Shown: piece by piece, positions 1 through 19,514 of the stretch
Layout of the letters: each line of letters begins with the position of its first letter
How positions within the stretch are numbered: position 1 is the first letter of the stretch
Virus record (IMG/VR): IMGVR_UViG_2585427793_000004
Location: 1 to 19,514 of that record
Reading direction: 5' to 3' (one strand)
DNA from: a virus
Lineage: Duplodnaviria; Heunggongvirae; Uroviricota; Caudoviricetes
Length of the DNA stretch: 19,514 nucleotides
Program-made: the position numbers and the translations under genes
Notes under the pieces: model-generated
What the model saw: the letters and a program-made list of their open reading frames with translations, nothing else
What the model was told of the DNA's origin: nothing
Databases searched by the model: none

Positions 1-357
1 ATCAGCGGCTTCCTGCAAAATCCTGATAGCTTTTTTAACGCCATGCTGAACGGCTGCATCGAACACAAACATCGCCACGCCATCAGGCCACTGGTCACAT
101 CCGGCAGGCAGCCAGTAATCGCGCCAGTAAATCTGCGCGACCTGTTCGCGGGTTAAATCCCTGATGCGGGTATCCGGTTTACCGTCGCCGCTGACATCGG
201 TTTTGCCGTCAATCACACCGTCGCGGCGGTCAGAAATGCCGTATTTGGTTTCACCGCCGCTGTCTGTGGGGTCATTGACATAGCCGCCTTCGATATCGGG
301 ACGCAGAATAAAATTCAGCGCATGTTCAAAGGCCGGGGAGAATTTTTGATTTTCCAT
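1..357 (-). CDS. GH108-type lysozyme / peptidoglycan hydrolase, N-terminal part (3' end outside window); probable endolysin of the Mu-like phage
   Basis: Minus-strand ATG at 357, open to the window edge (119 codons, no stop). Translation MENQKFSPAFEHALNFILRPDIEGGYVNDPTDSGGETKYGISDRR... carries the EGGYVNDP-x-D-x-GGETKYGI signature I recognise as the glycoside hydrolase family 108 N-terminal domain. Not in the supplied ORF track because it has no in-window stop. Confidence 0.6.
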   Translation of the reverse strand, partial: MENQKFSPAFEHALNFILRPDIEGGYVNDPTDSGGETKYGISDRRDGVIDGKTDVSGDGKPDTRIRDLTREQVAQIYWRDYWLPAGCDQWPDGVAMFVFDAAVQHGVKKAIRILQEAAD

Positions 358-369
358 AAAAGCACCTGT

Positions 370-396
370 GAAGCAGATTTAAACGTGGTCTGCTTC
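370..396 (-). promoter_or_regulatory. Perfect 8-bp inverted repeat upstream of the lysozyme gene
   Basis: GAAGCAGA-N11-TCTGCTTC, 13 bp upstream of the ATG at 357 and just downstream (minus-strand sense) of the terminator at 411-437. Function not determinable from sequence. Confidence 0.3.
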
Positions 397-410
397 ATGG
401 TGCCGGAGGC

Positions 411-437
411 ATAAAAAAAGCCGGATTTACCGGCTTC
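411..437 (-). terminator. Rho-independent terminator ending the early/middle transcript
   Basis: Minus-strand RNA reads AAGCCGG-UAAAU-CCGGCUU followed by a run of 7 U; lies ~25 nt 3' of the stop of CDS 459-956. Confidence 0.7.
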
Positions 438-458
438 ATTGAATATCAGGTTATTGAC

Positions 459-956
459 TCAGTTAACTTTACGGGCAGAACATGTAGTCTTCATTACTGA
501 ACGTTCAATTTTTATCTTCCAGCCATTTACTGTTTTTTCGACAGGATCATCTTCCGTCTGCTTTAAATTATCCACATACATAAAATTCAGCGGGGATGGA
601 GTATCATCGTCCCATGATGTCGGGCGAACATAATCAGGGACAACAAAAGGTTCAAAAACAGTTTCACATAAAGCAGACGTCATTTGAGCAAAGTCGTCGC
701 TATCGGGACGAACCGGTCCTGTAACATACTGCATTTTTATGTTGATTTCGTTATCTCGCACAGACGTCTTTAAATCCTGATATACACCTAAGTTAAATCC
801 TTTAAACTCAGCAATGGCAGCATCACCTTTACCGTACCAGTCGGTATAGTCAACGGATGTTTTTTTCTGAAAAACATCTTTGACTTTTTGCTGGAATGTA
901 TCCGCCGCTTGTACAGTAGTAACAGTTAGTAAAAGAATAAGGGGAAGATATTTCAT
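459..956 (-). CDS. Secreted (Sec signal peptide) hypothetical protein, 165 aa; candidate moron
   Basis: ATG at 956 with AAGGA RBS, ATGA overlap with the mor stop. N-terminus MKYLPLILLLTVTTVQA-AD is a typical signal peptide with AxA cleavage site. Region is visibly more AT-rich than neighbours, roughly 35-40 percent GC by eye. Confidence 0.7.
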   Translation of the reverse strand: MKYLPLILLLTVTTVQAADTFQQKVKDVFQKKTSVDYTDWYGKGDAAIAEFKGFNLGVYQDLKTSVRDNEINIKMQYVTGPVRPDSDDFAQMTSALCETVFEPFVVPDYVRPTSWDDDTPSPLNFMYVDNLKQTEDDPVEKTVNGWKIKIERSVMKTTCSARKVN

Positions 957-1354
957 TGTTCGTCCTTAAATAGTTGCATTTGATATTTTCCACGCTCCAG
1001 TCGACGCATTCTTTTGATGGCCTGATATACCGTTTTGTATGTCACTTTGTAACGCTGCACCAGCTCCGCTACGTTTTTCCCATCAAAATCACGCCAGATG
1101 CGCATGTCTCTGATAAGATTTTCCAGTATTTTCCCTTTCGGGACATATACCTGAATCCCACCGATATGATTGCAAATCGCCACTACCAGCTCAAGAGAGT
1201 GGGCAGGGTTAACTCCAAGCCTTATCAGCTCCTGTCGCAACAGAGCATTCAGCTCAGCCAGTAAAGATGGAAATCCCGACTTTTCCTGAACATCATCAAA
1301 ATATTCAAGGATACTGTCGTCCTGATAATCACCAAATAAATCCTGCTCTTTCAT
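953..1354 (-). CDS. mor: Mor/C-family transcriptional activator (Mu middle operon regulator-like)
   Basis: 133 aa; ATG at 1354 with GGGAGA RBS and ATGA overlap with the upstream gene. Sequence ...LFGDYQDDSILEYF...FPSLLAELNALLRQELIRLGVNPAHSLELVVAICNHIGGIQVYVP...TVYQAIKRMRR matches my recollection of Mu Mor. Position right after gemA matches Mu gene order. Confidence 0.8.
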   Translation of the reverse strand: MKEQDLFGDYQDDSILEYFDDVQEKSGFPSLLAELNALLRQELIRLGVNPAHSLELVVAICNHIGGIQVYVPKGKILENLIRDMRIWRDFDGKNVAELVQRYKVTYKTVYQAIKRMRRLERGKYQMQLFKDEQ

Positions 1355-1902
1355 AGAACTATTCTCCCGCTGTTTCTGGCGCGGGCATACGCACTGGTCA
1401 GTGCATCATATCCACGCAGTTCCCGCCCGGTTTCGCTCACAGGTAAAGGCACACCATGTCGGGCAAAAGCTTCCCGAATGCAGCGCATATGCCACTGTTT
1501 GAGCGTTTCGAGCACAATCTGCAACGATTCCCCATAACACCAGGTCAGCGTGGAAACCCCCTGACCACCATTACGTCTGGCCGTCAGGCGTTCAACGTAT
1601 TTGTCCAGCGCGGCGTCGCTGATATCGGAGACGAAACCATCAAGAAACATCTGCTGCCAGATTTTATAAATCTTCTCGCGCGGTGTGACATACCCCTTAA
1701 AGCGACGGCGGGGATGTTTTTTCTGCTTCTTAAAACCGCGCTCTTTCATGGCATTGAGCACCTGTTCCAGTTGTGTAACGGACAGCTCGCGGCAACTGGT
1801 CTTGCCCGTGCACTGCACCAGAAAGGCGCGGTAAGTGTCATCGTCGAGGTGCAACTCCCGGCGGGCAACATGAATTAATTTAATCAGGGATGTGCGGCTC
1901 AT
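1351..1902 (-). CDS. gemA: GemA-like protein (Mu gp16 / DUF1018 family)
   Basis: 183 aa; ATG at 1902 with GGGGGA RBS. N-terminus MSRTSLIKLIHVARRELHLDDDTYRAFLVQCTGKTSCRELS is the conserved GemA-type signature; sits immediately upstream of mor as in Mu. Confidence 0.7.
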   Translation of the reverse strand: MSRTSLIKLIHVARRELHLDDDTYRAFLVQCTGKTSCRELSVTQLEQVLNAMKERGFKKQKKHPRRRFKGYVTPREKIYKIWQQMFLDGFVSDISDAALDKYVERLTARRNGGQGVSTLTWCYGESLQIVLETLKQWHMRCIREAFARHGVPLPVSETGRELRGYDALTSAYARARNSGRIVL

Positions 1903-2215
1903 TATGTCCCCCGGATTTAAAAATTAATTCAGTGTTGAATAGCTCTTTACTCATTCGCTGTAGCACATCAAGGGCGGCAACTGCCGCCACTTTATCCTGG
2001 CTGGCAATGATTCCCCGCAACTCTTCGATAATCCATGCAGGACTTAATGATTCAGCAATCATCATGCGCTTTTCTGAAATTAAATTTTCTCTGGCCTGCT
2101 CAAAGTGCTGGTATACAACATTATCCAGAAAATAATTTACATCTTGTTCTGACATACCACTGGAAATTAAGGTTGCAGCCATTAAATCAGCATCAGTAAT
2201 CATCTGTATTTTCAT
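1880..2215 (-). CDS. Hypothetical early protein, 111 aa
   Basis: Track ORF 1880-2248 trimmed to the ATG at 2215, which has an AGAGG RBS (MKIQMITDADLMAATLISSG...). Same strand and tight packing with flanking early genes. Confidence 0.5.
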   Translation of the reverse strand: MKIQMITDADLMAATLISSGMSEQDVNYFLDNVVYQHFEQARENLISEKRMMIAESLSPAWIIEELRGIIASQDKVAAVAALDVLQRMSKELFNTELIFKSGGHNEPHIPD

Positions 2216-2390
2216 TTCGTAATACCTCTTCGCAATAAAAGATTTCACCGGGATAACGTTTTTGTATGCGCTCCATCACCTGCATACATGCCTGCTCTGT
2301 GGGCCAGATTTTTTCTGTTACCGGGATAGCATCACAGGCATCATTCCCGCAGGTGCCAACCAGCAGGACAAAGCCAATTGACTTAATCAT
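2193..2390 (-). CDS. Small Cys-rich hypothetical protein, 65 aa, with hydrophobic N-terminus
   Basis: Track ORF 2193-2486 trimmed to the ATG at 2390 (MIKSIGFVLLVGTCGND...), which overlaps the stop of the upstream gene in ATGA-like fashion. Six cysteines. The longer track start lies inside the upstream CDS. Confidence 0.4.
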   Translation of the reverse strand: MIKSIGFVLLVGTCGNDACDAIPVTEKIWPTEQACMQVMERIQKRYPGEIFYCEEVLRNENTDDY

Positions 2391-2922
2391 GCTCACTGGC
2401 TTCCTGTGTTGCCGCCGGAACCGGTGAATAATCAAGAATGAGATAGCGCATGACGTGGTCGGTGATATTCCAGCCACTGGAGCCACAAATAAAACGTCCC
2501 AGCCGGATATCGATATACGCCATCACAAAACGGGGCATTCCCTGTTTGCACATTTCATCGCCCACTTCTGCAACGATGTAAACCGACTCGCAGGTCAGTA
2601 CGCCTGTCGCAAATTCTTTTGCCAGTGCCGGAATGGCATTGCCTTCCAGCCAGGGCAAAGAGCGGCGGAACGCACACCATTGAGCATCATCAACAGCGGG
2701 GTGCTCCGTTGTGTTTCGTCTTACCGGCGGCGTCGGGCGAGGGCGCGGAACATCATAAAACCCGTTGCATTCTGTCAGCATTCCGGCATCAACCGCATCA
2801 CGCAGGAAATACACCATTGAAGAAGGTGGCATATTCATTTTTTCCGCCAGAACGCCACAGGTCAGACGTCCGTAAGCCCGTAATAATGTACTGACACCGT
2901 TCAGAACTTTTGCATCAACCAT
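2383..2922 (-). CDS. Hypothetical early protein, 179 aa, possible winged-helix N-terminus
   Basis: ATG at 2922 with AGGA RBS; Pro-rich linker PRPRPTPPVRR between two halves. No family recognised. Confidence 0.55.
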   Translation of the reverse strand: MVDAKVLNGVSTLLRAYGRLTCGVLAEKMNMPPSSMVYFLRDAVDAGMLTECNGFYDVPRPRPTPPVRRNTTEHPAVDDAQWCAFRRSLPWLEGNAIPALAKEFATGVLTCESVYIVAEVGDEMCKQGMPRFVMAYIDIRLGRFICGSSGWNITDHVMRYLILDYSPVPAATQEASEHD

Positions 2923-3020
2923 TTTTTATTCCTGAGTAATCTGTTTCAGGCGCGAGCAATCCCCTGACGCATCGCGCCATAATTAAAAGAAAGTGAATTA
3001 ATTAAATATTCGTGGTGGTA

Positions 3021-3545
3021 TTAAATACCGGCTTCCTGTTCAAACGGAATAATAGAAAAATCTTCAATGCCTGATTTAACTGTAATTCCGGCGACACCTG
3101 CGACTGCTTTCGGTTCCAGTAAAATCGCTTCCTTGTTGATTTCCTGTTTCGTGCGAATAAAGCGTTGCAGGCCAAGACGCTCCAGCGTTTCCATCACCGC
3201 ATCCACACCGCGAATACTTACCGATGGTGGGCGCTGACGCCATTGCACATCACCGGTAACGAGGTTAGCACTTTTCACTTTGCCGCCGTTCGTCAGCTCG
3301 TCACGGTTCGCTTCACACCATCCCTGAACGCCTTTTGAAAGGGTTTCAATACTGGTTTTAAGGGGTGCAATCTGTGAGGCGTATTTCTCCGTAATCTCAG
3401 CGATAGCGTCATTCATTTCCGTTTCAAGTCGTGCCGCTTCGCGTTGCAGGTCACCAATCCGGCGGATATCACATACCACGGCATCACGGGATTGCGGAAC
3501 ATAAGTCGCTGCGGCGTTCCTGATTCGTTTTGCTGACTTAGCCAT
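3021..3545 (-). CDS. gam: Gam-like host-nuclease inhibitor (Mu Gam, Ku-like DNA-end-binding protein)
   Basis: 174 aa; ATG at 3545 with AGGAG RBS. MAKSAKRIRNAAATYVPQSRDAVVCDIRRIGDLQREAARLETEMNDAIAEITEKYA...NGGKVKSANLVTGDVQWRQRPPSVSIRG...EPKAVAGVAGITVKSGIEDFSIIPFEQ agrees closely with my recollection of Mu Gam. Confidence 0.85.
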   Translation of the reverse strand: MAKSAKRIRNAAATYVPQSRDAVVCDIRRIGDLQREAARLETEMNDAIAEITEKYASQIAPLKTSIETLSKGVQGWCEANRDELTNGGKVKSANLVTGDVQWRQRPPSVSIRGVDAVMETLERLGLQRFIRTKQEINKEAILLEPKAVAGVAGITVKSGIEDFSIIPFEQEAGI

Positions 3546-3565
3546 ATAAATAAAGCTCCTGTTAA

Positions 3566-3853
3566 TTAATATTCGCTGTATACAATACTGGATACAGCAC
3601 GATTGCTTAATTCCATCTTTTTGGCTATCACATGAATAGCCAGCCCTTCTTTATAAAGTTCACGACACAAATATTTGTCGTGCTCACTGATTCGGTATGC
3701 ACACAACGATATTCCGTGCCTTCTGGCATGTGCCCTGAGGGCCGTTGTGGCAACGTTCAGTTTTTTCGCCATTTCTTCAACGGTCATTTTTCCGACACTG
3801 GCTTCGATAAATTCCCGGTCTTCGCGTGACCAGCGTTTACGATTACACATCAT
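3566..3853 (-). CDS. Small DNA-binding protein with two HTH-like segments
   Basis: Track ORF 3566-3865 begins with GTG; the ATG at 3853 (MMCNRKRWSREDREF...) is preferred. Segments MTVEEMAKKLNVATTALRAHARRHGI and LAIHVIAKKMELSNRAVSSIV look like helix-turn-helix units. Confidence 0.5.
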   Translation of the reverse strand: MMCNRKRWSREDREFIEASVGKMTVEEMAKKLNVATTALRAHARRHGISLCAYRISEHDKYLCRELYKEGLAIHVIAKKMELSNRAVSSIVYSEY

Positions 3854-3865
3854 TCCGGTCACCAC

Positions 3866-4285
3866 TCAGTACAACAGGGGTTCGCGCAGTGATGCCGGAA
3901 TATGCCGCAGCGATAACTGAACCGCTTTCAGGGCAAGGGAAGAATACGTCCCCTGCGTCCAGCCTTTCGCCATTTGCCGGTACTCGCGCCAGATGTTCTG
4001 CCACTGCTCCCGTGCGTCCGGGTCTGACGCGCTGATGTATTCTCGGTCCATGACGTATTCCCATAAATCCACATTGAAGGCATTGCCAAACGTAATGGCG
4101 CGGAATACCGCCTCCCCGCAATAACGGGCACAAATGCTGTAATGGTCAAATGCAATCAGGTAAGTCTTTTCGCCATACCCCTTAACTTCGCGCGCGCAAA
4201 TAAATTCGCGCAAGTCTCCACCATTGCTATTACGCTCTTTAATCCGAATTAATGCCTGGATTTCGTTTCTGATTCTGGCGTTCAT
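3866..4285 (-). CDS. Hypothetical early protein, 139 aa
   Basis: Track ORF 3866-4333 trimmed to the ATG at 4285 with AAGGA RBS (MNARIRNEIQALIRIKERNSNGGDLREF...). No family recognised. Confidence 0.5.
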   Translation of the reverse strand: MNARIRNEIQALIRIKERNSNGGDLREFICAREVKGYGEKTYLIAFDHYSICARYCGEAVFRAITFGNAFNVDLWEYVMDREYISASDPDAREQWQNIWREYRQMAKGWTQGTYSSLALKAVQLSLRHIPASLREPLLY

Positions 4286-4305
4286 TGTCAGCGTTCCTTT
4301 GTGAA

Positions 4306-4575
4306 TTAATGTGTTGCGGCATCCGGGTTGCACCGGAATAACTCGCCTTCAACTTCCAGCCCGCGTTCCCTGGCGGATTCCAGCAACGCCCGGGTCGCCT
4401 TCTCAATAATTTCAGACGCCATACTCTTGATAATGCCTGCCATCAGATCATGCGGCCCGACCTGTCCCTCCGGGGATTGCTCTTCCAGCCGCACATTCAT
4501 ATTGATATAAAAATGGTTATTTCTTTGCATCTCAGCACTTTCTGCGCAATTAAATTCGAAGATGACCTTTGCCAT
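4306..4575 (-). CDS. Hypothetical early protein, 89 aa
   Basis: Track ORF 4306-4629 trimmed to the ATG at 4575 with GAGGA RBS (MAKVIFEFNCAESAEMQRNNHFYI...). Confidence 0.5.
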   Translation of the reverse strand: MAKVIFEFNCAESAEMQRNNHFYINMNVRLEEQSPEGQVGPHDLMAGIIKSMASEIIEKATRALLESARERGLEVEGELFRCNPDAATH

Positions 4576-4607
4576 TTTGTTATTCCTCACAAATAAAAAG
4601 TTCACTA

Positions 4608-4835
4608 TTAACGCCAGATAATCTGGCAACCATTAAGACGGGCTGTCCATACAGAACGGGCTACCCCGGACTTATGCTCCATAATTCTGACCGCGTTTTT
4701 TACCAGCTCCACCGGTGGGTATGTGATTTCAAGAATCGGACGAGCCACGCCGAGATATGATTCATTTACATGACTCCCGCGCGCCTGTAACCAGTTCTGC
4801 GCATCCGTCGCCATTTTGATATTCCGTGACATCAT
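4608..4835 (-). CDS. Small early protein, 75 aa, in the position of Mu kil
   Basis: ATG at 4835 with AAGGAG RBS, 14 nt after the B stop ([20 protein letters not shown]...). Assignment is positional only: in Mu the gene immediately after B is kil. Confidence 0.5.
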
Positions 4836-4848
4836 GATTTCGCTCTCC

Positions 4849-5787
4849 TTACGTGCGCAGCAGAGTTGAAATATCAACGTCCAGGTCTAATTCACGGAAA
4901 GCCTGACGCAGATAATCTTCATTAACTCGTTCACCTTTGCCGTGGGCGGTCATGGCCGCAAGGCGCAGCGAGTGGTTCAGGATTCGAAGCGCACCTGGTT
5001 TTTGTGCAATCTGCTGTAATAATTCCCGCTCGTTTTCGCCGGTAATTTGCCAGGCATCCGCAATGGCTTTTACATCATCAATTTTGGTTTTATTAATTGC
5101 CGTCCGCTTTGCAATACGGGAAAACAGGCGGGCAAATTCAACCGTTCTGTTACCGCCGGTCATGTTTGAATAAACACGGTGATTCCCCATCAGAACAAGA
5201 CCAATACGGGCGGATTCCTGTAACAGGCGGAGTTCTTCCAGAACCTCAGCGCCAAGATGATCAGCTTCGTCGATAATGACCAGCCCCTGCGTACCTTCAA
5301 GGCGGCGTCGCAAAGCGCGGGAGAGTGGCCCCTTACGGCGCGGTGCGTCATTCATTCCCAGTTCATAAGCCAGTTCAGTCAGGCATTCCAGAACACTGGC
5401 ACAGGATGGGGTAATGGTGATCAACCAGACATTGTTATTGGTGCGCCGAAATTCGCGGGCCGCTTCAGTTTTTCCCACACCTGGATTACCGCAGATAACA
5501 GAAATACTTTCAGTCAGACTGGCAAAACGCATACTCGTCCAGATTTGGCGTGCTGTTCTGGTTTCCACAAAACGCGGGGGTTCTGGCAGCTCTGCGGCGC
5601 GGTGATAGTTTTCCAGCCAGCGTTCCAGCGTCTGCGCGACACGGTCATTGTCTCCGTTGTACTTGTTATTCACGAATGCGCTTAACGTTCCTGCGGCCAC
5701 GCCGGACTCGCGGGCAATTTGTGCATAAGTTGTTTTTTCACTTTCTACAAGCGTGCGCAGTCCTGCGCGAATATCGGAAATATTCAT
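4849..5787 (-). CDS. B: Transposition ATPase / target DNA activator B (MuB-like, AAA+)
   Basis: 312 aa, the length of Mu B; Walker A GNPGVGKT and Walker [11 protein letters not shown]; N-terminal HTH. Near-identical over long stretches to Mu B as I recall it ([15 protein letters not shown]..., ...[12 protein letters not shown]). Confidence 0.9.
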
Positions 5788-5825
5788 CTGAATAACCTCG
5801 TAATTAAATTTTATTTAAACGTTAA

Positions 5826-7907
5826 TTAAATGGCTTTTTTACGTCTGTTCTGTTCCAGAATATCCAGCGAATGATTCAGATATTCGTCGCGGTCACTCTC
5901 ATATTCATCATCCGGTTCATCAGCCAGTACTAACACGACTTTCTCCACTGGTCTGTAGACGTTGTTGAACAACCCGTTGCCTGTAACAGGAGCAGGCAGT
6001 GTTCGGGTATTCTCTGCCTCGGCCAGTCTGATTTTTTCCTCTCCCCGCTGACGCATCCCTTTGATGCGCTGCTGGCGCTGATGGTATTCTGCAGTGACCG
6101 GGAATGCCTGCTGTTTATTGCCATCCCAGACCGCCTCACAGATATAGGACCCGTCCATGCGGCGGATAATTACTTTTGTTGCATCATGAATATCGTAATT
6201 CACCAGCACCTTATTACCGTGTTCATATTCCAGATCAGTTGAATAATAAATGTTATTAAACAACCTGACTTCACAACGGTTGACTGTACGTTCAATCTGC
6301 GGCATAAACATTTCACGCAGTTCAAGGTCGGACAACCATTCGATTTCTGTCGCTTCTTTTTCCAGTTTGTAGCGTCGGAACTGCGCCGGGGTGTAATGTT
6401 CACCGTTTCCACGTAGTGGTAGCGAACTATGCGGACGGTTGTTGTACCATTCCACACCAGCTTCAATAGCAACAATAAGTTCATTCCATGACGGCAGGTT
6501 TTTTAAAGCCTGCCGTTGTTTTTCTGTCAGCTCCCGTCCTTTGTTTGCCGCATTTGTTGCAGACATCAGAGTCTTTGTCATACGACGAACCGTTCCACGG
6601 TCGGCACCGGTGCCATAATACGTGGCAAACTGACGTGATATACGCATAGCCAGAGTGCGGTTCAGACGCTCTATAATCCCTCGCCCTTGCGGGTTTTCAG
6701 GTATACCAAGACGGTGATCAATTCCAAGACGCGGTAAAACCCCCGTGATATCAGCATCAAACGTGTTGTTAGTTTCACCGCCGCCATTATCTGAATAATA
6801 GATGTACGGTTTTCCGTGATTTTTAATTCCGTGGCGTAACGCATCAGCAACAGCAACCACACTTTCAGAAAGTGCCAGACTCCAGCCCACAATAAAGCGG
6901 CAACTGCCGTCCATGATAAAGGTGACTTCTGGAGAAAATGGATTGCCGTGATCAGGATGCGCCACTTTCATCTTCATGCCGTGACCATCACCAATCCAGG
7001 CATAATTCACCGGCAAAGATAACCAGTCCCGACGCACGAAGCCTTCATACTGGCGGAACTCACTGCCAGTAATGCGTCCGCGTTGTTTCACAACAACCGG
7101 GAGTTTGTTCATTGCATAGCAAACCTGATCATACGACGGCAGTGCTGCACACATCGCAGGATTATCCTGATGCACTTCATACCATTCCGCAGCAAAATCA
7201 TCATAAGCCTCCTGCATTCCGCACCCGTTCGGACGACGGTAAAAACGAAGAAACTCAGGTAACCAGCGAATCTGGTCGGGTTTTATGGGTTGACGTTTAC
7301 CAGGTGCCAGCATGATCAAACGTTCAGCCGGAGTGGTAGCCTTTTTAAAATCAGCAATCCAGCGTTTCAGTGATATTTCACTAAGGGATCGCAATGAACC
7401 TTTTTTCGCATTCGCAGTTGCAACGGTTTCCACCAGGTGTGCCGGTAACTCACCGTTTTTAGCCTGTTTCACAAACTCACGGATGGCAGCAGCCTGGCTG
7501 ATTCCTGGTAGTTCACAAACGCGCAAAACTTCGCTGACAATCGCAATTCGGGCGTCCGCTGTTTCTTTTTGCGTGGCGGTTAACGTTCCGAGTTTCTGCT
7601 CAAACAGCGCAGGACATTTGCGGTAAACCGCAATTTTGCCGTCTTCACGTTTTTTTAAACGCGGAGATTCAGGTTCTTTTGCCTCAGTTGCTGGCTGATT
7701 CATTAACGCCTTAATCTGGCGAGCCTGTAACGCCTTACGCGCCACATCAGGCAAACAGTCGACATGGAACTCAAAAGCCTTTGTCCCTGCACGCTTACGC
7801 ATCATTCCTTCTGATTCGCCGCAATAACGGCGCAATGCTTCCCGAATTCCTTTAATTGTTTTTGGTAATCCTGGTACACCGACCAGCTCTTTGGCGAGAA
7901 CAAACAT
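5826..7907 (-). CDS. A: DDE transposase A (MuA-like)
   Basis: 693 aa, ATG at 7907, 3 nt after the ner stop. N-terminal LPGLPKT motif as in the MuA DNA-binding domain; C-terminal tail ...DEYESDRDEYLNHSLDILEQNRRKKAI matches the MuA C-terminus as I remember it. Sits between ner and B as in Mu. Confidence 0.9.
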   Translation of the reverse strand: MFVLAKELVGVPGLPKTIKGIREALRRYCGESEGMMRKRAGTKAFEFHVDCLPDVARKALQARQIKALMNQPATEAKEPESPRLKKREDGKIAVYRKCPALFEQKLGTLTATQKETADARIAIVSEVLRVCELPGISQAAAIREFVKQAKNGELPAHLVETVATANAKKGSLRSLSEISLKRWIADFKKATTPAERLIMLAPGKRQPIKPDQIRWLPEFLRFYRRPNGCGMQEAYDDFAAEWYEVHQDNPAMCAALPSYDQVCYAMNKLPVVVKQRGRITGSEFRQYEGFVRRDWLSLPVNYAWIGDGHGMKMKVAHPDHGNPFSPEVTFIMDGSCRFIVGWSLALSESVVAVADALRHGIKNHGKPYIYYSDNGGGETNNTFDADITGVLPRLGIDHRLGIPENPQGRGIIERLNRTLAMRISRQFATYYGTGADRGTVRRMTKTLMSATNAANKGRELTEKQRQALKNLPSWNELIVAIEAGVEWYNNRPHSSLPLRGNGEHYTPAQFRRYKLEKEATEIEWLSDLELREMFMPQIERTVNRCEVRLFNNIYYSTDLEYEHGNKVLVNYDIHDATKVIIRRMDGSYICEAVWDGNKQQAFPVTAEYHQRQQRIKGMRQRGEEKIRLAEAENTRTLPAPVTGNGLFNNVYRPVEKVVLVLADEPDDEYESDRDEYLNHSLDILEQNRRKKAI

Positions 7908-7910
7908 AAA

Positions 7911-8159
7911 TCAGGATACCTTCTGAATGTAGCTTTCTGTCTGATAGCGGCTGGGCCAGATAGTTTCCGGTGCAACCCCCAGCGCATCAGCAACAATCTG
8001 CTGATAAGGTTTGCACGGTGTGCGTAAAACACTCTTGAGGGAGTCTTTGCTGTAACCCGCCTGAATGGACAGTGCGCGAAATGACAGTCCCCGTTTGTGA
8101 ATCTCTGCCTTAATGATTTCAGGGTGCCAATCGGCACGCGGATCTTCTTTTCGAGTCAT
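7911..8159 (-). CDS. ner: Ner-like DNA-binding early regulator
   Basis: 82 aa; ...ADWHPEIIKAEIHKRGLSFRALSIQAGYS...ETIWPSRYQ resembles Mu Ner (shared ...IWPSRYQ motif). Divergent from the repressor gene, immediately upstream of A. Confidence 0.8.
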   Translation of the reverse strand: MTRKEDPRADWHPEIIKAEIHKRGLSFRALSIQAGYSKDSLKSVLRTPCKPYQQIVADALGVAPETIWPSRYQTESYIQKVS

Positions 8160-8310
8160 GATTCCACTATCCTAAAAAGTTATCCGTGCGGATAACCGCG
8201 CGGTTATCCACTCGGACAAAGAATAAGAACACAAAAAGAACTTGTCAAATGTTCTTTTGTGTTTTTTATGTGTCTGCACTTTTTGTCTTTTAATTCAATT
8301 GGATAAGCAA
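8160..8310. promoter_or_regulatory. Divergent early/repressor promoter-operator region
   Basis: 151-bp gap between the divergent ner and repressor genes. Three alternating GTTATCC half-sites at 8179-8209 (GTTATCCG-TG-CGGATAAC-CGCGCG-GTTATCC), plus an imperfect palindrome CACAAAAAGAAC-N9-GTTCTTTTGTG at 8230-8261. Confidence 0.6.
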
Positions 8311-8922
8311 ATGAAACGTGAGACTCAAAAAGAACACAATGGTTCTTTTGCTCCTGATTCAAAAGAACCTGTTATCAATAGAATTTTTAAACTAGTAGAT
8401 CGCTATCGTTCGAGAAATGAAGCTGCGAAAGCGTGGGGAATCAACATCAATACGTTACAGAACTATTACAAACGTAAAGACCTCTCTCCAGTACCAAGAA
8501 AAACTCTGTTAGAAAAGATAGCGCAGTGTGAAGGGGTCAGCCTTGAATGGCTTCAAACCGGAGAGGGAAAAGAACCAGAAATGAACATAAAAAGAACTCA
8601 AGACGGTTTAGTGCCGCCTCATTCAGATTTAGATGATAAAATCCTATCGCTGATCCGCTTTTTGTCTGATAGCGAGAAAGAAGCGTTATTCCAGGTGCTT
8701 GCTCGCAAAGGGATAGAAACACTACTTTTTCTCCTTGACGAAGATAATATTCGCTTACTACAAATGGATCGCGTAGTGAAAGAGAAAATCCTGGGAATCC
8801 AGCCCAGAACGCCCGAGGAGCAGGCTTTTGCAGATAACGAGGCGAGAGAGTGTGATACCACTCATCCTTTACGCCATGAACAGTCCAAGAGCCTGACAAC
8901 TAAAAAGCAGCAGGCCCGCTGA
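8311..8922 (+). CDS. Phage repressor with CI-type helix-turn-helix
   Basis: Track ORF 8242-8922 starts at a TTG; first ATG is 8311 (MKRETQKEHNG..., 203 aa). NEAAKAWGININTLQNYYKRKDL...EGVSLEWLQTGEG resembles the phage CI-repressor HTH. Only convincing + strand gene in the window, divergent from ner as the Mu repressor is. Confidence 0.7.
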   Translation: MKRETQKEHNGSFAPDSKEPVINRIFKLVDRYRSRNEAAKAWGININTLQNYYKRKDLSPVPRKTLLEKIAQCEGVSLEWLQTGEGKEPEMNIKRTQDGLVPPHSDLDDKILSLIRFLSDSEKEALFQVLARKGIETLLFLLDEDNIRLLQMDRVVKEKILGIQPRTPEEQAFADNEARECDTTHPLRHEQSKSLTTKKQQAR

Positions 8923-9089
8923 TAGTAGTTTGCCTATTTCATTAGGCTGTTTTCGATGTTGGTGTAGAACTATGTCAACGCTGTAGCGGCCTGCTGATAC
9001 TCATTGCGGTAGATGTATGACTAAAACGAAGAAAAGATTTACTGCGAGCGAGGGAGTTTAAAAACCATCGAACAGTATTTGAAGGTTTT

Positions 9090-9249
9090 TTGACGTAGTA
9101 TCAAAAGTTTTACCCAAACTGGCATTTTCCTTTGATGGTATCAAAAAAGCGGTAACACGAAATCAGCCTAACAACACAACCTAACTCGTTGTTTTATCCC
9201 GCCAAATCCCGTTTATTCTAATGTTCTCCCGGTTTTCTCTCTGGTATCA
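9090..9249 (-). repeat. Mu-type left end (attL-like) with three direct copies of a transposase-binding-like repeat
   Basis: On the element strand the motif TTTGATAC(C/T)A-N5-8-AAAA occurs three times (+ strand GTATCAAA at 9099-9106, 9143-9150, 9245-9252), spaced like Mu L1/L2/L3. Element-strand sequence from 9249 inward, TGATACCAGAGAGAAAACCGGGAGAACATTAGAATAAACGGGATTTGGCGGGAT, resembles the Mu left end as I recall it (...GAAAAAAACCGGGAGGACATTGGATTATTCGGGATCTGATGGGAT...). Exact terminus uncertain by about 10 bp. Confidence 0.55.
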
Positions 9250-9627
9250 AATAAACTCCTTCTCAATAAGCAGGGTGCCACCGGCATAAACAATCTCGCC
9301 CCCCTGCGGATCCGGCATCCATCCAAGCAGGGCTTTCCAGAGTTCTCTCCGGACATCATGAACGGCGTCATAGGCTGCCCACTGCCCTTTTTCATCACGC
9401 TCATTGCTGAGCACAACAATCACGGAGAAGCCTTCTGTCAAATCCTGCCAGTAATCGGTCTGTGATTTTTGTTCCCCCGGTGCATCGTCAGAGGGAACCA
9501 CATAGGCAGCAGGCAGTCGCAGTTTTCCGGCATCAGGGATCGCCTTAAACTGCGCCGCGCCACCAACACGATCCTCAAAACGCGGGCATCGCTCACGCAA
9601 CGCCGCAATTATCGTTGTCAGTTTCAT
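9247..9627 (-). CDS. Phage neck / tail-terminator-like hypothetical protein, 126 aa, possibly 3'-truncated by the Mu-like insertion
   Basis: ATG at 9627 overlapping the stop of the upstream gene. Its TGA stop (9247-9249) falls inside the first bases of the putative Mu-like end, so the native C-terminus may be replaced. Family assignment is a guess from position after a gp10-like gene. Confidence 0.55.
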   Translation of the reverse strand: MKLTTIIAALRERCPRFEDRVGGAAQFKAIPDAGKLRLPAAYVVPSDDAPGEQKSQTDYWQDLTEGFSVIVVLSNERDEKGQWAAYDAVHDVRRELWKALLGWMPDPQGGEIVYAGGTLLIEKEFI

Positions 9628-10148
9628 TTATGCTTCCTTTTTACCGGACGTAACGAACGCTGCAGCTCACGGGACAACAGTTCCTGCGTCCAGTGACGCC
9701 GCCGCTCAATAACGTCAGCCATAAAGTTATTACGCGGGGCCAGCCGGAAAGTCGAAGAATGGTGCTTCTTCTGCCGCTTATCCTTTTTGTCCATTCCATA
9801 CGCTGAATGGCGAACGCCGTAATACAGAAATGCCGGATAATAGGATGCGCCTTCATGGAAACGGCGATTCCCCTGCCCGTTTTTCTGGTTAGGAGAAATT
9901 TTCACCATCAGTCCGGGGCGACGCGTCGTTTTTTTGGGAACGTAATAACCGATGGAGCGGGCCAGACGCCCGGTCTGATATCCCGGATTCTCTCCCGGAC
10001 CGGAACGCCCGCGTTTAATCACCAGACGTCTGGCGTCGCGCATATAGACGCGCCCGATCTGCACAAATGCCCGCCGCAGACGGGCACGATTAAACTCCAG
10101 CTCCTTTGGTTGTTTAAAGTCGACGTGTAAAAATGCTGTCTGATTCAT
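9624..10148 (-). CDS. HK97 gp10-family head-tail joining protein
   Basis: Track ORF 9624-10187 trimmed to the ATG at 10148 with GGGGTGA RBS (MNQTAFLHVDFKQPKELEFNRARL...). Motif RGRSGPGENPGYQTGRLARSIGYYV resembles the conserved PG...TGRLRRSI signature of the HK97 gp10 family. Confidence 0.65.
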   Translation of the reverse strand: MNQTAFLHVDFKQPKELEFNRARLRRAFVQIGRVYMRDARRLVIKRGRSGPGENPGYQTGRLARSIGYYVPKKTTRRPGLMVKISPNQKNGQGNRRFHEGASYYPAFLYYGVRHSAYGMDKKDKRQKKHHSSTFRLAPRNNFMADVIERRRHWTQELLSRELQRSLRPVKRKHK

Positions 10149-10530
10149 GGCATTCACCCCATCGTCGCGCTGTACGCAGTTCCTCACATTCCAGTAATAA
10201 AAAACGTCGCTGACCGTTCAGGTCGCGTATTCGCCGGATCCGGTACTCCTGACCGTAATAAACCACCTCATGATCTGCCGTGATGCCGTGACGGAAACGG
10301 ATTGTAAAATAATGCGTAACGACATTTTCTGTCTGCACTGAGCCCTGATAAGCGGCAGCGCCTGGCTGAGCCACCTTTGCCCAGACATCAAACGACTCCG
10401 GATACGTTGGCTCCGTACCAAAATCAGCGGTGGGTTCATCCACCCGAAGGCGGATCTTTATCCGGCGATTCAGCTCTCCGGGATCCGGTAAAAGGTAAGT
10501 GGCACTGGTCTGACTTTGCCTGATTTTCAT
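10114..10530 (-). CDS. Head-tail adaptor / head closure protein
   Basis: Track ORF 10114-10563 trimmed to the ATG at 10530 (ATGA overlap with the connector stop). ...PGELNRRIKIRL...WAKV...YRIRRIRDLNGQRRFLLLECEEL is the typical head-tail adaptor signature. Confidence 0.7.
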   Translation of the reverse strand: MKIRQSQTSATYLLPDPGELNRRIKIRLRVDEPTADFGTEPTYPESFDVWAKVAQPGAAAYQGSVQTENVVTHYFTIRFRHGITADHEVVYYGQEYRIRRIRDLNGQRRFLLLECEELRTARRWGECHESDSIFTRRL

Positions 10531-10850
10531 AGCGGGACAATCCTGTAAGGGCCAGCAAGCCATCTGAAACTCATTGGCGTTTCCAGTTTCTCCACATCGG
10601 TGATCGTTGAGCGATTTTCATAAAAATGACTGACCAGCATCAGCATTGCCAGACGAACGTCATCAGTCAGATGCATCCCGTCAGGATCGTCTTCCGGAAT
10701 CGTCTCTTCCGGTGCATACAACTTCCTGTTCAGGTATGTCTCTGTTCTTTTCTGTACCGCCTGTGCCAGCAATTTCAGAAAATCGCCGTCACTGTACAAA
10801 CCATCATCGAGCCGGAGGTGAGATTTAATTTCCTCTTCTTTCAGGAGCAT
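10527..10850 (-). CDS. gp6-like head-tail connector protein
   Basis: The supplied track lists this ORF as +, but the translation MLLKEEEIKSHLRLDDG... is only obtained from the reverse complement: ATG at 10848-10850, strong AGGAGG RBS, TGA at 10527-10529. N-terminal ...EEIKSHLRLD... is the usual gp6-type connector start. Confidence 0.75.
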   Translation of the reverse strand: MLLKEEEIKSHLRLDDGLYSDGDFLKLLAQAVQKRTETYLNRKLYAPEETIPEDDPDGMHLTDDVRLAMLMLVSHFYENRSTITDVEKLETPMSFRWLAGPYRIVPL

Positions 10851-10861
10851 ATTTTCCTCCT

Positions 10862-10883
10862 GTGCCCGCCATTACGCGGGCAC
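10862..10883 (-). other. GC-rich stem-loop between major capsid and connector genes
   Basis: Perfect inverted repeat GTGCCCGC-cattac-GCGGGCAC, between the MCP stop (10896) and the connector RBS. On the - strand the U-run precedes rather than follows the stem, so not a canonical terminator. Confidence 0.4.
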
Positions 10884-10895
10884 AAAAAAACCGCA

Positions 10896-12122
10896 TTACG
10901 CAGTGGCTTTCTGGCGGGTTGCAGCCCCAATTTTCATCAGCTTAATCGCCTGAGAATCCACCAGCATACCGCCGGTTCGCTTGGTGGTATAAAAACCCAC
11001 AAACGGTTTGTTGGTGTACGGATCGCGCAGGATACGGGTACCGATGCGATCAACGATGGTATAGCCACGTTTGAAGTTACCAAACGCAATGGCTTTTGCA
11101 TCGGCGGCAATATCCGGCATCTGCTCATTCTCAACGATGCCATACCCTGCCAGAGAAGAAGGCTGACCCAGCTCAATACCCGGACGCCACAGATAATTTC
11201 CGTCGTTATCCTTCAGCAGACGAATGGCAAACAGGCTGCTGTTGTTCATCATGAACTTCGCGCCGCTGCGGTGCGCCTTACGCAGGGTGTAAATCAGTTT
11301 AATGATCGCATCAGCGGTCACGCCGGAAGCCGCACCGGAAGCGATATGCTGAAGTTTGCCAAACTTACGGGTTTTGTCATCTTCATCGGTGGACTCATAA
11401 GCCAGAAAACCTTTTGGTTTTTTGCTGCCGTCGCCACTGGTAAAGGCCATTTCTTCCTGTTCGGCAAATTCCAGCGCCAGCTCACTGTTGATCCAGTCTT
11501 CCACATTGAAGAAAGCGTCATCGAGCATTTTCTGGGTGGCCTGCGGGTTGCCGTAGATTTCCCCCATAAAGGGTTCAATCAGCCCCAGTTTTGAGGTGGC
11601 GGTTTCCGGACGCGTATCCGTTTCCCCCACCCATCCGGACTTAGTGCCGCCCAGATTCACCAGTTTTTTATAATCCGAGCCACCGAGGGTGATCACGGTG
11701 GCTTCCTGGCGCATCACCACCTCATCTTTCAGCAGCGTCAGGATGGTACGATCCAGTTCTTCCGGAATGGCATAACCACCATCTTCATCATTGCCCACCT
11801 GAAGCGCCTTACGTTCAAGTTCACGCAGACCGTCTTCACGCCCCTTGCGCATAAATCCGATAAACGCTTCTTTGTGTTCACCGGCAACTTTATTTTTCGT
11901 GCCGCCTGCCGGACGCTTAACTTCAGCCAGCTCAGCCTCAAGATCGCTTTTCAGGTTTTCCAGCTCGCTGATTTGCCCGTTCAGGCTTTCCACCTGTTCG
12001 GCCAGCTTGCTTTTTTCCTGTTCGATCGCGTCAATGCGCTTGTCGTTTTTTGCCTTAAAATCGTCAAACTTCTGCTGCAAATCCTGCGCGACCTGTTCAA
12101 CGTCTTTAATATCAACAGCCAT
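10896..12122 (-). CDS. Major capsid protein, HK97 fold, with N-terminal scaffolding-like delta domain
   Basis: 408 aa; ATG at 12122 with AGGAG RBS. N-terminal ~100 aa are coiled-coil-like (KLAEQVESLNGQISELENLKSDLEAELAEVK), followed by a capsid domain, as in HK97 gp5-type proteins. Confidence 0.9.
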   Translation of the reverse strand: MAVDIKDVEQVAQDLQQKFDDFKAKNDKRIDAIEQEKSKLAEQVESLNGQISELENLKSDLEAELAEVKRPAGGTKNKVAGEHKEAFIGFMRKGREDGLRELERKALQVGNDEDGGYAIPEELDRTILTLLKDEVVMRQEATVITLGGSDYKKLVNLGGTKSGWVGETDTRPETATSKLGLIEPFMGEIYGNPQATQKMLDDAFFNVEDWINSELALEFAEQEEMAFTSGDGSKKPKGFLAYESTDEDDKTRKFGKLQHIASGAASGVTADAIIKLIYTLRKAHRSGAKFMMNNSSLFAIRLLKDNDGNYLWRPGIELGQPSSLAGYGIVENEQMPDIAADAKAIAFGNFKRGYTIVDRIGTRILRDPYTNKPFVGFYTTKRTGGMLVDSQAIKLMKIGAATRQKATA

Positions 12123-12135
12123 TATTTACTCCTGG

Positions 12136-12786
12136 TTAAAATTTAAGATTTTTCAGTGCATTCAGTGCGACATCCACATCCTCAGCATCACGCAGGGATA
12201 AAGCGCCATATCCCCCGGCCATGAATGCTTTGGCCTGGGTTCGCGAGAGTCCAACATCGCGCAGGACTCGCTCAATAATTTTCTGATCAGGGATCTCCCC
12301 ACGCGCCAGCGCATTTTTCACATCGCTGATGCGTGCTTCATCATTGGAAGGAAACGTCACCAGACTGACCTCCCACAGGTCGATCTCTTTCAGCAGGAAT
12401 ACCCCTTTTTCCCGGTCGTACTCCCAGTCTTTCAGGATGTAGCCAACAGAAAGGCCGGTTAAAGAACCGGCCTTCATATGGGCGTGTGCACGTTTTGCCA
12501 GGGGATCATCATCAACGAGTAATCGCCCCCTGACATAAAGCCCGACATCATCTTCTTTCATTTCGGTGTACACACCGATGGGCTCATCCATGCGGTGCTG
12601 CCAGAGCAACGCAGGCAGCGCCTTTTTTTCGCTCCATTTCTGGAGTGTTGTGGTAAAGGCACCGGGGACCACCACATCATCGTGGCTGTCCTTTACACCA
12701 AAGACGGAGCCATACCCTTCAAACTCACCGGAGTCACTGACAGATTTCAGACTCAGCGGTACATCAAGACGTTGTTTCGTCTGCAT
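12136..12786 (-). CDS. Prohead maturation protease (HK97 family, S78-like)
   Basis: Track ORF 12136-12822 trimmed to the ATG at 12786 with AAGGA RBS (MQTKQRLDVPLSLKSVSDSGEFEGYGSVFGVKDSHDDVV...). Lies between portal and capsid genes. Confidence 0.8.
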   Translation of the reverse strand: MQTKQRLDVPLSLKSVSDSGEFEGYGSVFGVKDSHDDVVVPGAFTTTLQKWSEKKALPALLWQHRMDEPIGVYTEMKEDDVGLYVRGRLLVDDDPLAKRAHAHMKAGSLTGLSVGYILKDWEYDREKGVFLLKEIDLWEVSLVTFPSNDEARISDVKNALARGEIPDQKIIERVLRDVGLSRTQAKAFMAGGYGALSLRDAEDVDVALNALKNLKF

Positions 12787-14005
12787 TGGCGTTATCCTTC
12801 TGCTTACCGGCTTTACTGCCATCGGAGGGTTTCGTGGTCATGTTCATCGGTGTGAGATAGACATCACCACCGGGACGCGGATTCATATCTTCCAGGTCGC
12901 GGCAGTCATTGGGAGAGTAAATTCTCCAGTTGATCCCCGTGGCGTAGGCTTCAAAACGGGATTTCATATCCCCGCGCAGTAACGCCCCGGCGTTAAATTT
13001 GGCGTAAAACTTCCCCTGTTTGCTCTCCCTGACCAGCCCTGTATTGATCCGTTGTTCAATACGGGTCAGATACGGCACAAGGGAATAGTTGATAAATCCG
13101 AGCCCCAGCTCTTCAATATTGTTGAAAGTGGCGCGATCGGTGTTCTGCACCATGTGCAGCGGCACGCGGAAAAGACGACAGATTTCTTCCAGCTGAAACT
13201 TGCGGGTTTCCAGGAACTGGCTGTCCTCGGCGTTCAGTGCCACCGGCTTCCAGTCCAGCCCCATTTCCAGAATCATCGGACGGTGCGCATTACCCAGCCC
13301 AAGATGCCGCTCCTCAAAATCCCTCTTCATGCGCTCATAAGCATCCGGCGTGAGCTTTTGTTCCGTACGCAACACACCGGATGTCACAGCACCGTTACCA
13401 AACAGCCTGGCGCCGTGCTCCTCGGTTGCCGCTGCCAGTGAAATGGCCTCGCGCGCATATGCAATGGGATTCAGACCGACAAGTCCATCCAGCGTCAGGG
13501 TGCGCACATGCCAGATTTCATCCTGGGTCAACACATCCACGGAGCCATCCGGAAACGTCACCTGATAAACCGGCTGCCACTGGCTGTTCAGCTTCGGCTC
13601 CACACAGCCCGGATCTATCGGAAGAAGCTCCACTACTTCCCCCAGCGCCTTCACCTTGTAGGCGTAAAAATTCCCCCGCAGACACAGGCAGACAATAACC
13701 AGCTCCCAGAATTCCTGCGGCGTCATGTAGCCATTGGGTTTTGCTGAAATCAGCTTATGCAGCCGTTCATCCACCGCCCGTGTTTTAAGGGTGCCGCTGA
13801 TTTTGTAGAGACTGCAGGGCAGCATACCAACAGACTCAGCCAGCACCCTGACGCAGGAATACACCGCCGTCAGCCGCATGGCCCGCTGGCTGCTGATCCG
13901 CTTTCCGGTATAGGTGTCGTATGACAACCCCAGCTCTTCCGCAAGCATCCCGGGCGTTGTGACGGGGGTGTTATTTTTACGTTGAAAAAGCCCCTGGAAA
14001 AACAT
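12764..14005 (-). CDS. Portal protein (HK97 family)
   Basis: 413 aa; ATG at 14005 with GGAGGTGA RBS. Size and position between large terminase and protease are canonical. Confidence 0.85.
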   Translation of the reverse strand: MFFQGLFQRKNNTPVTTPGMLAEELGLSYDTYTGKRISSQRAMRLTAVYSCVRVLAESVGMLPCSLYKISGTLKTRAVDERLHKLISAKPNGYMTPQEFWELVIVCLCLRGNFYAYKVKALGEVVELLPIDPGCVEPKLNSQWQPVYQVTFPDGSVDVLTQDEIWHVRTLTLDGLVGLNPIAYAREAISLAAATEEHGARLFGNGAVTSGVLRTEQKLTPDAYERMKRDFEERHLGLGNAHRPMILEMGLDWKPVALNAEDSQFLETRKFQLEEICRLFRVPLHMVQNTDRATFNNIEELGLGFINYSLVPYLTRIEQRINTGLVRESKQGKFYAKFNAGALLRGDMKSRFEAYATGINWRIYSPNDCRDLEDMNPRPGGDVYLTPMNMTTKPSDGSKAGKQKDNANADETTS

Positions 14006-14187
14006 TACTCACCTCCGGAGGCGACCCGGTGACCACGATCGAGATAACGCGCAACCAGCCACGACCAGCACAGACACAGCCCCCCGGCAACAACAAAACC
14101 CGCCGGGGGATAAATCAGCCAGGCGCCATACGCCAGCAAAAGCACACCCAGCACGCCCACCAGAGGCGTGAGAATTATCAGAAACAT
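14005..14187 (-). CDS. Small two-helix membrane protein, 60 aa, inserted between terminase and portal
   Basis: ATG at 14187 with GAGG RBS; stop overlaps the portal [52 protein letters not shown] has two hydrophobic helices. HK97-type modules normally have terminase and portal genes adjacent. Confidence 0.45.
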
Positions 14188-14198
14188 AATGACCTCGG

Positions 14199-15956
14199 TT
14201 AAAGCGAGCGAATACCAACGCTGACCAGATGTTCAGACAGATCCGGCTCCGGTTCACCGCCATTGACCAGCATCCGGCTCATTGCTGTAAACATCGCAAC
14301 AGGGCCGTCGATTTTGGCTTCCGGCGTGGATTTATTCGGGAAGATATTGTCGTTTTTGTCCGGTTTTACCGTAACGTTAGACATCATCCAGTTCATGACC
14401 GGATGATTGCTGTGGTGGAAACGCCCGGCATAGACCAGTGATTCCGTTTCCTTCATGGCCTCTGACAGATTGCGGACCGTCTGCGGAACTTCCACCAGCG
14501 GTATACCTTCTTCAGTCAGCGCCAGACTGAACTGCATTGCGCTCCACGGGTCAAATCCCAGTTCCCTCAGGTTTTCACCGCCAATCCATTCCAGTAGGTC
14601 ACTTTTGATCTGAGCATGATCGATAACATCACCATCCGTCAGGATGAGCTTACCCATCTCCGCCCACTTCCGGTAAAGTTCTGCCTGCTGCCGTGAGCAT
14701 CGTTCCAGCCGTCCTTCCGGAAGCCAGAATTTAAAATCGGCATGAACATGCCCGTTATCCGTTCGCCAGAGTTTTGCCGCCGCACAGATATCAATCTTAT
14801 GAGCAAGGTCGACGCCGACCCACATGGGATATGTTTTCAGCTCATGCTGTGGAGCAATGTATTCGCACTTCTCCCACTTAATCATGTCCATCCAGGCAGA
14901 CTCTGCTGTTACCCACACATTCATGTGTTTGGTAAAAAAATTCACCCGCGCAGAGACCTGTTCTTTCGCTTTTTTCGCCAGGCGACGCAGATCATCCCAG
15001 CGTTTACAGATGCCCAGGCCGGGATTCGCTTTCTGCCAGACCGTTTCATCAAACGGATCATCTCCCTCATCGAGGGTGTAAATAATCGCAAAGTAGGAGT
15101 CGTCTTTTACCGCGCCCTCCACGTCGCTGTTATAGCCTCGCAATACCTTGATGGCGTAATCGCGTTGCTCGTAACAAATCCCTTCCTTGTTAAAGCCAGC
15201 CGTGGTGATACCAAATAACAGGGACTGCAGACGGGCACCGGTTGCCGTTTCCAGAACGTCCCACACGTCGCGGGTTTTATGTGCATGCAGCTCATCAATA
15301 ATGGCGCAGTGGATGTTCAGACCATCCAGGTTGTTTGCATCCGAGGAAAGCGGTTCAAATTTTGATGCGCTCTGCTCCTGGTAAATCGCCAGCTTGTTGA
15401 AATCAAACAACCGCCCGAGTGTCGATCGGGCTTTTCTGACCATATTTTTGGCGTCTTCAAACACGATTCTGGCCTGGTCACGCGTGGTTGCGGCTGAATA
15501 CACCTCAGCCCCGCCTTCACCATCTGCCCCCGTCATATACAGACCGATACCTGATGACAGGGTTGATTTTGCGTTTTTACGGGCGACTTCGTTGTACGCT
15601 GTCCGGAAACGGCGCACCATCACCGGGCGTCCGCTGCCATCGCTGCGCATGACAACTTCCCCGGTCTCTTCATTCACCAGCGGAATGACAAAACCAAAAA
15701 TATTAATGAGGATAAAAACATGCCAGTCCATCAGTTCAATGGGCTGACCTGCCAGCGCCCCTTTTACATGGGGCACAAATTTGTAGAAATTCAGGATGTG
15801 CTGCGCACGGGGTTCACTGAAATAAATCCCCCGCTCTTCGCCGTACTTCAGATCATCAAGAAAACGCTGGCAGGCCAGACGGACAAATTCACCAGCGACA
15901 ATTTCTCCTGCAACAACACGTTCGGCGTAGCGGATCCCGTCAGCCACTTTTGCCAT
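14199..15956 (-). CDS. Terminase large subunit
   Basis: 585 aa; ATG at 15956, ATGA overlap with the small-subunit stop. Size and placement between small terminase and portal. Confidence 0.9.
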
Positions 15957-16438
15957 CAGTCTCTCGCTTTTAAAAGTTCTGCCAGCGGATCAACATCATC
16001 CGGTCCGGCGATATTTACTTTCGCCCGGCTTGCCGGTGACATACCAAATTCTGCAAGCATCGCCCGGATCCGCTTCCAGGCATCCGCTTTCATCGCAGCA
16101 GCCGGGTGTGCCTTAATCAGCACATCACCGTTCTGCGTTTCCGTGCGGTAGGTATAACCCTCAACATCGAGTGTTTCGCAGTGATGCCGGTATTCGGTGT
16201 AGGCTTCCACCAGCAACTCGAGTGCACGCGCATCAAGCTGAGAAATGATCCCTTCCGCATTCAGCTCTTCCGCCATTCGCCTGAACCAGTACTTTCCCTG
16301 CGCCCCTAAATGCTGCGGAATTTTAGGGAGACCTTTTTCGTCCTTTTTAGCGGTTTTTTTGGCGTCTTTAACGGGACGCTTTGAGGGATTGCCTCGTATC
16401 AAATGCAGGCGTGGCGGGGGTTTCGGGGGGCCTGACAT
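15956..16438 (-). CDS. Terminase small subunit (P27-family-like)
   Basis: 160 aa; basic, Lys/Pro-rich N-terminus (MSGPPKPPPRLHLIRGNPSKRPVKDAKK) then a helical domain; directly upstream of the large subunit. Confidence 0.75.
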   Translation of the reverse strand: MSGPPKPPPRLHLIRGNPSKRPVKDAKKTAKKDEKGLPKIPQHLGAQGKYWFRRMAEELNAEGIISQLDARALELLVEAYTEYRHHCETLDVEGYTYRTETQNGDVLIKAHPAAAMKADAWKRIRAMLAEFGMSPASRAKVNIAGPDDVDPLAELLKARD

Positions 16439-16585
16439 AATCGATTTTACCTATCAATCGTTTGATCGCATTCCCAAAAAAAAGTTTTCGAACCTGCGGC
16501 GATGCGAGGAAGGGTTGGCGGGCGGTCCCGGACAGCCAGGGCTGCAGGGATTTGCCCCGCCCCTCCCTACAAGTGAGAATAATTA
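16439..16585. other. Candidate cos / packaging-site region
   Basis: 147-bp non-coding, GC-rich gap between HNH and small terminase genes, where HK97-like phages place cos. Contains GGTTGGCGGGCGGTCCCGG, loosely reminiscent of lambda cosN. Speculative. Confidence 0.3.
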
Positions 16586-16936
16586 TCACCTGATTCGTTC
16601 GCGCGCTGTTTTCGCTTTATGGCAGGGCCAGCACAGACTCTGCAGGTTGCTGTCTGCGTCTGTTCCGCCATGCGCTTTCGGGATGATGTGGTCGACGGTT
16701 TTCGCCTCGCTCACCACACCGGCACGCAGACACAACTGACACAGACCTTTATCGCGCTTCAGAATACGGGCACGAATCACCGTCCATTTTGAGCCATAGC
16801 CACGCTGGTGGCGGCTCAGTCCGCGCTGGTGCTGCACCCAGCCTTCACCACGATGTTTATCACAGTAGCCAGAGCTGTCTGTTGTTGTGCCTGCGCAGCC
16901 TCGCTTACGACAGGCGCGGGGGATCCGTGATGGCAT
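16586..16936 (-). CDS. HNH endonuclease (terminase-associated)
   Basis: Track ORF 16586-17005 starts at a GTG; the ATG at 16936 has a strong AAGGAG RBS (MPSRIPRACRKRGCAGT...). Cys pairs CxxC...CxxC and the H-x-x-P-x-x-x-G-G motif (DHIIPKAHGGTD...CWPCH) are typical HNH; placement before the terminase is classical for HK97-like phages. Confidence 0.8.
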   Translation of the reverse strand: MPSRIPRACRKRGCAGTTTDSSGYCDKHRGEGWVQHQRGLSRHQRGYGSKWTVIRARILKRDKGLCQLCLRAGVVSEAKTVDHIIPKAHGGTDADSNLQSLCWPCHKAKTARERIR

Positions 16937-16997
16937 TGGAATCTCCTTAATACCGACATTATCGCAGCCCCTCACTGAAGAGCTGCTGTAATGCCTG

Positions 16998-17126
16998 TTA
17001 CTCACGAATCAATCGAGCATGTTGACCGCTCATTTCAACATGTTGACCGCTCATTTCAATGCGTAAGTATTGTGGCTTGCCGTCAATCAACGCGGTGATT
17101 AACTTATCACCTGTAGGTTTCCACAT
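16998..17126 (-). CDS. Small ORF, 42 aa, containing a 21-bp in-frame tandem duplication
   Basis: ATG at 17126 with AGGAGA RBS; translation MWKPTGDKLITALIDGKPQYLRIEMSGQHVEMSGQHARLIRE; TAA at 16998-17000. Below the track's 60-aa cutoff. Coding status uncertain. Confidence 0.3.
   Translation of the reverse strand: MWKPTGDKLITALIDGKPQYLRIEMSGQHVEMSGQHARLIRE
17018..17059. repeat. Perfect 21-bp direct tandem duplication (2 copies)
   Basis: CATGTTGACCGCTCATTTCAA at 17018-17038 and again at 17039-17059, with no mismatches. Confidence 0.95.
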
Positions 17127-17299
17127 AATTTTCTCCTGTTTTAATGCCCCTTGCCGCCGGGCAGTTGATCAAAGTTCATCTTGATTCGGCAAGATTTAGA
17201 ATGAATAAGATAAAATTGGCACACGCAGCAGAATTTCATGCTTTCCGGACGCTGACGCACCCTTCATTTTTCAGCAAAATATTCTGCTCTTACAGGCGA

Positions 17300-17482
17300 T
17301 CAGTTCTGCAGACACTGCCGAACACCGTCGACAATTTCACAGACCTGAGACGCGGTATCGAAAAGCTGGCGCGCCTTATCCAGGCTGACGCACCCCACCA
17401 ATAAAAAAGGCACCAGTATCGCTACCAGTGCCCGTTTCACCGCCGTTCGCGGCATTCTGTGTGTCCAGTGTTTTCGCGCCAT
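17300..17482 (-). CDS. Small putative lipoprotein, 60 aa
   Basis: MARKHWTHRMPRTAVKRALVAILVPFLLVGCVSLDK...: hydrophobic signal segment ending in a lipobox-like LLVGC; mature part ~30 aa with 3 Cys. Not proline-rich, so not a typical o-spanin. Confidence 0.45.
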   Translation of the reverse strand: MARKHWTHRMPRTAVKRALVAILVPFLLVGCVSLDKARQLFDTASQVCEIVDGVRQCLQN

Positions 17483-17486
17483 ATCA

Positions 17487-17597
17487 CCACCAACGCACAG
17501 CCCAAATCAGAACAGCGACCGCCACAAGGCGAATTGCAAAGGCCGCAGCCCTTGTCAAATCAAGGCTCGCGGGAGTTTCCATTTCAATACCTTTCAT
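17487..17597 (-). CDS. Mini membrane protein, 36 aa
   Basis: ATG at 17597 with GAGG RBS; MKGIEMETPASLDLTRAAAFAIRLVAVAVLIWAVRWW; its stop sits 5 nt before the ATG of the lipoprotein gene. Below the track cutoff. Confidence 0.3.
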
Positions 17598-17685
17598 AAT
17601 GGACAACCTCAAAAAGAATCTTTTATACTTTCCCACGAGGATTTTCTCCCTACTCACTAATCACAATTTCCCCTTTGACGTGAAA

Positions 17686-17728
17686 ACTAAAAACCCCGGA
17701 CTGTTCCCCCAGCCGGGGTTTTGTTTTA
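17686..17728 (-). terminator. Rho-independent terminator after the endolysin gene (bidirectional in appearance)
   Basis: AAAACCCCGG-N13-CCGGGGTTTT with T/A runs on both sides; on the - strand the stem is followed by UUUUUAGUUUU and begins right after the endolysin stop at 17730. Confidence 0.7.
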
Positions 17729-17729
17729 C

Positions 17730-18107
17730 TTATCGCTTCAGCTGAAAGTGAGGTCCGTCTTTCAGCGTTTTCCAGTCCCCGCCCCATTCGATAGCGATCC
17801 CCAGCTCTGCGGCAGCCTGCTTAAATGCCTGTGCGATTTTCTCGTACAGAGGCCACTCCCATGACACCTGACTGCCAATGTAGGCCACAACATCCACCGC
17901 ATCACCGGTCAGGTGGCGGCTGTTCATGGTCTGGCTTTTCCCTTCCGCAACCAGCTGTTTCTGGCGATACTTACTGCGCAGGCCTTCCGTAATACCGAAA
18001 TCAACCTCCGTCAGCTCCAGCGCACGGCGAACTACAGCAACCAGCTGTGGTTTGACACCCTCCAGATTTTTTTCACTGCGACGGCTGAATCTGAATTTAC
18101 CCGGCAT
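17730..18107 (-). CDS. Endolysin, peptidase M15-like (L-alanyl-D-glutamate peptidase type)
   Basis: Track ORF starts at a GTG (18113); the ATG at 18107 follows a GAGG RBS (MPGKFRFSRRSEKNLEG...). Zinc-site-like pattern SRHLTGDAVD ... DGPHFQ (H-x-x-x-D ... H) typical of M15 phage endolysins. Confidence 0.75.
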   Translation of the reverse strand: MPGKFRFSRRSEKNLEGVKPQLVAVVRRALELTEVDFGITEGLRSKYRQKQLVAEGKSQTMNSRHLTGDAVDVVAYIGSQVSWEWPLYEKIAQAFKQAAAELGIAIEWGGDWKTLKDGPHFQLKR

Positions 18108-18109
18108 AT

Positions 18110-18385
18110 TCACCTCAACAATGGAAAGATTTTTGTGACGTTCCCGCGTGCGCGTATCACCAGCACGCAGAACAGCAGATTAAAAAACACTTCCAGCCAG
18201 CCCGTTGCTAACGGGCGACCACACAGATAGCTGAGGGGCGCAAAGGCATACAGCAGCATCAGCAGCCAGGCCAGCCATGACACCAGCGGTTTATGTCTGG
18301 AATCACGGCGACGATAAAAAAAGAGCGTCAGCACGATAACCGTGCATAACGCCACATTCAGCAATCCGGGAAGGTTACTTAACAT
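18110..18385 (-). CDS. Lysis-cassette membrane protein (holin or antiholin candidate), 91 aa
   Basis: Track ORF 18110-18439 trimmed to the ATG at 18385 with GGAGG RBS (MLSNLPGLLNVALCTVIVLTLFFYRRRDSRHKPLVSWLAWLLMLLYAF...). At least two hydrophobic helices; immediately upstream of the endolysin. Confidence 0.55.
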   Translation of the reverse strand: MLSNLPGLLNVALCTVIVLTLFFYRRRDSRHKPLVSWLAWLLMLLYAFAPLSYLCGRPLATGWLEVFFNLLFCVLVIRARGNVTKIFPLLR

Positions 18386-18767
18386 TGCCGCCTCCTCCAC
18401 CCCGCAGGCGGGAGAACACACCGGACACCAGCGATGCAATATCCTGCTGGTGGATGAACGAGAGAATCTTCACCGACACCACCGAGACCAGCACCGCGCA
18501 AAGCGCATCTGCTGATGTACCGTCATACCCTGTTTTTGATGCAATCCAGGCTGACAGCACACGCGCTCCCAGCACGCCGACAATAAACGACACCAGAAAA
18601 TGTGCCACCACGCGCCAGACTGAAAGTGACTGTGGCATCGTTGCCACAAATAACGCCCCGGCGAACGCGCCAAACACAATCCCGAAATCCATTCCGGTAA
18701 ACAGCCCGAATACCGTCGCGCCACCCAGCGCCGCAGCCGTGCCGGAACCGGATAAGGGTTCAGACAT
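18375..18767 (-). CDS. Holin-like membrane protein, 130 aa
   Basis: ATG at 18767 with strong AGGAGG RBS; Gly/Ala-rich hydrophobic helices (GLFTGMDFGIVFGAFAGALFVA..., VAHFLVSFIVGVLGARVL...); first gene of the lysis cluster. Confidence 0.6.
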   Translation of the reverse strand: MSEPLSGSGTAAALGGATVFGLFTGMDFGIVFGAFAGALFVATMPQSLSVWRVVAHFLVSFIVGVLGARVLSAWIASKTGYDGTSADALCAVLVSVVSVKILSFIHQQDIASLVSGVFSRLRGGGGGNVK

Positions 18768-18777
18768 ACTTCCTCCT

Positions 18778-18805
18778 GAAAATAAAAAAGGGCCACCAGC
18801 GACCC
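18778..18805 (-). terminator. Weak terminator-like hairpin immediately upstream of the holin RBS
   Basis: Minus-strand RNA GGGUCGCUGGUGGCCC (6-bp stem with two G-U pairs) followed by UUUUUUAUUUU, abutting the holin RBS. Confidence 0.35.
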
Positions 18806-18823
18806 GTAAAAAAACACCCCGTC

Positions 18824-18852
18824 AAAGGCATCCGCAGATGCCTTTTGTGTGA
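18824..18852 (+). terminator. Hairpin with U-tract, canonical in the + orientation
   Basis: AAAGGCATC-cgca-GATGCCTTT followed by TGTGTGATGTTATT on the + strand; on the - strand the same stem is followed by GACGGGGUGUUUUUUU. Confidence 0.4.
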
Positions 18853-18854
18853 TG

Positions 18855-19007
18855 TTATTCAGATTTACGCAGTAAAGGCCGGAGCACGACCAGCGCCATC
18901 ACCACCAGCACACCATCTGCCAGCACCGACATCAGTCGTCCGGTGAAATCAACCACCACTACCAGAAACAACAGGATGACAGCCAGCACAAGGCGCGCAC
19001 TTTTCAC
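18855..19007 (-). CDS. Small hydrophobic peptide, 50 aa from a GTG start (25 aa from the internal ATG)
   Basis: GTG at 19007 preceded by GGAG, overlapping the TerB-like stop. (V)KSARLVLAVILLFLVVVVDFTGRLMSVLADGVLVVMALVVLRPLLRKSE is two hydrophobic helices. Not in the track (under 60 aa). Coding status uncertain. Confidence 0.3.
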   Translation of the reverse strand: MKSARLVLAVILLFLVVVVDFTGRLMSVLADGVLVVMALVVLRPLLRKSE

Positions 19008-19429
19008 AGGTACTGCTCCAGCGGCAACTGCAGCGCCTGCGCAATTTTCTTCAGTTGCGCTTCTTCTTCCTGAGCGATACCGTCCTGGTCAGCGATATCC
19101 AGACACAGGCACAGCACATTAACTGCATCATCAGTACCGGCAACATCAGCCAGCTGACGAAGAGCTTCGGCATTGGCAGAACGCGGCGACGCTTCATAAC
19201 GGGCGCGGATATTTGCACTCATTTGTGCAATCTCACCGGAGAACGGCGCAAAGGCAGGAAGTGCTGCAATGGTTTTTTCCAGTACCGCGATTTCTTTCGC
19301 GTCACAGGTGCCGTCAGCGTATGCAATGGAGTACGCGCCCCAGACGGTCGCCTCCACTGCGTCACGGTTCTCCATCTTCTTCACTTCGGTAATGGCCTTG
19401 CGGGTTTTCTTTTTGAAAATACCAAACAT
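19004..19429 (-). CDS. TerB-like domain protein (tellurite-resistance TerB / DjlA-N-like fold), 141 aa
   Basis: ATG at 19429 with AAAAGGAAAAG RBS. Amphipathic helical protein with acidic C-terminal half (LCLCLDIADQDGIAQEEEAQLKKIAQ) that resembles TerB-family proteins; family call is from pattern memory only. Confidence 0.55.
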   Translation of the reverse strand: MFGIFKKKTRKAITEVKKMENRDAVEATVWGAYSIAYADGTCDAKEIAVLEKTIAALPAFAPFSGEIAQMSANIRARYEASPRSANAEALRQLADVAGTDDAVNVLCLCLDIADQDGIAQEEEAQLKKIAQALQLPLEQYL

Positions 19430-19514
19430 CGTGACTTTTCCTTTTAGTGGGTGAGCCTGCGCCCGGGGGTGACCAGCCCACAGAGAAAGTCACACTGACC
19501 ATCCCGTAAGCTCA

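Follow-up and report, generated by a model that had tools for sequence, protein, structure and literature searches.

A low-GC gene for a predicted exported protein as accessory cargo between mor and the endolysin operon of Mu-like phages

Which role a small secreted protein could play when it is encoded last in the early operon of a transposable phage is the question raised by positions 459 to 956 of IMG/VR record IMGVR_UViG_2585427793_000004 (the window, i.e., the whole stretch of 19,514 nt that was analysed). A previous, sequence-only reading had regarded the 165-aa product of this gene, here ORF165, as accessory cargo and as a candidate moron acting in lysogenic conversion or exclusion. The window carries the left part of a Mu-like prophage, with the repressor gene, ner, the transposase gene A, B, gam, gemA, mor, ORF165 and lys. 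The features surrounding the gene are the following:

1 to 357, minus strand: 5' part of lys, a GH108 endolysin gene and the first of the next operon (Pfam PF05838, E = 3.4e-25)
358 to 412, minus strand: putative Mor-dependent promoter core and lys 5' UTR (constant dyad-lys spacing; -10 and +1 inferred only)
362 to 366, minus strand: lys Shine-Dalgarno sequence AGGTG, from the sequence
413 to 437, minus strand: hairpin GAAGCCGG-TAAAT-CCGGCTTT followed by a run of 7 T, with an 8-bp stem and a 5-nt loop (dyad core 420-434); downstream anchor of the variable slot
459 to 956, minus strand: ORF165, coding sequence of a 165-aa protein predicted to be exported (ATG start at 954-956, stop codon at 459-461)
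953 to 956, minus strand: ATGA overlap of the mor stop and the ORF165 start, read from the sequence as translational coupling
963 to 967, minus strand: ORF165 Shine-Dalgarno sequence AAGGA, within mor and 6 nt upstream of the ATG
953 to 1354, minus strand: mor, for a Mor/C-family transcription activator; upstream anchor of the slot (Pfam PF08765, E = 6.6e-30)
1351 to 1902, minus strand: gemA (gp16 family), first gene of the gemA-mor-ORF165 block (Pfam PF06252, E = 6.7e-31)

The Mu-like prophage ends at ~9268, where the inward reading starts TGAGAAGG. Positions 9269-19514 belong to a different, HK97-like prophage, which encodes a capsid protein (10896-12122), a prohead protease (12136-12822), a portal protein (12764-14005) and TerL (14199-15956), and whose tail-terminator gene lies at the 9268/9269 junction; the transposable phage was therefore inserted into another prophage.

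The overlap with the mor stop and the low GC content that had been noted for ORF165 were both confirmed. Its GC content is 39.2% (GC3 32.5%); the corresponding values are 43.5% (mor), 53.4% (gemA), 53.5% (lys) and 50.3% (window). ORF165 is not the sole AT-rich early gene, as a 122-aa ORF just upstream of gemA (1880-2248, minus strand) has a GC content of 39.6%. The gam-gemA region (~1900-3000) differs in gene content between two annotated E. coli prophages (L001 and L002), and constitutes another variable early region. Among E. coli alleles of ORF165 the dN/dS ratio is 0.16-0.20 (about 0.18), comparable to those of gemA and lys; by this measure the family is under purifying selection, and the gene-wide ratio gives no sign of positive selection or of an arms race. 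Because of this ratio, and because its motifs are kept in homologues down to ~20% identity, ORF165 is judged to be a real gene and more than a chance reading frame.

ORF165 DNA was found in 9 of 5426 complete E. coli genomes, always adjoining mor, while 37 further genomes of this set have the same backbone flanks without it; no copies were found on plasmids. The order gemA-mor-X-lys, X being the ORF165 homologue, occurs in all 18 phage loci that carry such a homologue (17 from IMG/VR, and Vibrio phage 1.028.O), and it is kept where Mor is only ~31% and Lys ~40% identical to the proteins of the window. Three bacterial-genome loci with a homologue show the gemA/mor context too, and two loci (L019 and L020) have an ORF165 homologue and no GH108 lys. 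As judged from these neighbourhoods, the ORF165 family is confined to Mu-like phages and to the vicinity of gemA and mor. Two of the loci have peculiarities. In Yersinia sp. HM-2024 (L105, 2239-4379) the ORF165 homologue lies between gemA and mor, not after mor, and the hairpin between mor and lys is a different one, also GC-rich (ACCCGCTTCGGCGGGTTTTG). In the prophage of E. coli RM9088 (L102, 2360-2911) gemA has an internal stop and is listed as a pseudogene, and mor, the ORF165 allele and lys are intact.

The optional nature of ORF165 becomes apparent when related phages are compared. The mor-lys interval was examined in 80 phage loci fetched via Mor (44-100% identity), of which 78 were informative. 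It was found in four states, whose counts sum to 79 because one locus, L098, carries two cassettes:

phrog_38744, a second secreted family with two cysteines, 159-177 aa: 30 of 78 loci
phrog_36430, a membrane protein of ~107-111 aa with three hydrophobic segments: 22 of 78 loci
ORF165 family: 14 of 78 loci
empty slot, ~140 bp from mor to lys: 13 of 78 loci

By their sequences, all three cassette families are envelope-targeted, and in every case in which composition was computed (63/63) the cassette has 35-40% GC, compared to 51-52% for the rest of the locus. Where the slot is empty, the end of mor directly abuts the hairpin (13 loci). Most E. coli prophages of the type studied here carry phrog_38744 in the slot. 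Different cassettes, or none, are found on near-identical backbones (Mor 98-100% and Lys 89-98% identical), and each of the two alleles of the gene that follows lys is found with every slot state; on this comparison, the type of cassette is independent of the mor and lysis-gene alleles. A conserved core gene of all Mu-like phages was also considered and is ruled out by the empty slots and the unrelated cassettes; correspondingly, no homologue with a known morphogenetic or lysis function was found to be conserved at this position in all Mu-like phages. In a group of empty-slot phages (L029-L040; L029, 2840-2945) Mor carries a Pro/Arg-rich C-terminal extension of ~20 residues, FYHSPNLPHPVRRPPRRP, that reaches up to the hairpin.

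The borders of the cassette are visible in the alignment of the window with an E. coli prophage carrying phrog_38744. Identity extends through mor and the first ~9 codons of the following gene (MKY[L/F]PL...), is then lost, and returns at the DNA level ~8 nt before the hairpin, placing the 5' recombination junction within the signal-peptide stretch (906-956) and the 3' junction just upstream of the hairpin. Additionally, the locus with two cassettes (L098, 2492-4250) consists of mor, a phrog_38744 gene, a hairpin variant, GCCGGTTTTTCCGGC, in which the loop is altered, ~145 bp left over from the 3' end of mor, an ORF165-family gene, the hairpin and lys, a tandem that looks like the footprint of cassette exchange through conserved flanks. 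Taken on these comparisons, ORF165 is the payload of an exchangeable accessory cassette that lies exactly between the mor stop and the hairpin, so that its earlier description as accessory cargo holds. This architecture, together with the localisation discussed below, is the part of the explanation that we consider very likely.

The protein itself can be divided into two parts:

906 to 956, minus strand: coding part of the predicted signal peptide, aa 1-17, MKYLPLILLLTVTTVQA (n/h/c layout; pLDDT <50 for residues 1-18)
462 to 905, minus strand: coding part of the mature domain, 148 aa, 16.9 kDa, pI 4.8 (alpha-beta4-alpha-beta3 layout, from the AlphaFold model and the family alignment)

The Sec signal peptide proposed for ORF165 agrees with the sequence criteria for Sec export and cleavage by SPase I, applied as a heuristic judgement. 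The N-terminus, MKYLPLILLLTVTTVQA followed by AD, has one basic residue, a hydrophobic core of 12-13 residues and a V-Q-A cleavage motif, and its arrangement (MK-YLPLILLLTVTT-VQA, then AD) is free of a lipobox. The same layout is common to 19/19 aligned family members, each of which has exactly two Cys in its mature part. We infer that ORF165 leaves the cytoplasm via Sec and loses its signal peptide after VQA17. No hydrophobic segment or transmembrane domain is found in ORF165 beyond the signal peptide, and the mature protein probably stays in the periplasm as a soluble, acidic polypeptide of 16.9 kDa. Its two cysteines, C97 and C159, encoded at 666-668 and 480-482 (minus strand), are probably oxidised to a disulfide. 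In the AlphaFold model (pLDDT 82, pTM 0.76) the poorly modelled residues 1-18 are followed by a confident globular domain. Y41, K43, G44, C97, G145, W146 and C159 are invariant in the family, W40, D45, K63 and W115 are nearly invariant, and the conserved motifs are DWYxKGD, WDDD and NGW.

Relatives of this protein are few. A word-indexed search of 5.8 billion proteins returned six, and an exhaustive profile search of 1.84 billion cluster representatives returned 18 matches, two of which are repetitive artefacts, leaving about 16 clusters. The most remote homologues reach Vibrio phages, with ~20% identity at the lowest and the same motifs. ORF165 matches no family in Pfam, NCBIfam, PHROGs or PADLOC, a weak PHROG match to phrog_38744 (E = 0.24) covering residues 1-32 only, and a profile search of the PDB gave no match even at E ≤ 10; thus, the profile and structure-prediction searches suggested for this gene returned a confidently modelled domain and no known family or fold. 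A PADLOC match to ZorB/MotB (15 bits, E = 0.0029) covers the hydrophobic N-terminus only and was treated as spurious. As had been supposed, no Mu protein resembles ORF165: tblastn against 50,697 phage records gave only weak matches, to Vibrio Mu-like phages. No likeness in sequence or fold was found to the characterised superinfection-exclusion proteins (T4 Sp/Imm, P1 Sim, P22 SieA/B, Cor, Llp), and ORF165 shows neither the motifs nor the fold of the periplasmic lysozyme inhibitors (Ivy, PliC/MliC, PliG, PliI). Searching the literature by RefSeq accession WP_032084919 or by keywords returned nothing on the family.

The downstream border of the cassette is the hairpin, which lies 21 nt after the ORF165 stop. 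A 28-nt stretch, AATGAAGCCGGTAAATCCGGCTTTTTTT, is invariant across all slot states, the empty one included, while the surrounding DNA diverges, and in 77/78 loci the dyad AAGCCGG-T(A/T)AAT-CCGGCTT with its T-run precedes the lys ATG by 74-83 nt, with an invariant stem and variation of the loop base only. Because it is present in empty-slot phages and with all cassette types, the hairpin is, on this comparison, a backbone sequence and not part of the cassette. Thus, the strong terminator that had been attributed to ORF165 is there, 7-T run included, but it belongs to the backbone and also occurs where the slot is empty.

The hairpin also resembles the middle promoter (Pm) region of Mu. Its 15-nt core, GCCGGT(A/T)AATCCGGC, agrees with that of Mu and is present a single time in the window, and the longer stretch, GAAGCCGGTAAATCCGGCTTTTTTTATG, is nearly identical to AAAGCCGGTTAATCCGGCTTTTTTTACG, which lies directly after mor in Mu (L101, 1677-1705). 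The Mu annotation gives this region two roles, the Mor-activated middle promoter and a predicted terminator. The Mor-binding dyad of Mu Pm is located at -51 to -36, with its centre at -43.5 (PMC4287176, PMC4390567), and a published primer for the cloning of Pm starts at the Mu dyad sequence (PMC9239132). Because of this near-identity to the Mu Pm dyad/terminator, the hairpin is read as the terminator of the early operon and as the Mor operator (Mor box) of the lys-operon promoter, binding and initiation being deduced from the likeness. The two phages differ in what follows: in Mu, Pm drives gp18-gp19-gp20-C and C then activates Plys, whereas here the element precedes lys itself by 74-83 nt, and the annotation of the following 6 kb (L001) contains no second Mor/C gene. 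This arrangement points to a phage lineage in which Mor turns on the lysis/late operon directly, which would amount to a shorter cascade than that of Mu (early genes, Mor, lysis/late genes).

Upstream, the likely start of the transcript that includes ORF165 is distant:

8220 to 8248, minus strand: Pe-like sigma-70 promoter TTGACA-17-TATTCT between the repressor gene and ner (promoter scan; likely start of the early transcript)

A consensus scan found no sigma-70-like site at positions 250-1500, i.e., near ORF165, although atypical promoters could escape such a scan. The gemA region holds fewer promoter-like sites than shuffled sequence, and the sole one there, at 1689-1661, is weak. Because the Pe-like site is the only good promoter of the early region and no site lies near ORF165, the gene is likely the last cistron of a ~7.8-kb early transcript that runs from Pe through gemA-mor and ends at the hairpin. 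Since the Mor box directly precedes the lysis operon, appreciable expression of mor and ORF165 in a stable lysogen should be harmful and is deemed unlikely.

Because homology gives no assignment, the function of ORF165 has to be sought in its anatomy: the gene is optional, laterally shuffled and AT-rich, its product is predicted to be envelope-targeted, and it can be swapped with two other envelope proteins. From this analysis, our best guess, which is a tentative one, is that ORF165 is a periplasmic exclusion or entry-blocking factor. Being last in the early operon, it would be made early in lytic growth, exported by Sec, cleaved, and active in the periplasm, where it could block further phage entry, resulting in superinfection exclusion or in protection against re-adsorbing progeny. 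Its manner of action would be like that of T4 Spackle or P1 Sim, without relatedness to either, and the conserved aromatic/acidic patch formed by DWYxKGD, WDDD and NGW could be the binding surface. A precedent exists in a Pseudomonas Mu-like phage, where a gene of the early operon has exclusion activity (PMC9936078). Two observations count against such a factor. Temperate phages usually express their exclusion genes as prophages, but ORF165 appears tied to a repressed early operon; and, as far as sequence comparison goes, it has no likeness to known exclusion proteins and a dN/dS without the sign of an arms race.

The same anatomy would suit a factor that turns on the host envelope instead of on other phages. 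ORF165 could bind, inhibit or redirect a periplasmic component of the host, such as a peptidoglycan enzyme, a nuclease or protease, an envelope-stress sensor, or the pilus/conjugation machinery, in which case phage yield would be improved and other phages would be unaffected; we rate this as rather unlikely. A broader and equally speculative proposal concerns the slot as a whole. The stretch from mor to the Mor box would be, in Mu-like phages of enterobacteria and vibrios, a dedicated hot spot of diversity that shuffles at least three families of envelope effectors, and ORF165 would found a new class of periplasmic exclusion or anti-host-envelope proteins, with a fold unlike any solved one and deployed in the lytic phase instead of from the prophage.

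A separate question, compatible with any of the functional readings, is whether ORF165 and phrog_38744 are alternative cargoes or alleles of one ancient, hyper-divergent and fast-evolving slot gene that is quasi-core. The first ~9 codons and the signal peptide are common to both, their lengths are similar, two invariant Cys stand at matching positions, hhalign aligns them collinearly over 120 columns, and their predicted secondary structure elements come in the same order. However, hhalign assigns a probability of only 12% when the signal peptide is included and of 3.6% when it is left out, the HMM cross-searches are not significant, and the AlphaFold model of phrog_38744 has a pLDDT of only 57. 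Homology of the mature domains is not detectable by BLASTP, hhalign or HMM cross-search. The reading as one slot gene is rather unlikely also in view of the tandem of both genes in L098, and of the empty slots and the unrelated membrane-protein cassette found elsewhere.

The proximity of the endolysin gene brings in lysis timing. ORF165 is immediately upstream of the GH108 endolysin operon and is predicted to be periplasmic, as is the antiholin domain of T4 RI, and it might work with the adjoining lysis cassette as an antiholin-like or endolysin-modulating factor in the periplasm. This is unlikely on several counts: by sequence, a terminator separates ORF165 from the lysis operon and ORF165 is transcribed earlier; slot and lysis genes do not co-vary, both alleles downstream of lys occurring with ORF165, with phrog_38744 or with an empty slot; L019 and L020 retain the homologue in the absence of GH108 lys; the protein lacks a transmembrane domain past its signal peptide; and in Mu, gp19 and gp20, which occupy the equivalent interval, are dispensable for lysis (PMC9239132). 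A holin or antiholin proper was rejected as a candidate on account of the missing transmembrane domain, the position upstream of the terminator and the independence of the cassette type from the lysis alleles.

Lysogenic conversion, the first of the roles that had been put forward for ORF165, fares slightly worse and is improbable. Under this explanation the gene would be expressed from the prophage as a fitness factor, conferring, e.g., serum, stress or phage resistance, and an AT-rich, optional, secreted product is indeed the usual profile of a moron. Additionally, Mu annotation places a semi-early promoter upstream of gemA, and low-level Pe transcription with constitutive expression of the gem operon is described for Mu lysogens (Paolozzi and Ghelardini, 1992, as cited in PMC3820752). 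Against it, ORF165 has no promoter of its own and appears translationally coupled to mor, appreciable expression of mor and ORF165 in a lysogen should be harmful given the Mor box directly before the lysis operon, and the promoter-like site within gemA (1689-1661) is weak, in a region with fewer such sites than shuffled sequence. The term moron is suitable insofar as the gene is inserted between otherwise adjacent elements and deviates in composition, but it has neither its own promoter nor its own terminator.

Finally, that ORF165 is a spurious or non-functional frame, as its lack of a family or fold match, an E. coli allele that aligns over 497 nt instead of 498 (NZ_CP122923.1, 2618128-2618624) and a 130-aa truncated variant in the database (protein P0003) might be taken to indicate, is highly improbable given the dN/dS of about 0.18, the retention of both Cys and the motifs across genera at identities down to ~20%, the confident AlphaFold model (pLDDT 82), the good Shine-Dalgarno sequence and the translational coupling. 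The 497-nt allele and the 130-aa variant suggest occasional inactivation of ORF165 by frameshift, in keeping with its being dispensable.

Genes for exclusion, defence and anti-defence have been found time and again in the variable AT-rich slots of temperate phages. The slot between mor and the Mor box has sharp borders, three uncharacterised envelope families and natural empty controls on near-identical backbones, making comparative experiments easy. If ORF165 does block entry from the periplasm, it would add a new family and a new fold to the few soluble periplasmic exclusion factors.

Known systems resemble ORF165 in different respects. One is its alternative in the slot, phrog_38744, which shares with it the site, the first ~9 codons, the signal peptide, a similar size, two matching Cys and AT-richness, and differs in a mature domain that is not detectably homologous; this family is likewise uncharacterised. 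In Mu, gp19 and gp20 (and gp18) occupy the same mor-endolysin interval and are small, envelope-targeted and dispensable proteins of uncharacterised function. However, they have no sequence similarity to ORF165, and their genes follow the Mor box, as part of the Mor-activated middle operon with C, whereas ORF165 precedes the box, in the early operon. Moreover, gp19 and gp20 reside in the membrane, in contrast to the soluble, periplasmic product predicted for ORF165.

The morons of lambdoid phages (HK97/lambda; bor, lom) are similar in that extra DNA of deviant base composition, present as an optional gene for an envelope product, is found between genes that are adjacent in relatives. In its classic form, a moron stands alone as a transcription unit: it brings along its own promoter and terminator and is active in the lysogen. 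ORF165 lacks both of these elements and uses instead the transcription of the early operon and the terminator of the backbone. T4 Spackle (Sp) and P1 Sim are, as predicted for ORF165, small phage proteins exported by Sec to the periplasm, and Spackle, which has a disulfide, is produced in the early lytic phase. Collectively, ORF165 is new and uncharacterised and belongs with the known accessory envelope genes that phages carry in variable slots, its closest analogues being Mu gp18-gp20 by position, the lambdoid morons by concept, and Spackle and Sim by the mechanism proposed here.

Follow-up and report, generated by a model that had tools for sequence, protein, structure and literature searches.

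What are the small genes that surround gam in the early region of a Mu-like element, and are any of them devoted to host takeover or to counteracting host defences? The question is raised by the window analysed here, the whole stretch of 19,514 nucleotides of the Caudoviricetes record IMGVR_UViG_2585427793_000004. The first-pass annotation of this DNA had described seven minus-strand reading frames, tightly packed and frequently overlapping, around a recognisable gam; it assigned them to no family and placed them in the semi-essential early region of Mu. The seven frames are found again at exactly the coordinates given there, and the order of genes on the minus strand is B, the seven-gene block with gam, gemA and mor:

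4849–5787, minus strand: B (MuB), 89% identical to MuB
4608–4835, minus strand: kil, orthologue of Mu Kil, 75 amino acids, the first gene after B
4306–4575, minus strand: gp7, D108-type allele, 89 amino acids, acidic (pI 5.0)
3866–4285, minus strand: gp8 (E7), 139 amino acids, orphan family of enterobacterial Mu-like phages
3566–3853, minus strand: gp9 (E8), 95 amino acids, basic, predicted tandem helix-turn-helix
3021–3545, minus strand: gam, 174 amino acids, by homology a host-nuclease inhibitor that binds double-stranded DNA ends
2945–2988, minus strand: conserved non-coding element in the gam–gp11 spacer, recognised by sequence conservation
2383–2922, minus strand: gp11, 179 amino acids, probable winged-helix N-domain, variable linker and Gp11_C domain
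2193–2390, minus strand: orf65, 65 amino acids, acidic, four invariant cysteines, modelled beta-beta-alpha-beta fold; cassette gene
1880–2215, minus strand: orf111, 111 amino acids, acidic, helical, SfMu gp14 family; cassette gene
1351–1902, minus strand: gemA, Pfam GemA (E=6.7e-31), 79% identical to Mu GemA
953–1354, minus strand: mor, Pfam Mor (E=6.6e-30), 63% identical to Mu Mor

Pfam recognises A, ner, gemA and mor, the last two from the distal, conserved part of the early operon, and confirms gam among the block genes (Phage_Mu_Gam, E=1.7e-43). In ATG start and length the block genes agree with their orthologues as annotated in Mu, D108 and SfMu; the start positions are conserved and are preceded by SD-like sequences. 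Intergenic gaps measure 12–32 bp, with the 98-bp gam–gp11 spacer as the single larger one, and overlaps of 8 nt (2383–2390, gp11 and orf65), 23 nt (2193–2215, orf65 and orf111) and 23 nt (1880–1902, orf111 and gemA) join the distal genes. Compared with their orthologues, the seven frames show dN/dS ratios of 0.04–0.26, values comparable to those of MuB, gam and gemA. Antisense and alternative-frame ORFs within the block gave no match to a phage family. Judged from these sequence comparisons, all seven are real genes under purifying selection. It could be argued instead that some of them, chiefly the two that Mu does not have, are spurious or are decaying along with a degenerating prophage: in the closest E. 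coli relative, the STEC388 prophage, gp9 is pseudogenised and gam is a frameshifted pseudogene, and a neighbouring host prophage has been disrupted by the insertion of the present element. Such decay is highly improbable in view of seven intact frames with the dN/dS values and SD-preceded, conserved starts just described, of an orf65 family of 249 homologous clusters across the Enterobacterales with 11 invariant columns and a confident fold, and of orf111 homologues that retain a conserved motif down to 28% identity.

The seven genes also have known relatives, and the earlier statement that they belong to no family does not hold. Every one of the seven matches a PHROG family at E<=4e-27, and gp11 carries a Pfam domain. 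Five are 70–99% identical to numbered Mu or D108 proteins, the characterised Kil included, and the remaining two, orf65 and orf111, match cassette genes known from SfMu or from Mu-like prophages of E. coli; their PHROG families recur in further Mu-like prophages of E. coli and Salmonella. At the DNA level the region is 84–87% identical to D108, SfMu and Mu over 78–86% of its length, and 91–94% identical to E. coli prophages. The placement in the semi-essential region around gam is borne out by the order B–block–gemA–mor and by orthology gene by gene. The block is the known SE region of Mu in a new mosaic combination and follows the organisation known from Mu, D108, SfMu and the Mu-like prophages of E. 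coli. Very probably it is the semi-essential early (SE or SEE) region of a transposable E. coli prophage of Muvirus type. It is ordinary in the sense that its seven genes are already-catalogued semi-essential early genes of Mu relatives. In Mu, this region comprises approximately 14 ORFs of mostly unknown function, and its deletion restores host viability after infection (PMC3325207). The SE genes have been called 'largely unknown' (PMC3820752), and both accounts agree with the earlier view that most genes of the block lack an established function. Far from every frame corresponding to a characterised Mu housekeeping protein, only Kil and the adjoining Gam are characterised, and both are directed at the host.

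Promoter-like sites are depleted in the early region (one found, 6.8 expected), and the only strong same-strand terminator lies at 417–437, after orf165. The block, which lies downstream of ner, A and B, would share with these genes a single long early (Pe) transcript that ends at the terminator behind mor and orf165. Comparison of gene order across 80 IMG/VR loci and reference phages reveals a conserved backbone of kil, gp8, gp9, gam, gp11, gemA and mor that is interrupted by three swap slots. In the present copy, the slot between kil and gp8 holds a D108-type gp7 allele and lacks gp6; the slot between gam and gp11 is empty apart from a conserved hairpin spacer; and the slot between gp11 and gemA is occupied by orf65 and orf111, which replace gp12–gp15 of Mu.

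Phage Mu (NC_000929; kil, gp6–gp9, gam, gp11–gp15, gemA, mor) displays the same position after B, strand and backbone order, with identities of 99% for Kil, 83% for gp8, 92% for gp9, 90% for Gam, 87% for gp11 and 79% for GemA. Unlike Mu, this copy is devoid of gp6 and gp12–gp15, carries the D108 allele of gp7, accommodates orf65 and orf111 in the gp12–gp15 slot and encodes a Mor that is merely 63% identical. Escherichia phage D108 has the nearest gp7 allele (70% identical), and Shigella phage SfMu the nearest gp8, gp9 and gam (89–95%) as well as gp14, the only homologue of orf111 in an isolated phage (39%). In contrast to the present copy, both D108 and SfMu carry gp6, gp12 and gp13 and neither has orf65, and the slot between gam and gp11, empty here, holds a DUF5420 gene in SfMu. 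The same gene set, orf65 included, is found in the E. coli STEC388 prophage (NZ_CP041425) and in the IMG/VR UViGs L005, L007 and L016, with 100% nucleotide identity in gp8 and 97–100% identity in gp11. These relatives are mosaics in their turn: STEC388 has a kil that is just 87% identical and no orf111 homologue, and L005 has a Mu-type gp7. Taken alone, the block adds little: the region has been sequenced and its genes numbered before in Mu, D108 and SfMu, and this is one more mosaic form of it. What it offers is comparison. The survey tells deeply conserved genes (kil, gp7, gp8, gp9, gam and gp11) apart from three exchange slots, and it brings to light an orphan gp8 that tracks kil, a confident fold for orf65 and, behind gam, a non-coding element that is conserved. 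The results prioritise SE genes for study, for which Mu itself offers equal experimental access.

The Kil toxin of Mu is a small basic protein. The Kil protein encoded here is 98.7% identical to that of Mu and D108 (phrog_2743, E=4.9e-43), with a dN/dS of 0.04–0.12, and 50% identical to a homologue annotated with PF26843 (Kil_protein) in a distant Mu-like contig; the Pfam search returned no match for kil, and PF26843 is apparently outside the Pfam copy used. In the passage of PMC3961180 that cites Waggoner et al. 1989, expression of Mu kil results in host killing and spherical cells, and a host-killing phenotype would be expected here as well because the two proteins are ∼99% identical. The adjacent gp7 is 69.7% identical to D108 gp7 over its full length (phrog_2230, E=7e-29; dN/dS 0.18) and has no match in Pfam, NCBIfam or the PDB; BLASTP finds no match to Mu gp7, though length, position and termini agree.

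gp8 is 83–89% identical to its counterparts in Mu, D108 and SfMu (phrog_3690, E=7.8e-87). A set of 5.8 billion proteins contains no more than 24 clusters of its family, and a single distant relative, adjoining MuB and Kil, was retrieved among 1.84 billion representatives. Salmonella-type prophages harbour an ORF of the same length, 27% identical to gp8, upstream of a kil-like ORF. By this distribution gp8 is an orphan proper that accompanies kil even in distant Mu-like phages. Its partnership with Kil is not obligatory, since four loci, as natural variants, retain kil without gp8. Genes for kil, gp8 and gp7-like proteins are conserved at deep divergence. An MbtH-like identity of gp8 was considered and discarded, as comparison with MbtH-like chains in the PDB gives only E=0.5.

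gp9, which is 92% identical to gp9 of Mu, D108 and SfMu and has an alternative GTG start at 3865 that gives the 99-amino-acid form as in Mu, matches phrog_323 ('transcriptional regulator, D5-like', E=4e-27). The double helix-turn-helix proposed for this frame at first reading finds support at a sub-threshold level: the best Pfam match is HTH_Tnp_1 (21.4 bits, cutoff 24.1), the second half yields GerE and HTH_23 matches below cutoff, and an internal repeat is visible in the alignment. Profile searches point to a resolvase HTH (E=0.003) and to the tandem-HTH protein 2lvs (E=0.0045). gp9 is thus probably a tandem-HTH DNA-binding protein. gp11 is 85–87% identical to Mu-type gp11 proteins, and its residues 90–167 correspond to Pfam PF25754, Gp11_C (128.8 bits, cutoff 27). 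The winged-helix-like N-terminus suggested earlier is weakly supported by a structure model of low confidence (pLDDT 57), and gp11 may accordingly combine a putative winged helix with a family-specific C-terminal domain. The SE region contains two genetically defined functions, cim and arm, which are regulatory and replicative; as a guess, gp9 and gp11 would be the best candidates for them.

Mu Gam attaches to the ends of double-stranded DNA and inhibits exonucleases of the host, and the Gam protein of the window is 90–95% identical to that of Mu and SfMu. Beyond gam, the spacer that leads to gp11 (2923–3020) contains a hairpin, GGCGCGA-N16-TCGCGCC, at 2949–2978. Conservation is higher in this hairpin spacer than in the neighbouring genes: the spacer is 94–96% identical to Mu and D108, against 84–86% for the flanking genes, and in comparison with Salmonella-type prophages its core is 81–93% identical, against 65% for gam and 67–73% for gp11. 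The RNA fold reaches −17.4 kcal/mol (z=−1.7), with no covariation and no match in an Rfam search. A conserved micro-ORF in the spacer is excluded because of a 1-nt indel.

The cassette gene orf111 (phrog_1988, E=7.4e-42) is 39% identical to SfMu gp14 and its family extends to Salmonella-type prophages at 28–34% identity with the motif SLSPxWII..L..I..G.DK.AAVAAL; its dN/dS is 0.25, and PDB and NCBIfam searches gave no above-threshold match. A resemblance to GpsB was dismissed, PRK14127 scoring 21.2 bits, far under the cutoff of 91. orf65 (phrog_16556, E=1e-28), missing from Mu, D108 and SfMu, sits in the slot of Mu gp12 and gp13 and never accompanies either of them in 17 loci; homologues are also carried by lambdoid phages of Yersinia and Aeromonas, and Yersinia has one as a gene of its chromosome. 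It scores 15.5 bits against Pfam DUF1482, below the cutoff of 25. Residues C14, C19, C35 and C53 are invariant in 45 homologues, and the AF2 model is a compact beta-beta-alpha-beta arrangement (pLDDT 87.6). The cysteine-rich character ascribed to this protein at first reading is hence well founded, while its supposed hydrophobic leader is modelled with confidence as a core beta-strand, the first of the fold.

What these small proteins do can be read in more than one way. orf65 might be a secreted protein or lipoprotein with a very short signal peptide leading to a lipobox-like cysteine and its other cysteines in periplasmic disulfides, a role that might serve superinfection exclusion or envelope modulation. 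The N-terminus MIKSIGFVLLVGTC is indeed hydrophobic, with a lysine at position 3 in this copy, most homologues read MLIGFVLLVS[AS]C in keeping with the lipobox [LVI][ASTVI][GAS]C, and the cysteines are invariant. Secretion is nevertheless unlikely: just 11–13 residues precede the cysteine, the positively charged n-region is missing in most homologues, the lipobox is broken in this copy (VGTC) and in some others (VSPC), and AlphaFold places residues 2–15 in a beta-strand paired with strand 18–29 at a pLDDT of ∼90. Chromosomal, non-phage copies of orf65 in Yersinia argue against a role of the family purely in the contest between phage and host.

The suggestion that at least one gene of the block encodes an anti-defence protein, an inhibitor of host immunity, would apply most readily to the occupants of the swap slots, the gp7 alleles, orf65 and orf111. 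The genes for Tip and Aqs1 lie in the early region. Both are small host-protein-binding proteins of Pseudomonas Mu-like transposable phages, Tip of D3112 and Aqs1 of DMS3 (PMC12035536); their likeness to the block genes would be functional only, as neither has sequence similarity to any of them. Against an anti-defence role stand the resemblance to characterised inhibitors, which in sequence and structure does not exceed the level of generic small alpha/beta folds, the deep conservation, instead of rapid replacement, of kil, gp7 and gp8, and the conserved chromosomal homologues of orf65 outside prophages. NCBIfam and PDB searches of the block genes gave no match of an anti-defence kind. PADLOC, the models of which describe defence and not anti-defence, returned a chance-level hit of gp9 to GajB (E=8e-4) over the HTH-like stretch and nothing for the other six genes. 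The anti-defence suggestion is accordingly rather doubtful, and the block is better regarded as an ordinary, mosaic SE region. Within such a region, the small acidic gp7, orf65 and orf111 proteins would, speculatively, bind host proteins and so help to take over the host or to counter its defences while the phage grows lytically. Two tentative readings, rated together as less likely than not, are that at least one of the gp7 alleles, orf65, orf111 or gp8 is an inhibitor of a host factor or of defence with an undescribed mechanism, and that the spacer after gam is a cis-acting element. The spacer could be a signal for mRNA processing or stability, a protein-binding site or a recombination boundary, and could in this manner set the expression of the SE region or the exchange of its cassettes.

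In Mu, the semi-essential (SE) region makes up the distal portion of the early operon. As judged by sequence comparison, the seven small ORFs packed around gam at 1880-4835 represent this known region in a new mosaic combination. The first-pass annotation had delimited all seven exactly, with starts and lengths equal to those of annotated orthologues. Its statement that they belong to no assignable family does not hold and there is little new in the block: one ORF encodes Kil, which is characterised; four correspond to numbered ORFs of Mu/D108; and the other two are cassette genes that databases already contain.

Features of the early region (positions in the window)
8242-8922, plus strand: repressor candidate
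7911-8159, minus strand: ner
5826-7907, minus strand: A
4849-5787, minus strand: B
4608-4835, minus strand: Kil, 98.7% identical to Mu and D108 Kil; phrog_2743
4306-4575, minus strand: gp7, D108-type allele, 70% identity to D108 gp7
3866-4285, minus strand: gp8/E7, 83-89% identical
3566-3853, minus strand: gp9/E8, 92% identical
2923-3020, minus strand: gam-gp11 non-coding spacer, 98 bp; core 2945-2988, hairpin 2949-2978
2383-2922, minus strand: gp11, 85-87% identical; Pfam Gp11_C, 128.8 bits
2193-2390, minus strand: orf65 (65-aa product); phrog_16556
1880-2215, minus strand: orf111 (111-aa product); phrog_1988, 39% identity to SfMu gp14
1351-1902, minus strand: gemA
953-1354, minus strand: mor

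The left 9.3 kb of the window corresponds to the left arm of a transposable prophage of the Mu type, in reverse orientation. D108, SfMu and Mu display 84-87% DNA identity to positions 1300-5000 over 78-86% of the length, and Mu-like prophages 91-94% identical to this interval are found in 92 of 5,426 complete E. coli genomes. The arrangement differs from that of Mu in the absence of gp6 and gp12-gp15. The window gp7 shares length, position and termini with Mu gp7, though BLASTP detects no similarity between the two, and orf65 is absent from Mu, D108 and SfMu alike.

All seven ORFs exhibit dN/dS values of 0.04-0.26 (Nei-Gojobori, against Mu, D108, SfMu and the E. coli STEC388 prophage), in the same range as B, gam and gemA, which marks them as genuine protein-coding genes; ORFs in antisense or alternative frames within the block have no PHROG matches. 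The genes are separated by gaps of 12-32 bp or overlap, as at ATGATTAA, which joins the gp11 stop to the orf65 start; the 98-bp spacer after gam is the exception. Promoter-like sites are depleted in positions 1-5000 (one found against 6.8 expected), and the sole strong coding-strand terminator in this interval, at 417-437, lies downstream of the ORF following mor. This pattern would fit a single long early transcript covering the block.

The mosaic character of the region emerges from 80 IMG/VR loci that carry a relative of gp11, onto which all reference proteins were mapped. The conserved backbone follows the order B-(kil, gp8, gp9)-gam-gp11-gemA-mor and is broken by three exchange slots. Between kil and gp8, gp6 is present or absent and gp7 is of either the Mu or the D108 type; between gam and gp11, a DUF5420 gene is present or absent; between gp11 and gemA, varied sets of gp12, gp13, orf65, orf111, gp14 and gp15 are accommodated. 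In the 17 loci harbouring orf65, this gene never occurs alongside gp12 or gp13. The combination in the window is one among many, and its nearest relatives are mosaic too. The STEC388 prophage (NZ_CP041425) illustrates the point: its gp8 is 100% identical to that of the window at the nucleotide level, whereas kil is 84% identical in nucleotides and 87% in amino acids. This prophage, the closest relative among complete genomes, has an internal stop in gp9 and a frameshifted gam (locus L004, 3230-4054); the STEC388 copy is decaying, whereas that in the window is intact.

The depth of the individual families varies. Among 5.8 billion proteins gp8 is represented by 24 clusters, all but one of which share 72% identity or more with the window protein; the exception, P0143, has the look of a frameshifted translation. 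HMMER, run exhaustively over 1.84 billion representatives, retrieved one true distant relative, at 34% identity, flanked by MuB and by a Kil homologue 50% identical to the window Kil; two further hits, P0148 and P0150, were rejected as spurious repeat-protein matches. gp8 is an orphan family. In Salmonella-type Mu-like prophages the B-gam interval encodes a 139-aa ORF with 27% identity to gp8, directly followed by a 76-aa Kil-like ORF, after which come two gp7-like ORFs in tandem, matches whose E-values come from a tiny database and for which synteny carries much of the weight. Since divergent homologues lie between B and gam in these and other distant prophages, kil, gp7 and gp8 constitute an old conserved set and not recent morons. 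Such divergent ORFs are located at 2008-3292, 1754-2324 and 2149-2664 of the IMG/VR loci L048, L091 and L080, respectively. In distant Mu-like prophages the gp8-like ORF overlaps the kil-like ORF from just upstream, and the gp7-like gene is tandemly duplicated in Salmonella-type elements. The idea that gp8 is an obligatory Kil antidote was ruled out, as four loci carry kil without gp8.

Pfam, NCBIfam and PADLOC scans of the seven ORFs yielded only Gp11_C above threshold, the remainder being sub-threshold or without matches. Sequence and profile searches of the PDB returned nothing significant for any of the seven products, the gp9 HTH matches being marginal; kil, gp7, gp8 and orf111 have no relatives in PDB, Pfam or NCBIfam. 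No functional study of gp7, gp8, gp9 or gp11 was found in the literature. For 3566-3853 (gp9) the first-pass annotation had proposed a double-HTH protein. The protein contains an internal repeat, W-S-x-E-D...GKMT..EMA....HARRHGISL followed by S-E-H-D...EGL....IA.KMELS.RAV, and both halves have Pfam HTH matches, but these are sub-threshold and no curated threshold was passed. In the PDB, a gp9 profile matches the HTH of gamma-delta resolvase (E=0.003) and, at E=0.0045, the tandem-HTH protein 2lvs. gp9 is best read as a putative two-HTH DNA binder. gp11 has 220 homologues, all from E. coli or Salmonella. gp9 and gp11, as probable DNA-binding proteins, are the ones to which the unassigned phenotypes in regulation and replication would most naturally be attributed.

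The most widely spread family is orf65, with 249 clusters in Serratia, Yersinia, Erwinia, Pantoea, Edwardsiella, Salmonella and E. coli. Lambdoid phages of Yersinia and Aeromonas also carry homologues, in their early-left regions. In four Yersinia loci (L087-L090, 4001-4195) a conserved chromosomal homologue lies between two EamA-family transporter genes; the Yersinia chromosomal homologues are near a TetR regulator and outside any prophage. The protein had been described as Cys-rich with a hydrophobic leader. The first part stands, as cysteines 14, 19, 35 and 53 are invariant across 45 sequences, possibly forming a metal site or disulfides. As to the second part, in the predicted structure (pLDDT 87.6) strands 2-15 and 18-29, helix 32-45 and strand 50-59 make up a small beta-beta-alpha-beta fold, of which the hydrophobic N-terminus would be the first strand. 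A signal peptide or lipoprotein is the minority alternative; it is disfavoured by this compact fold and by the homologues, most of which begin straight with MLIGFVLLVS[AS]C and lack a charged n-region.

The placement of gp7, orf65 and orf111 in exchange slots is compatible with the earlier speculation that the block serves in anti-defence. Two findings weaken that speculation: gp7 and gp8 are deeply conserved, and orf65 has chromosomal homologues. The same three products are small and acidic (computed pI 5.0, 4.4 and 4.7) and might, speculatively, act by binding host proteins. Kil and Gam probably act here as in Mu, given identities of 99% and 90%: Mu kil turns cells spherical (PMC3961180), and Gam is a Ku-like end binder (PMC3820752). 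The Mu SE region comprises approximately 14 ORFs, mostly unassigned, and its deletion restores host viability after infection (PMC3325207).

The gam-gp11 spacer is better conserved than its flanking genes. It is 94-96% identical to those of Mu and D108; against Mu the figure is 94%, compared with 86% for gam and 84% for gp11. Against Salmonella-type prophages its core retains 81-93% identity, compared with about 65-66% nucleotide identity for gam and 67-73% for gp11. The core reads TTTTAATTATGGCGC-NN-(T)GCGTCAGGGGAYTGC-NN-GCGCCTGAA and includes a GC-rich hairpin (-17.4 kcal/mol, z=-1.7) with no U-tract behind it. The stem displays no covariation, the outer stem being invariant and inner positions varying without compensation, and an Rfam search gave no match. 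A conserved micro-ORF is out, because a 1-nt indel changes the frame between lineages. The optional DUF5420 cassette is always inserted just 3' of the element. The element may serve as a hairpin for mRNA processing or stability, bind a protein, or mark a boundary for recombination.

Outside the block, Mor is just 63% identical to Mu Mor, and in this phage lineage the interval from mor to the lysis gene contains no homologue of Mu gp18-gp20 or C. The ORF after mor, orf165 (459-956, minus strand), starts in overlap with the mor stop codon (ATGA) and precedes the terminator at 417-437. Its 165-aa product has a classical signal peptide (MKYLPLILLLTVTTVQA/AD) and no match in Pfam or PHROG; absent from Mu, D108 and SfMu and present in a few related loci (L007, L014, L016), it looks like a moron appended at the far end of the early operon. 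In the STEC388 prophage a GH108 endolysin gene comes straight after the early-operon terminator, and window positions 1-445 are 96% identical to the start of that gene (L004 618-1062). At the opposite end, the ORF in the repressor position (8242-8922) starts with TTG and encodes 226 aa, with a weak YfeC-like Pfam match as its only hit, so the immunity region is unlike Mu c or D108 c, genes annotated as 525 bp (~174 aa each).

The DNA past ~9269 is a separate prophage, 100% identical to E. coli strains, which identifies the host as E. coli. This second prophage (9269-19514) encodes TerS, TerL, portal, S78 protease, capsid and head-closure proteins, and, in the interval ~9247-9627, the left end of the Mu-like element (~9268) sits in the 3' end of its tail-terminator gene. 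As E. coli strains carry the second prophage uninterrupted and identical from 9269 onward, the Mu-like element has disrupted another prophage.

Follow-up and report, generated by a model that had tools for sequence, protein, structure and literature searches.

The array of alternating GTTATCC half-sites located just upstream of ner in this Mu-like prophage is probably the operator of the phage's own Ner protein, as judged from comparisons at the sequence level. The earlier note had put the sites forward as a candidate operator cluster for the prophage repressor and Ner. An operator-like role is upheld by the position of the array, its conservation and its occurrence in relatives, and Ner is a likely ligand; the repressor is an improbable one, the boxes being unchanged in three natural repressor swaps.

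Genetic Organization of the Early Region

The window (the whole stretch of 19,514 nt that was analysed) contains the left, early end of a Mu-like prophage, which is read from the minus strand. On this strand ner (7911–8159, ATG at 8159) encodes an 82-aa Ner-family helix-turn-helix (HTH) protein (Pfam HTH_35, E 8.5e-22; PHROG 769) similar to Mu Ner (1NEQ, E 2.4e-12) and to the Ner-family protein EnrR (7F9H, E 7.5e-10). Next to it on the same strand are the genes for MuA (5826–7907), with a MuA domain and the Mu DNA-binding domain PF02316, and MuB (4849–5787), with a MuB domain. A Ner operator is expected beside the first early gene, and the gene adjoining the array indeed encodes a Ner-family HTH protein, with the transposase genes A and B coming next.

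Divergently from ner, the plus strand carries a gene for a 203-aa repressor (8311–8922), the start of which was placed at 8311 and not at 8312. The product was assigned to PHROG 3037 (“transcriptional repressor”, E 1e-42), and its homologue in phage VW-6B is annotated as C repressor. No Pfam match was found for this protein, and its comparison with Mu c and with the N-terminus of MuA showed no similarity; sites common to repressor and transposase, as in Mu, are therefore not expected here by homology. Among deposited sequences, those closest to the window over ner and the repressor gene came from Yersinia phage Tongde and from an E. coli A21 prophage.

The MuB-to-gam segment (2417–5912) was 86–89% identical at the DNA level to D108, SfMu and Mu-like Yersinia phages, whereas no DNA-level similarity to the same phages was detected for MuA, ner and the repressor gene, which indicates that the early region is mosaic. 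As seen over 9213–19514, the Mu-like prophage is inserted into a second prophage, a relative of phiP27 (94% identity over 9300–14216), which supplies TerL (14199–15956), portal, capsid and a tail terminator gene (9247–9627). The Mu-like left end begins at about 9249 (TGATACCAGAGAGAAAACCGGGAG..., minus strand); it interrupts the tail terminator gene and supplies it with a stop codon.

Sequence and Geometry of the Array

Matches to GTTATCC were found in the ner/repressor region at 8179–8185 (+), 8190–8196 (−) and 8203–8209 (+), and direct reading of 8179–8209 gave GTTATCCGTGCGGATAACCGCGCGGTTATCC, exactly the arrangement of three alternating half-sites and two overlapping palindromes upstream of ner that the earlier note had described. 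The whole window contained seven matches to GTTATCC, as compared with 1.65 expected, and none of 200 shuffles gave as many. A repeat finder returned an 8 + 8 palindrome, GTTATCCG/CGGATAAC, with a gap of 2 nt (I18), a pair of 20 + 20 arms at 8180–8199 and 8200–8219 (I3), and a direct family of three copies with 12-bp spacing (D1). By direct reading, 8190–8209 is a perfect 20-bp palindrome (10 + 10), GGATAACCGC/GCGGTTATCC.

The array is better read as three 8-bp units with 12-bp spacing, AGTTATCC, GGATAACC and GGTTATCC, with the unit consensus (A/G)G(A/T)TA(A/T)CC and an orientation that alternates along the array. Box U1 (8202–8209) reads GGTTATCC on the plus strand and GGATAACC on the ner strand; box U2 (8190–8197), the central unit common to both palindromes, reads GGATAACC and GGTTATCC, respectively; and box U3 (8178–8185), the unit closest to ner, reads AGTTATCC and GGATAACT. 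A degenerate fourth unit, U0 (8214–8219), lies 12 bp from U1; on the ner strand it is TTGTCC in the window and TTATCC in most relatives. The dyad symmetry characteristic of Ner operators is thus present in the form of perfect 8 + 8 and 10 + 10 palindromes set in a 12-bp register.

A weight matrix was trained on relatives only, the window and its twin being left out. With this matrix U1, U2 and U3 were the top three matches across all 19.5 kb, U1 having the joint top score. The three-unit array scored 40.9, as compared with 11.4 for the next independent site and a background mean of −48.6 (s.d. 13.8). The array was unique within the 19.5-kb window. The strict palindrome, GGATAACC-N4-GGTTATCC, was found at 26 IMG/VR loci. 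Only two of these adjoined ner; the other 24 were unrelated viral contigs, mostly with hairpins of other kinds. By a rough estimate 26 loci is about the chance expectation for 16 fixed bases. With so few loci next to ner, the strict palindrome alone is not diagnostic and is unusable as a signature.

A further motif, GGATAAG, 3 bp before the repressor ATG, had been called related to the boxes. The motif is there (8301–8307, plus strand), but the relation to the boxes was not sustained. Its matrix score of 8.8 is at the chance level, tied with about ten unrelated sites; it is missing in Tongde and A21 despite the same Ner; and it lies within TTCAATTGGATAA, an element of the swapped immunity cassette described below. 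It is not supported as a Ner box.

Early Promoter and ner Leader

The only promoter-like site in 8100–8400 was a predicted early promoter, Pe, on the minus strand (8220–8248), with a −35 hexamer TTGACA (8248..8243), a 17-nt spacer and a −10 hexamer TATTCT (8225..8220), 10 of the 12 hexamer positions being matched. Both hexamers hold their position among the relatives. From the hexamer positions we infer a transcription start at about 8213. Reckoned from this predicted start, the boxes cover approximately +5 to +36 of the ner leader, U1 being at about +5 to +12, and U0 falls between the −10 hexamer and the start. Ner operators lie between the start of the early promoter and the ner ATG; the array occupies the same interval, as reckoned from the predicted start, and this layout was kept in 36 leaders.

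The same scan of 8100–8400 found no plus-strand repressor promoter overlapping the boxes, which leaves the second role of Mu Ner, repression of Pc, unexplained here. A conserved TTCAAT upstream of the repressor gene is a candidate −10 hexamer and is far from the boxes.

The best-conserved stretch of the ner leader was a near-invariant block, CTTTTTAGGATAG (8167–8179, minus strand), with 1.6–2.0 bits per column in 36 leaders. It holds the Shine-Dalgarno sequence AGGA (8173..8170) and could be a mere translation signal. The sequence CTTTTTAG is common to this block and to the Mu element CTTTTTAGTAAG adjoining Pe.

Conservation of the Array among Relatives

Loci were gathered from genomes and viral contigs by Ner-protein searches, and the 67 nt upstream of ner were aligned without gaps for 35–36 distinct leaders. 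The cores of the units showed 1.0–2.0 bits per column, as compared with 0.2–0.6 bits in the 4-nt spacers (36 leaders), and the orientation of the units was kept in most clades. In the L005-type and L004-type Ner clades, named after representative loci, U2 was replaced by GGATATCC or GAATATCC. The Ner clade was found here in Mu-like phages and prophages associated with Escherichia, Yersinia, Serratia, Kluyvera, Pantoea, Erwinia, Sodalis and Pseudomonas. Since the recognition helix of Ner is almost invariant across clades whose boxes differ slightly, no clean residue-to-base code relating the helix to the box variants could be derived.

Action of the interlocking palindromes in the RNA was also considered, the ner leader being taken as a source of two mutually exclusive hairpins, U1:U2 and U2:U3 followed by UUUUU, which would serve as an attenuator or a stabilising 5′ structure. 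Either hairpin can be folded from the leader of the window (−14.3 and −9.0 kcal/mol when each is taken alone; −16.9 kcal/mol for the whole leader), the T run after U2:U3 is conserved, and 90% of the U2:U3 cells of the alignment are pairable on the ner strand. However, U2:U3 pairing did not exceed that of shuffled columns (89.6% vs 90.1%), with changes on both sides in only two cells, and the covariation of U1:U2 was slight (seven cells). The fold z-score was only −1.65, U2:U3 was lost (−2.1) in locus L029, which among the relatives whose leaders differ is the closest, and U0, which is upstream of the predicted start, is conserved all the same. Such a role in RNA is accordingly improbable. As to an attenuator or intrinsic terminator in particular, it was rejected in view of a terminator scan that called none in the 8100–8400 region, the lack of covariation beyond the make-up of the columns, and hairpin energies that were not conserved, ranging from 0 to −14 kcal/mol among the relatives. 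An Rfam scan gave no family at threshold, the only sub-threshold matches being microRNA-like and derived from long AAGAAC inverted repeats.

Natural Exchanges and the Ligand of the Boxes

Comparison of the window with Tongde and A21 revealed DNA identities of 96–100% over ner and the boxes, 48–80% from 8226 to about 8790, and 100% thereafter. At the protein level Ner was 99–100% and the MuA N-terminus 99% identical, as opposed to 46% for the repressor N-terminus, and the boxes were identical at 32 of 32 positions. The same outcome, a swapped repressor with unchanged boxes, was observed again between loci L011/L032 and L020/L031, and for a third time between L098 and L100/L105.

The converse situation was found in L005, in which the MuA N-terminus was 97.5% identical to that of the window, Ner was only 55% identical, and the boxes were GGATATCC twice. 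Loci L076–L080 shared the Ner clade and the box type of L005, with MuA 45–48% identical to that of the window, and in most relatives the MuA N-termini were 50–57% identical and yet the box cores were the same. The box type follows the Ner clade, and not the repressor, MuA or the host.

Boxes kept through repressor swaps and changed with the Ner clade point to Ner, rather than the repressor, as the likely ligand, and argue against MuA or a host factor such as DnaA as well. The sequence of a Ner operator should vary with the type of Ner and with none of the region's other DNA-binding proteins, and this was the case here, with linkage to ner as a caveat: the boxes are less than 50 bp from ner, and their co-inheritance with it could reflect this proximity, so the argument on the ligand hangs on the location of the recombination breakpoints.

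In Mu the transposition enhancer is located in the operator region, and the MuA of the window carries PF02316, so that the boxes might be an enhancer or another site for the MuA N-terminal DNA-binding domain. This is very improbable, since a nearly identical domain in L005 is accompanied by different boxes, a divergent MuA in L076–L080 by the boxes of L005, and the 50–57% identical N-termini of most relatives by the box cores of the window.

A cluster of host-factor sites is just as improbable. DnaA boxes (consensus TTATNCACA) came into consideration through TTATCCACT (8204–8212) and TTATCCGCA (8195..8187), each one mismatch from the consensus. The CACA part of these matches falls in the least conserved columns, that is, in the spacers, and one-mismatch matches occurred window-wide at the chance level (23 vs 15.6 ± 4). 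Furthermore, L002 and L005, both prophages of E. coli, carry different box types, which follow the Ner clade.

Exchange of an immunity cassette, extending from 8226 to about 8790 and flanked by DNA of 96–100% identity, is seen relative to both Tongde and E. coli A21. Within the cassette are the −35 hexamer of Pe, both AAGAAC palindromes and, counted from the N-terminus, two thirds of the repressor. Its breakpoint at 8225/8226 coincides with the −10 hexamer at the upstream edge of the latter, so that the promoter is divided between two modules.

Candidate Operators of the Repressor

The repressor operators of Mu cover Pe, and by this precedent the boxes could be operators of the 203-aa repressor, alone or jointly with Ner: they are in the divergent region adjoining Pe, and the corresponding CTTTTYAGTAA repeats are visible in the Mu sequence. 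A repressor operator would be expected to overlap the −35 and −10 hexamers of the early promoter and to change with the DNA-binding domain of the repressor. The three strong boxes are located downstream of the −10 hexamer and stayed identical through three independent swaps of that domain, whereas another set of repeats, the AAGAAC palindromes, tracks the repressor HTH type. The boxes are therefore quite improbable as repressor operators.

The AAAGAAC set was over-represented in the window, with 11 matches as compared with 3.2 expected. The AAGAAC/GTTCTT palindromes are, as far as comparison of the sequences allows, probably the better candidates for the repressor operators. One of them, AAGAACACAAAAAGAAC-TTGTCAAAT-GTTCTTTTGTGTT (8225–8263), is centred on the −35 hexamer of Pe outside the Ner array and is a probable repressor operator. 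The other, AAAAGAAC-ACAATG-GTTCTTTT (8328–8349; I20), lies within the first codons of the repressor gene and is a probable second one. In the relatives, the arms at both palindromes changed with the HTH type of the repressor, AAGAAC being paired with ...TLQNYYK and GATCACC...ATACC/GGTATTTTTGG with ...TLNSYFK, and several further types were found.

In the relatives of 8328–8349, the right arm of the palindrome and the peptide that it encodes in the repressor gene followed the operator type of each phage. The palindrome inside the repressor gene (8328–8349 and the homologous positions of L001–L047) constrains the protein. The N-terminal peptide varied with the half-site, being GSF from GGTTCTTTT in the window, CIF from TGTATTTTT in Tongde and GIF in L004.

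Comparison with Known Systems

In Mu the Ner operator consists of two 12-bp repeats, ANYTARCTAAGT, 6 bp apart. Inspection of the Mu sequence revealed an inverted repeat AGCTAGCTAAGT-N6-ACTTAGTTAAAT at 1029–1058, and that of D108 an inverted repeat CCGTGAGCTAC-N8-GTAGCTCACGG at 994–1023, 27 bp before the ner ATG; both are the Ner-binding sites described in the literature. In the GenBank record of Mu, 991–1028 and 1063–1101 are labelled as Ner-binding region, and the repeat flanked by them is itself unlabelled. The D108 operator reportedly spans 61 bp, as given in the title of a paper, and contains two 11-bp inverted repeats 8 bp apart.

The array resembles the D108 operator in its location in the leader between Pe and ner, next to a Ner-family gene, and in its inverted-repeat symmetry; the footprint in D108 is that of several protomers, and the array proposed here is of similar length. 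It differs from the D108 operator in an unrelated sequence and in its layout, one 30-bp dyad there as against three or four 8-bp units here, which interlock and are spaced at 12 bp; the two Ner proteins are only 42% identical. As in Mu, the array is found shortly after the start of Pe, and by analogy the function to be expected is also that of Mu, autoregulation of the early operon by its first gene product. Here the Ner proteins are 45% identical, and in contrast to Mu, in which the repressor and MuA have a common DNA-binding fold and common sites, the repressor belongs to another family.

No match to the Ner-site sequences of Mu or D108 was found in 8160–8310 within two mismatches. Since Ner is only 42–45% identical to its counterparts, a match in sequence was not to be expected; its absence counts against membership by sequence but leaves the functional analogy intact. 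Some element for control of the early promoter by Ner was to be expected in a Mu-like phage; the sequence and layout of the present probable operator are not known to have been described before, and we know of no description of a phased multi-protomer operator for Mu or D108.

The likeness to lambda Cro on OR is one of principle, a small early repressor lowering its own promoter through adjoining phased sites. The protein families are unrelated, and Cro and CI use the same operators, whereas here the two sets of sites appear to be separate.

A structural precedent is provided by EnrR of Edwardsiella (PDB 7F9H/7F9I), which is a monomer in solution and of which two protomers pack on the short continuous palindrome CTATAG (PMC9023278). 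EnrR serves as a global regulator with a preference for AT-rich DNA and is not a phage switch protein. The fold is homologous to that of Ner (E 7.5e-10, as above), and the TA-rich core CTATAG resembles GGATATCC and GGATAACC; a pair of protomers on so short a palindrome makes units of this kind plausible sites. In EnrR the palindrome is centred on an AT step, as against a TA step in the present boxes, and Arg47 and Arg55, through which EnrR contacts bases, correspond in the alignment to Asp39 and Thr47 of the Ner studied here, a change that fits a different specificity.

Proposed Mode of Action

The mechanism that we propose for the Ner operator is as follows. Three strong units and one weak unit reach from the −10/start region of Pe to approximately +36 in the leader of ner. 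Ner, the first product of the early transcript, would bind them cooperatively, either as one protomer per oriented unit or as dimers on GTTATCC-N4-GGATAAC. The conservation of orientation favours these two arrangements, between which the data cannot choose. Bound Ner would prevent either initiation at Pe or escape from it and so lower the expression of ner, A and B after induction or infection. The repressor would work separately through the AAGAAC palindromes, which overlie the −35 hexamer of Pe and the beginning of the repressor gene. We infer binding by Ner, its stoichiometry and the regulatory outcome from the comparisons given above.

A more tentative extension, which we regard as possible but doubtful, is that Pe is a split promoter, in which the repressor gene is inherited together with its operators and the −35 hexamer, and ner together with the −10 hexamer, the start and the phased Ner array. 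Immunity would then change by recombination in the spacer, and Ner would act as an oligomer of at least three to four protomers.

A testable operator is hereby defined for a widespread Ner clade, and in the switch the Ner boxes can be told apart from the repressor palindromes, which aids the prediction of immunity groups from sequence. The immunity cassettes of these phages are exchanged at a breakpoint within the early promoter, the switch being built of exchangeable modules. In addition, short and probably orthogonal protein/operator pairs are offered for engineering.

Other Phased Arrays

Arrays of GGGATAACCCAC with a 12-bp period, whose orientation flips midway, were observed in two unrelated viral contigs, at about 4331 in L059 and at about 2574 in L064; no Ner gene was found near either array. 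In L081, which represents a distant Ner clade, four direct 13-bp repeats, (A/G)G(A/G)CTTA(C/G)C..., are located about 90 nt upstream of the ner homologue, and from this locus phased arrays upstream of ner may be a general feature.

Follow-up and report, generated by a model that had tools for sequence, protein, structure and literature searches.

The window, by which we mean the whole 19,514-nt stretch of DNA analysed here, very probably holds the left junction of a simple transpositional insertion, in which a Mu-like phage entered the tail-terminator gene of a phiP27-type prophage. The initial annotation had proposed that a Mu-like phage transposed into a resident prophage between its head-completion and tail genes, and this reading was supported by the two junctions and by the restored empty site. 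The non-canonical ends of the inserted phage and its 4-bp target stagger are more interesting than the nesting itself. The window corresponds to the whole draft contig JOQL01000045.1 (assembly GCA_000714065.1), which ends inside the Mu-like element.

The disrupted prophage and its left junction

On the minus strand, a late operon defined from open reading frames and from Pfam and PHROG profiles proceeds with no gap from about position 19429 to a stop codon at 9247-9249, and genes for sheath, tube, tape-measure and fibre proteins are absent from the window beyond its last open reading frame. The unbroken minus-strand operon of HK97 type, stopping at about 9249 and lacking major tail, tape-measure and fibre genes, is thus present in the sequence as originally described. 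The phiP27-type part upstream of the insertion (9624..19429) carries lysis genes (holins and endolysin), an HNH gene and the genes for a P27-family TerS (15956-16438), TerL (14199-15956), portal (12764-14005), S78 protease (12136-12822), HK97-fold capsid (10896-12122), head-tail adaptor (10527-10850), head closure (10114-10563) and neck/tail completion (9624-10187) proteins, all on the minus strand and all assigned by Pfam and PHROG. These are followed on the same strand by a chimeric, truncated tail-terminator open reading frame of 126 aa (9247..9627), which was defined by the same profiles and by the alignment of the junction.

The host element was compared with related prophages. Positions 9269-19514 are colinear with an uninterrupted prophage of E. 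coli E100341, with 99.4% identity over 10.2 kb, and the element is also colinear with the Stx2e phage phiP27 (NC_003356), at about 95% identity. Next to the junction (9269-9650) the identity is 99-100% to about 50 E. coli prophages and to phiP27. Both phiP27 and the E100341 prophage share the gene order of the host element, from lysis through head to connector genes, whereas the equivalent of the phiP27 tail-terminator gene L43 is, unlike in phiP27, split by the Mu-like insertion; no stx genes were found within the window. The displaced tail module encodes a sheath, a tube, a DNA-circularisation protein and a gp47/J-type baseplate and is thus not a non-contractile lambdoid tail, and phiP27 itself pairs an HK97-type head with a Mu/P2-type tail. 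The label "HK97-like" first given to the host prophage therefore fits its head genes only, since the tail module is contractile and of the Mu/P2 type, and the prophage as a whole is phiP27-like.

The matches of the last late open reading frame to tail-terminator profiles are confined to residues 1-120 (positions 8-126 of 150 in Pfam PF23840 and 5-124 of 163 in phrog_209), indicating that the frame is truncated at its 3' end. The full-length gene consists of 187 codons, the phiP27 L43 gene and the E100341 gene for WP_000779447 measuring 564 nt each, and the frame is intact in about 50 other prophages. The insertion interrupts the gene behind codon 120. The first 120 codons are native apart from the last base of codon 120, which comes from Mu-like DNA but leaves the codon specifying Leu, a residue that is kept by chance. 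Codons 121-126 (IEKEFI) and the TGA stop (9247-9249) are supplied by the Mu-like end, in agreement with the earlier suggestion that the gene's own 3' end had been replaced by the insertion. When the orphaned C-terminal fragment of the tail terminator was sought as a called protein none was found, every match continuing through …GGTLLDLNRY….

The left terminus of the inserted phage was then placed to the base. The homology among the Mu-like copies stops at 9268, and the uninterrupted phiP27-type homology starts at 9269. Positions 8950-9275 are 99.4% identical to the Yersinia phage vB_YpM_Tongde, and a three-way alignment showed that the switch falls within AGCAGGG (9269-9275). In Tongde, IS100 follows directly after …CTCAATA, and uninterrupted IS100 already has …CACA AGCAG GGAATGAG…; the AGCAG in IS100 is target DNA, and the phage therefore ends with …CTCAATA, at window position 9268. 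A terminus at the CA of 9271-9272, with a GGGTG duplication, was also considered and was ruled out by the AGCAG already present in empty IS100 at the Tongde target, by the AGCA that phiP27 carries at the site and by the different bases that the other insertions show there.

The bases just past …CTCAATA are unrelated in two complete E. coli genomes, A21 and STEC388, which carry the element within yciH and within a DUF945 gene respectively. A look-up of the exact transposase provided 10 more neighbourhoods, in which the element always starts with 5'-TATTGAGAAGGAG… and the flanks are all different; these 10 places were taken from 24 contigs read, while 305 index blocks list the identical transposase. 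The terminus 5'-TATTGAG is therefore common to 14 insertions with unrelated flanks (the window, the look-up sites, A21, STEC388 and Tongde). An exact scan of IMG/VR with the left-end pattern returned no match.

The outermost 26 bp at the left, 5'-TATTGAGAAGGAGTTTATTTGATACC (9243..9268, minus strand), include L1 (TTTGATACC, 9243-9251), the terminal one of three putative transposase-binding repeats. The other two, also on the minus strand, are L2 (TTTGATACC, 9137..9145), about 105 nt from L1, and L3 (TTTGATACT, 9097..9105). The consensus TTTGATACY occurs three times in the window, always on the minus strand and within 9097-9251, against 0.25 copies expected, so that its clustering cannot be attributed to chance. 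Three copies are found at each end of the element and the outermost, again only putatively bound by the transposase, occupies nt 18-26 of both ends. Read on its own strand, the right end opens with 5'-TAAAGCGCGCAAAATCATTTGATACC, and ATTTGATACC lies at nt 17-26 from the 5'-TA in left and right ends alike, a coincidence of distance that supports the termini independently of the flanks. In all insertions the termini are 5'-TATTGAG…GCGCGCTTTA-3' and not 5'-TG…CA-3'. With the terminus at 9268, the stop codon at 9247-9249 sits 20-22 nt inside the Mu-like end; it had been assigned to the first bases of that end, and its location inside the end was correct, its distance from the terminus was not.

The right junction and a 4-bp target duplication

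The pattern expected at the right junction, AACGGTTCAGATCCAGCA-N-AAAGCGCG, was built from phiP27 to the left of the break and from the right ends of A21, STEC388 and Tongde. In a simple insertion, the host flank joined to the Mu-like right end would read …GATCCAGCA and would continue into the tail genes. When IMG/VR was scanned with the predicted pattern exactly one contig was returned, UViG_2585427793_000006 (hereafter L014). In window orientation this contig has …GTTCGTAACGGTTCAGATCC AGCA|TAAAGCGCGCAAAATCATTTGATACC…, and its right junction was read as …GATCC AGCA|TAAAGCGCGC…. In Mu orientation L014 presents tail-fibre assembly genes, Mom, the right end, AGCA and then the remaining 67 codons of the tail terminator, past which a 498-aa sheath gene and the tube, tape-measure, DNA-circularisation and baseplate genes follow. 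A second Mu-type end leading into a target duplication, the rest of the truncated gene and the tail genes had been anticipated in the initial annotation, and all of them were recovered in this contig.

The extent of the duplication was evaluated on the uninterrupted E100341 prophage (L015), to which the window aligns from position 11001 and L014 up to position 11004; the overlap is AGCA. Joining L014 to the window minus one AGCA yields a sequence that is colinear with the E100341 prophage over 20.8 kb at 99.2-99.4% identity, identical to it in the sequence shown across the junction, and also colinear with phiP27 there. Since this operation restores the uninterrupted prophage exactly, the duplication consists of the 4 bp AGCA (TGCT in Mu orientation), the left copy of which lies at 9269..9272. 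A comparison with an uninterrupted host prophage had been advised from the start, and with more than 50 intact copies available it restored the empty site.

Duplications of 4 bp, rather than 5 bp, were observed in all five insertions for which both junctions were available (TGCT, TGCG, AGTA, CGAT and GGAA), and in the same five the fifth base is never duplicated where it is informative. Four of the five were checked against real empty sites, namely the E100341 prophage, yciH, ybcI and a lambda-type int gene; the match was 100% over 300 nt for yciH and likewise 100% over 300 nt for ybcI, and the int reading frame was restored. A 5-bp duplication with element ends AAAGCG…CTCAATA was also tried. 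It fits STEC388 only (CGCAT) and fails in A21, in the lineage of the window and in two further insertions (L025 and L026), in all of which a T or A belonging to the element itself occupies the fifth position.

L014 belongs to a different record (an IMG isolate genome) from the assembly of the window, GCA_000714065.1, and the presence of both junctions within one genome is suggested by their exact complementarity and by the 99.9% identity of the phage parts. Over its 2116 nt, the Mu-like part of L014 shows 99.9% identity to the right part of L026; the left part of L026 is in turn 99.95% identical to the window, and on this basis L014 and the window carry the same phage strain. Neither the orphaned gene fragment nor Mom linked L014 to the assembly of the window. 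The representative of the Mom cluster is only 94% identical, and the partial Mom P0173 comes from another insertion near metG, on a contig without the L014 right-end sequence.

The inserted phage and its transposase

The left arm of the Mu-like transposable prophage occupies about 9.3 kb of the window (1..9268, minus strand), as established from its gene content and from its identity to other copies. In Mu orientation it runs from the left end through c, ner, A, B, kil, gam, gemA and mor into a GH108 lysozyme gene, of which only the first part is present. Pfam and PHROG identified the transposase, MuB, Ner, repressor, Gam, GemA, Mor and Mom proteins, the last at the right end carried by L014. 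A Mu-type end and a Mu left arm had been reported to follow the late operon, and the profiles bore this out. The Mu-type, c-like repressor is encoded on the plus strand (8242..8922, the start being that of the longest open reading frame; 8311-8922, 203 aa, in the public annotation) and matches phrog_3037 with E = 1.6e-42. It diverges from a ner-A-B early operon beside the left end, as in Mu. A Ner-like early regulator (HTH_35) is encoded at 7911..8159 on the minus strand, assigned by Pfam and PHROG, with a Pe-like promoter at 8248-8220. A MuB-type protein also adjoins the transposase gene; this MuB-like AAA+ transposition protein (4849..5787, minus strand) matches PF09077 Phage-MuB_C (E = 3e-33) and phrog_296 (E = 9e-115). 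A weak terminator-like hairpin at 8906-8921 and any transcriptional consequences are conjectural.

The DDE transposase (5826..7907, minus strand, 693 aa) displays an N-terminal HTH of the Mu I-alpha type, an rve-type core and a Mu-transpos_C domain. It matches PF09299 Mu-transpos_C (E = 8e-19), the Mu DNA-binding domain PF02316 (E = 1.5e-6), phrog_310 (E = 4e-181) and, weakly, rve. The core residues are D307, D373 and probably E413, and D307 and D373 align with D269 and D336 of MuA. A sequence search against solved structures gave weak matches to retroviral integrase cores (E about 1e-4) and to the MuA I-alpha domain (E = 1e-3). The overall identity to MuA is only 23%. The nearest relatives are the transposases of Tongde (98.4%), of Pseudomonas phage VW-6B (48%) and of phages of the D3112/JBD/MP29 type (about 30%), the identities to the Pseudomonas phages being calculated over about 90% of the length.

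The last 30 or so residues of the transposase are identical to those of MuA. The C-terminal tail of MuA contacts MuB and ClpX. Nucleotide homology to Mu restarts at about window position 5912, inside the 3' end of the A gene, and this suggests, at the level of the sequence, an exchange of modules in which the portion contacting MuB and ClpX was retained.

Near-identical copies of the phage occur at many E. coli sites, some of them inside other mobile elements. Copies at 9 other chromosomal sites match the left arm over its full 9268 nt with 99.94-99.99% identity, and the 14 different flanks demonstrate integration at many unrelated positions. Relatives of the phage measure 33.5 to 36.7 kb, and one contig, JNMS01000038.1, of which 10 kb were read, reaches about 30 kb into the element. 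The same phage was also found within a lambda-type int gene (L026) and beside P4-type genes (L022), and L025 and L026 are internally deleted derivatives of it.

Interpretation and relation to known systems

In the event that we propose, a temperate Mu-like phage of about 33-37 kb, nearest to vB_YpM_Tongde, would have entered a phiP27-type prophage in an E. coli lineage. By analogy with MuA, retroviral integrases and other DDE enzymes, the transposase and its MuB-like partner would have bound the TTTGATACY sites at both ends; the two 3'-TA ends would have been joined to target phosphates with a stagger of 4 bp, and repair of the gaps would have generated the AGCA duplication. The tail terminator, left with 120 of 187 residues and a 6-residue foreign tail, is probably non-functional, the sheath, tube, tape-measure and baseplate genes would now lie about 35 kb from their own late operon, and the composite genome, if excised, would be about double the size of phiP27 and presumably too large to package. 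With its terminator truncated, its tail genes cut off and its composite genome too large, the host prophage should be unable to make infectious particles and would be stranded. In its visible part the Mu-like prophage seems intact, presumably silenced by its own repressor. Eleven contigs carry the chimeric junction; they come from NCBI assemblies, from Logan assemblies of public sequencing runs and from one Hadza gut metagenome. The junction is therefore not a misassembly, and it seems to be inherited stably within a lineage.

Other explanations were weighed against this insertion. Replicative transposition of Mu produces deletions and inversions, the two junctions come from separate records rather than from one assembly, and internally deleted derivatives of the same phage exist; the Mu-like element might thus mark the endpoint of an adjacent deletion or inversion in the strain of the window, L014 deriving from a sister strain with the simple insertion. 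However, the right junction carries an exactly complementary 4-bp duplication and belongs to the same phage strain, so that a simple insertion would still be the ancestral state of any later rearrangement, and the left junction is conserved in 11 contigs. We consider such a rearrangement very unlikely. Phage genomes are mosaic, and phiP27 with its mixed head and tail is itself an example, so that an HK97-type head module might have recombined beside a Mu-type early region in a single phage genome. This origin, which the initial annotation had named among the findings that would speak against nesting, is refuted and retains hardly any probability: the boundary coincides to the base with a transposon terminus used at 13 other sites, it falls inside a reading frame that other prophages keep intact, and the displaced 3' part of that frame sits with the tail genes past the other Mu-like end, next to the target duplication. 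No record of the phage collection holds both the 9269-9650 and the 8950-9275 parts, and no single mosaic genome with this gene order was found among phages or genomes.

The window is a short draft contig and stops within the Mu-like element; it might also have been an assembly chimera of two unrelated prophages joined at a short shared repeat. The two sides, however, share no repeat and the break is a true transposon terminus; moreover, the same 126-aa reading frame and its neighbours recur in the 11 contigs, which derive from different assemblers and samples (NCBI, Logan and an ENA metagenome), and a chimera is refuted to the same degree as the mosaic genome. The junction drawn in the initial annotation, a TG terminus at 9249/9248 on the minus strand with a 5-bp AATAA duplication at 9250-9254, followed the canonical TG…CA ends and 5-bp duplication of Mu (PMC8705779, PMC4378225). 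It is refuted as well and is the least probable of all, since the homology break and the 14 insertions place the true terminus at 9268, 19 nt further out, each of the 14 insertions keeps 9250-9268 as part of the phage, the TG in question belongs to the L1 repeat TTTGATACC, and the right junction carries the 4-bp AGCA also present at 9269-9272 in place of AATAA.

The insertion into the tail-terminator gene provides a base-resolved natural case of one temperate phage probably disabling another by transposition, a result of modest importance in itself. It indicates a route to prophage-in-prophage structures distinct from the integrase/attB route of STEC, and a way for a prophage of the phiP27 type, i.e., of the Stx2e-phage type, to become fixed in place. 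Copies of the same phage in a lambdoid int gene and a P4-like element show that other mobile elements are hit repeatedly, and the nesting is an ordinary, expected outcome of near-random transposition that involves no special relationship between the two phages. Terminal CA/TG is regarded as diagnostic of Mu-type elements, and Mu-like prophages are delimited by means of the 5-bp duplication; a widespread E. coli phage breaks both rules, and pipelines seeking TG…CA and 5 bp will therefore misplace the ends of the element, as occurred in the initial annotation. By a slight preference, we regard the inserted phage as an undescribed transposition variant of the enterobacterial Mu group, highly active in E. 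coli, in which a distant transposase related to those of Pseudomonas phages and grafted on the MuB/ClpX tail of MuA operates with a Mu-type B protein, TA…TA ends and a 4-bp stagger. A natural hybrid of a divergent catalytic core, the MuA C-terminal tail and a MuB-like partner raises the question of which parts of the transpososome set end specificity and target stagger.

Mu, D108 and SfMu share with the inserted phage the order of the left arm (end, c, ner, A, B, kil, gam, gemA, mor and lysis), Com/Mom at the right end, near-random insertion and three transposase-binding repeats per end with L1 set apart from L2 and L3. The spacing of L1 and L2 in Mu resembles the distance measured here. Identity to the three phages is about 87% at the nucleotide level from B to gam (window 2417-5912), and nt 31-77 or so of the element are homologous to nt 25-70 or so of Mu. 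Unlike in Mu, however, the ends are 5'-TA…TA-3' instead of TG…CA and the duplication is of 4 bp instead of 5, and the repressor, ner, the A gene and the terminal 30 bp or so are unrelated to those of Mu at the nucleotide level.

Yersinia phage vB_YpM_Tongde (MT591577, a Muvirus in GenBank; element of 36,660 bp) has both termini in common with the inserted phage, although only about 72% of the Mu-like part of the window aligns with it, at 90.8% identity. Its virion-derived record continues into Y. pestis DNA on either side, with glyS on the right and IS100 on the left, two different loci that give an indirect hint of replicative transposition and of the packaging of adjacent host sequence. The open-access literature yielded no paper describing the ends of Tongde and no report of a 4-bp duplication in any transposable phage.

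Prophages within prophages have been described in STEC/EPEC by Nakamura et al. 2021, where integration is site-specific and integrases act at attB copies on the host prophage (PMC8112680). Those cases resemble the present one in being nested in E. coli and in having a defective host prophage, whereas the present nesting arose by DDE transposition into a structural gene, at an arbitrary position; no integrase was found at the junction, which consists of a transposon terminus and a 4-bp duplication.

Conserved TG-CA or TGT termini characterise the transposable phages of Mu type (PMC8705779, PMC4378225), TG-CA being conserved in all Mu-like and B3-like phages described, with duplications of 5 bp for Mu and 6 bp for B3 (PMC8705779). 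The Pseudomonas transposable phages (VW-6B and the D3112, JBD and MP29 group) belong to the siphoviruses and have 5'-TGT termini (PMC4378225). They share no related late genes with Mu, and outside Tongde their transposases are the nearest to that of the inserted phage. Transposable prophages of the spirochaete Leptospira have TA-TA ends, transposases of the B3/Tn552 type and 6-bp duplications, and were treated as unusual (PMC8705779). They share TA at both ends with the inserted phage, which is an enterobacterial relative of Mu with a 4-bp duplication.

Termini, target duplications and further insertions of the Mu-like phage

[quoted passage not shown] The target duplication was 4 bp long in all five insertions, compared with the canonical 5 bp, and ATTTGATACC occurred at nt 17-26 of each phage end. 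The 7-mer AGCAGGG was common to the phiP27-type target in the window (9269-9275) and to the IS100 target of the related Yersinia phage Tongde (L001 3321-3327; L013 129-135), and its orientation with respect to the left end of the phage was the same in both. No obvious target consensus was detected among the other insertions, and the shared 7-mer reflects either coincidence or a target preference.

The same phage was also seen at other sites. In L026 (GCA_052999585.1, JBGLRO010000009.1), positions 8640-15904 were occupied by an internally deleted derivative of about 7.3 kb, with the gene order c, ner, A, followed by a tail-fibre fragment, the tail-fibre assembly gene, com and mom. This derivative lies within a lambdoid prophage's int gene with GGAA on both flanks, and removal of one GGAA copy restored the Int reading frame; it is a second instance of the Mu-like phage disrupting another prophage. 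L025 (8640-15946; GCA_012915185.1) contains another internally deleted "mini" derivative, whose two ends are both intact. It is inserted in ybcI and flanked on both sides by CGAT, its deletion endpoints being different from those of the L026 derivative. Finally, in L022 (about 5600-8640; GCA_040813015.1) the same phage adjoins P4-type genes (D5 primase/helicase and DUF5375) and a group II intron reverse transcriptase, hence this copy has inserted into, or next to, another mobile element.

Related sequences and the Tongde record

The GenBank "complete genome" of Tongde, MT591577.1 (L012, L001), contains Y. pestis DNA at both ends. [quoted passage not shown]

The L016 contig (GCA_018358385.1, ABALXJ010000062.1) starts within a mom gene with 97% similarity and continues into the metG region. 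A right end of the TAAAGCGCGC type was not found in this contig, which presumably derives from a Mu-like relative whose ends differ.

Within the phiP27-type tail module, a stretch of about 450 bp in the tape-measure/DNA-circularisation region of the right-junction contig (reverse complement of L014, 6158-6612) did not align with the uninterrupted E100341 prophage (L015 6514-7004) and constitutes a local mosaic patch.

Transcription signals near the junction

On the minus strand of the window, a weak hairpin followed by a T-run (8906-8921) was observed immediately beyond the stop codon of the repressor gene, in the interval that separates the phiP27-type late operon from the Mu-like early region, and a good sigma-70-like promoter (TTGACA-17-TATTCT; 8220-8248) precedes ner. 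The late operon is oriented toward ner-A-B and lies antisense to c. As pure conjecture, read-through from it could therefore couple the induction of both prophages.

Segments shared with Mu

The transposase ends in ~30 residues (DDEYE.(D/E)RDEYLNHSLDILEQNRRKKAI), encoded by the 3' end of the gene (window 5826-5912), that are identical to those of MuA, the remainder being only 23% identical. As homology to Mu, D108 and SfMu at the nucleotide level begins at about 5912, the sequence comparison suggests a recombination boundary within the A gene, with retention of the MuB/ClpX-interacting tail. At the left end, the terminal ~30 nt are unrelated to Mu, while the internal segment AAAACCGGGAGAACATTAGAATAAACGGGATTTGGCGGGAT (9192-9238, minus strand) is conserved with Mu nt ~25-70 (L017), a region of Mu that overlaps pac; such an overlap would fit the Mu-type packaging genes common to both phages.

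Follow-up and report, generated by a model that had tools for sequence, protein, structure and literature searches.

The window, by which we mean the whole 19,514-nucleotide stretch of DNA that was analysed, holds one prophage nested in another. A Mu-like prophage, read on the minus strand, contributes its left ~9.3 kb at positions 1-9268; from 9269 on, the sequence matches phage phiP27 and many E. coli prophages at 99% identity. The genes relevant here, and the features that mark the boundary between the two prophages, are:

4849-5787, minus strand: gene B, encoding a MuB-like AAA+ target-DNA activator (89% identical to MuB)
5826-7907, minus strand: transposase gene A (693 aa), assigned from predicted domains, homologues and an AF2 model
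7911-8159, minus strand: ner-like early regulator (HTH_35)
8242-8922, plus strand: ORF at the repressor position, with an uncertain start codon and a weak CI-type helix-turn-helix match; not Mu c-like
9267-9268, minus strand: left terminus, 5'-TA on the element strand, with the junction between 9268 and 9269; located from the phiP27 match and from relatives
9269-9272, no strand: AGCA, putative left copy of a 4-bp target duplication, within the phiP27-like tail-terminator gene; proposed from the 4-bp duplications of relatives
9247-9627, minus strand: phiP27 L43-like tail-terminator gene of the host prophage, truncated (126 aa vs 187), given as context from outside the element

The phiP27-like match starts inside the tail-terminator gene L43. 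Where intact phiP27 reads GATCC-AGCAGGGTGCC, the window at the same place reads CTCAATA-AGCAGGGTGCC, and because phiP27 sequence switches to element sequence at this point we placed the end of the prophage at 9268. The truncated L43-like ORF crosses the 9268/9269 junction, and its stop codon is a TGA inside the outermost of the repeats described below. The first-pass annotation took the interval 9090-9249 as the left end, which stops short of this terminus. A true terminus lying elsewhere would have spoken against its reading; the mapped position fits that reading, as it sits 17 nt outside the outermost motif copy, the distance expected of an L1 site. Six E. coli prophages and the Yersinia phage vB_YpM_5 begin TAT, each at a different insertion site.

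The sequence AGCAGGG (window 9269-9275) is found just outside the left terminus both in the window and in Yersinia phage vB_YpM_Tongde (MT591577), in the unrelated targets phiP27 L43 and IS100 istA. A terminus at the CA at 9271-9272, within this shared sequence, was rejected because intact phiP27 and intact IS100 both contain AGCAGGG where the insertion took place and six other insertions start TAT. Either these 7 nt coincide by chance (about 6e-5) or the element has a target preference; no AGCAGGG-type flank consensus was seen in the other insertions examined. The predicted right junction of the window's own element was searched for as GGTTCAGATCCAGCA joined to TAAAGCGCGC (also written ...GATCCAGCA joined to TAAAGCGCGC...). 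Genome contigs gave 72 matches, all apparently due to chance: the three Enterobacterales matches inspected lay in an unrelated conserved gene, and the rest came from unrelated taxa. Metagenome contigs gave 0 matches, and no complete E. coli genome carries an insertion at the window's site.

Close to the terminus lies a set of short direct repeats. The 8-mer GTATCAAA on the plus strand, which reads TTTGATAC on the element (minus) strand, occurs in three exact copies in the Mu-like part of the window, here named L1 to L3 from the terminus inwards:

9244-9251, minus strand: L1 core TTTGATAC, element nt 18-25, a motif match
about 9242-9257, minus strand: extended conserved L1 site, AAAWYW-TTTGATAC-YR, from a multi-lineage comparison of sites
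9196-9236, minus strand: Mu-like island of 41 nt, CCGGGAG...CGGGAT...GGGAT, between L1 and L2 and 80% identical to Mu nt 27-67
9138-9145, minus strand: L2 core, element nt 124-131, 106 bp from L1
9098-9105, minus strand: L3 core, element nt 164-171, 40 bp from L2

These three copies fall within 154 bp, compared with 0.52 +/- 0.70 copies expected in the whole window from dinucleotide-preserving shuffles of its sequence (n=200), and the total of four copies in the window was reached in 0/200 shuffles. The fourth exact GTATCAAA stands alone in the head/terminase region of the phiP27-like DNA (16396-16403) and is compatible with chance. No copies with one mismatch were seen near the element end. 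The first-pass annotation had described three copies of TTTGATACYA, each followed by an A-run; this consensus fits all three on the element strand, with an A-rich run within 12 nt after each, but the coordinates it gave were off by 1, 5 and 1 nt. Its observation of Mu-like spacing holds, although the spacings are 106 and 40 bp rather than ~100 and ~42 bp.

Alignment with the left end of Mu, which the first-pass annotation had proposed as a check, revealed the same three-site layout, L1-106-L2-40-L3 as against 105 and 40 bp in Mu. The window holds the left end only, and the right-end figures below come from relatives. Motif starts, in nt from the terminus, are:

Left end: 18, 124 and 164 in the window; the CGAAA cores of Mu at 22, 127 and 167
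Right end: 18, 40 and 75 in relatives, all direct; in Mu 22, 44 and an inverted R3 at about 57

CGAAA is absent from the L1, L2 and L3 positions, and TTTGATAC stands there instead, so that the repeat does differ from the Mu site, as had been noticed from the sequence at first sight. The new 8-mer falls in the inner half of the would-be 22-bp sites. L1 and R1 are equidistant from their termini (nt 18), which were mapped independently from multiple insertion sites, and R1 and R2 are 22 bp apart, as are adjacent Mu sites. All right-end copies are direct, and the inverted R3 of phages Mu and D108 was not found.

The first-pass annotation had also proposed looking for inverted copies of the repeat at the right end, and the element's nearest relatives (among them Tongde, A21 and STEC388) have three there. 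Three inward-facing copies per end were found in A21, STEC388, O111 12A, Tongde, vB_YpM_5, Kp4866-3 and Mu_JNE122137. In complete relatives (33-37 kb) the 8-mer occurs three times per end and always faces inwards, against an expectation of 0.44 per strand, with 2-3 scattered copies elsewhere in whole prophages. Some TTTGATAC copies in the interior of relatives, such as the one at nt 15643 in A21 and another towards the 3' end of A in both A21 and STEC388, have no conserved counterpart in the window and are compatible with chance. The motif starts at nt 18 of both the left and right ends in all relatives examined. The L2 core is found at nt 113-124 in four lineages and at nt 88-89 in the Klebsiella lineage, the L1-L2 spacer having diverged, and the L3 core is at nt 164-165 in the E. 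coli, Yersinia and Sp18-like lineages. Site positions are kept where the transposases are only 57-76% identical and the spacers have diverged.

Comparison of 27 distinct sites, from elements whose transposases are 57-98% identical, gave the common form AAAWYW-TTTGATAC-YR, with variable flanks and spacers. Because a regular expression for the core was used to gather the sites, the core's invariance is partly built in; every expected position nevertheless had a match. The extended site at L1 and R1 covers approximately nt 12-27, within the stretch occupied by L1 and R1 of Mu. Pseudomonas phage VW-6B, with a 48% identical transposase, has three similarly placed inward-facing repeats at its right end, which read TTYTGGAC and not TTTGATAC. 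The VW-6B left end and the SuMu record were uninformative, as these records start elsewhere than at the termini. Two further features of the ends were observed. In the right ends of A21 and Tongde, the two arms of a 9-bp inverted repeat, CCGTTTTGG ... CCAAAACGG, lie on either side of R2, the loop being 19 nt long. A Mu-like half-site, ACGAAAAA, immediately precedes TTTGATAC at R3 of A21 and, in O111-type prophages, at L3 (ACGAAAAATTATTTGATAC); it may be left over from Mu-type sites or may belong to an extended site.

Relatives of the element allowed the termini and the target duplication to be determined. Window positions 8900-9275 are 99.5% identical to Tongde; A21 (in E. coli, between pyrF and yciH) and STEC388 are complete relatives, and prophages of O111:H2 12A, FDAARGOS_943, JCKP02 and RM8082 are more distant ones. 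The flanks differ with each insertion, and the shared sequence opens with TAT(T/A/G) at its left side and with TAAAGCGCGC at its right. Since shared sequence starts at TA across different insertion flanks, the E. coli and Yersinia members have TA...TA ends; this was seen in A21, STEC388, O111, FDAARGOS_943, JCKP02, RM8082 and vB_YpM_5, and the left end in the window is also TA. In the Klebsiella and Sp18-like lineages the left end is TG, and right-end records start at TA. The 5'-TG...CA-3' termini and the 5-bp duplication that characterise phages Mu and D108 were not found in this lineage. The target duplications of the prophages examined are:

A21: TACT
O111 12A: CGCG
FDAARGOS_943: AACA
JCKP02: CTTA
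RM8082: TTCG
STEC388: CGCA, with an ambiguous fifth base (4 or 5 bp)

The duplication is exactly 4 bp in five of these six prophage pairs, and 4 or 5 bp in STEC388. For an Sp18-like relative, LC727895, the depositors independently annotated the 4-bp repeat AGAG as a "duplication due to insertion". Duplications of 4 bp are thus seen in the E. coli and Sp18-like prophages examined. A 5-bp duplication with one mismatch was rejected: in every case the fifth base is a T or A belonging to the element, and in-silico removal of the element with one 4-bp copy perfectly restores yciH and mscM (ungapped, 240/240, as in thousands of E. coli genomes). For comparison, the duplication is 5 bp in Mu and 6 bp in B3 (PMC8705779). 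In the circular vB_YpM_5 record, 78 bp of foreign DNA separate ...GCGCGCTTTA from TATGAAGAGG..., as expected of Mu-type packaging of host DNA. The records of Tongde, vB_YpM_5 and vB_YpM_6 describe Yersinia phages and give Y. pestis as the host, and relatives of the transposase were found in E. coli, Salmonella, Serratia, Klebsiella, Citrobacter and Yersinia.

The first-pass annotation had pointed to a divergent N-terminus of the transposase. This region is indeed divergent, but so is the transposase as a whole, which is 23% identical to MuA over its full length and belongs to another Pfam core family; only the last 29 residues are almost identical to those of MuA. The Tongde transposase is 98.4% identical to A; the Sp18-like one, a member of the same clade, is 57% identical. 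Against Pfam, A gave a weak match to HTH_Tnp_Mu_1, the I-alpha-type N-terminal domain, and a match to Mu-transpos_C, with rve and rve_3 below the Pfam cut-offs. No match was obtained in A to DDE_2 (PF02914) or to the I-gamma domain HTH_Tnp_Mu_2 (PF09039), whereas MuA itself matched DDE_2 at 2e-136 in the same run. Sequence comparison with solved structures recovered only the MuA I-alpha domain and retroviral integrase cores.

An AF2 model of A, built on an alignment of 105 diverse homologues, had a mean pLDDT of 88. The predicted layout comprises a winged helix (residues 1-70), two helical domains (91-285), a DDE core, a beta-barrel, a long helix and a MuA-like tail. The best PDB matches of the model in Foldseek were the MuA chains 4fcy_A and 4fcy_B (E 1e-16, ~550 columns, 16% identity), followed by TnsB. 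A predicted DDE triad, D307, D373 and E413, is invariant in the 105 homologues. The model and the triad place A among the DDE transposases of the MuA/TnsB superfamily, and the Pfam results place it outside the narrow MuA family marked by DDE_2 together with HTH_Tnp_Mu_2. The ORF at the repressor position, the equivalent of which is annotated as a 585-bp CDS in A21 and Tongde, has no Mu c or MuA I-alpha-type domain; the transposase keeps an I-alpha-like N-terminal domain. In Mu, the two proteins have a DNA-binding domain and operator/enhancer sites in common; because the repressor-position ORF lacks a domain of this type, that scheme may not hold here.

Comparison with Mu DNA showed where the resemblance stops and starts. 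Within the first 4.7 kb of the element, only nt 33-73 (80% identical) and nt 3357 onward (88%) are alike, and nt 3357-4661 aligns with Mu 3233-4539. The junction of this mosaic lies on the minus strand at window position 5912: leftward of it the DNA is 88% Mu-like (the last 29 codons of A, B and beyond), and rightward of it the DNA is not, bar the island between L1 and L2. As the 29-codon tail and B are Mu-like and the rest of A is 23% identical, the recombination joint falls inside A, upstream of the tail that interacts with MuB and ClpX. The island is the CCGGGAG...CGGGAT stretch that the first-pass annotation had recognised as Mu-like; it corresponds to element nt 33-73 and Mu nt 27-67, and nothing else in the element's first 3.3 kb resembles Mu DNA. 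It is present in the E. coli, Yersinia and Klebsiella lineages and absent from the Sp18-like one. Its position is what we take to be that of the Mu packaging signal, making it a candidate pac signal, and it may be matched to the Mu-like terminase.

The right end is similarly composite. In Tongde and A21, identity to Mu is 97-98% from nt 98, and the terminal 97 nt, containing R1-R3, replace the terminal 119 nt of Mu; the last 17 nt resemble those of Mu (TAAAGCGCGCAAAATCA vs TGAAGCGGCGCACGAAAAA). Judged by these comparisons, the element is a recombinant that combines a Mu backbone (the last 29 codons of A, B onward, and mom) with a foreign left module (attL, repressor, ner and A residues 1-664) and a foreign 97-bp attR. 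Both the transposase and the end sites are foreign while the MuB-interacting tail is that of Mu, and we infer that the transposase and its end sites moved together. On balance we favour the view that this is a natural hybrid, in which MuA has been replaced by a distant MuA/TnsB transposase with its own six TTTGATAC sites, TA cleavage and 4-bp stagger, and in which compatibility with MuB and ClpX would be kept solely by the last 29 residues of MuA.

The three TTTGATAC copies in the window are very probably the core binding sites L1-L3 of attL, bound by the prophage's own A transposase. The distinct end-recognition specificity suggested by the first-pass annotation is supported by the layout of the copies, their mirrored counterparts in relatives and the divergence of the transposase; each computational check that the annotation had put forward favoured its reading. 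That A is the protein that binds, and which of its domains would do so, is proposed here, as is the chemistry, by analogy with MuA and TnsB. One protomer of A would bind each site through the two helical domains that precede the DDE core. The left end would be paired with three matching sites at the right end, each end would be cut just 3' of its terminal A, 17 nt beyond L1 or R1, and the ends would be joined to target DNA with a 4-bp stagger.

We weighed this reading against other proteins that might recognise the repeats. A host architectural protein such as IHF might bind them and bend the ends, with the transposase reading other sequences. The IHF consensus has the core WATCAA, several transposons have IHF sites in their ends, and GTATCAAA contains TATCAA, which matches this core. 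However, the three copies in the window lack the downstream TTR of the consensus, and the conserved positions exceed WATCAA, with an invariant G and C. The arrangement is also that of transposase sites: there are three copies per end, the number of transposase sites in Mu, the first copy is equidistant from both termini, and R1 and R2 are separated by 22 bp like adjacent MuA sites. In VW-6B the right-end repeats (TTYTGGAC) are not IHF-like, and the motif thus changes with the transposase lineage. Binding of IHF is consequently an improbable explanation of the repeats, though a host factor may still contribute. Binding by the prophage repressor or Ner, which would silence the ends or terminate the repressor transcript, is very improbable. 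The repeats do lie just downstream of the repressor-position ORF (which ends at 8922) and in the same exchanged module, but the repressor-ner intergenic region, where an operator would be expected, has no copy, the right-end copies are beyond mom and far from the early promoters, and the motif is the same in lineages with different repressor-region sequences.

Packaging of Mu starts from the left end, and terminase small subunits often bind repeats, so the motif might be recognised by the packaging machinery as a pac site. The first packaging cut in Mu is made at a fixed distance from the phage end (PMC5557969). This explanation fails at the right end, which carries three copies of the motif as well and where pac is not expected. 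The head and terminase genes of A21 and STEC388 are annotated as Mu-like. The repeats are not Mu-like whereas the 41-nt island is, and the island is the better candidate for pac. We regard a role in packaging as most unlikely. The region is non-coding and A/T-rich, in which short repeats might arise by chance, but the copy number in the shuffles described above and the fact that four or five lineages keep the positions and mirror them at the opposite end exclude chance for practical purposes. Recognition of the repeats by the A transposase is the reading that best fits the data.

Among known systems, the closest to these ends are attL and attR of Mu, which likewise have three sites per end, a left spacing of ~105 and then 40 bp, R1 and R2 at 22 bp, and cores at approximately nt 18-27; Mu also shares the homologous L1-L2 island, the B partner and the C-terminal tail of A. 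It differs in its core, RCGAAA(A), its inverted R3 at about nt 57, its TG...CA ends, its 5-bp duplication and its DDE_2 core, where this lineage has TTTGATAC, a direct R3 at nt 75, TA...TA ends, 4 bp and an rve-type core. The ends bound by TnsB in Tn7 and CAST elements are similar in having several directly oriented sites, dispersed on the left and close-packed on the right, and TnsB was the second-best structural match of A; these elements are transposons and not phages, with a 5-bp duplication and different partner proteins. Tongde, which is classified as a Muvirus, has the same three right-end copies but is flanked by IS100 and glyS host DNA in the Yersinia record. The Sp18-like Mu_JNE122137 (LC727895) has TTTGATAC at 18, 113 and 165 on the left and at 18, 40 and 75 on the right, a right-end TA and a 4-bp duplication, and differs in its left-end TG and in an L1-L2 spacer without the Mu-like island. 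Such Mu-like prophages of STEC have been likened to Sp18 of O157 Sakai in a study that contains no discussion of ends, binding sites or duplication length (PMC10132054).

TA-TA ends have been described in Leptospira only, in a paper that asks whether they are present in other bacteria (Olo Ndela, Enault and Toussaint 2021, PMC8705779). The Leptospira prophages resemble the present lineage in having TA at both ends and a MuA-like predicted transposase fold. They differ in a 6-bp duplication, as against 4 bp here, in having no enhancer-binding domain, and in their unrelated sequence and host (PMC8705779). We found no published description of the ends of Tongde, SfMu or the vB_YpM phages, or of Mu-like phages with 4-bp duplications or inserted in Stx phages. 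No published account of the ends described here was found, and one GenBank record (LC727895) annotates the 4-bp repeat.

These comparisons indicate a Mu-type end architecture with another recognition core, TA termini and a 4-bp duplication, set in a Mu backbone. Mu is the reference system for DDE transposition, and it is usual to regard the end sites, the CA terminus and the 5-bp stagger as invariant in "Mu-like" phages. The lineage described here, which is common in the Enterobacterales, keeps the Mu architecture and B and changes the recognition sequence, the terminal dinucleotide and the length of the duplication. It therefore lends itself to comparisons aimed at the transposase residues that recognise the end sites, and to the question of how the stagger and the requirement for CA are determined; it could also test whether the C-terminal tail of MuA suffices for coupling to MuB. 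For annotation, searches for TG...CA ends with 5-bp repeats would misplace the boundaries of these prophages. If our interpretation is correct, TA-TA transposable phages exist outside Leptospira, answering a question posed in PMC8705779, and end specificity, cleavage dinucleotide and stagger would travel as one exchangeable cassette, with the MuB interface a portable C-terminal peptide.

Follow-up and report, generated by a model that had tools for sequence, protein, structure and literature searches.

A conserved, portal-linked gene for a two-helix membrane protein of the YmfR family at the terminase-portal junction of a viral late operon

The stretch of viral DNA analysed here (IMGVR_UViG_2585427793_000004:1-19514; 19,514 nucleotides, called the window below) carries a standard late operon on its minus strand. 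This operon includes a lysis cassette of two holin-family genes and an endolysin gene (17730-18767), an HNH endonuclease gene (16586-17005), the small terminase gene (15956-16438), the gene for the large terminase TerL (14199..15956; PF03354 and PF20441 according to Pfam), the portal gene (12764..14005; PF04860, Pfam E-value 1.3e-107), an S78 prohead protease gene (12136-12822), the gene for an HK97-fold major capsid protein (10896-12122) and connector genes extending down to position 9624. Between TerL and the portal gene lies a small gene (14005..14187, minus strand) that starts with ATG and encodes a protein of 60 a.a.; it was identified from the ORF listing and by its match to PHROG 502. 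The initial annotation had described a 60-aa ORF at this place with a good ribosome-binding site, two membrane helices and a stop codon overlapping the portal ATG, and all four features were confirmed, as were the flanking genes by their Pfam matches.

The signals around the small gene can be read directly from the minus strand. Its Shine-Dalgarno sequence GAGG (14193..14196) is placed 5 nt ahead of the ATG, and the TerL stop codon (14199-14201) is 11 nt upstream of the gene. At the other end the small gene and the portal gene overlap in a TAATG (14003..14007): the last A of the small-gene stop codon TAA (14007-14005) is the first base of the portal ATG (14005-14003), and the portal Shine-Dalgarno sequence GGAGG (14012..14016) is embedded in the small gene, in its two Gly codons 58-59. 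Both junctions are kept in relatives: the pattern from the TerL stop to the small-gene ATG is TAAC[CT]GAGG[TG][AC]ATT-ATG, and the portal GGAGG is retained in all C-terminal variants of the small gene among the DNA versions of the relatives. The small gene carries signals for translational coupling to the portal gene and is probably read within the late operon. The idea that a conserved hairpin in the mRNA, formed by the palindrome CCTCCGGAGG, hides the portal ribosome-binding site was rejected because this palindrome is specific to the C-terminal variant found in the window. The GC content of the small gene (0.596, versus 0.52-0.57 for its neighbours) is raised by its Gly, Ala and Leu codons; its GC3 of 0.62 is inside the range of the neighbours (0.54-0.65).

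The encoded protein is strongly hydrophobic (GRAVY 1.18), with two hydrophobic stretches at about residues 2-25 and 30-47. AlphaFold2, given an alignment of 24 sequences, predicts a helical hairpin (helices 2-25 and 27-57) with a mean pLDDT of 76. Lysines and arginines average 0.67 per sequence in the N-terminal tail, 0.12 in the turn and 2.56 in the C-terminal tail; by the positive-inside rule, this distribution predicts that both ends are cytoplasmic and that the turn is periplasmic. The protein is therefore probably an N-in/C-in inner-membrane hairpin with a periplasmic turn of only four to five residues (YPPAG). Family alignments show a G-x-x-G-(6)-G motif in helix 1, a turn of the form (Y)-x-P-A-G, and one glycine in helix 2 followed by W-S-x-x-x-A-R/K at the end of this helix. 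The protein encoded in the window fits this scheme, as G11, G14, G21, P-A-G, G35 and W-S are all present in the alignments. Conservation is thus found in glycines and aromatic residues within the helices and in the turn, and the cytoplasmic tail varies freely, which suggests that the activity most likely resides within the membrane, as self-association or as binding to another membrane protein.

Selection on the gene was examined with 51 ORF sequences that differ at the DNA level, drawn from 91 loci. Variable sites are most frequent at third codon positions (43), followed by first (31) and second (20) positions. The dN/dS ratio (Nei-Gojobori) is 0.34 over the whole annotated frame, with 0.21 for codons 1-50 and 0.95 for the last ten codons, and ranges from 0.5 to 1.6 in the remaining five frames. 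The small gene is a real gene, and purifying selection is confined to its annotated frame. Two alternative ORFs, one encoding 84 a.a. (14009..14263, minus strand) and one encoding 57 a.a. on the plus strand, were rejected on the basis of the dN/dS values of the other frames. The two glycines near the C-terminus are invariant in a tail that otherwise drifts freely; their conservation is attributed to the portal GGAGG embedded in their codons and not to the function of the protein.

This gene is not new as a feature: it belongs to a catalogued family (YmfR / PHROG 502). Its match to PHROG 502 ('membrane protein') has an E-value of 3e-25 and covers profile positions 3-56 of 58, and 127 protein clusters match the protein. 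Homologues found by megablast and tblastn are L37 of phiP27, Sb3 of ST64B, and proteins of SfI and SfII, annotated as 'putative integral membrane protein'; the counterpart in Escherichia coli K-12 is YmfR of the e14 prophage, and the copies of the gene in SfIV and PY54 are unannotated. All five homologues are 60 a.a. long and 75-82% identical to the protein of the window (one comparison with YmfR, L37 and Sb3 gives a range of 75-100%), and their genes occupy the same slot between TerL and portal with the same stop/start overlap. They show no substantial difference from it; the first four residues differ (MFLI versus MIML), and this difference tracks the type of TerL, because the recombination joint coincides with the start of the small gene. 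An entry 100% identical to the protein of the window (P0001) already exists in public databases, and the region is matched in 780 out of 5426 complete E. coli genomes. When the family profile was searched against 1.84 billion representative proteins, 471 clusters were retrieved at E <= 0.001, almost all of them of 45-120 a.a. Pfam and NCBIfam gave no match to the small protein, and tblastn of a distant member (P0160) against cultured phages gave none either. Among solved structures the best fold match did not fall below an E-value of 6 and the best sequence match not below 0.98, a bare hairpin being uninformative in such comparisons. Family #350024 among the small proteins of Sberro et al. was considered and turned out to be unrelated. 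The literature that we searched states no functional role for the YmfR family, and no paper noting a strict tie between the family and the portal across diverse phages was found in it. The ymfR mRNA is up, together with other e14 prophage genes, in treated cells that are also SOS-induced (PMC10012262); ymfR was also a first-round hit in an over-expression screen.

We collected a close set of 95 loci whose portal proteins are 72-100% identical to that of the window. The small gene is present in all 95 loci; 94 have an intact ORF and the one-base stop/start overlap, and the remaining copy, from Shigella flexneri, carries a frameshift. TerL in the same loci comes in three unrelated types, about 99%, 37% and 31% identical to that of the window. 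Homology between the window and phiP27 ends at position 14216, within the last TerL codons. The coliphage vB_EcoS-813R8 and its relatives carry the TerL type of the window at about 95% nucleotide identity, but the next gene there encodes a family member of 53 a.a. that is only 30% identical to the small protein, and the portal after it is 28% identical. A similar TerL next to a diverged small gene and a diverged portal gene argues that the unit that moves consists of the latter two.

The same pairing extends to more diverged loci. A pattern search of viral contigs with the motif of the small protein, which covers one subgroup of the family, gave 80 loci, 78 of them with the ORF. A PF04860 portal gene is the next gene downstream in all 78, even though these portals are only about 24-34% identical among themselves; TerL directly precedes the ORF in 64 out of 71 loci, and a stop/start overlap is seen in 72 out of 78 (one base in 66 loci and four bases in six). 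Look-ups of five contigs with distant members (one of them from the TARA ocean survey) all revealed a large gene directly upstream, confirmed as TerL by Pfam in three cases; a PF04860 portal lies downstream in the four informative contigs, and the fifth contains only the first 31 codons of the next gene. On distant contigs the pair is found with S78 as well as with S49 proteases, and among annotated relatives it is found in phages of both myovirus type (vB_EcoM names) and siphovirus type (vB_KpnS/vB_YenS names); PY54 is a siphovirus too. In a mirror-tree comparison, pairwise identities of the small protein were correlated with those of the portal (rho 0.19) and not with those of TerL (rho -0.03); we use this comparison as supporting evidence only, because the signal is weak and the locus set was picked through the motif of the small protein itself. 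The small gene and the PF04860 portal gene form one inherited cassette, and the small gene is not an independent insertion.

To see how widespread the arrangement is, we took a systematic spread of portal matches in cultured phages plus HK97, 22 lineages in total. In nine out of 22 lineages the portal gene is directly preceded by a mini-ORF that encodes two helices: phiP27, Burkholderia phi644-2 (gp3, annotated as 'membrane protein'; 45 bits against the family profile), vB_EcoS-813R8 (31 bits), Ralstonia YO190_1 (25 bits), Vibrio K322 (20 bits), Vibrio Va_91-7-154_p41 (17 bits), Mycobacterium ThreeRngTarjay (gp10; 16 bits), Pseudomonas D3 (about 0 bits) and Bacillus phIS3501 (an unannotated ORF, L190:723-884; about 0 bits). 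As a baseline for these scores, the best of 2000 shuffled sequences reached 13 bits. The mini-ORF is absent in the other 13 lineages with PF04860 portals, HK97, Caulobacter W2 and several Gram-positive phages among them. Adjacency of TerL and portal is called typical in the general literature (PMC7302621), and the initial annotation regarded the two genes as almost always adjacent. For the PF04860 portal family this does not hold: with a mini-gene at the junction in nine out of 22 lineages, the arrangement is common, not unusual.

These observations bear directly on the proposal that the small gene is a moron, for example one for a superinfection-exclusion or toxin-like peptide. A moron should bring its own signals, and the scans for them returned one match each: the -10 element of the single promoter-like match falls within the ORF, and the single terminator-like match is the palindrome at the portal Shine-Dalgarno sequence, within coding sequence. 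Presence/absence variation was not seen in the close set. PADLOC defence models, Pfam, NCBIfam and PDB gave no match to an exclusion or defence protein. With neither a promoter nor a terminator of its own, and with its near-perfect retention in the close loci and invariant place beside the portal gene in the diverged ones, the gene does not behave as a moron, and the exclusion and toxin ideas are, like that reading, not supported. We regard it as very probable that the gene is instead a conserved portal-linked membrane-protein gene.

What the protein does is a matter of interpretation. The gene is a conserved coding gene that shares synteny and inheritance with the portal gene, carries coupling signals at the junction and belongs to a broad family. 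The explanation we prefer as a whole, at a little short of an even chance, is that it encodes a YmfR-family hairpin made late, from a cassette coupled to the portal gene, with a role at the membrane in support of the portal, the prohead or packaging. According to this explanation, the small gene would be translated from the late message right after TerL, with no promoter of its own, and so would presumably be expressed late and in step with the portal. Since the stop/start overlap and the portal ribosome-binding site both lie at its very end, a ribosome that completes the small gene is well positioned to start on the portal gene. The protein would then insert into the inner membrane as a hairpin with both ends in the cytoplasm, where it may act as an accessory during head morphogenesis or packaging, e.g. 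as a membrane assembly site for the new portal.

The last step, help for the portal itself, is suggested by the fixed linkage to the portal gene; we consider it possible but doubtful, and any contact between the small protein and the portal is speculative. The C-terminal tail is the sole part exposed to the cytoplasm, and its neutral evolution (dN/dS 0.95) argues against a specific contact between tail and portal. Portals encoded downstream of the small gene have a hydrophobic N-terminal motif of the type M-x-x-LFG-x-L, which those of HK97 and Caulobacter W2 lack. This motif was rejected as a docking partner, as it is also found in the portals of Javan639, vB_E354 and Mcat31, which lack the small gene. 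The absence of the gene from HK97 and 12 other lineages means that it is not essential to this assembly pathway in general. We know of no membrane step in HK97-type head assembly. The precedent for such a step is T4 gp40, a membrane factor for assembly of the gp20 portal at the inner membrane and, to our knowledge, the only well-known membrane protein that aids portal or prohead initiation there; the likeness is one of functional analogy only, as the T4 portal family and gene arrangement differ. It is unlikely, though worth stating, that the small gene represents an overlooked component of the head module in a large share of HK97-type phages, across several bacterial phyla: a hairpin co-inherited and co-translated with the portal that adds a membrane-bound step to portal assembly, prohead initiation or DNA packaging. 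If so, the assembly pathway that has been studied best, and as a 'membrane-free' one, would have its own version of the T4 gp20/gp40 situation. In any case, such a tight link between a membrane protein and the portal gene falls outside the textbook picture of HK97-type head assembly, and the presence of the gene in inducible prophages of E. coli, Shigella and Salmonella makes it a tractable question.

A late effector that acts in the membrane against the host or against other phages, for which the position next to the portal gene would serve timing and dosage only, is a rather unlikely alternative, and it has several points in its favour. It might block DNA entry of superinfecting or progeny phages, silence a membrane-based defence, or modulate an inner-membrane complex of the host, as many small hairpins do with larger membrane proteins. 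The conservation of the protein within the membrane and in the periplasmic turn rather than in the cytoplasmic tail would suit such a role, and so would the PHROGs category of family 502 ('moron, auxiliary metabolic gene and host takeover'), the dispensability of the gene in HK97-like relatives that lack it, and the state of the decayed e14 prophage of K-12, in which ymfR is intact and the flanking TerL and portal genes are pseudogenes. Genes of this kind, however, are usually patchy and fast-evolving, whereas this one evolves under purifying selection and has a fixed place beside the portal gene in all 78 diverged loci. An effector gene that lacks its own promoter would also be silent in the lysogen, where exclusion pays, and the defence and exclusion models have no match for it. 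Finally, any target in the host would need to be shared by the various proteobacterial hosts and perhaps also by Actinobacteria, where the match is borderline.

A holin-like or lysis-timing protein that accumulates in the membrane late and promotes or delays its permeabilisation is improbable. The small protein is of the same size as class II holins and pinholins (e.g. S68 of phage 21) and shares with them an N-in/C-in topology, two helices rich in glycine and a basic tail at the C-terminus, and late expression would fit as well. Unlike them, it has no endolysin neighbour, the gene being always beside the portal gene and never beside endolysin; the window has its own lysis cassette, as do distant carriers; no holin PHROG was matched; and the class II holin S21 68 shows no similarity to the family profile, with a score of 0.3 bits.

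We give very little weight to a minor virion or ejection protein that would sit at the portal vertex and enter the inner membrane of the recipient on DNA delivery. Coupling to the portal gene would yield matched amounts of the two proteins, and hydrophobic ejected proteins are known in other phages; but a protein with such a GRAVY value and two full-length helices is expected to be captured by the membrane of the producer cell during synthesis, no solved virion structure was matched by sequence or fold, and the gene occurs with contractile as well as non-contractile tails, which already supply a membrane conduit. Least credible, and barely so, is a pure coupling leader, whose translation would set portal output relative to TerL while the peptide itself is functionless: the near-universal stop/start overlap, the portal ribosome-binding site within the ORF and a CCTCCGGAGG palindrome that could mask this site until the ribosome passes all speak for it, but the palindrome is not kept in other C-terminal variants, the amino acids of the peptide are conserved (dN/dS 0.21, and even at ~30% identity the glycines, PAG in the turn and WS are retained), and the two-helix architecture recurs with no sequence similarity in D3 and phIS3501.

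The preferred reading, a late portal-coupled membrane hairpin, can finally be set beside known small genes of phage late regions. HK97 gp15 is a small inner-membrane moron in the late-gene region that confers superinfection exclusion; unlike gp15, which has its own expression in the lysogen, the gene described here has no promoter or terminator, is fixed to the portal gene and is widely conserved, and HK97 itself has no gene between TerL and portal. The gene for gpW of phage lambda is likewise small and lies between the genes for the large terminase (A) and the portal (B), but gpW is a soluble head-tail joining protein that acts after packaging, whereas the small protein is a hydrophobic two-helix hairpin and has no Pfam match. 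Several GenBank records label the small gene 'head-tail joining protein W'; this label looks like a positional mis-annotation. More distant counterparts than the YmfR-type homologues are gp3 of phi644-2 and the mini-genes of the Ralstonia and Vibrio phages and of vB_EcoS-813R8, with scores of 20-45 bits against the family profile: their products are only ~30% identical to the small protein, their portals are 28-35% identical and their protease types are different, and yet the gene is in the same position and encodes the same two-helix hairpin.

The point at which the different TerL types recombine lies at the boundary between the large terminase gene and the small gene encoding the two-helix membrane protein (14005–14187, minus strand). 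Among relatives with portals at least 72% identical to that of the window, whose TerL proteins are ∼99%, 37% or 31% identical to its own, the recombination joint falls at the 3' end of TerL and the opening codons of the small gene (14188–14216 of the window; loci L016–L095 of our comparison). The N-terminus of the small protein follows the TerL type: where TerL is 99% or 31% identical it reads MFLI, and where TerL is 37% identical it reads MIML. This is a clean case of modules exchanged at a gene boundary.

Prophage copies of the small gene are occasionally frameshifted (e.g. one in Shigella flexneri, CP182557.1, locus L015; and those of the matched proteins P0099, P0101, P0102 and P0109), so the gene decays in some lysogens; this Shigella genome also has a second copy (L004), which is intact. 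Four proteins of 102–122 a.a. (P0151, P0187, P0227 and P0267) each have two stretches matched in the family profile search, and appear to be four-helix members of the family that arose by tandem duplication.

Annotation of the family is flawed in a number of records. Several GenBank records (ON470580, ON470603, ON470584 and PQ793804) name it 'head-tail joining protein W', and the gene is left unannotated in SfIV (KC814930/NC_022749) and PY54 (AJ564013/NC_005069). An unannotated 53-a.a. two-helix ORF (L190:723–884) is also found inside the 189-nt gap between TerL and portal in Bacillus phage phIS3501. The enterobacterial cassette of small gene and portal is present in two records attributed to Gram-positive sources, JAEWTL010000102.1 ('MAG: Bacillota bacterium', our locus L006, with a portal 88% identical) and OR844959.1 ('Enterococcus phage Efm 3-10', 1764 bp); the small protein is 75–77% identical in both, and these attributions are likely to come from mis-binning or contamination.

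At the other end of the small gene, the palindrome TCGCCTCCGGAGGTGA (14009–14024, minus strand) contains the portal ribosome-binding site, and its folding could mask this site until translation of the small gene brings a ribosome across it. The other C-terminal variants of the small gene (ending in GGCGGAGGTAAATAG) lack this palindrome, which is thus a non-conserved element. Comparison of portal N-termini (e.g. 13985–14005 of the window, minus strand; loci L107–L186 and L188–L193) showed that many PF04860 portals open with a hydrophobic motif that is short, contains glycine (MFFxGLF, MRGLFGSLA or MAGLFGAIA) and resembles a membrane-active peptide. This motif is not confined to phages carrying the small gene, and it is missing from the HK97 and W2 portals.

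The lysis region is also encoded on the minus strand (17730–19429), with two overlapping holin-family ORFs (18375–18767, phrog_198; 18110–18439, phrog_217) and an endolysin (17730–18113); upstream of these is an ORF (19004–19429) matching a 'tellurite resistance' PHROG (phrog_632).

The phiP27-like prophage is broken by a Mu-like transposable prophage, whose left end and early region occupy 1–9270 of the window. A repressor-like ORF is on the plus strand (8242–8922), and genes for Ner-like (7911–8159), MuA-like transposase (5826–7907), MuB-like (4849–5787), Gam (3021–3545) and Mor-like activator (953–1354) proteins are on the minus strand. Three copies of the TTTGATAC motif within 9090–9250 may be transposase end-binding sites, and the ORF at 9247–9627 has probably been cut off by the insertion. 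The junction is near 9269–9276: homology to phiP27 spans 9900 down to ∼9269, and beyond it the match, at 97%, is to Yersinia phage vB_YpM_Tongde.

Follow-up and report, generated by a model that had tools for sequence, protein, structure and literature searches.

A derived in-frame 21-bp tandem duplication in a putative remnant micro-gene of a phiP27-like ETEC prophage

What does a perfect 21-bp tandem duplication mean when it lies inside a micro-gene next to the packaging module of a prophage? The question is raised by a stretch of tailed-phage DNA of 19,514 nucleotides (IMG/VR record IMGVR_UViG_2585427793_000004, positions 1 to 19,514), which is referred to below as the window. The original prediction, made from the sequence alone, regarded the duplication as very recent and proposed two meanings for it, namely a repeated heptapeptide in a small protein or a DNA-level site near the packaging region. 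Here, we compare the locus with its relatives, and consider it probable that it represents a derived and heritable in-frame 21-bp duplication in a remnant micro-gene of a phiP27-like ETEC prophage, which is likely neutral and plays no packaging role.

The repeat itself was described correctly. For positions 17018-17059, Tandem Repeats Finder gives a period of 21, 2.0 copies and 100% matches, that is, a perfect tandem duplication with zero mismatches. Searching both strands of the window for CATGTTGACCGCTCATTTCAA with no more than three mismatches returned the two tandem copies only, and 0 occurrences are expected according to 200 shuffles of the window. On the gene strand the sequence reads ...CGC ATT GAA ATG AGC GGT CAA CAT GTT GAA ATG AGC GGT CAA CAT GCT CGA..., in which GTT (Val) is a new codon formed at the junction. 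Seven residues are inserted by the duplication, and translation of the ORF confirms an in-frame repeat in a 42-aa product with the duplicated heptapeptide EMSGQHV / EMSGQHA. It should be noted that any duplication of a 21-bp unit is in frame by arithmetic. The good RBS that had been noticed on the small ORF and the position of the repeat upstream of the HNH endonuclease gene, which lies downstream on the same strand, were also confirmed. The features of the locus are listed in Table 1.

Table 1. Features at and around the duplicated unit, in window coordinates.
Feature	Position	Strand	Remark
Two holins and M15 endolysin	17730-18767	-	
Membrane ORF, 37 aa	17484-17597	-	Match to uncharacterised PHROG
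Lipoprotein-like ORF, 51 aa	17300-17455	-	Lipobox LVGC; match to uncharacterised PHROG
Leader region	17127-17226	-	Homologous to leader of full-length core + tail gene
Shine-Dalgarno AGGAGA	17132-17137	-	5 nt 5' of micro-ORF ATG; common to full-length L33-like gene (CAGGAGA)
Micro-ORF, 42 codons, MWKPTGDKLITALIDGKPQYLRIEMSGQHVEMSGQHARLIRE	16998-17126	-	ORF translation; ATG at 17126
Repeat copy 2, same as copy 1	17039-17059		Exactly these 21 bp missing from one-copy relatives
Perfect 12-bp palindrome TCAACATGTTGA	17035-17046		Spans junction of repeat copies; without counterpart in one-copy allele
Repeat copy 1, CATGTTGACCGCTCATTTCAA	17018-17038		Gene strand TTGAAATGAGCGGTCAACATG
Stem-loop, strong, conserved	16955-16995	-	Immediately 3' of micro-ORF stop; without U tract
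HNH endonuclease, 116 aa	16586-16936	-	PF01844, E = 1.9e-16; next gene downstream, packaging module
Homologue of annotated phiP27 cos site	16514-16523 (about)		Between HNH and TerS; alignment to cos-site feature of NC_003356
TerS, P27 family	15956-16438	-	
TerL, P27 family	14199-15956	-	Followed by HK97-type head genes

The genes of the neighbourhood are all on the minus strand, in the order TerB-family gene, DUF3927 gene, two holins with M15 endolysin, small ORFs, micro-ORF, HNH, cos, TerS and TerL. Human ETEC genomes contain a prophage to which the right half of the window shows 99.3-99.9% identity, and the nearest named phage is phiP27. Complete E. coli genomes matched at most about 53% of the window in one place. 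Because the best genome matches all begin at 9269, the tail-side positions 1-9268 belong to a different mosaic block from the head/packaging/lysis half (9269-19514). The head/packaging/lysis region is also found, with 99.2% identity, on a record labelled as a 261-kb plasmid (pE300082_261, NZ_JBRERL010000002.1), and strain E300082 has a second prophage copy on its chromosome. As for the two ORFs of 37 and 51 aa after the endolysin, they match PHROGs 7528 and 4493 and show only faint Rz-like spanin matches; they may constitute a minimal spanin pair. An exact 12-nt direct repeat, GCTGACGCACCC, is present at 17251-17262 and 17384-17395, 133 nt apart, with one copy downstream of the 51-aa ORF and one within it, and may be due to chance.

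On the downstream side, the HNH gene is annotated from ATG 16936 in identical RefSeq prophages, and from GTG 17005 in the mechanical ORF list. Because the annotated start is ATG 16936 and not GTG 17005, the HNH gene does not overlap the micro-ORF; this ATG has its own AAGGAG, and the stem-loop is then intergenic. The HNH annotation of some relatives extends 3 nt further at the 3' end (354 nt). At 16932-16954 (minus strand), its AAGGAG and AUG are predicted to be folded into a small second hairpin, GGUAUU...AAUGCC, which could limit HNH translation. The stem-loop at the end of the micro-ORF has a folding energy of -31.1 kcal/mol for a 76-nt stretch (z = -5.45). Its stem is kept in the relatives and its loop varies in sequence and length, and the downstream modules diverge just 3' of it, after GGGGCTGCGATAATG, which marks a mosaic joint. 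The stem-loop may serve in RNA processing or stability, or may represent a recombination joint. The promoter and terminator scan found neither a sigma-70-like promoter nor an intrinsic terminator inside the micro-ORF cassette, and the sole strong terminator-like site is located at 17408-17433 (minus strand), inside the upstream lipoprotein ORF. In an Rfam scan of 16300-17800, no match was found over the repeat or the micro-ORF (16900-17300, E <= 1). An opposite-strand ORF at 16991-17098 (plus strand) was rejected, which has no RBS and shows 2 synonymous and 12 non-synonymous differences in its frame.

Then, is the second copy peculiar to this prophage? The comparison of related prophages for one versus two copies, which had been suggested as a check, was carried out, and both alleles exist. 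In the survey of 5,426 complete E. coli genomes, the two-copy allele was found in 16 records, 15 of which are identical over 261 bp and one (ETEC6) 99.6% identical. Another 18 records have the same flanks and are exactly 21 bp shorter (240-bp versus 261-bp matches), in about 30 further records a single copy is found in another context, and the alignment of one-copy and two-copy relatives contains a gap of 21 columns. The junction-specific 27-mer occurs once each in four IMG/VR contigs and two metagenome contigs, and 477 contigs carry a member of the 42-aa protein cluster. Three copies were not seen in the E. coli genomes, IMG/VR or the metagenomes, where there are either one or two. Consequently, the locus does not behave as a phase-variable contingency locus or VNTR, because no copy-number series beyond one and two was found and the 21-bp unit is always in frame. 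A single copy is carried by every other DNA haplotype, in each of four downstream contexts (HNH, ParB/Srx and two others), and by the homologous tails of longer full-length genes. Because all of these have one copy, the one-copy allele with its 35-aa product is ancestral and the two-copy allele derived. A one-copy micro-ORF, unannotated, is also present in Actinobacillus phage vB_Apl-pPE4 (PP818812.1; Actinobacillus pleuropneumoniae), with 92.6% nucleotide identity over 526 bp, a closeness that is unexpected for such different hosts.

The very recent age that had been attached to the duplication does not hold. In a 10.2-kb alignment of the window and eleven prophage copies, one local haplotype at 16588-17460 is common to the window and the six two-copy prophages, but elsewhere their backgrounds are 8-69 SNPs apart over 10.2 kb (up to 0.7% over 10 kb), in a blocky and recombinant manner. 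The six carriers came from Japan, Mali, Bangladesh and China. The closest one-copy allele, that of E100341, has the left-hand haplotype in common with them and three private SNPs to the right. Furthermore, in the IMG/VR locus L028 the HNH segment next to the two-copy allele has diverged (22 mismatches over 600 nt), and ETEC6 has acquired a mismatch between the copies, a synonymous ATT>ATC at the edge of one of them. At a divergence of about 0.5%, zero mismatches in 42 bp is the expected outcome. Because the local haplotype is common but the prophage backgrounds have diverged, the duplication is a single event that has been stably inherited and is not very recent. The two-copy allele could be used as a lineage marker for the ETEC prophage.

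How might the second copy have arisen? The unit starts with CATGTTGA and ends with TCAA, so the junction of two units forms the palindrome TCAACATGTTGA; the one-copy allele has only a quasi-palindrome, CATGTTGA-N9-TCAAtgcg. The plus strand at the junction palindrome folds with a 10-bp stem, and a palindrome of at least 12 bp across the junction was produced by 0.24% of the simulated 21-bp duplications in the window (P about 0.002). Slipped mispairing between flanking direct repeats was considered and rejected, since no microhomology is present at the borders of the duplication (gag/CATG...TCAA/CATG...TCAA/tgcg), and the closest TCAAT repeats have a spacing of 25 nt instead of 21. The junction sequence, viewed after the fact, suggests a hairpin template-switch origin. 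The nascent strand would fold back at TTGA/TCAA and copy CATG from its own arm, and would then realign at the template CATG and re-copy the unit, leaving exactly the observed borders. Template switching at short imperfect inverted repeats is a documented route of mutation (PMC8604942, PMC8794818). As predicted for quasi-palindrome template-switch mutations, the one-copy allele has an imperfect inverted repeat and the mutant has a perfected arm (TCAA then CATG). However, in classical quasi-palindrome events the palindrome is perfected without duplication of the spacer, whereas a second realignment must be assumed here.

The micro-ORF as a whole also has a history. Its product matches the phrog_8025 HMM over positions 1-42 of 42 (E = 4.7e-32), and the 35-aa allele matches it with E = 1.1e-22. 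The RefSeq protein WP_000265820.1, a hypothetical 42-aa phage protein, has the same sequence as the product, and there is no difference between the window micro-ORF and these two entries, which carry no function and mention neither the duplication nor a remnant origin. Because the phrog_8025 profile has 42 positions, it must have been built on the derived two-copy allele. We found no mention of WP_000265820 in the literature, and no Pfam, NCBIfam or PDB sequence match to the product, used singly or as a profile. The Tfa N-terminal domain (Caudo_TAP, PF02413; Mu U, PDB 5YVQ) was not found in the micro-ORF.

With the one-copy peptide as query, tblastn located homologues that form the C-terminal ~33 residues of two larger proteins, one of 237 aa in Yersinia phage vB_YpM_41 and one of 137 aa in E. 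coli phage 613R2. In E. coli prophages, genes of 130-131 aa end in IDGKPQYSRIEMNGKSARLIRE and ELQPGEMFVMTDIIDGKPQYSRIEMNGKSARLIRE, each followed by the stop, and their N-terminal ~95 residues represent the phiP27 L33 / phrog_1935 protein. According to the PHROG HMMs, the 237-aa protein is composed of Tfa (1-103), phrog_1935 (103-222) and phrog_8025 (204-232, E = 1.4e-8), and the Tfa N-terminal domain (residues 1-116) is present only in this relative. Protein alignment distinguishes five architectures: the core by itself (83-98 aa) or twice (223 aa), the core with the tail (130-141 aa), this pair preceded by Tfa-N (222-237 aa), and the tail by itself (35 or 42 aa). The phiP27 L33 core is a widespread domain of ~57 aa, for which 665 representative clusters were counted at E <= 1e-3. 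It occurs mostly in proteins of 57-100 aa (for example, L010 1242-1637 and L001 2913-3260, both on the minus strand; proteins P0005-P0216), and there is a tandem duplicate in P0048 and a Tfa N-domain fusion in P0055, the Yersinia phage protein. Neither the 131-aa relative nor the L33 core has a Pfam, NCBIfam or PDB match, a Pfam scan of the long core-family representatives for domain fusions gave weak Lcl_C matches only, and the phrog_1935 HMM does not match the micro-ORF.

In phiP27, L33 (NP_543085.1) occupies exactly the slot of the micro-ORF, between the lysis cassette and the HNH/terminase genes, with a homologous leader and RBS. However, it is the converse of the window ORF, a core without the tail, and at the 3' end shares with it only the final GAG-TAA codons and the 3' stem-loop. 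The longer phrog_1935 members (131-237 aa) have a tail homologous to the window ORF, which lacks the whole ~57-aa core (FKFELSQLV...GENQYLIHY...WFGESML) and aligns to the C-terminal extension only. In the 100 nt upstream of the micro-ORF, 66 of 108 alignment columns are identical to the leader of the full-length gene (z = 6.2, a score reached by 0 of 1000 shuffles), and the homology takes in CAGGAGA and the ATG. The simplest reading of these sequences is that the micro-ORF is a deletion remnant of a larger gene. An internal deletion of ~290 nt would have removed the core from a ~131-aa gene consisting of the L33 core and a ~34-aa tail, thereby joining the leader, RBS and ATG of the parent to the tail codons and the 3' stem-loop. 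The reverse direction, in which a free-standing tail gene was fused to a core elsewhere, could in principle apply; deletion is preferred because the leader is shared with the full-length gene.

Is the remnant still a gene? The micro-ORF is intact in 13/13 one-copy DNA haplotypes and in all contexts, and the two main haplotypes differ at four synonymous and no non-synonymous positions. The selection test covered E. coli-type prophages. In the first variant set, 8 synonymous and 6 non-synonymous differences were counted in the micro-ORF frame (P = 0.003-0.015); with more IMG/VR haplotypes, the counts became 10 and 14 (P = 0.018-0.07). The substitutions R34C, D7Y and E24K are radical, and in haplotype L079, 6 of the 35 residues are changed, which is the expectation under relaxed constraint. 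Coding constraint on the micro-ORF is thus weak, and its translation is plausible. Among the GTDB species representatives, the exact leader/start pattern had 0 matches, and the peptide pattern gave 48 candidates, none of which was confirmed.

These observations bear on whether the ORF is simply a dead remnant, untranslated or functionless, with the repeat as a neutral indel in decaying DNA. We give this alternative a real chance, though we think it unlikely. It accords with the origin by deletion from a larger gene, with the weak constraint and the divergent haplotype, with phiP27 lacking the tail altogether, and with the annotation, in which PGAP/RefSeq calls the 42-codon allele in 16/16 two-copy genomes and the 35-codon allele is not annotated in any listed one-copy record (e.g. 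L004 1559-1666). However, no frameshift, nonsense mutation or start loss occurs in any of the 13 one-copy haplotypes or of more than 60 genomes; the RBS and the ATG have been conserved, and synonymous enrichment is seen in the micro-ORF frame but in none of the four other frames that are non-wobble-linked. We therefore retain a remnant that is probably still translated from the late transcript. The micro-gene sits in a variable accessory slot, with the lysis cassette on one side and the packaging module (HNH/terminase) on the other, and the two-copy allele would have spread with the prophage and by recombination. The duplication is most likely neutral or nearly so, where neutrality is an assumption.

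At the other extreme, the orphan tail might function on its own as a microprotein, for instance as a module that binds a host or phage partner, in which the duplication is adaptive and adds a beta-strand. The strong RBS has been kept, and no one-copy haplotype has lost the ORF in any of the downstream contexts, of which there are at least four; the differences between the main haplotypes and the ETEC6 mismatch are synonymous, and the two-copy allele persists across diverged backgrounds. AlphaFold2 models the 42-aa peptide as a meander of four short predicted strands with a pLDDT of 62, and core + tail with a mean pLDDT of 44. With low confidence, the models picture the 35-aa peptide as a small beta-meander, to which the duplication would add one strand-length segment. 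However, the overall counts include more non-synonymous than synonymous differences, with the radical substitutions and the changes of L079 among them; neither a family annotation nor a PDB relative or Pfam match is available, the model confidence is low, and the reading frame would be preserved by any 21-bp duplication. We regard such a function as rather improbable. Its most specific form, which we hold as a long shot, is that the 35-aa tail is a self-sufficient beta-hairpin microprotein kept after loss of the core, and that the template-switch duplication was adaptive by adding a strand. If true, it would be a modular orphan-domain gene that serves a purpose of its own in the lysis-to-packaging slot, and a natural case of a microprotein born from a truncated gene and then extended by internal duplication.

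Could the repeat act as DNA instead, for example as a site bound by terminase or HNH or as a signal for packaging? It is no more than about 500 bp from the packaging genes, and the 12-bp junction palindrome could in principle bind a dimeric protein. However, a single copy is carried by prophages that are closely related (98.4-99.4% identity across 10 kb) and share the P27-family terminase genes, and the HNH protein is identical in 3 of the 5 one-copy relatives examined. The unit occurs nowhere else in the window, the cassette moves together with the lysis-side module and is also found ahead of ParB/Srx and of further modules whose terminases differ, and the sequence is entirely missing from phiP27. 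The cos homologue is ~500 bp away, on the far side of HNH, and in the archetype HK97 the distance between the cos cut and TerS binding is 15-29 bp (PMC11331095). The neighbouring HNH gene, cos region and P27-family TerS and TerL do follow the order of the HK97-type HNH-TerS-TerL cos module, but the repeat lies outside it, upstream of HNH, and is absent or single-copy in phages with the same module. As for a terminase recognition repeat of the cosB or pac type, the unit is not adjacent to cos, and its copy number is not conserved among terminase-sharing phages. A packaging role is unsupported, and the DNA-site alternative of the original prediction seems very improbable to us. An assembly or sequencing artefact is negligible: although perfect short tandem repeats are occasionally miscounted, nothing was found in its favour, and the identical allele recurs in 16 complete genomes assembled independently in several laboratories and countries as well as on the IMG/VR and metagenome contigs and in the 477-contig protein cluster, in an array of 42 bp that is far shorter than a sequencing read.

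The sequence itself is already known from RefSeq and PHROGs, in entries to which no function is assigned. What is worth recording is the remnant origin, the palindromic junction, and the difference in annotation between the 35-codon and 42-codon alleles, by which the duplication appears to create a gene in the databases among prophages that are otherwise near-identical. The exact borders and the junction palindrome make the locus a tidy candidate case of hairpin-templated tandem duplication. As a short in-frame indel in an uncharacterised prophage micro-ORF, the duplication carries little weight for biology at large. For the phage family, the locus shows an accessory protein family split into core-only, tail-only, core + tail, core + core and Tfa-fused forms at one genomic slot.

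Follow-up and report, generated by a model that had tools for sequence, protein, structure and literature searches.

The two overlapping genes near the end of the window (the whole 19,514-nucleotide stretch of DNA analyzed here) are, as judged by sequence comparison, a copy of tciA-tciB, a mobile accessory cassette of phages that was first named in P1, and they represent cargo rather than core phage machinery. Because this pair has already been catalogued and its exact allele is already in RefSeq, the genes flagged by the earlier note are not a discovery; the sole new observation of this analysis is a conserved, structured leader RNA that precedes tciA. In our preferred reading, which we rate slightly above even odds (about 0.55), the cassette is expressed late under the control of Q, gated by its leader, and provides a membrane-held TerB module that helps the infected cell.

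As the earlier note had described, two open reading frames lie on the minus strand (19429..19004 and 19007..18855), the stop codon of the 141-amino-acid frame overlaps the GTG start of the 50-amino-acid frame (4 nt are common to both, with the GTG lying inside ...CTGTGA), and a lysis cluster of two holins and an M15 endolysin comes next (Table 1). The GTGA overlap also agrees with the proposed translational coupling of the small hydrophobic membrane peptide to the gene upstream. Comparative data indicate that the smaller frame, tciB, is a real gene. Its product matches DUF3927 in Pfam (49.7 bits versus a cutoff of 25), and tblastn placed a small-ORF match directly after TerB in 82 of 82 closely related loci, with two copies truncated. 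The start varies among related loci, from the GTGA overlap to TAATG or TGATG overlaps. The pN/pS ratio in the tciB frame was 0.46, the lowest of the six frames, with one reverse frame at 0.50. Residues D20, F21, T22, S27, D31, and G32 of TciB are invariant, yet their synonymous codons vary, and the invariant core reads D20-F-T...S27...D31-G32.L34-V35...P44.

Table 1. Features of the tciA-tciB region, in window coordinates
Feature	Coordinates	Strand	Remarks
Leader RNA, 3' 85 nt	19430..19514	-	Full length about 132 nt; cut by window end
Leader hairpin B, both strands	19501..19494 and 19477..19470	-	
Leader helix A, 3' strand	19485..19478	-	
Shine-Dalgarno-sequestering helix, 3' strand	19455..19440	-	
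Shine-Dalgarno GGA	19441..19439	-	
tciA	19004..19429	-	141 aa, ATG start; predicted cytoplasmic TerB-fold protein
tciB	18855..19007	-	50-aa DUF3927 membrane peptide, GTG start
Perfect 9-bp hairpin, AAAGGCAUC-UGCG-GAUGCCUUU	18824..18845	-	9 nt past tciB stop; kept in phiP27
Terminator-like hairpin, GGGTCGCTGGTGGCCC then TTTTTTATTTT	18779..18805	-	Consensus scan; directly before holin ribosome-binding site
Phage_holin_8	18767..18375	-	Pfam
Phage_holin_3_7	18439..18110	-	Pfam
M15 peptidase (endolysin)	18113..17730	-	Pfam

The description of TciB as a two-helix peptide held in part: hydropathy has two peaks (residues 6 to 19 and 29 to 42), but AlphaFold modeled one continuous helix over residues 2 to 48. 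Basic residues stand at both ends of the peptide. The single 47-residue helix, in place of a hairpin, is a point against the TciB topology proposed below.

For TciA, the suggested resemblance to TerB was confirmed by both a profile match and a predicted structure. The Pfam TerB profile (PF05099) scored 32.2 bits, above its gathering cutoff of 24.4, in a match that spans only residues 11 to 57 and aligns to profile positions 60 to 106. Because a PDB sequence search with TciA gave only chance-level matches, the fold was tested by structure prediction, and the model has the TerB-like all-alpha fold with a six-helix body; its confidence is very low for residues 1 to 12 and low for residues 11 to 20. 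The first 20 residues are a basic segment (net charge +5), followed by an acidic six-helix body (net charge -10). Two ADG...E motifs are present (A38-D39-G40...E46 and D116-G117...E122), a duplicated acidic pattern that we take to be the TerB signature. In 64 TciA sequences from two clades, E46 and G117 do not vary, and D39, G40, D116, and E122 each reach 90% conservation or more.

Identity to the phage P1 proteins by BLASTP is 86% for TciA and 47% for TciB. In PHROGs, TciA matches phrog_632 over residues 1 to 141 (E = 5e-64) and TciB matches phrog_1470, "TciB-like," over residues 2 to 50 (E = 9e-23), both categorized as "moron," and RefSeq labels the identical copies "TerB family protein" and "DUF3927 family protein." The earlier note had allowed that the TerB-like gene might prove to be a conserved phage gene with a known function. 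The first half of that description applies, since tciA and tciB are a conserved, named pair; the second does not, as no experiments on TciA or TciB function were found in the literature open to search.

The two genes remain paired where TerB identity falls to about 42%, and they do so in lambdoid, P1-like, P2-like, virulent N4-like, and jumbo phages. Contexts beyond the lambdoid lysis region include the P1 ban operon and P2-like and recT-type settings, and strictly virulent carriers include the N4-like Salmonella phage FSL SP-076 and jumbo Erwinia phages. The cassette was matched in 567 of 5,426 complete E. coli genomes, as well as in temperate and virulent phages of Klebsiella, Salmonella, and Erwinia. 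When the small peptide was the query, TerB lay directly upstream in 15 of 17 loci, including the clade with approximately 42% identical TerB; the other two (L085 and L099) are remnants with no adjacent TerB, matching only residues 8 to 50 and 8 to 42. Both motifs occurred in 90 of the 95 leader-positive loci with enough downstream sequence. TerB genes followed by a disrupted small ORF were found at L019 and L038 and at five loci in the leader-positive set, and deletion remnants of the cassette were found at L172, L180, L209, and L227. In both clades, one-nucleotide frameshifts join TerB and DUF3927 into a single ORF (P0180, P0264, and P0322); these fusions may be sequencing errors. A joint fold based on the natural fusion P0264 was set aside after MAFFT aligned the peptides to TerB's N-terminal ADG motif, and the peptide was folded alone. 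Phages can do without the cassette, and it has often been deleted or exchanged for other cargo; its broad conservation suggests a general benefit during infection.

Such a swap can be followed in the slot that the pair occupies here. The suggestion that the pair had replaced the Q antiterminator did not hold: Q appears to be missing because the window ends 85 nt upstream of TerB. E. coli chromosomes share an identical 1,215-bp stretch with the window, and in them the upstream order is antitermination protein, hypothetical gene, tRNA-Ile, tRNA-Arg, and TerB, which places Q about 2.2 kb upstream, past the window end. The pair sits in a cargo slot between Q and the tRNA genes on one side and the lysis genes on the other, and the "cargo" label of the earlier note holds. 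In other lambdoid loci, the pair lies between Q and unrelated lysis cassettes. In phiP27, the same slot (Q, tRNAs, cargo, lysis genes) is filled by stx2e (stxA2e/stxB2e), flanked by these tRNAs and holins, and toxin genes stand there in place of tciA-tciB. The flanks are exactly the same, with tRNA-Ile and tRNA-Arg upstream and holin_8, holin_3_7, M15, HNH, and terminase genes downstream. phiP27 retains a frameshifted 3' remnant of tciB, broken at the DFT codons, and shows that the stx2e genes took the place of tciA together with roughly the first 19 codons of tciB, making this comparison a cargo swap documented at nucleotide resolution.

The elements around the pair also bear on when it is expressed. 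In this phage type, the cassette order is leader RNA, tciA, tciB, and two hairpins, the second of which is terminator-like and is kept in phiP27, where a stem G-C stands in place of G-U. In the E. coli prophage with the identical stretch, terminator-like hairpins lie on both sides of the pair, and no sigma-70-like promoter was found between the tRNA genes and TerB. Flanking terminator-like hairpins together with the absence of a promoter-like site in that interval point to late, Q-dependent expression and away from expression in the lysogen.

The leader RNA was recognized in the window by covariance model R1, which scored 80.6 bits at 19427-19514 on the minus strand in a 5'-truncated match to model positions 46 to 132. 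TerB follows at a fixed offset after 109 of 113 true leaders. A conserved helix is predicted in which CCUUU...GGUGAG pairs with CUCACC...AAAGG, covering the Shine-Dalgarno site, and across alignments the leader helices are 97 to 100% paired, with compensatory changes. The nested structure from RNAalifold left the strongly complementary strands CCACAGAG and CTCTGTGG unpaired. When both pairings were tested, helix A showed 99% pairing and two compensatory pairs, and the alternative hairpin B showed 86% pairing in that alignment; both are retained as candidates, either as a pseudoknot or as a switch. The minimum-free-energy fold of the single sequence was modestly better than those of shuffled sequences (z = -1.98). 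Because the alignment (A4) has 84% mean column identity and few independent lineages, the covariation is suggestive and not proof.

Other identities for the leader were considered. Rfam searches gave no match at E values up to 1 for the leader (L002 9900-11700 and L081 3800-6500) and no gathering-level match for the window, and the leader sequence was not found printed in the literature open to search. A small ORF was rejected, as the ATG frame is not kept in the second clade (a stop follows after nine codons, or there is no ATG), and so was a Pas small RNA, since Pas RNAs are described next to the holin/lysozyme operon and not before TerB. The leader precedes tciA in lambdoid and virulent jumbo phages alike. 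A diverged second leader type lies ahead of other small cargo genes downstream of the Rz genes, and one of its sites overlaps the annotated end of a tail-fiber gene. The conserved structured leader is a testable candidate for a new class of cis-regulatory RNA in phages. A broader proposal, which we consider tentative and somewhat doubtful, is that the leader belongs to an undescribed family of pseudoknotted, Shine-Dalgarno-sequestering cis-RNAs, akin to riboswitches or thermosensors, that gates translation of moron genes in Enterobacterales phages, with TciA-TciB acting as a membrane-protection or counterdefense module that keeps the cell energized against depolarizing attacks.

In the mechanism we favor, Q-modified RNA polymerase would account for most transcription of the cassette in this prophage, reading it within the late transcript. 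The leader would gate translation of tciA by covering its Shine-Dalgarno site, and tciB would be translated through coupling to tciA. TciB may then insert into the inner membrane so that its two basic termini face the cytoplasm, and it would recruit TciA's acidic TerB domain to the membrane surface or hold it there. Two genes would thereby reproduce the "membrane anchor plus TerB domain" layout of DjlA and TerB-TerC. Until programmed lysis, such a complex could help the membrane of the infected cell to tolerate or sense stress from ions or depolarization, or the attacks of competitors, whether colicins, superinfecting phage, or defenses directed at the membrane. Membrane insertion of TciB, anchoring of TciA, and the role in stress are what we infer from these features.

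An unlikely alternative, and the one implied by the inherited annotation, is lysogenic conversion, with the pair conferring tellurite or colicin resistance or superinfection exclusion on the lysogen. The ter cluster of IncHI2 plasmid R478 reportedly causes phage inhibition and resistance to pore-forming colicins and tellurite (Whelan et al. 1995), which favors such a role. Resistance from ter operons requires TerC, TerD, and TerE in addition to TerB, however, and all three are absent beside the pair. No ter genes were found near it in any context examined, the neighbors here being tRNA genes, Q, holins, and the endolysin. As no ter-operon partner (TerC, TerD, or TerZ) is nearby, "tellurite resistance" is a name only, a label attached by homology alone and inherited by what is a widespread two-gene phage cassette with a putative role. 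Carriage by virulent phages also counts against a lysogenic trait, as does the lack of a promoter-like site for lysogen expression in the E. coli prophage with the identical stretch.

The toxin/antitoxin or abortive-infection reading raised by the earlier note found no positive support, and we regard it as improbable. Under this reading, the peptide would be a membrane-depolarizing toxin restrained by the TerB protein, and the pair would protect the lysogen population or stabilize the prophage. An upstream gene translationally coupled to a small hydrophobic peptide is the arrangement it predicts, and TerB domains do occur in the defense systems Bunzi and Shango and, alongside a pore-forming membrane protein, in Dionysus. 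The finding of TerB genes with a disrupted small ORF, when small ORFs with no TerB (L085 and L099) are only partial, is the decay expected of a peptide that is toxic alone, but this pattern fits an accessory anchor equally well. PADLOC returned zero families for both proteins at E values up to 1, and no toxin/antitoxin family was found with Pfam or NCBIfam. The pair should moreover be silent in lysogens, because it lies in the C1-repressed ban operon in P1 and behind Q and terminators in lambdoid phages, and it is often deleted or replaced with no signs of addiction. Protecting a lysogen or enforcing addiction also makes no sense in the strictly virulent N4-like and jumbo phages that retain the pair. 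Presence in virulent phages and across such a range of phage types argues against abortive-infection or addiction cargo of this kind, and the distribution better fits a membrane-associated TerB module acting in the lytic phase.

It is unlikely that the peptide and its TerB partner act like an antiholin to modulate triggering of the adjacent holins: although the pair lies directly upstream of holins here and in most lambdoid loci, is probably cotranscribed with them, and encodes a peptide whose size and basic ends resemble small holins and antiholins, the neighboring cassettes are unrelated (holin_8 and M15 peptidase here, S-like holin and lysozyme elsewhere), the pair is away from lysis genes in P1, N4-like, jumbo, P2-like, and recT-type contexts, phiP27 has the same holins without it, a terminator-like hairpin separates it from the holin, and Pfam assigns the peptide to DUF3927 and to no holin family.

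The closest known system, the P1 cassette, shares with the pair studied here its gene order (tciA followed by tciB, with overlapping stop and start), adjacent tRNA genes, and dispensable accessory status. In P1, tciA, tciB, and tciC are nonessential by CRISPRi (PMC10695390), and the operon is lost in about half of one P1-like subgroup (PMC9603915). The two differ in their junctions (GTG/GTGA here versus ATG/TGATG in P1) and in their host elements, a lambdoid, phiP27-like prophage with the pair between Q and lysis genes, as opposed to the C1-controlled ban operon. P1 also has tciC (35 amino acids), which is missing here and, because tblastn matched it only in the P1-type loci L001 and L098, lies outside the conserved core. 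The structured leader is present here and absent from P1: the covariance model had no match in L001 or L098.

TerB of the ter operons (terZABCDE, on IncHI2 plasmids and E. coli O157 islands) has the same all-helical fold and duplicated ADG...E motif as TciA. Its sequence similarity to TciA is remote, and TciA has only a 50-amino-acid peptide beside it and none of TerC, TerD, TerZ, TerA, and TerE. The TerB of ter operons is reported to be associated with the inner membrane (Alekhina et al. 2011), and literature cited in two preprints (bioRxiv 10.1101/2022.05.11.491447 and 10.1101/2025.09.30.679545) links TerB domains to membranes. DjlA, with an inner membrane anchor, a TerB-like domain, and a J domain, offers a likeness in general layout, since a transmembrane segment tethers its TerB-type domain to the cytoplasmic side of the inner membrane. 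The tciA-tciB pair lacks a J domain, and its anchor would be encoded by a gene of its own; the NCBIfam DjlA model matches TciA weakly (E = 0.03, far below cutoff), and the comparison is one of possible working mode, not family.

Bunzi, Shango, and Dionysus, the last pairing the TerB protein DinB with the pore-forming membrane protein DinC, also combine TerB with membrane proteins, in what has been proposed to be "membrane surveillance" (bioRxiv 10.1101/2022.05.11.491447 and 10.1101/2025.09.30.679545). Those systems are host encoded and multigene, with helicase/ATPase, MAEBL, or four-transmembrane pore-forming partners, whereas tciA-tciB is phage encoded, is carried by virulent phages among others, and matches no PADLOC model. 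The presence of TerB domains in antiphage systems makes a TerB domain borne by phages themselves a reasonable target for experiment.

On sequence comparison, the tciA-tciB pair is a known, annotated phage accessory pair of putative function. Positions 18300-19514 of the window (1,215 bp) are 100% identical to Escherichia coli chromosomes, in which RefSeq labels the two products "tellurite resistance TerB family protein" and "DUF3927 family protein," and matches occur in 567 of 5,426 complete genomes, with 171 of the matching places on plasmids. A search of phage collections matched tciA to the gene of that name in phage P1 and related phages, and PHROGs places both families in the category "moron, auxiliary metabolic gene and host takeover." The tci genes of P1 are non-essential by CRISPRi (PMC10695390) and lie in a variable region that about half of one P1-like subgroup has lost (PMC9603915). 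What the earlier note observed here is correct, but most of its interpretation is not supported. One further record, PP818812.1 ("Actinobacillus phage vB_Apl-pPE4"; database hits H16, H30, and H55), matches this E. coli prophage region at 91% identity across 1.2 kb, and its leader, the structured RNA directly 5' of tciA, is 98.5% identical; its host attribution is unexpected.

Both ORFs and the overlap between the first stop and the second GTG start are present as had been claimed, and both ORFs lie on the minus strand. The GTG falls within the final tciA codons (CTG TGA), giving a 4-nt overlap, and a Shine-Dalgarno sequence, AAGGA, lies 9 to 13 nt 5' of the tciA ATG. The placement directly upstream of a lysis cluster also holds, as Phage_holin_8, Phage_holin_3_7, and M15 peptidase genes come next, followed by an HNH endonuclease and then terminase, portal, and capsid genes. 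Located 3' of the endolysin gene, a 60-aa ORF (17300-17482, minus strand) carries a lipobox-like LLVGC behind a basic N terminus; a Pfam search gave it no match, and it may encode a spanin-type lipoprotein.

Positions of the cassette, its neighbors, and the two leader types (window coordinates unless a related locus, L, is named)
Feature	Position	Strand	Basis
tciA, 141-aa ORF, ATG start	19429..19004	minus	ORF reading
tciB, 50-aa ORF, GTG start	19007..18855	minus	ORF reading
Perfect 9-bp hairpin, 3' of pair	18845..18824	minus	sequence
Terminator-like hairpin with T-run	18805..18779	minus	sequence scan
Phage_holin_8	18767..18375	minus	Pfam
Phage_holin_3_7	18439..18110	minus	Pfam
M15 peptidase	18113..17730	minus	Pfam
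Leader, 3' 85 nt only	19514..19430	minus	covariance model, 80.6 bits, 5'-truncated match
Leader, full element, ~132 nt	L002 10131-10267	minus	alignment
Second-type leader	L093 7930-8046		covariance model
Second-type leader	L087 4931-5046		covariance model
Second-type leader	L088 7011-7123		covariance model
Second-type leader	L090 6043-6159		covariance model
Second-type leader	L081 6311-6426		covariance model

The claim that the pair takes the place of Q failed once the chromosome carrying the identical stretch was read. There, the order leading into TerB is RusA, an antitermination protein, a terminator-like hairpin, a 714-bp hypothetical gene, tRNA-Ile, tRNA-Arg, and a second terminator-like hairpin; the window ends 85 nt upstream of tciA, and Q lies beyond it. 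The pair occupies the slot in which lambdoid phages classically carry cargo. Across related loci (L001, which is P1, L002, L092, L093, L100, and L104 to L107), the cassette (in this phage type leader, tciA, tciB, and two hairpins) repeatedly adjoins tRNA genes, in P1, lambdoid, and jumbo phages alike, though which tRNAs they encode varies: Asn/Thr and Ile in P1, Ile/Arg here, Asn/Thr/Gly in JLK-2012, Trp/Cys in jumbo phages, and Ser, Arg, or Met/Arg/Arg at the remaining loci. These recurrent neighbors may reflect shared transcription and processing or only shared cargo regions. Weak matches to Rfam STnc100, below the gathering score of 47 at 18.6 bits (L002 10266-10411) and 23.3 bits (L081 3831-3875), fall on the tRNA-Arg/terminator region just 5' of the leader.

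Profile and structure searches bore out the TerB-like identity. TciA matched the Pfam TerB model at 32.2 bits (cut-off, 24.4) over only part of its length, and AlphaFold, given 64 homologues from two clades, produced a confident TerB fold of six helices (pLDDT, 89.4; pTM, 0.84); a sequence search of the PDB returned nothing meaningful. Model confidence is low at the N terminus, where residues 1 to 12 fall below a pLDDT of 50 and the block from 11 to 20 averages 68. Two A-D-G...E motifs are among the columns conserved in both clades. Net charge is +5 over residues 1 to 20 and -10 over the remainder, and the pN/pS of tciA, 0.07, indicates much stronger constraint than on tciB.

The small ORF, tciB, is a real coding gene. 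Its product matched Pfam DUF3927 at 49.7 bits (cut-off, 25) and PHROG 1470, "TciB-like," and a tblastn match to it lies directly 3' of TerB in 82 of 82 close loci, with truncated copies at L019 and L038. Its frame has the lowest Nei-Gojobori pN/pS of the six (0.46), but this value alone is weak coding evidence because one reverse frame scores 0.50. Stronger evidence is that D20, F21, T22, S27, D31, and G32 are invariant while their codons differ synonymously. The coupling is also conserved, as starts alternate among related loci between the GTGA overlap and TAATG or TGATG with the frame preserved. The earlier description of a two-helix hydrophobic peptide was half right: hydropathy gives two hydrophobic stretches (residues 6 to 19 and 29 to 42) between basic ends, but AlphaFold draws one long helix, residues 2 to 48, instead of a hairpin.

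The pairing spans phage lifestyles. A DUF3927 alignment, searched against a single genome for each species, yielded 17 loci; TerB lies directly upstream of the peptide in 15, including members of the second TerB clade (only ~42% identical to the TerB here), and the other two gave only partial peptide matches. Most loci place the pair between Q and lysis genes, with cassettes that vary (e.g., S-like holin, lysozyme, and Rz), and further contexts include a P2-like region and an early recT region. The strictly virulent N4-like Salmonella phage FSL SP-076 carries it among early genes, and the jumbo Erwinia phages pEa_SNUABM_6, Caitlin, and Asesino carry it just after tRNA-Trp and tRNA-Cys. In both clades, a 1-nt frameshift where the stop and start overlap creates TerB-DUF3927 fusion ORFs (database proteins P0180, P0264, and P0322; 170 to 197 aa), which could be genuine alleles or artifacts of assembly. 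Decayed cassettes (L172, L180, L209, and L227) include a leader fused directly to unrelated DNA, a TerB gene that breaks off after its second codon, and a precise deletion running from the leader into the tciB 3' end, where the hairpins and holin remain.

The leader appears to be the one undescribed element of the cassette, and it deserves follow-up. Conservation over the ~135 nt upstream of the tciA start far exceeds that of the proteins, with 84% mean column identity across both TerB clades, and the element is recognizable in virulent jumbo Erwinia phages too. An exact-pattern scan of viral contigs found 120 loci, including two chance matches and five with too little downstream sequence; TerB follows at a fixed offset after 109 of the 113 judgeable true leaders, and the other 4 are deletion remnants, so the leader travels with TerB rather than with the phage backbone. 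The covariance model found no leader in P1, FSL SP-076, Cyrano, or two other contexts, Rfam 15 held no match, and no printed version of the sequence was found in the literature searched.

Alignment leads us to propose a leader structure of four elements. Hairpin 1 is 100% paired, with changes on both sides in 4 of 5 pairs, although pair changes in the leader come from few independent lineages. Helix A is 99% paired and occurs as CCACAGAG:CUCUGUGG, CCGCAGA:UCUGCGG, CCGUAGAG:CUCUACGG, and CCACAA:UUGUGG. A long helix of CCUUUCAGGGGUGAG with CUCACCCACUAAAAGG, 97% paired with one compensatory pair, would cover the Shine-Dalgarno sequence, and an inner hairpin B, present in several sequence versions, would hold the 3' strand of helix A in its loop. 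Helix A is not nested with either the Shine-Dalgarno helix or hairpin B but crosses them, so that the RNA would be pseudoknotted or switch between two folds. Slid-partner controls were clearly worse (37 to 55% paired); a single sequence folded alone was only modestly more stable than shuffled ones (z = -1.98), and the shuffle control ignores relatedness among sequences. A diverged second leader type (32 to 36 bits), found 3' of Rz/Rz1 genes at five loci, all outside the window, keeps the architecture but not the helix sequences. The small ORF whose ATG marks the end of each copy differs from locus to locus, and the sequence suggests a terminator just 5' of these copies. The copies have no RNA annotation in E. 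coli genomes, and two of the records show overlap with the annotated end of a tail-tip-fiber or DUF1983 gene.

No promoter-like site was found between the tRNAs and TerB in the identical-stretch prophage, which together with the flanking terminator-like hairpins points to reading of this cassette mainly by Q-modified polymerase, late in infection; the P1 copy would be expressed once C1 repression is lost. The leader would gate initiation at tciA, and tciB would be translated through coupling to it. In other proteins, TerB domains associate with the membrane or are fused to membrane anchors, as in TerB-TerC, DjlA, and BnzA (in part 10.1101/2022.05.11.491447 and 10.1101/2025.09.30.679545). Taken with the basic ends of TciB and the basic, low-confidence N terminus and acidic body of TciA, this suggests that TciB retains TciA at the membrane's inner face. 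As the pair persists in virulent phages, its benefit would fall in the lytic cycle; we hypothesize that it serves to tolerate or sense membrane or ion stress, or to protect from depolarizing attacks, such as those by colicins, superinfection, or membrane-targeting defenses.

The annotation itself would favor a true tellurite or colicin resistance or superinfection-exclusion determinant acting in the lysogen, but this is unlikely, as the pair lacks the rest of the ter genes and owes its label to homology. The toxin/antitoxin or abortive-infection cargo proposed in the earlier note is about equally doubtful. TerB persists where the peptide gene is disrupted and the opposite was never seen, which is what a toxic peptide would produce, but the same decay fits an accessory anchor equally; neither protein matched a defense or toxin/antitoxin model, expression in a lysogen is unlikely, and virulent phages carry the pair. 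Regulation of lysis timing, which holin adjacency might suggest, is likewise improbable, as that adjacency is a product of the slot, the neighboring lysis cassettes vary, and the pair lies apart from lysis genes in P1, N4-like, and jumbo phages.

phiP27 (L083) shares the flanks of this slot, with tRNA-Ile and tRNA-Arg before it and the same holin pair, endolysin, HNH, and terminase genes after it, but the slot is filled by stxA2e/stxB2e. From the hairpins, its homology to the window continues into the 3' ~95 nt of tciB, and this remnant lies between stxB2e and the holin (phiP27 positions 4510-4652, compared with window positions 18855-18950). The remnant is frameshifted by the loss of 1 nt, and homology stops precisely at the D-F-T codons; tciA and the 5' portion of tciB were thus exchanged for the stx2e genes. 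In P1, TciA is 86% and TciB 47% identical to the proteins here, and the stop/start junction is the same, but P1 adds a third gene, tciC (35 aa), which is absent here and from every non-P1 locus, and holds its pair within the C1-repressed ban operon.
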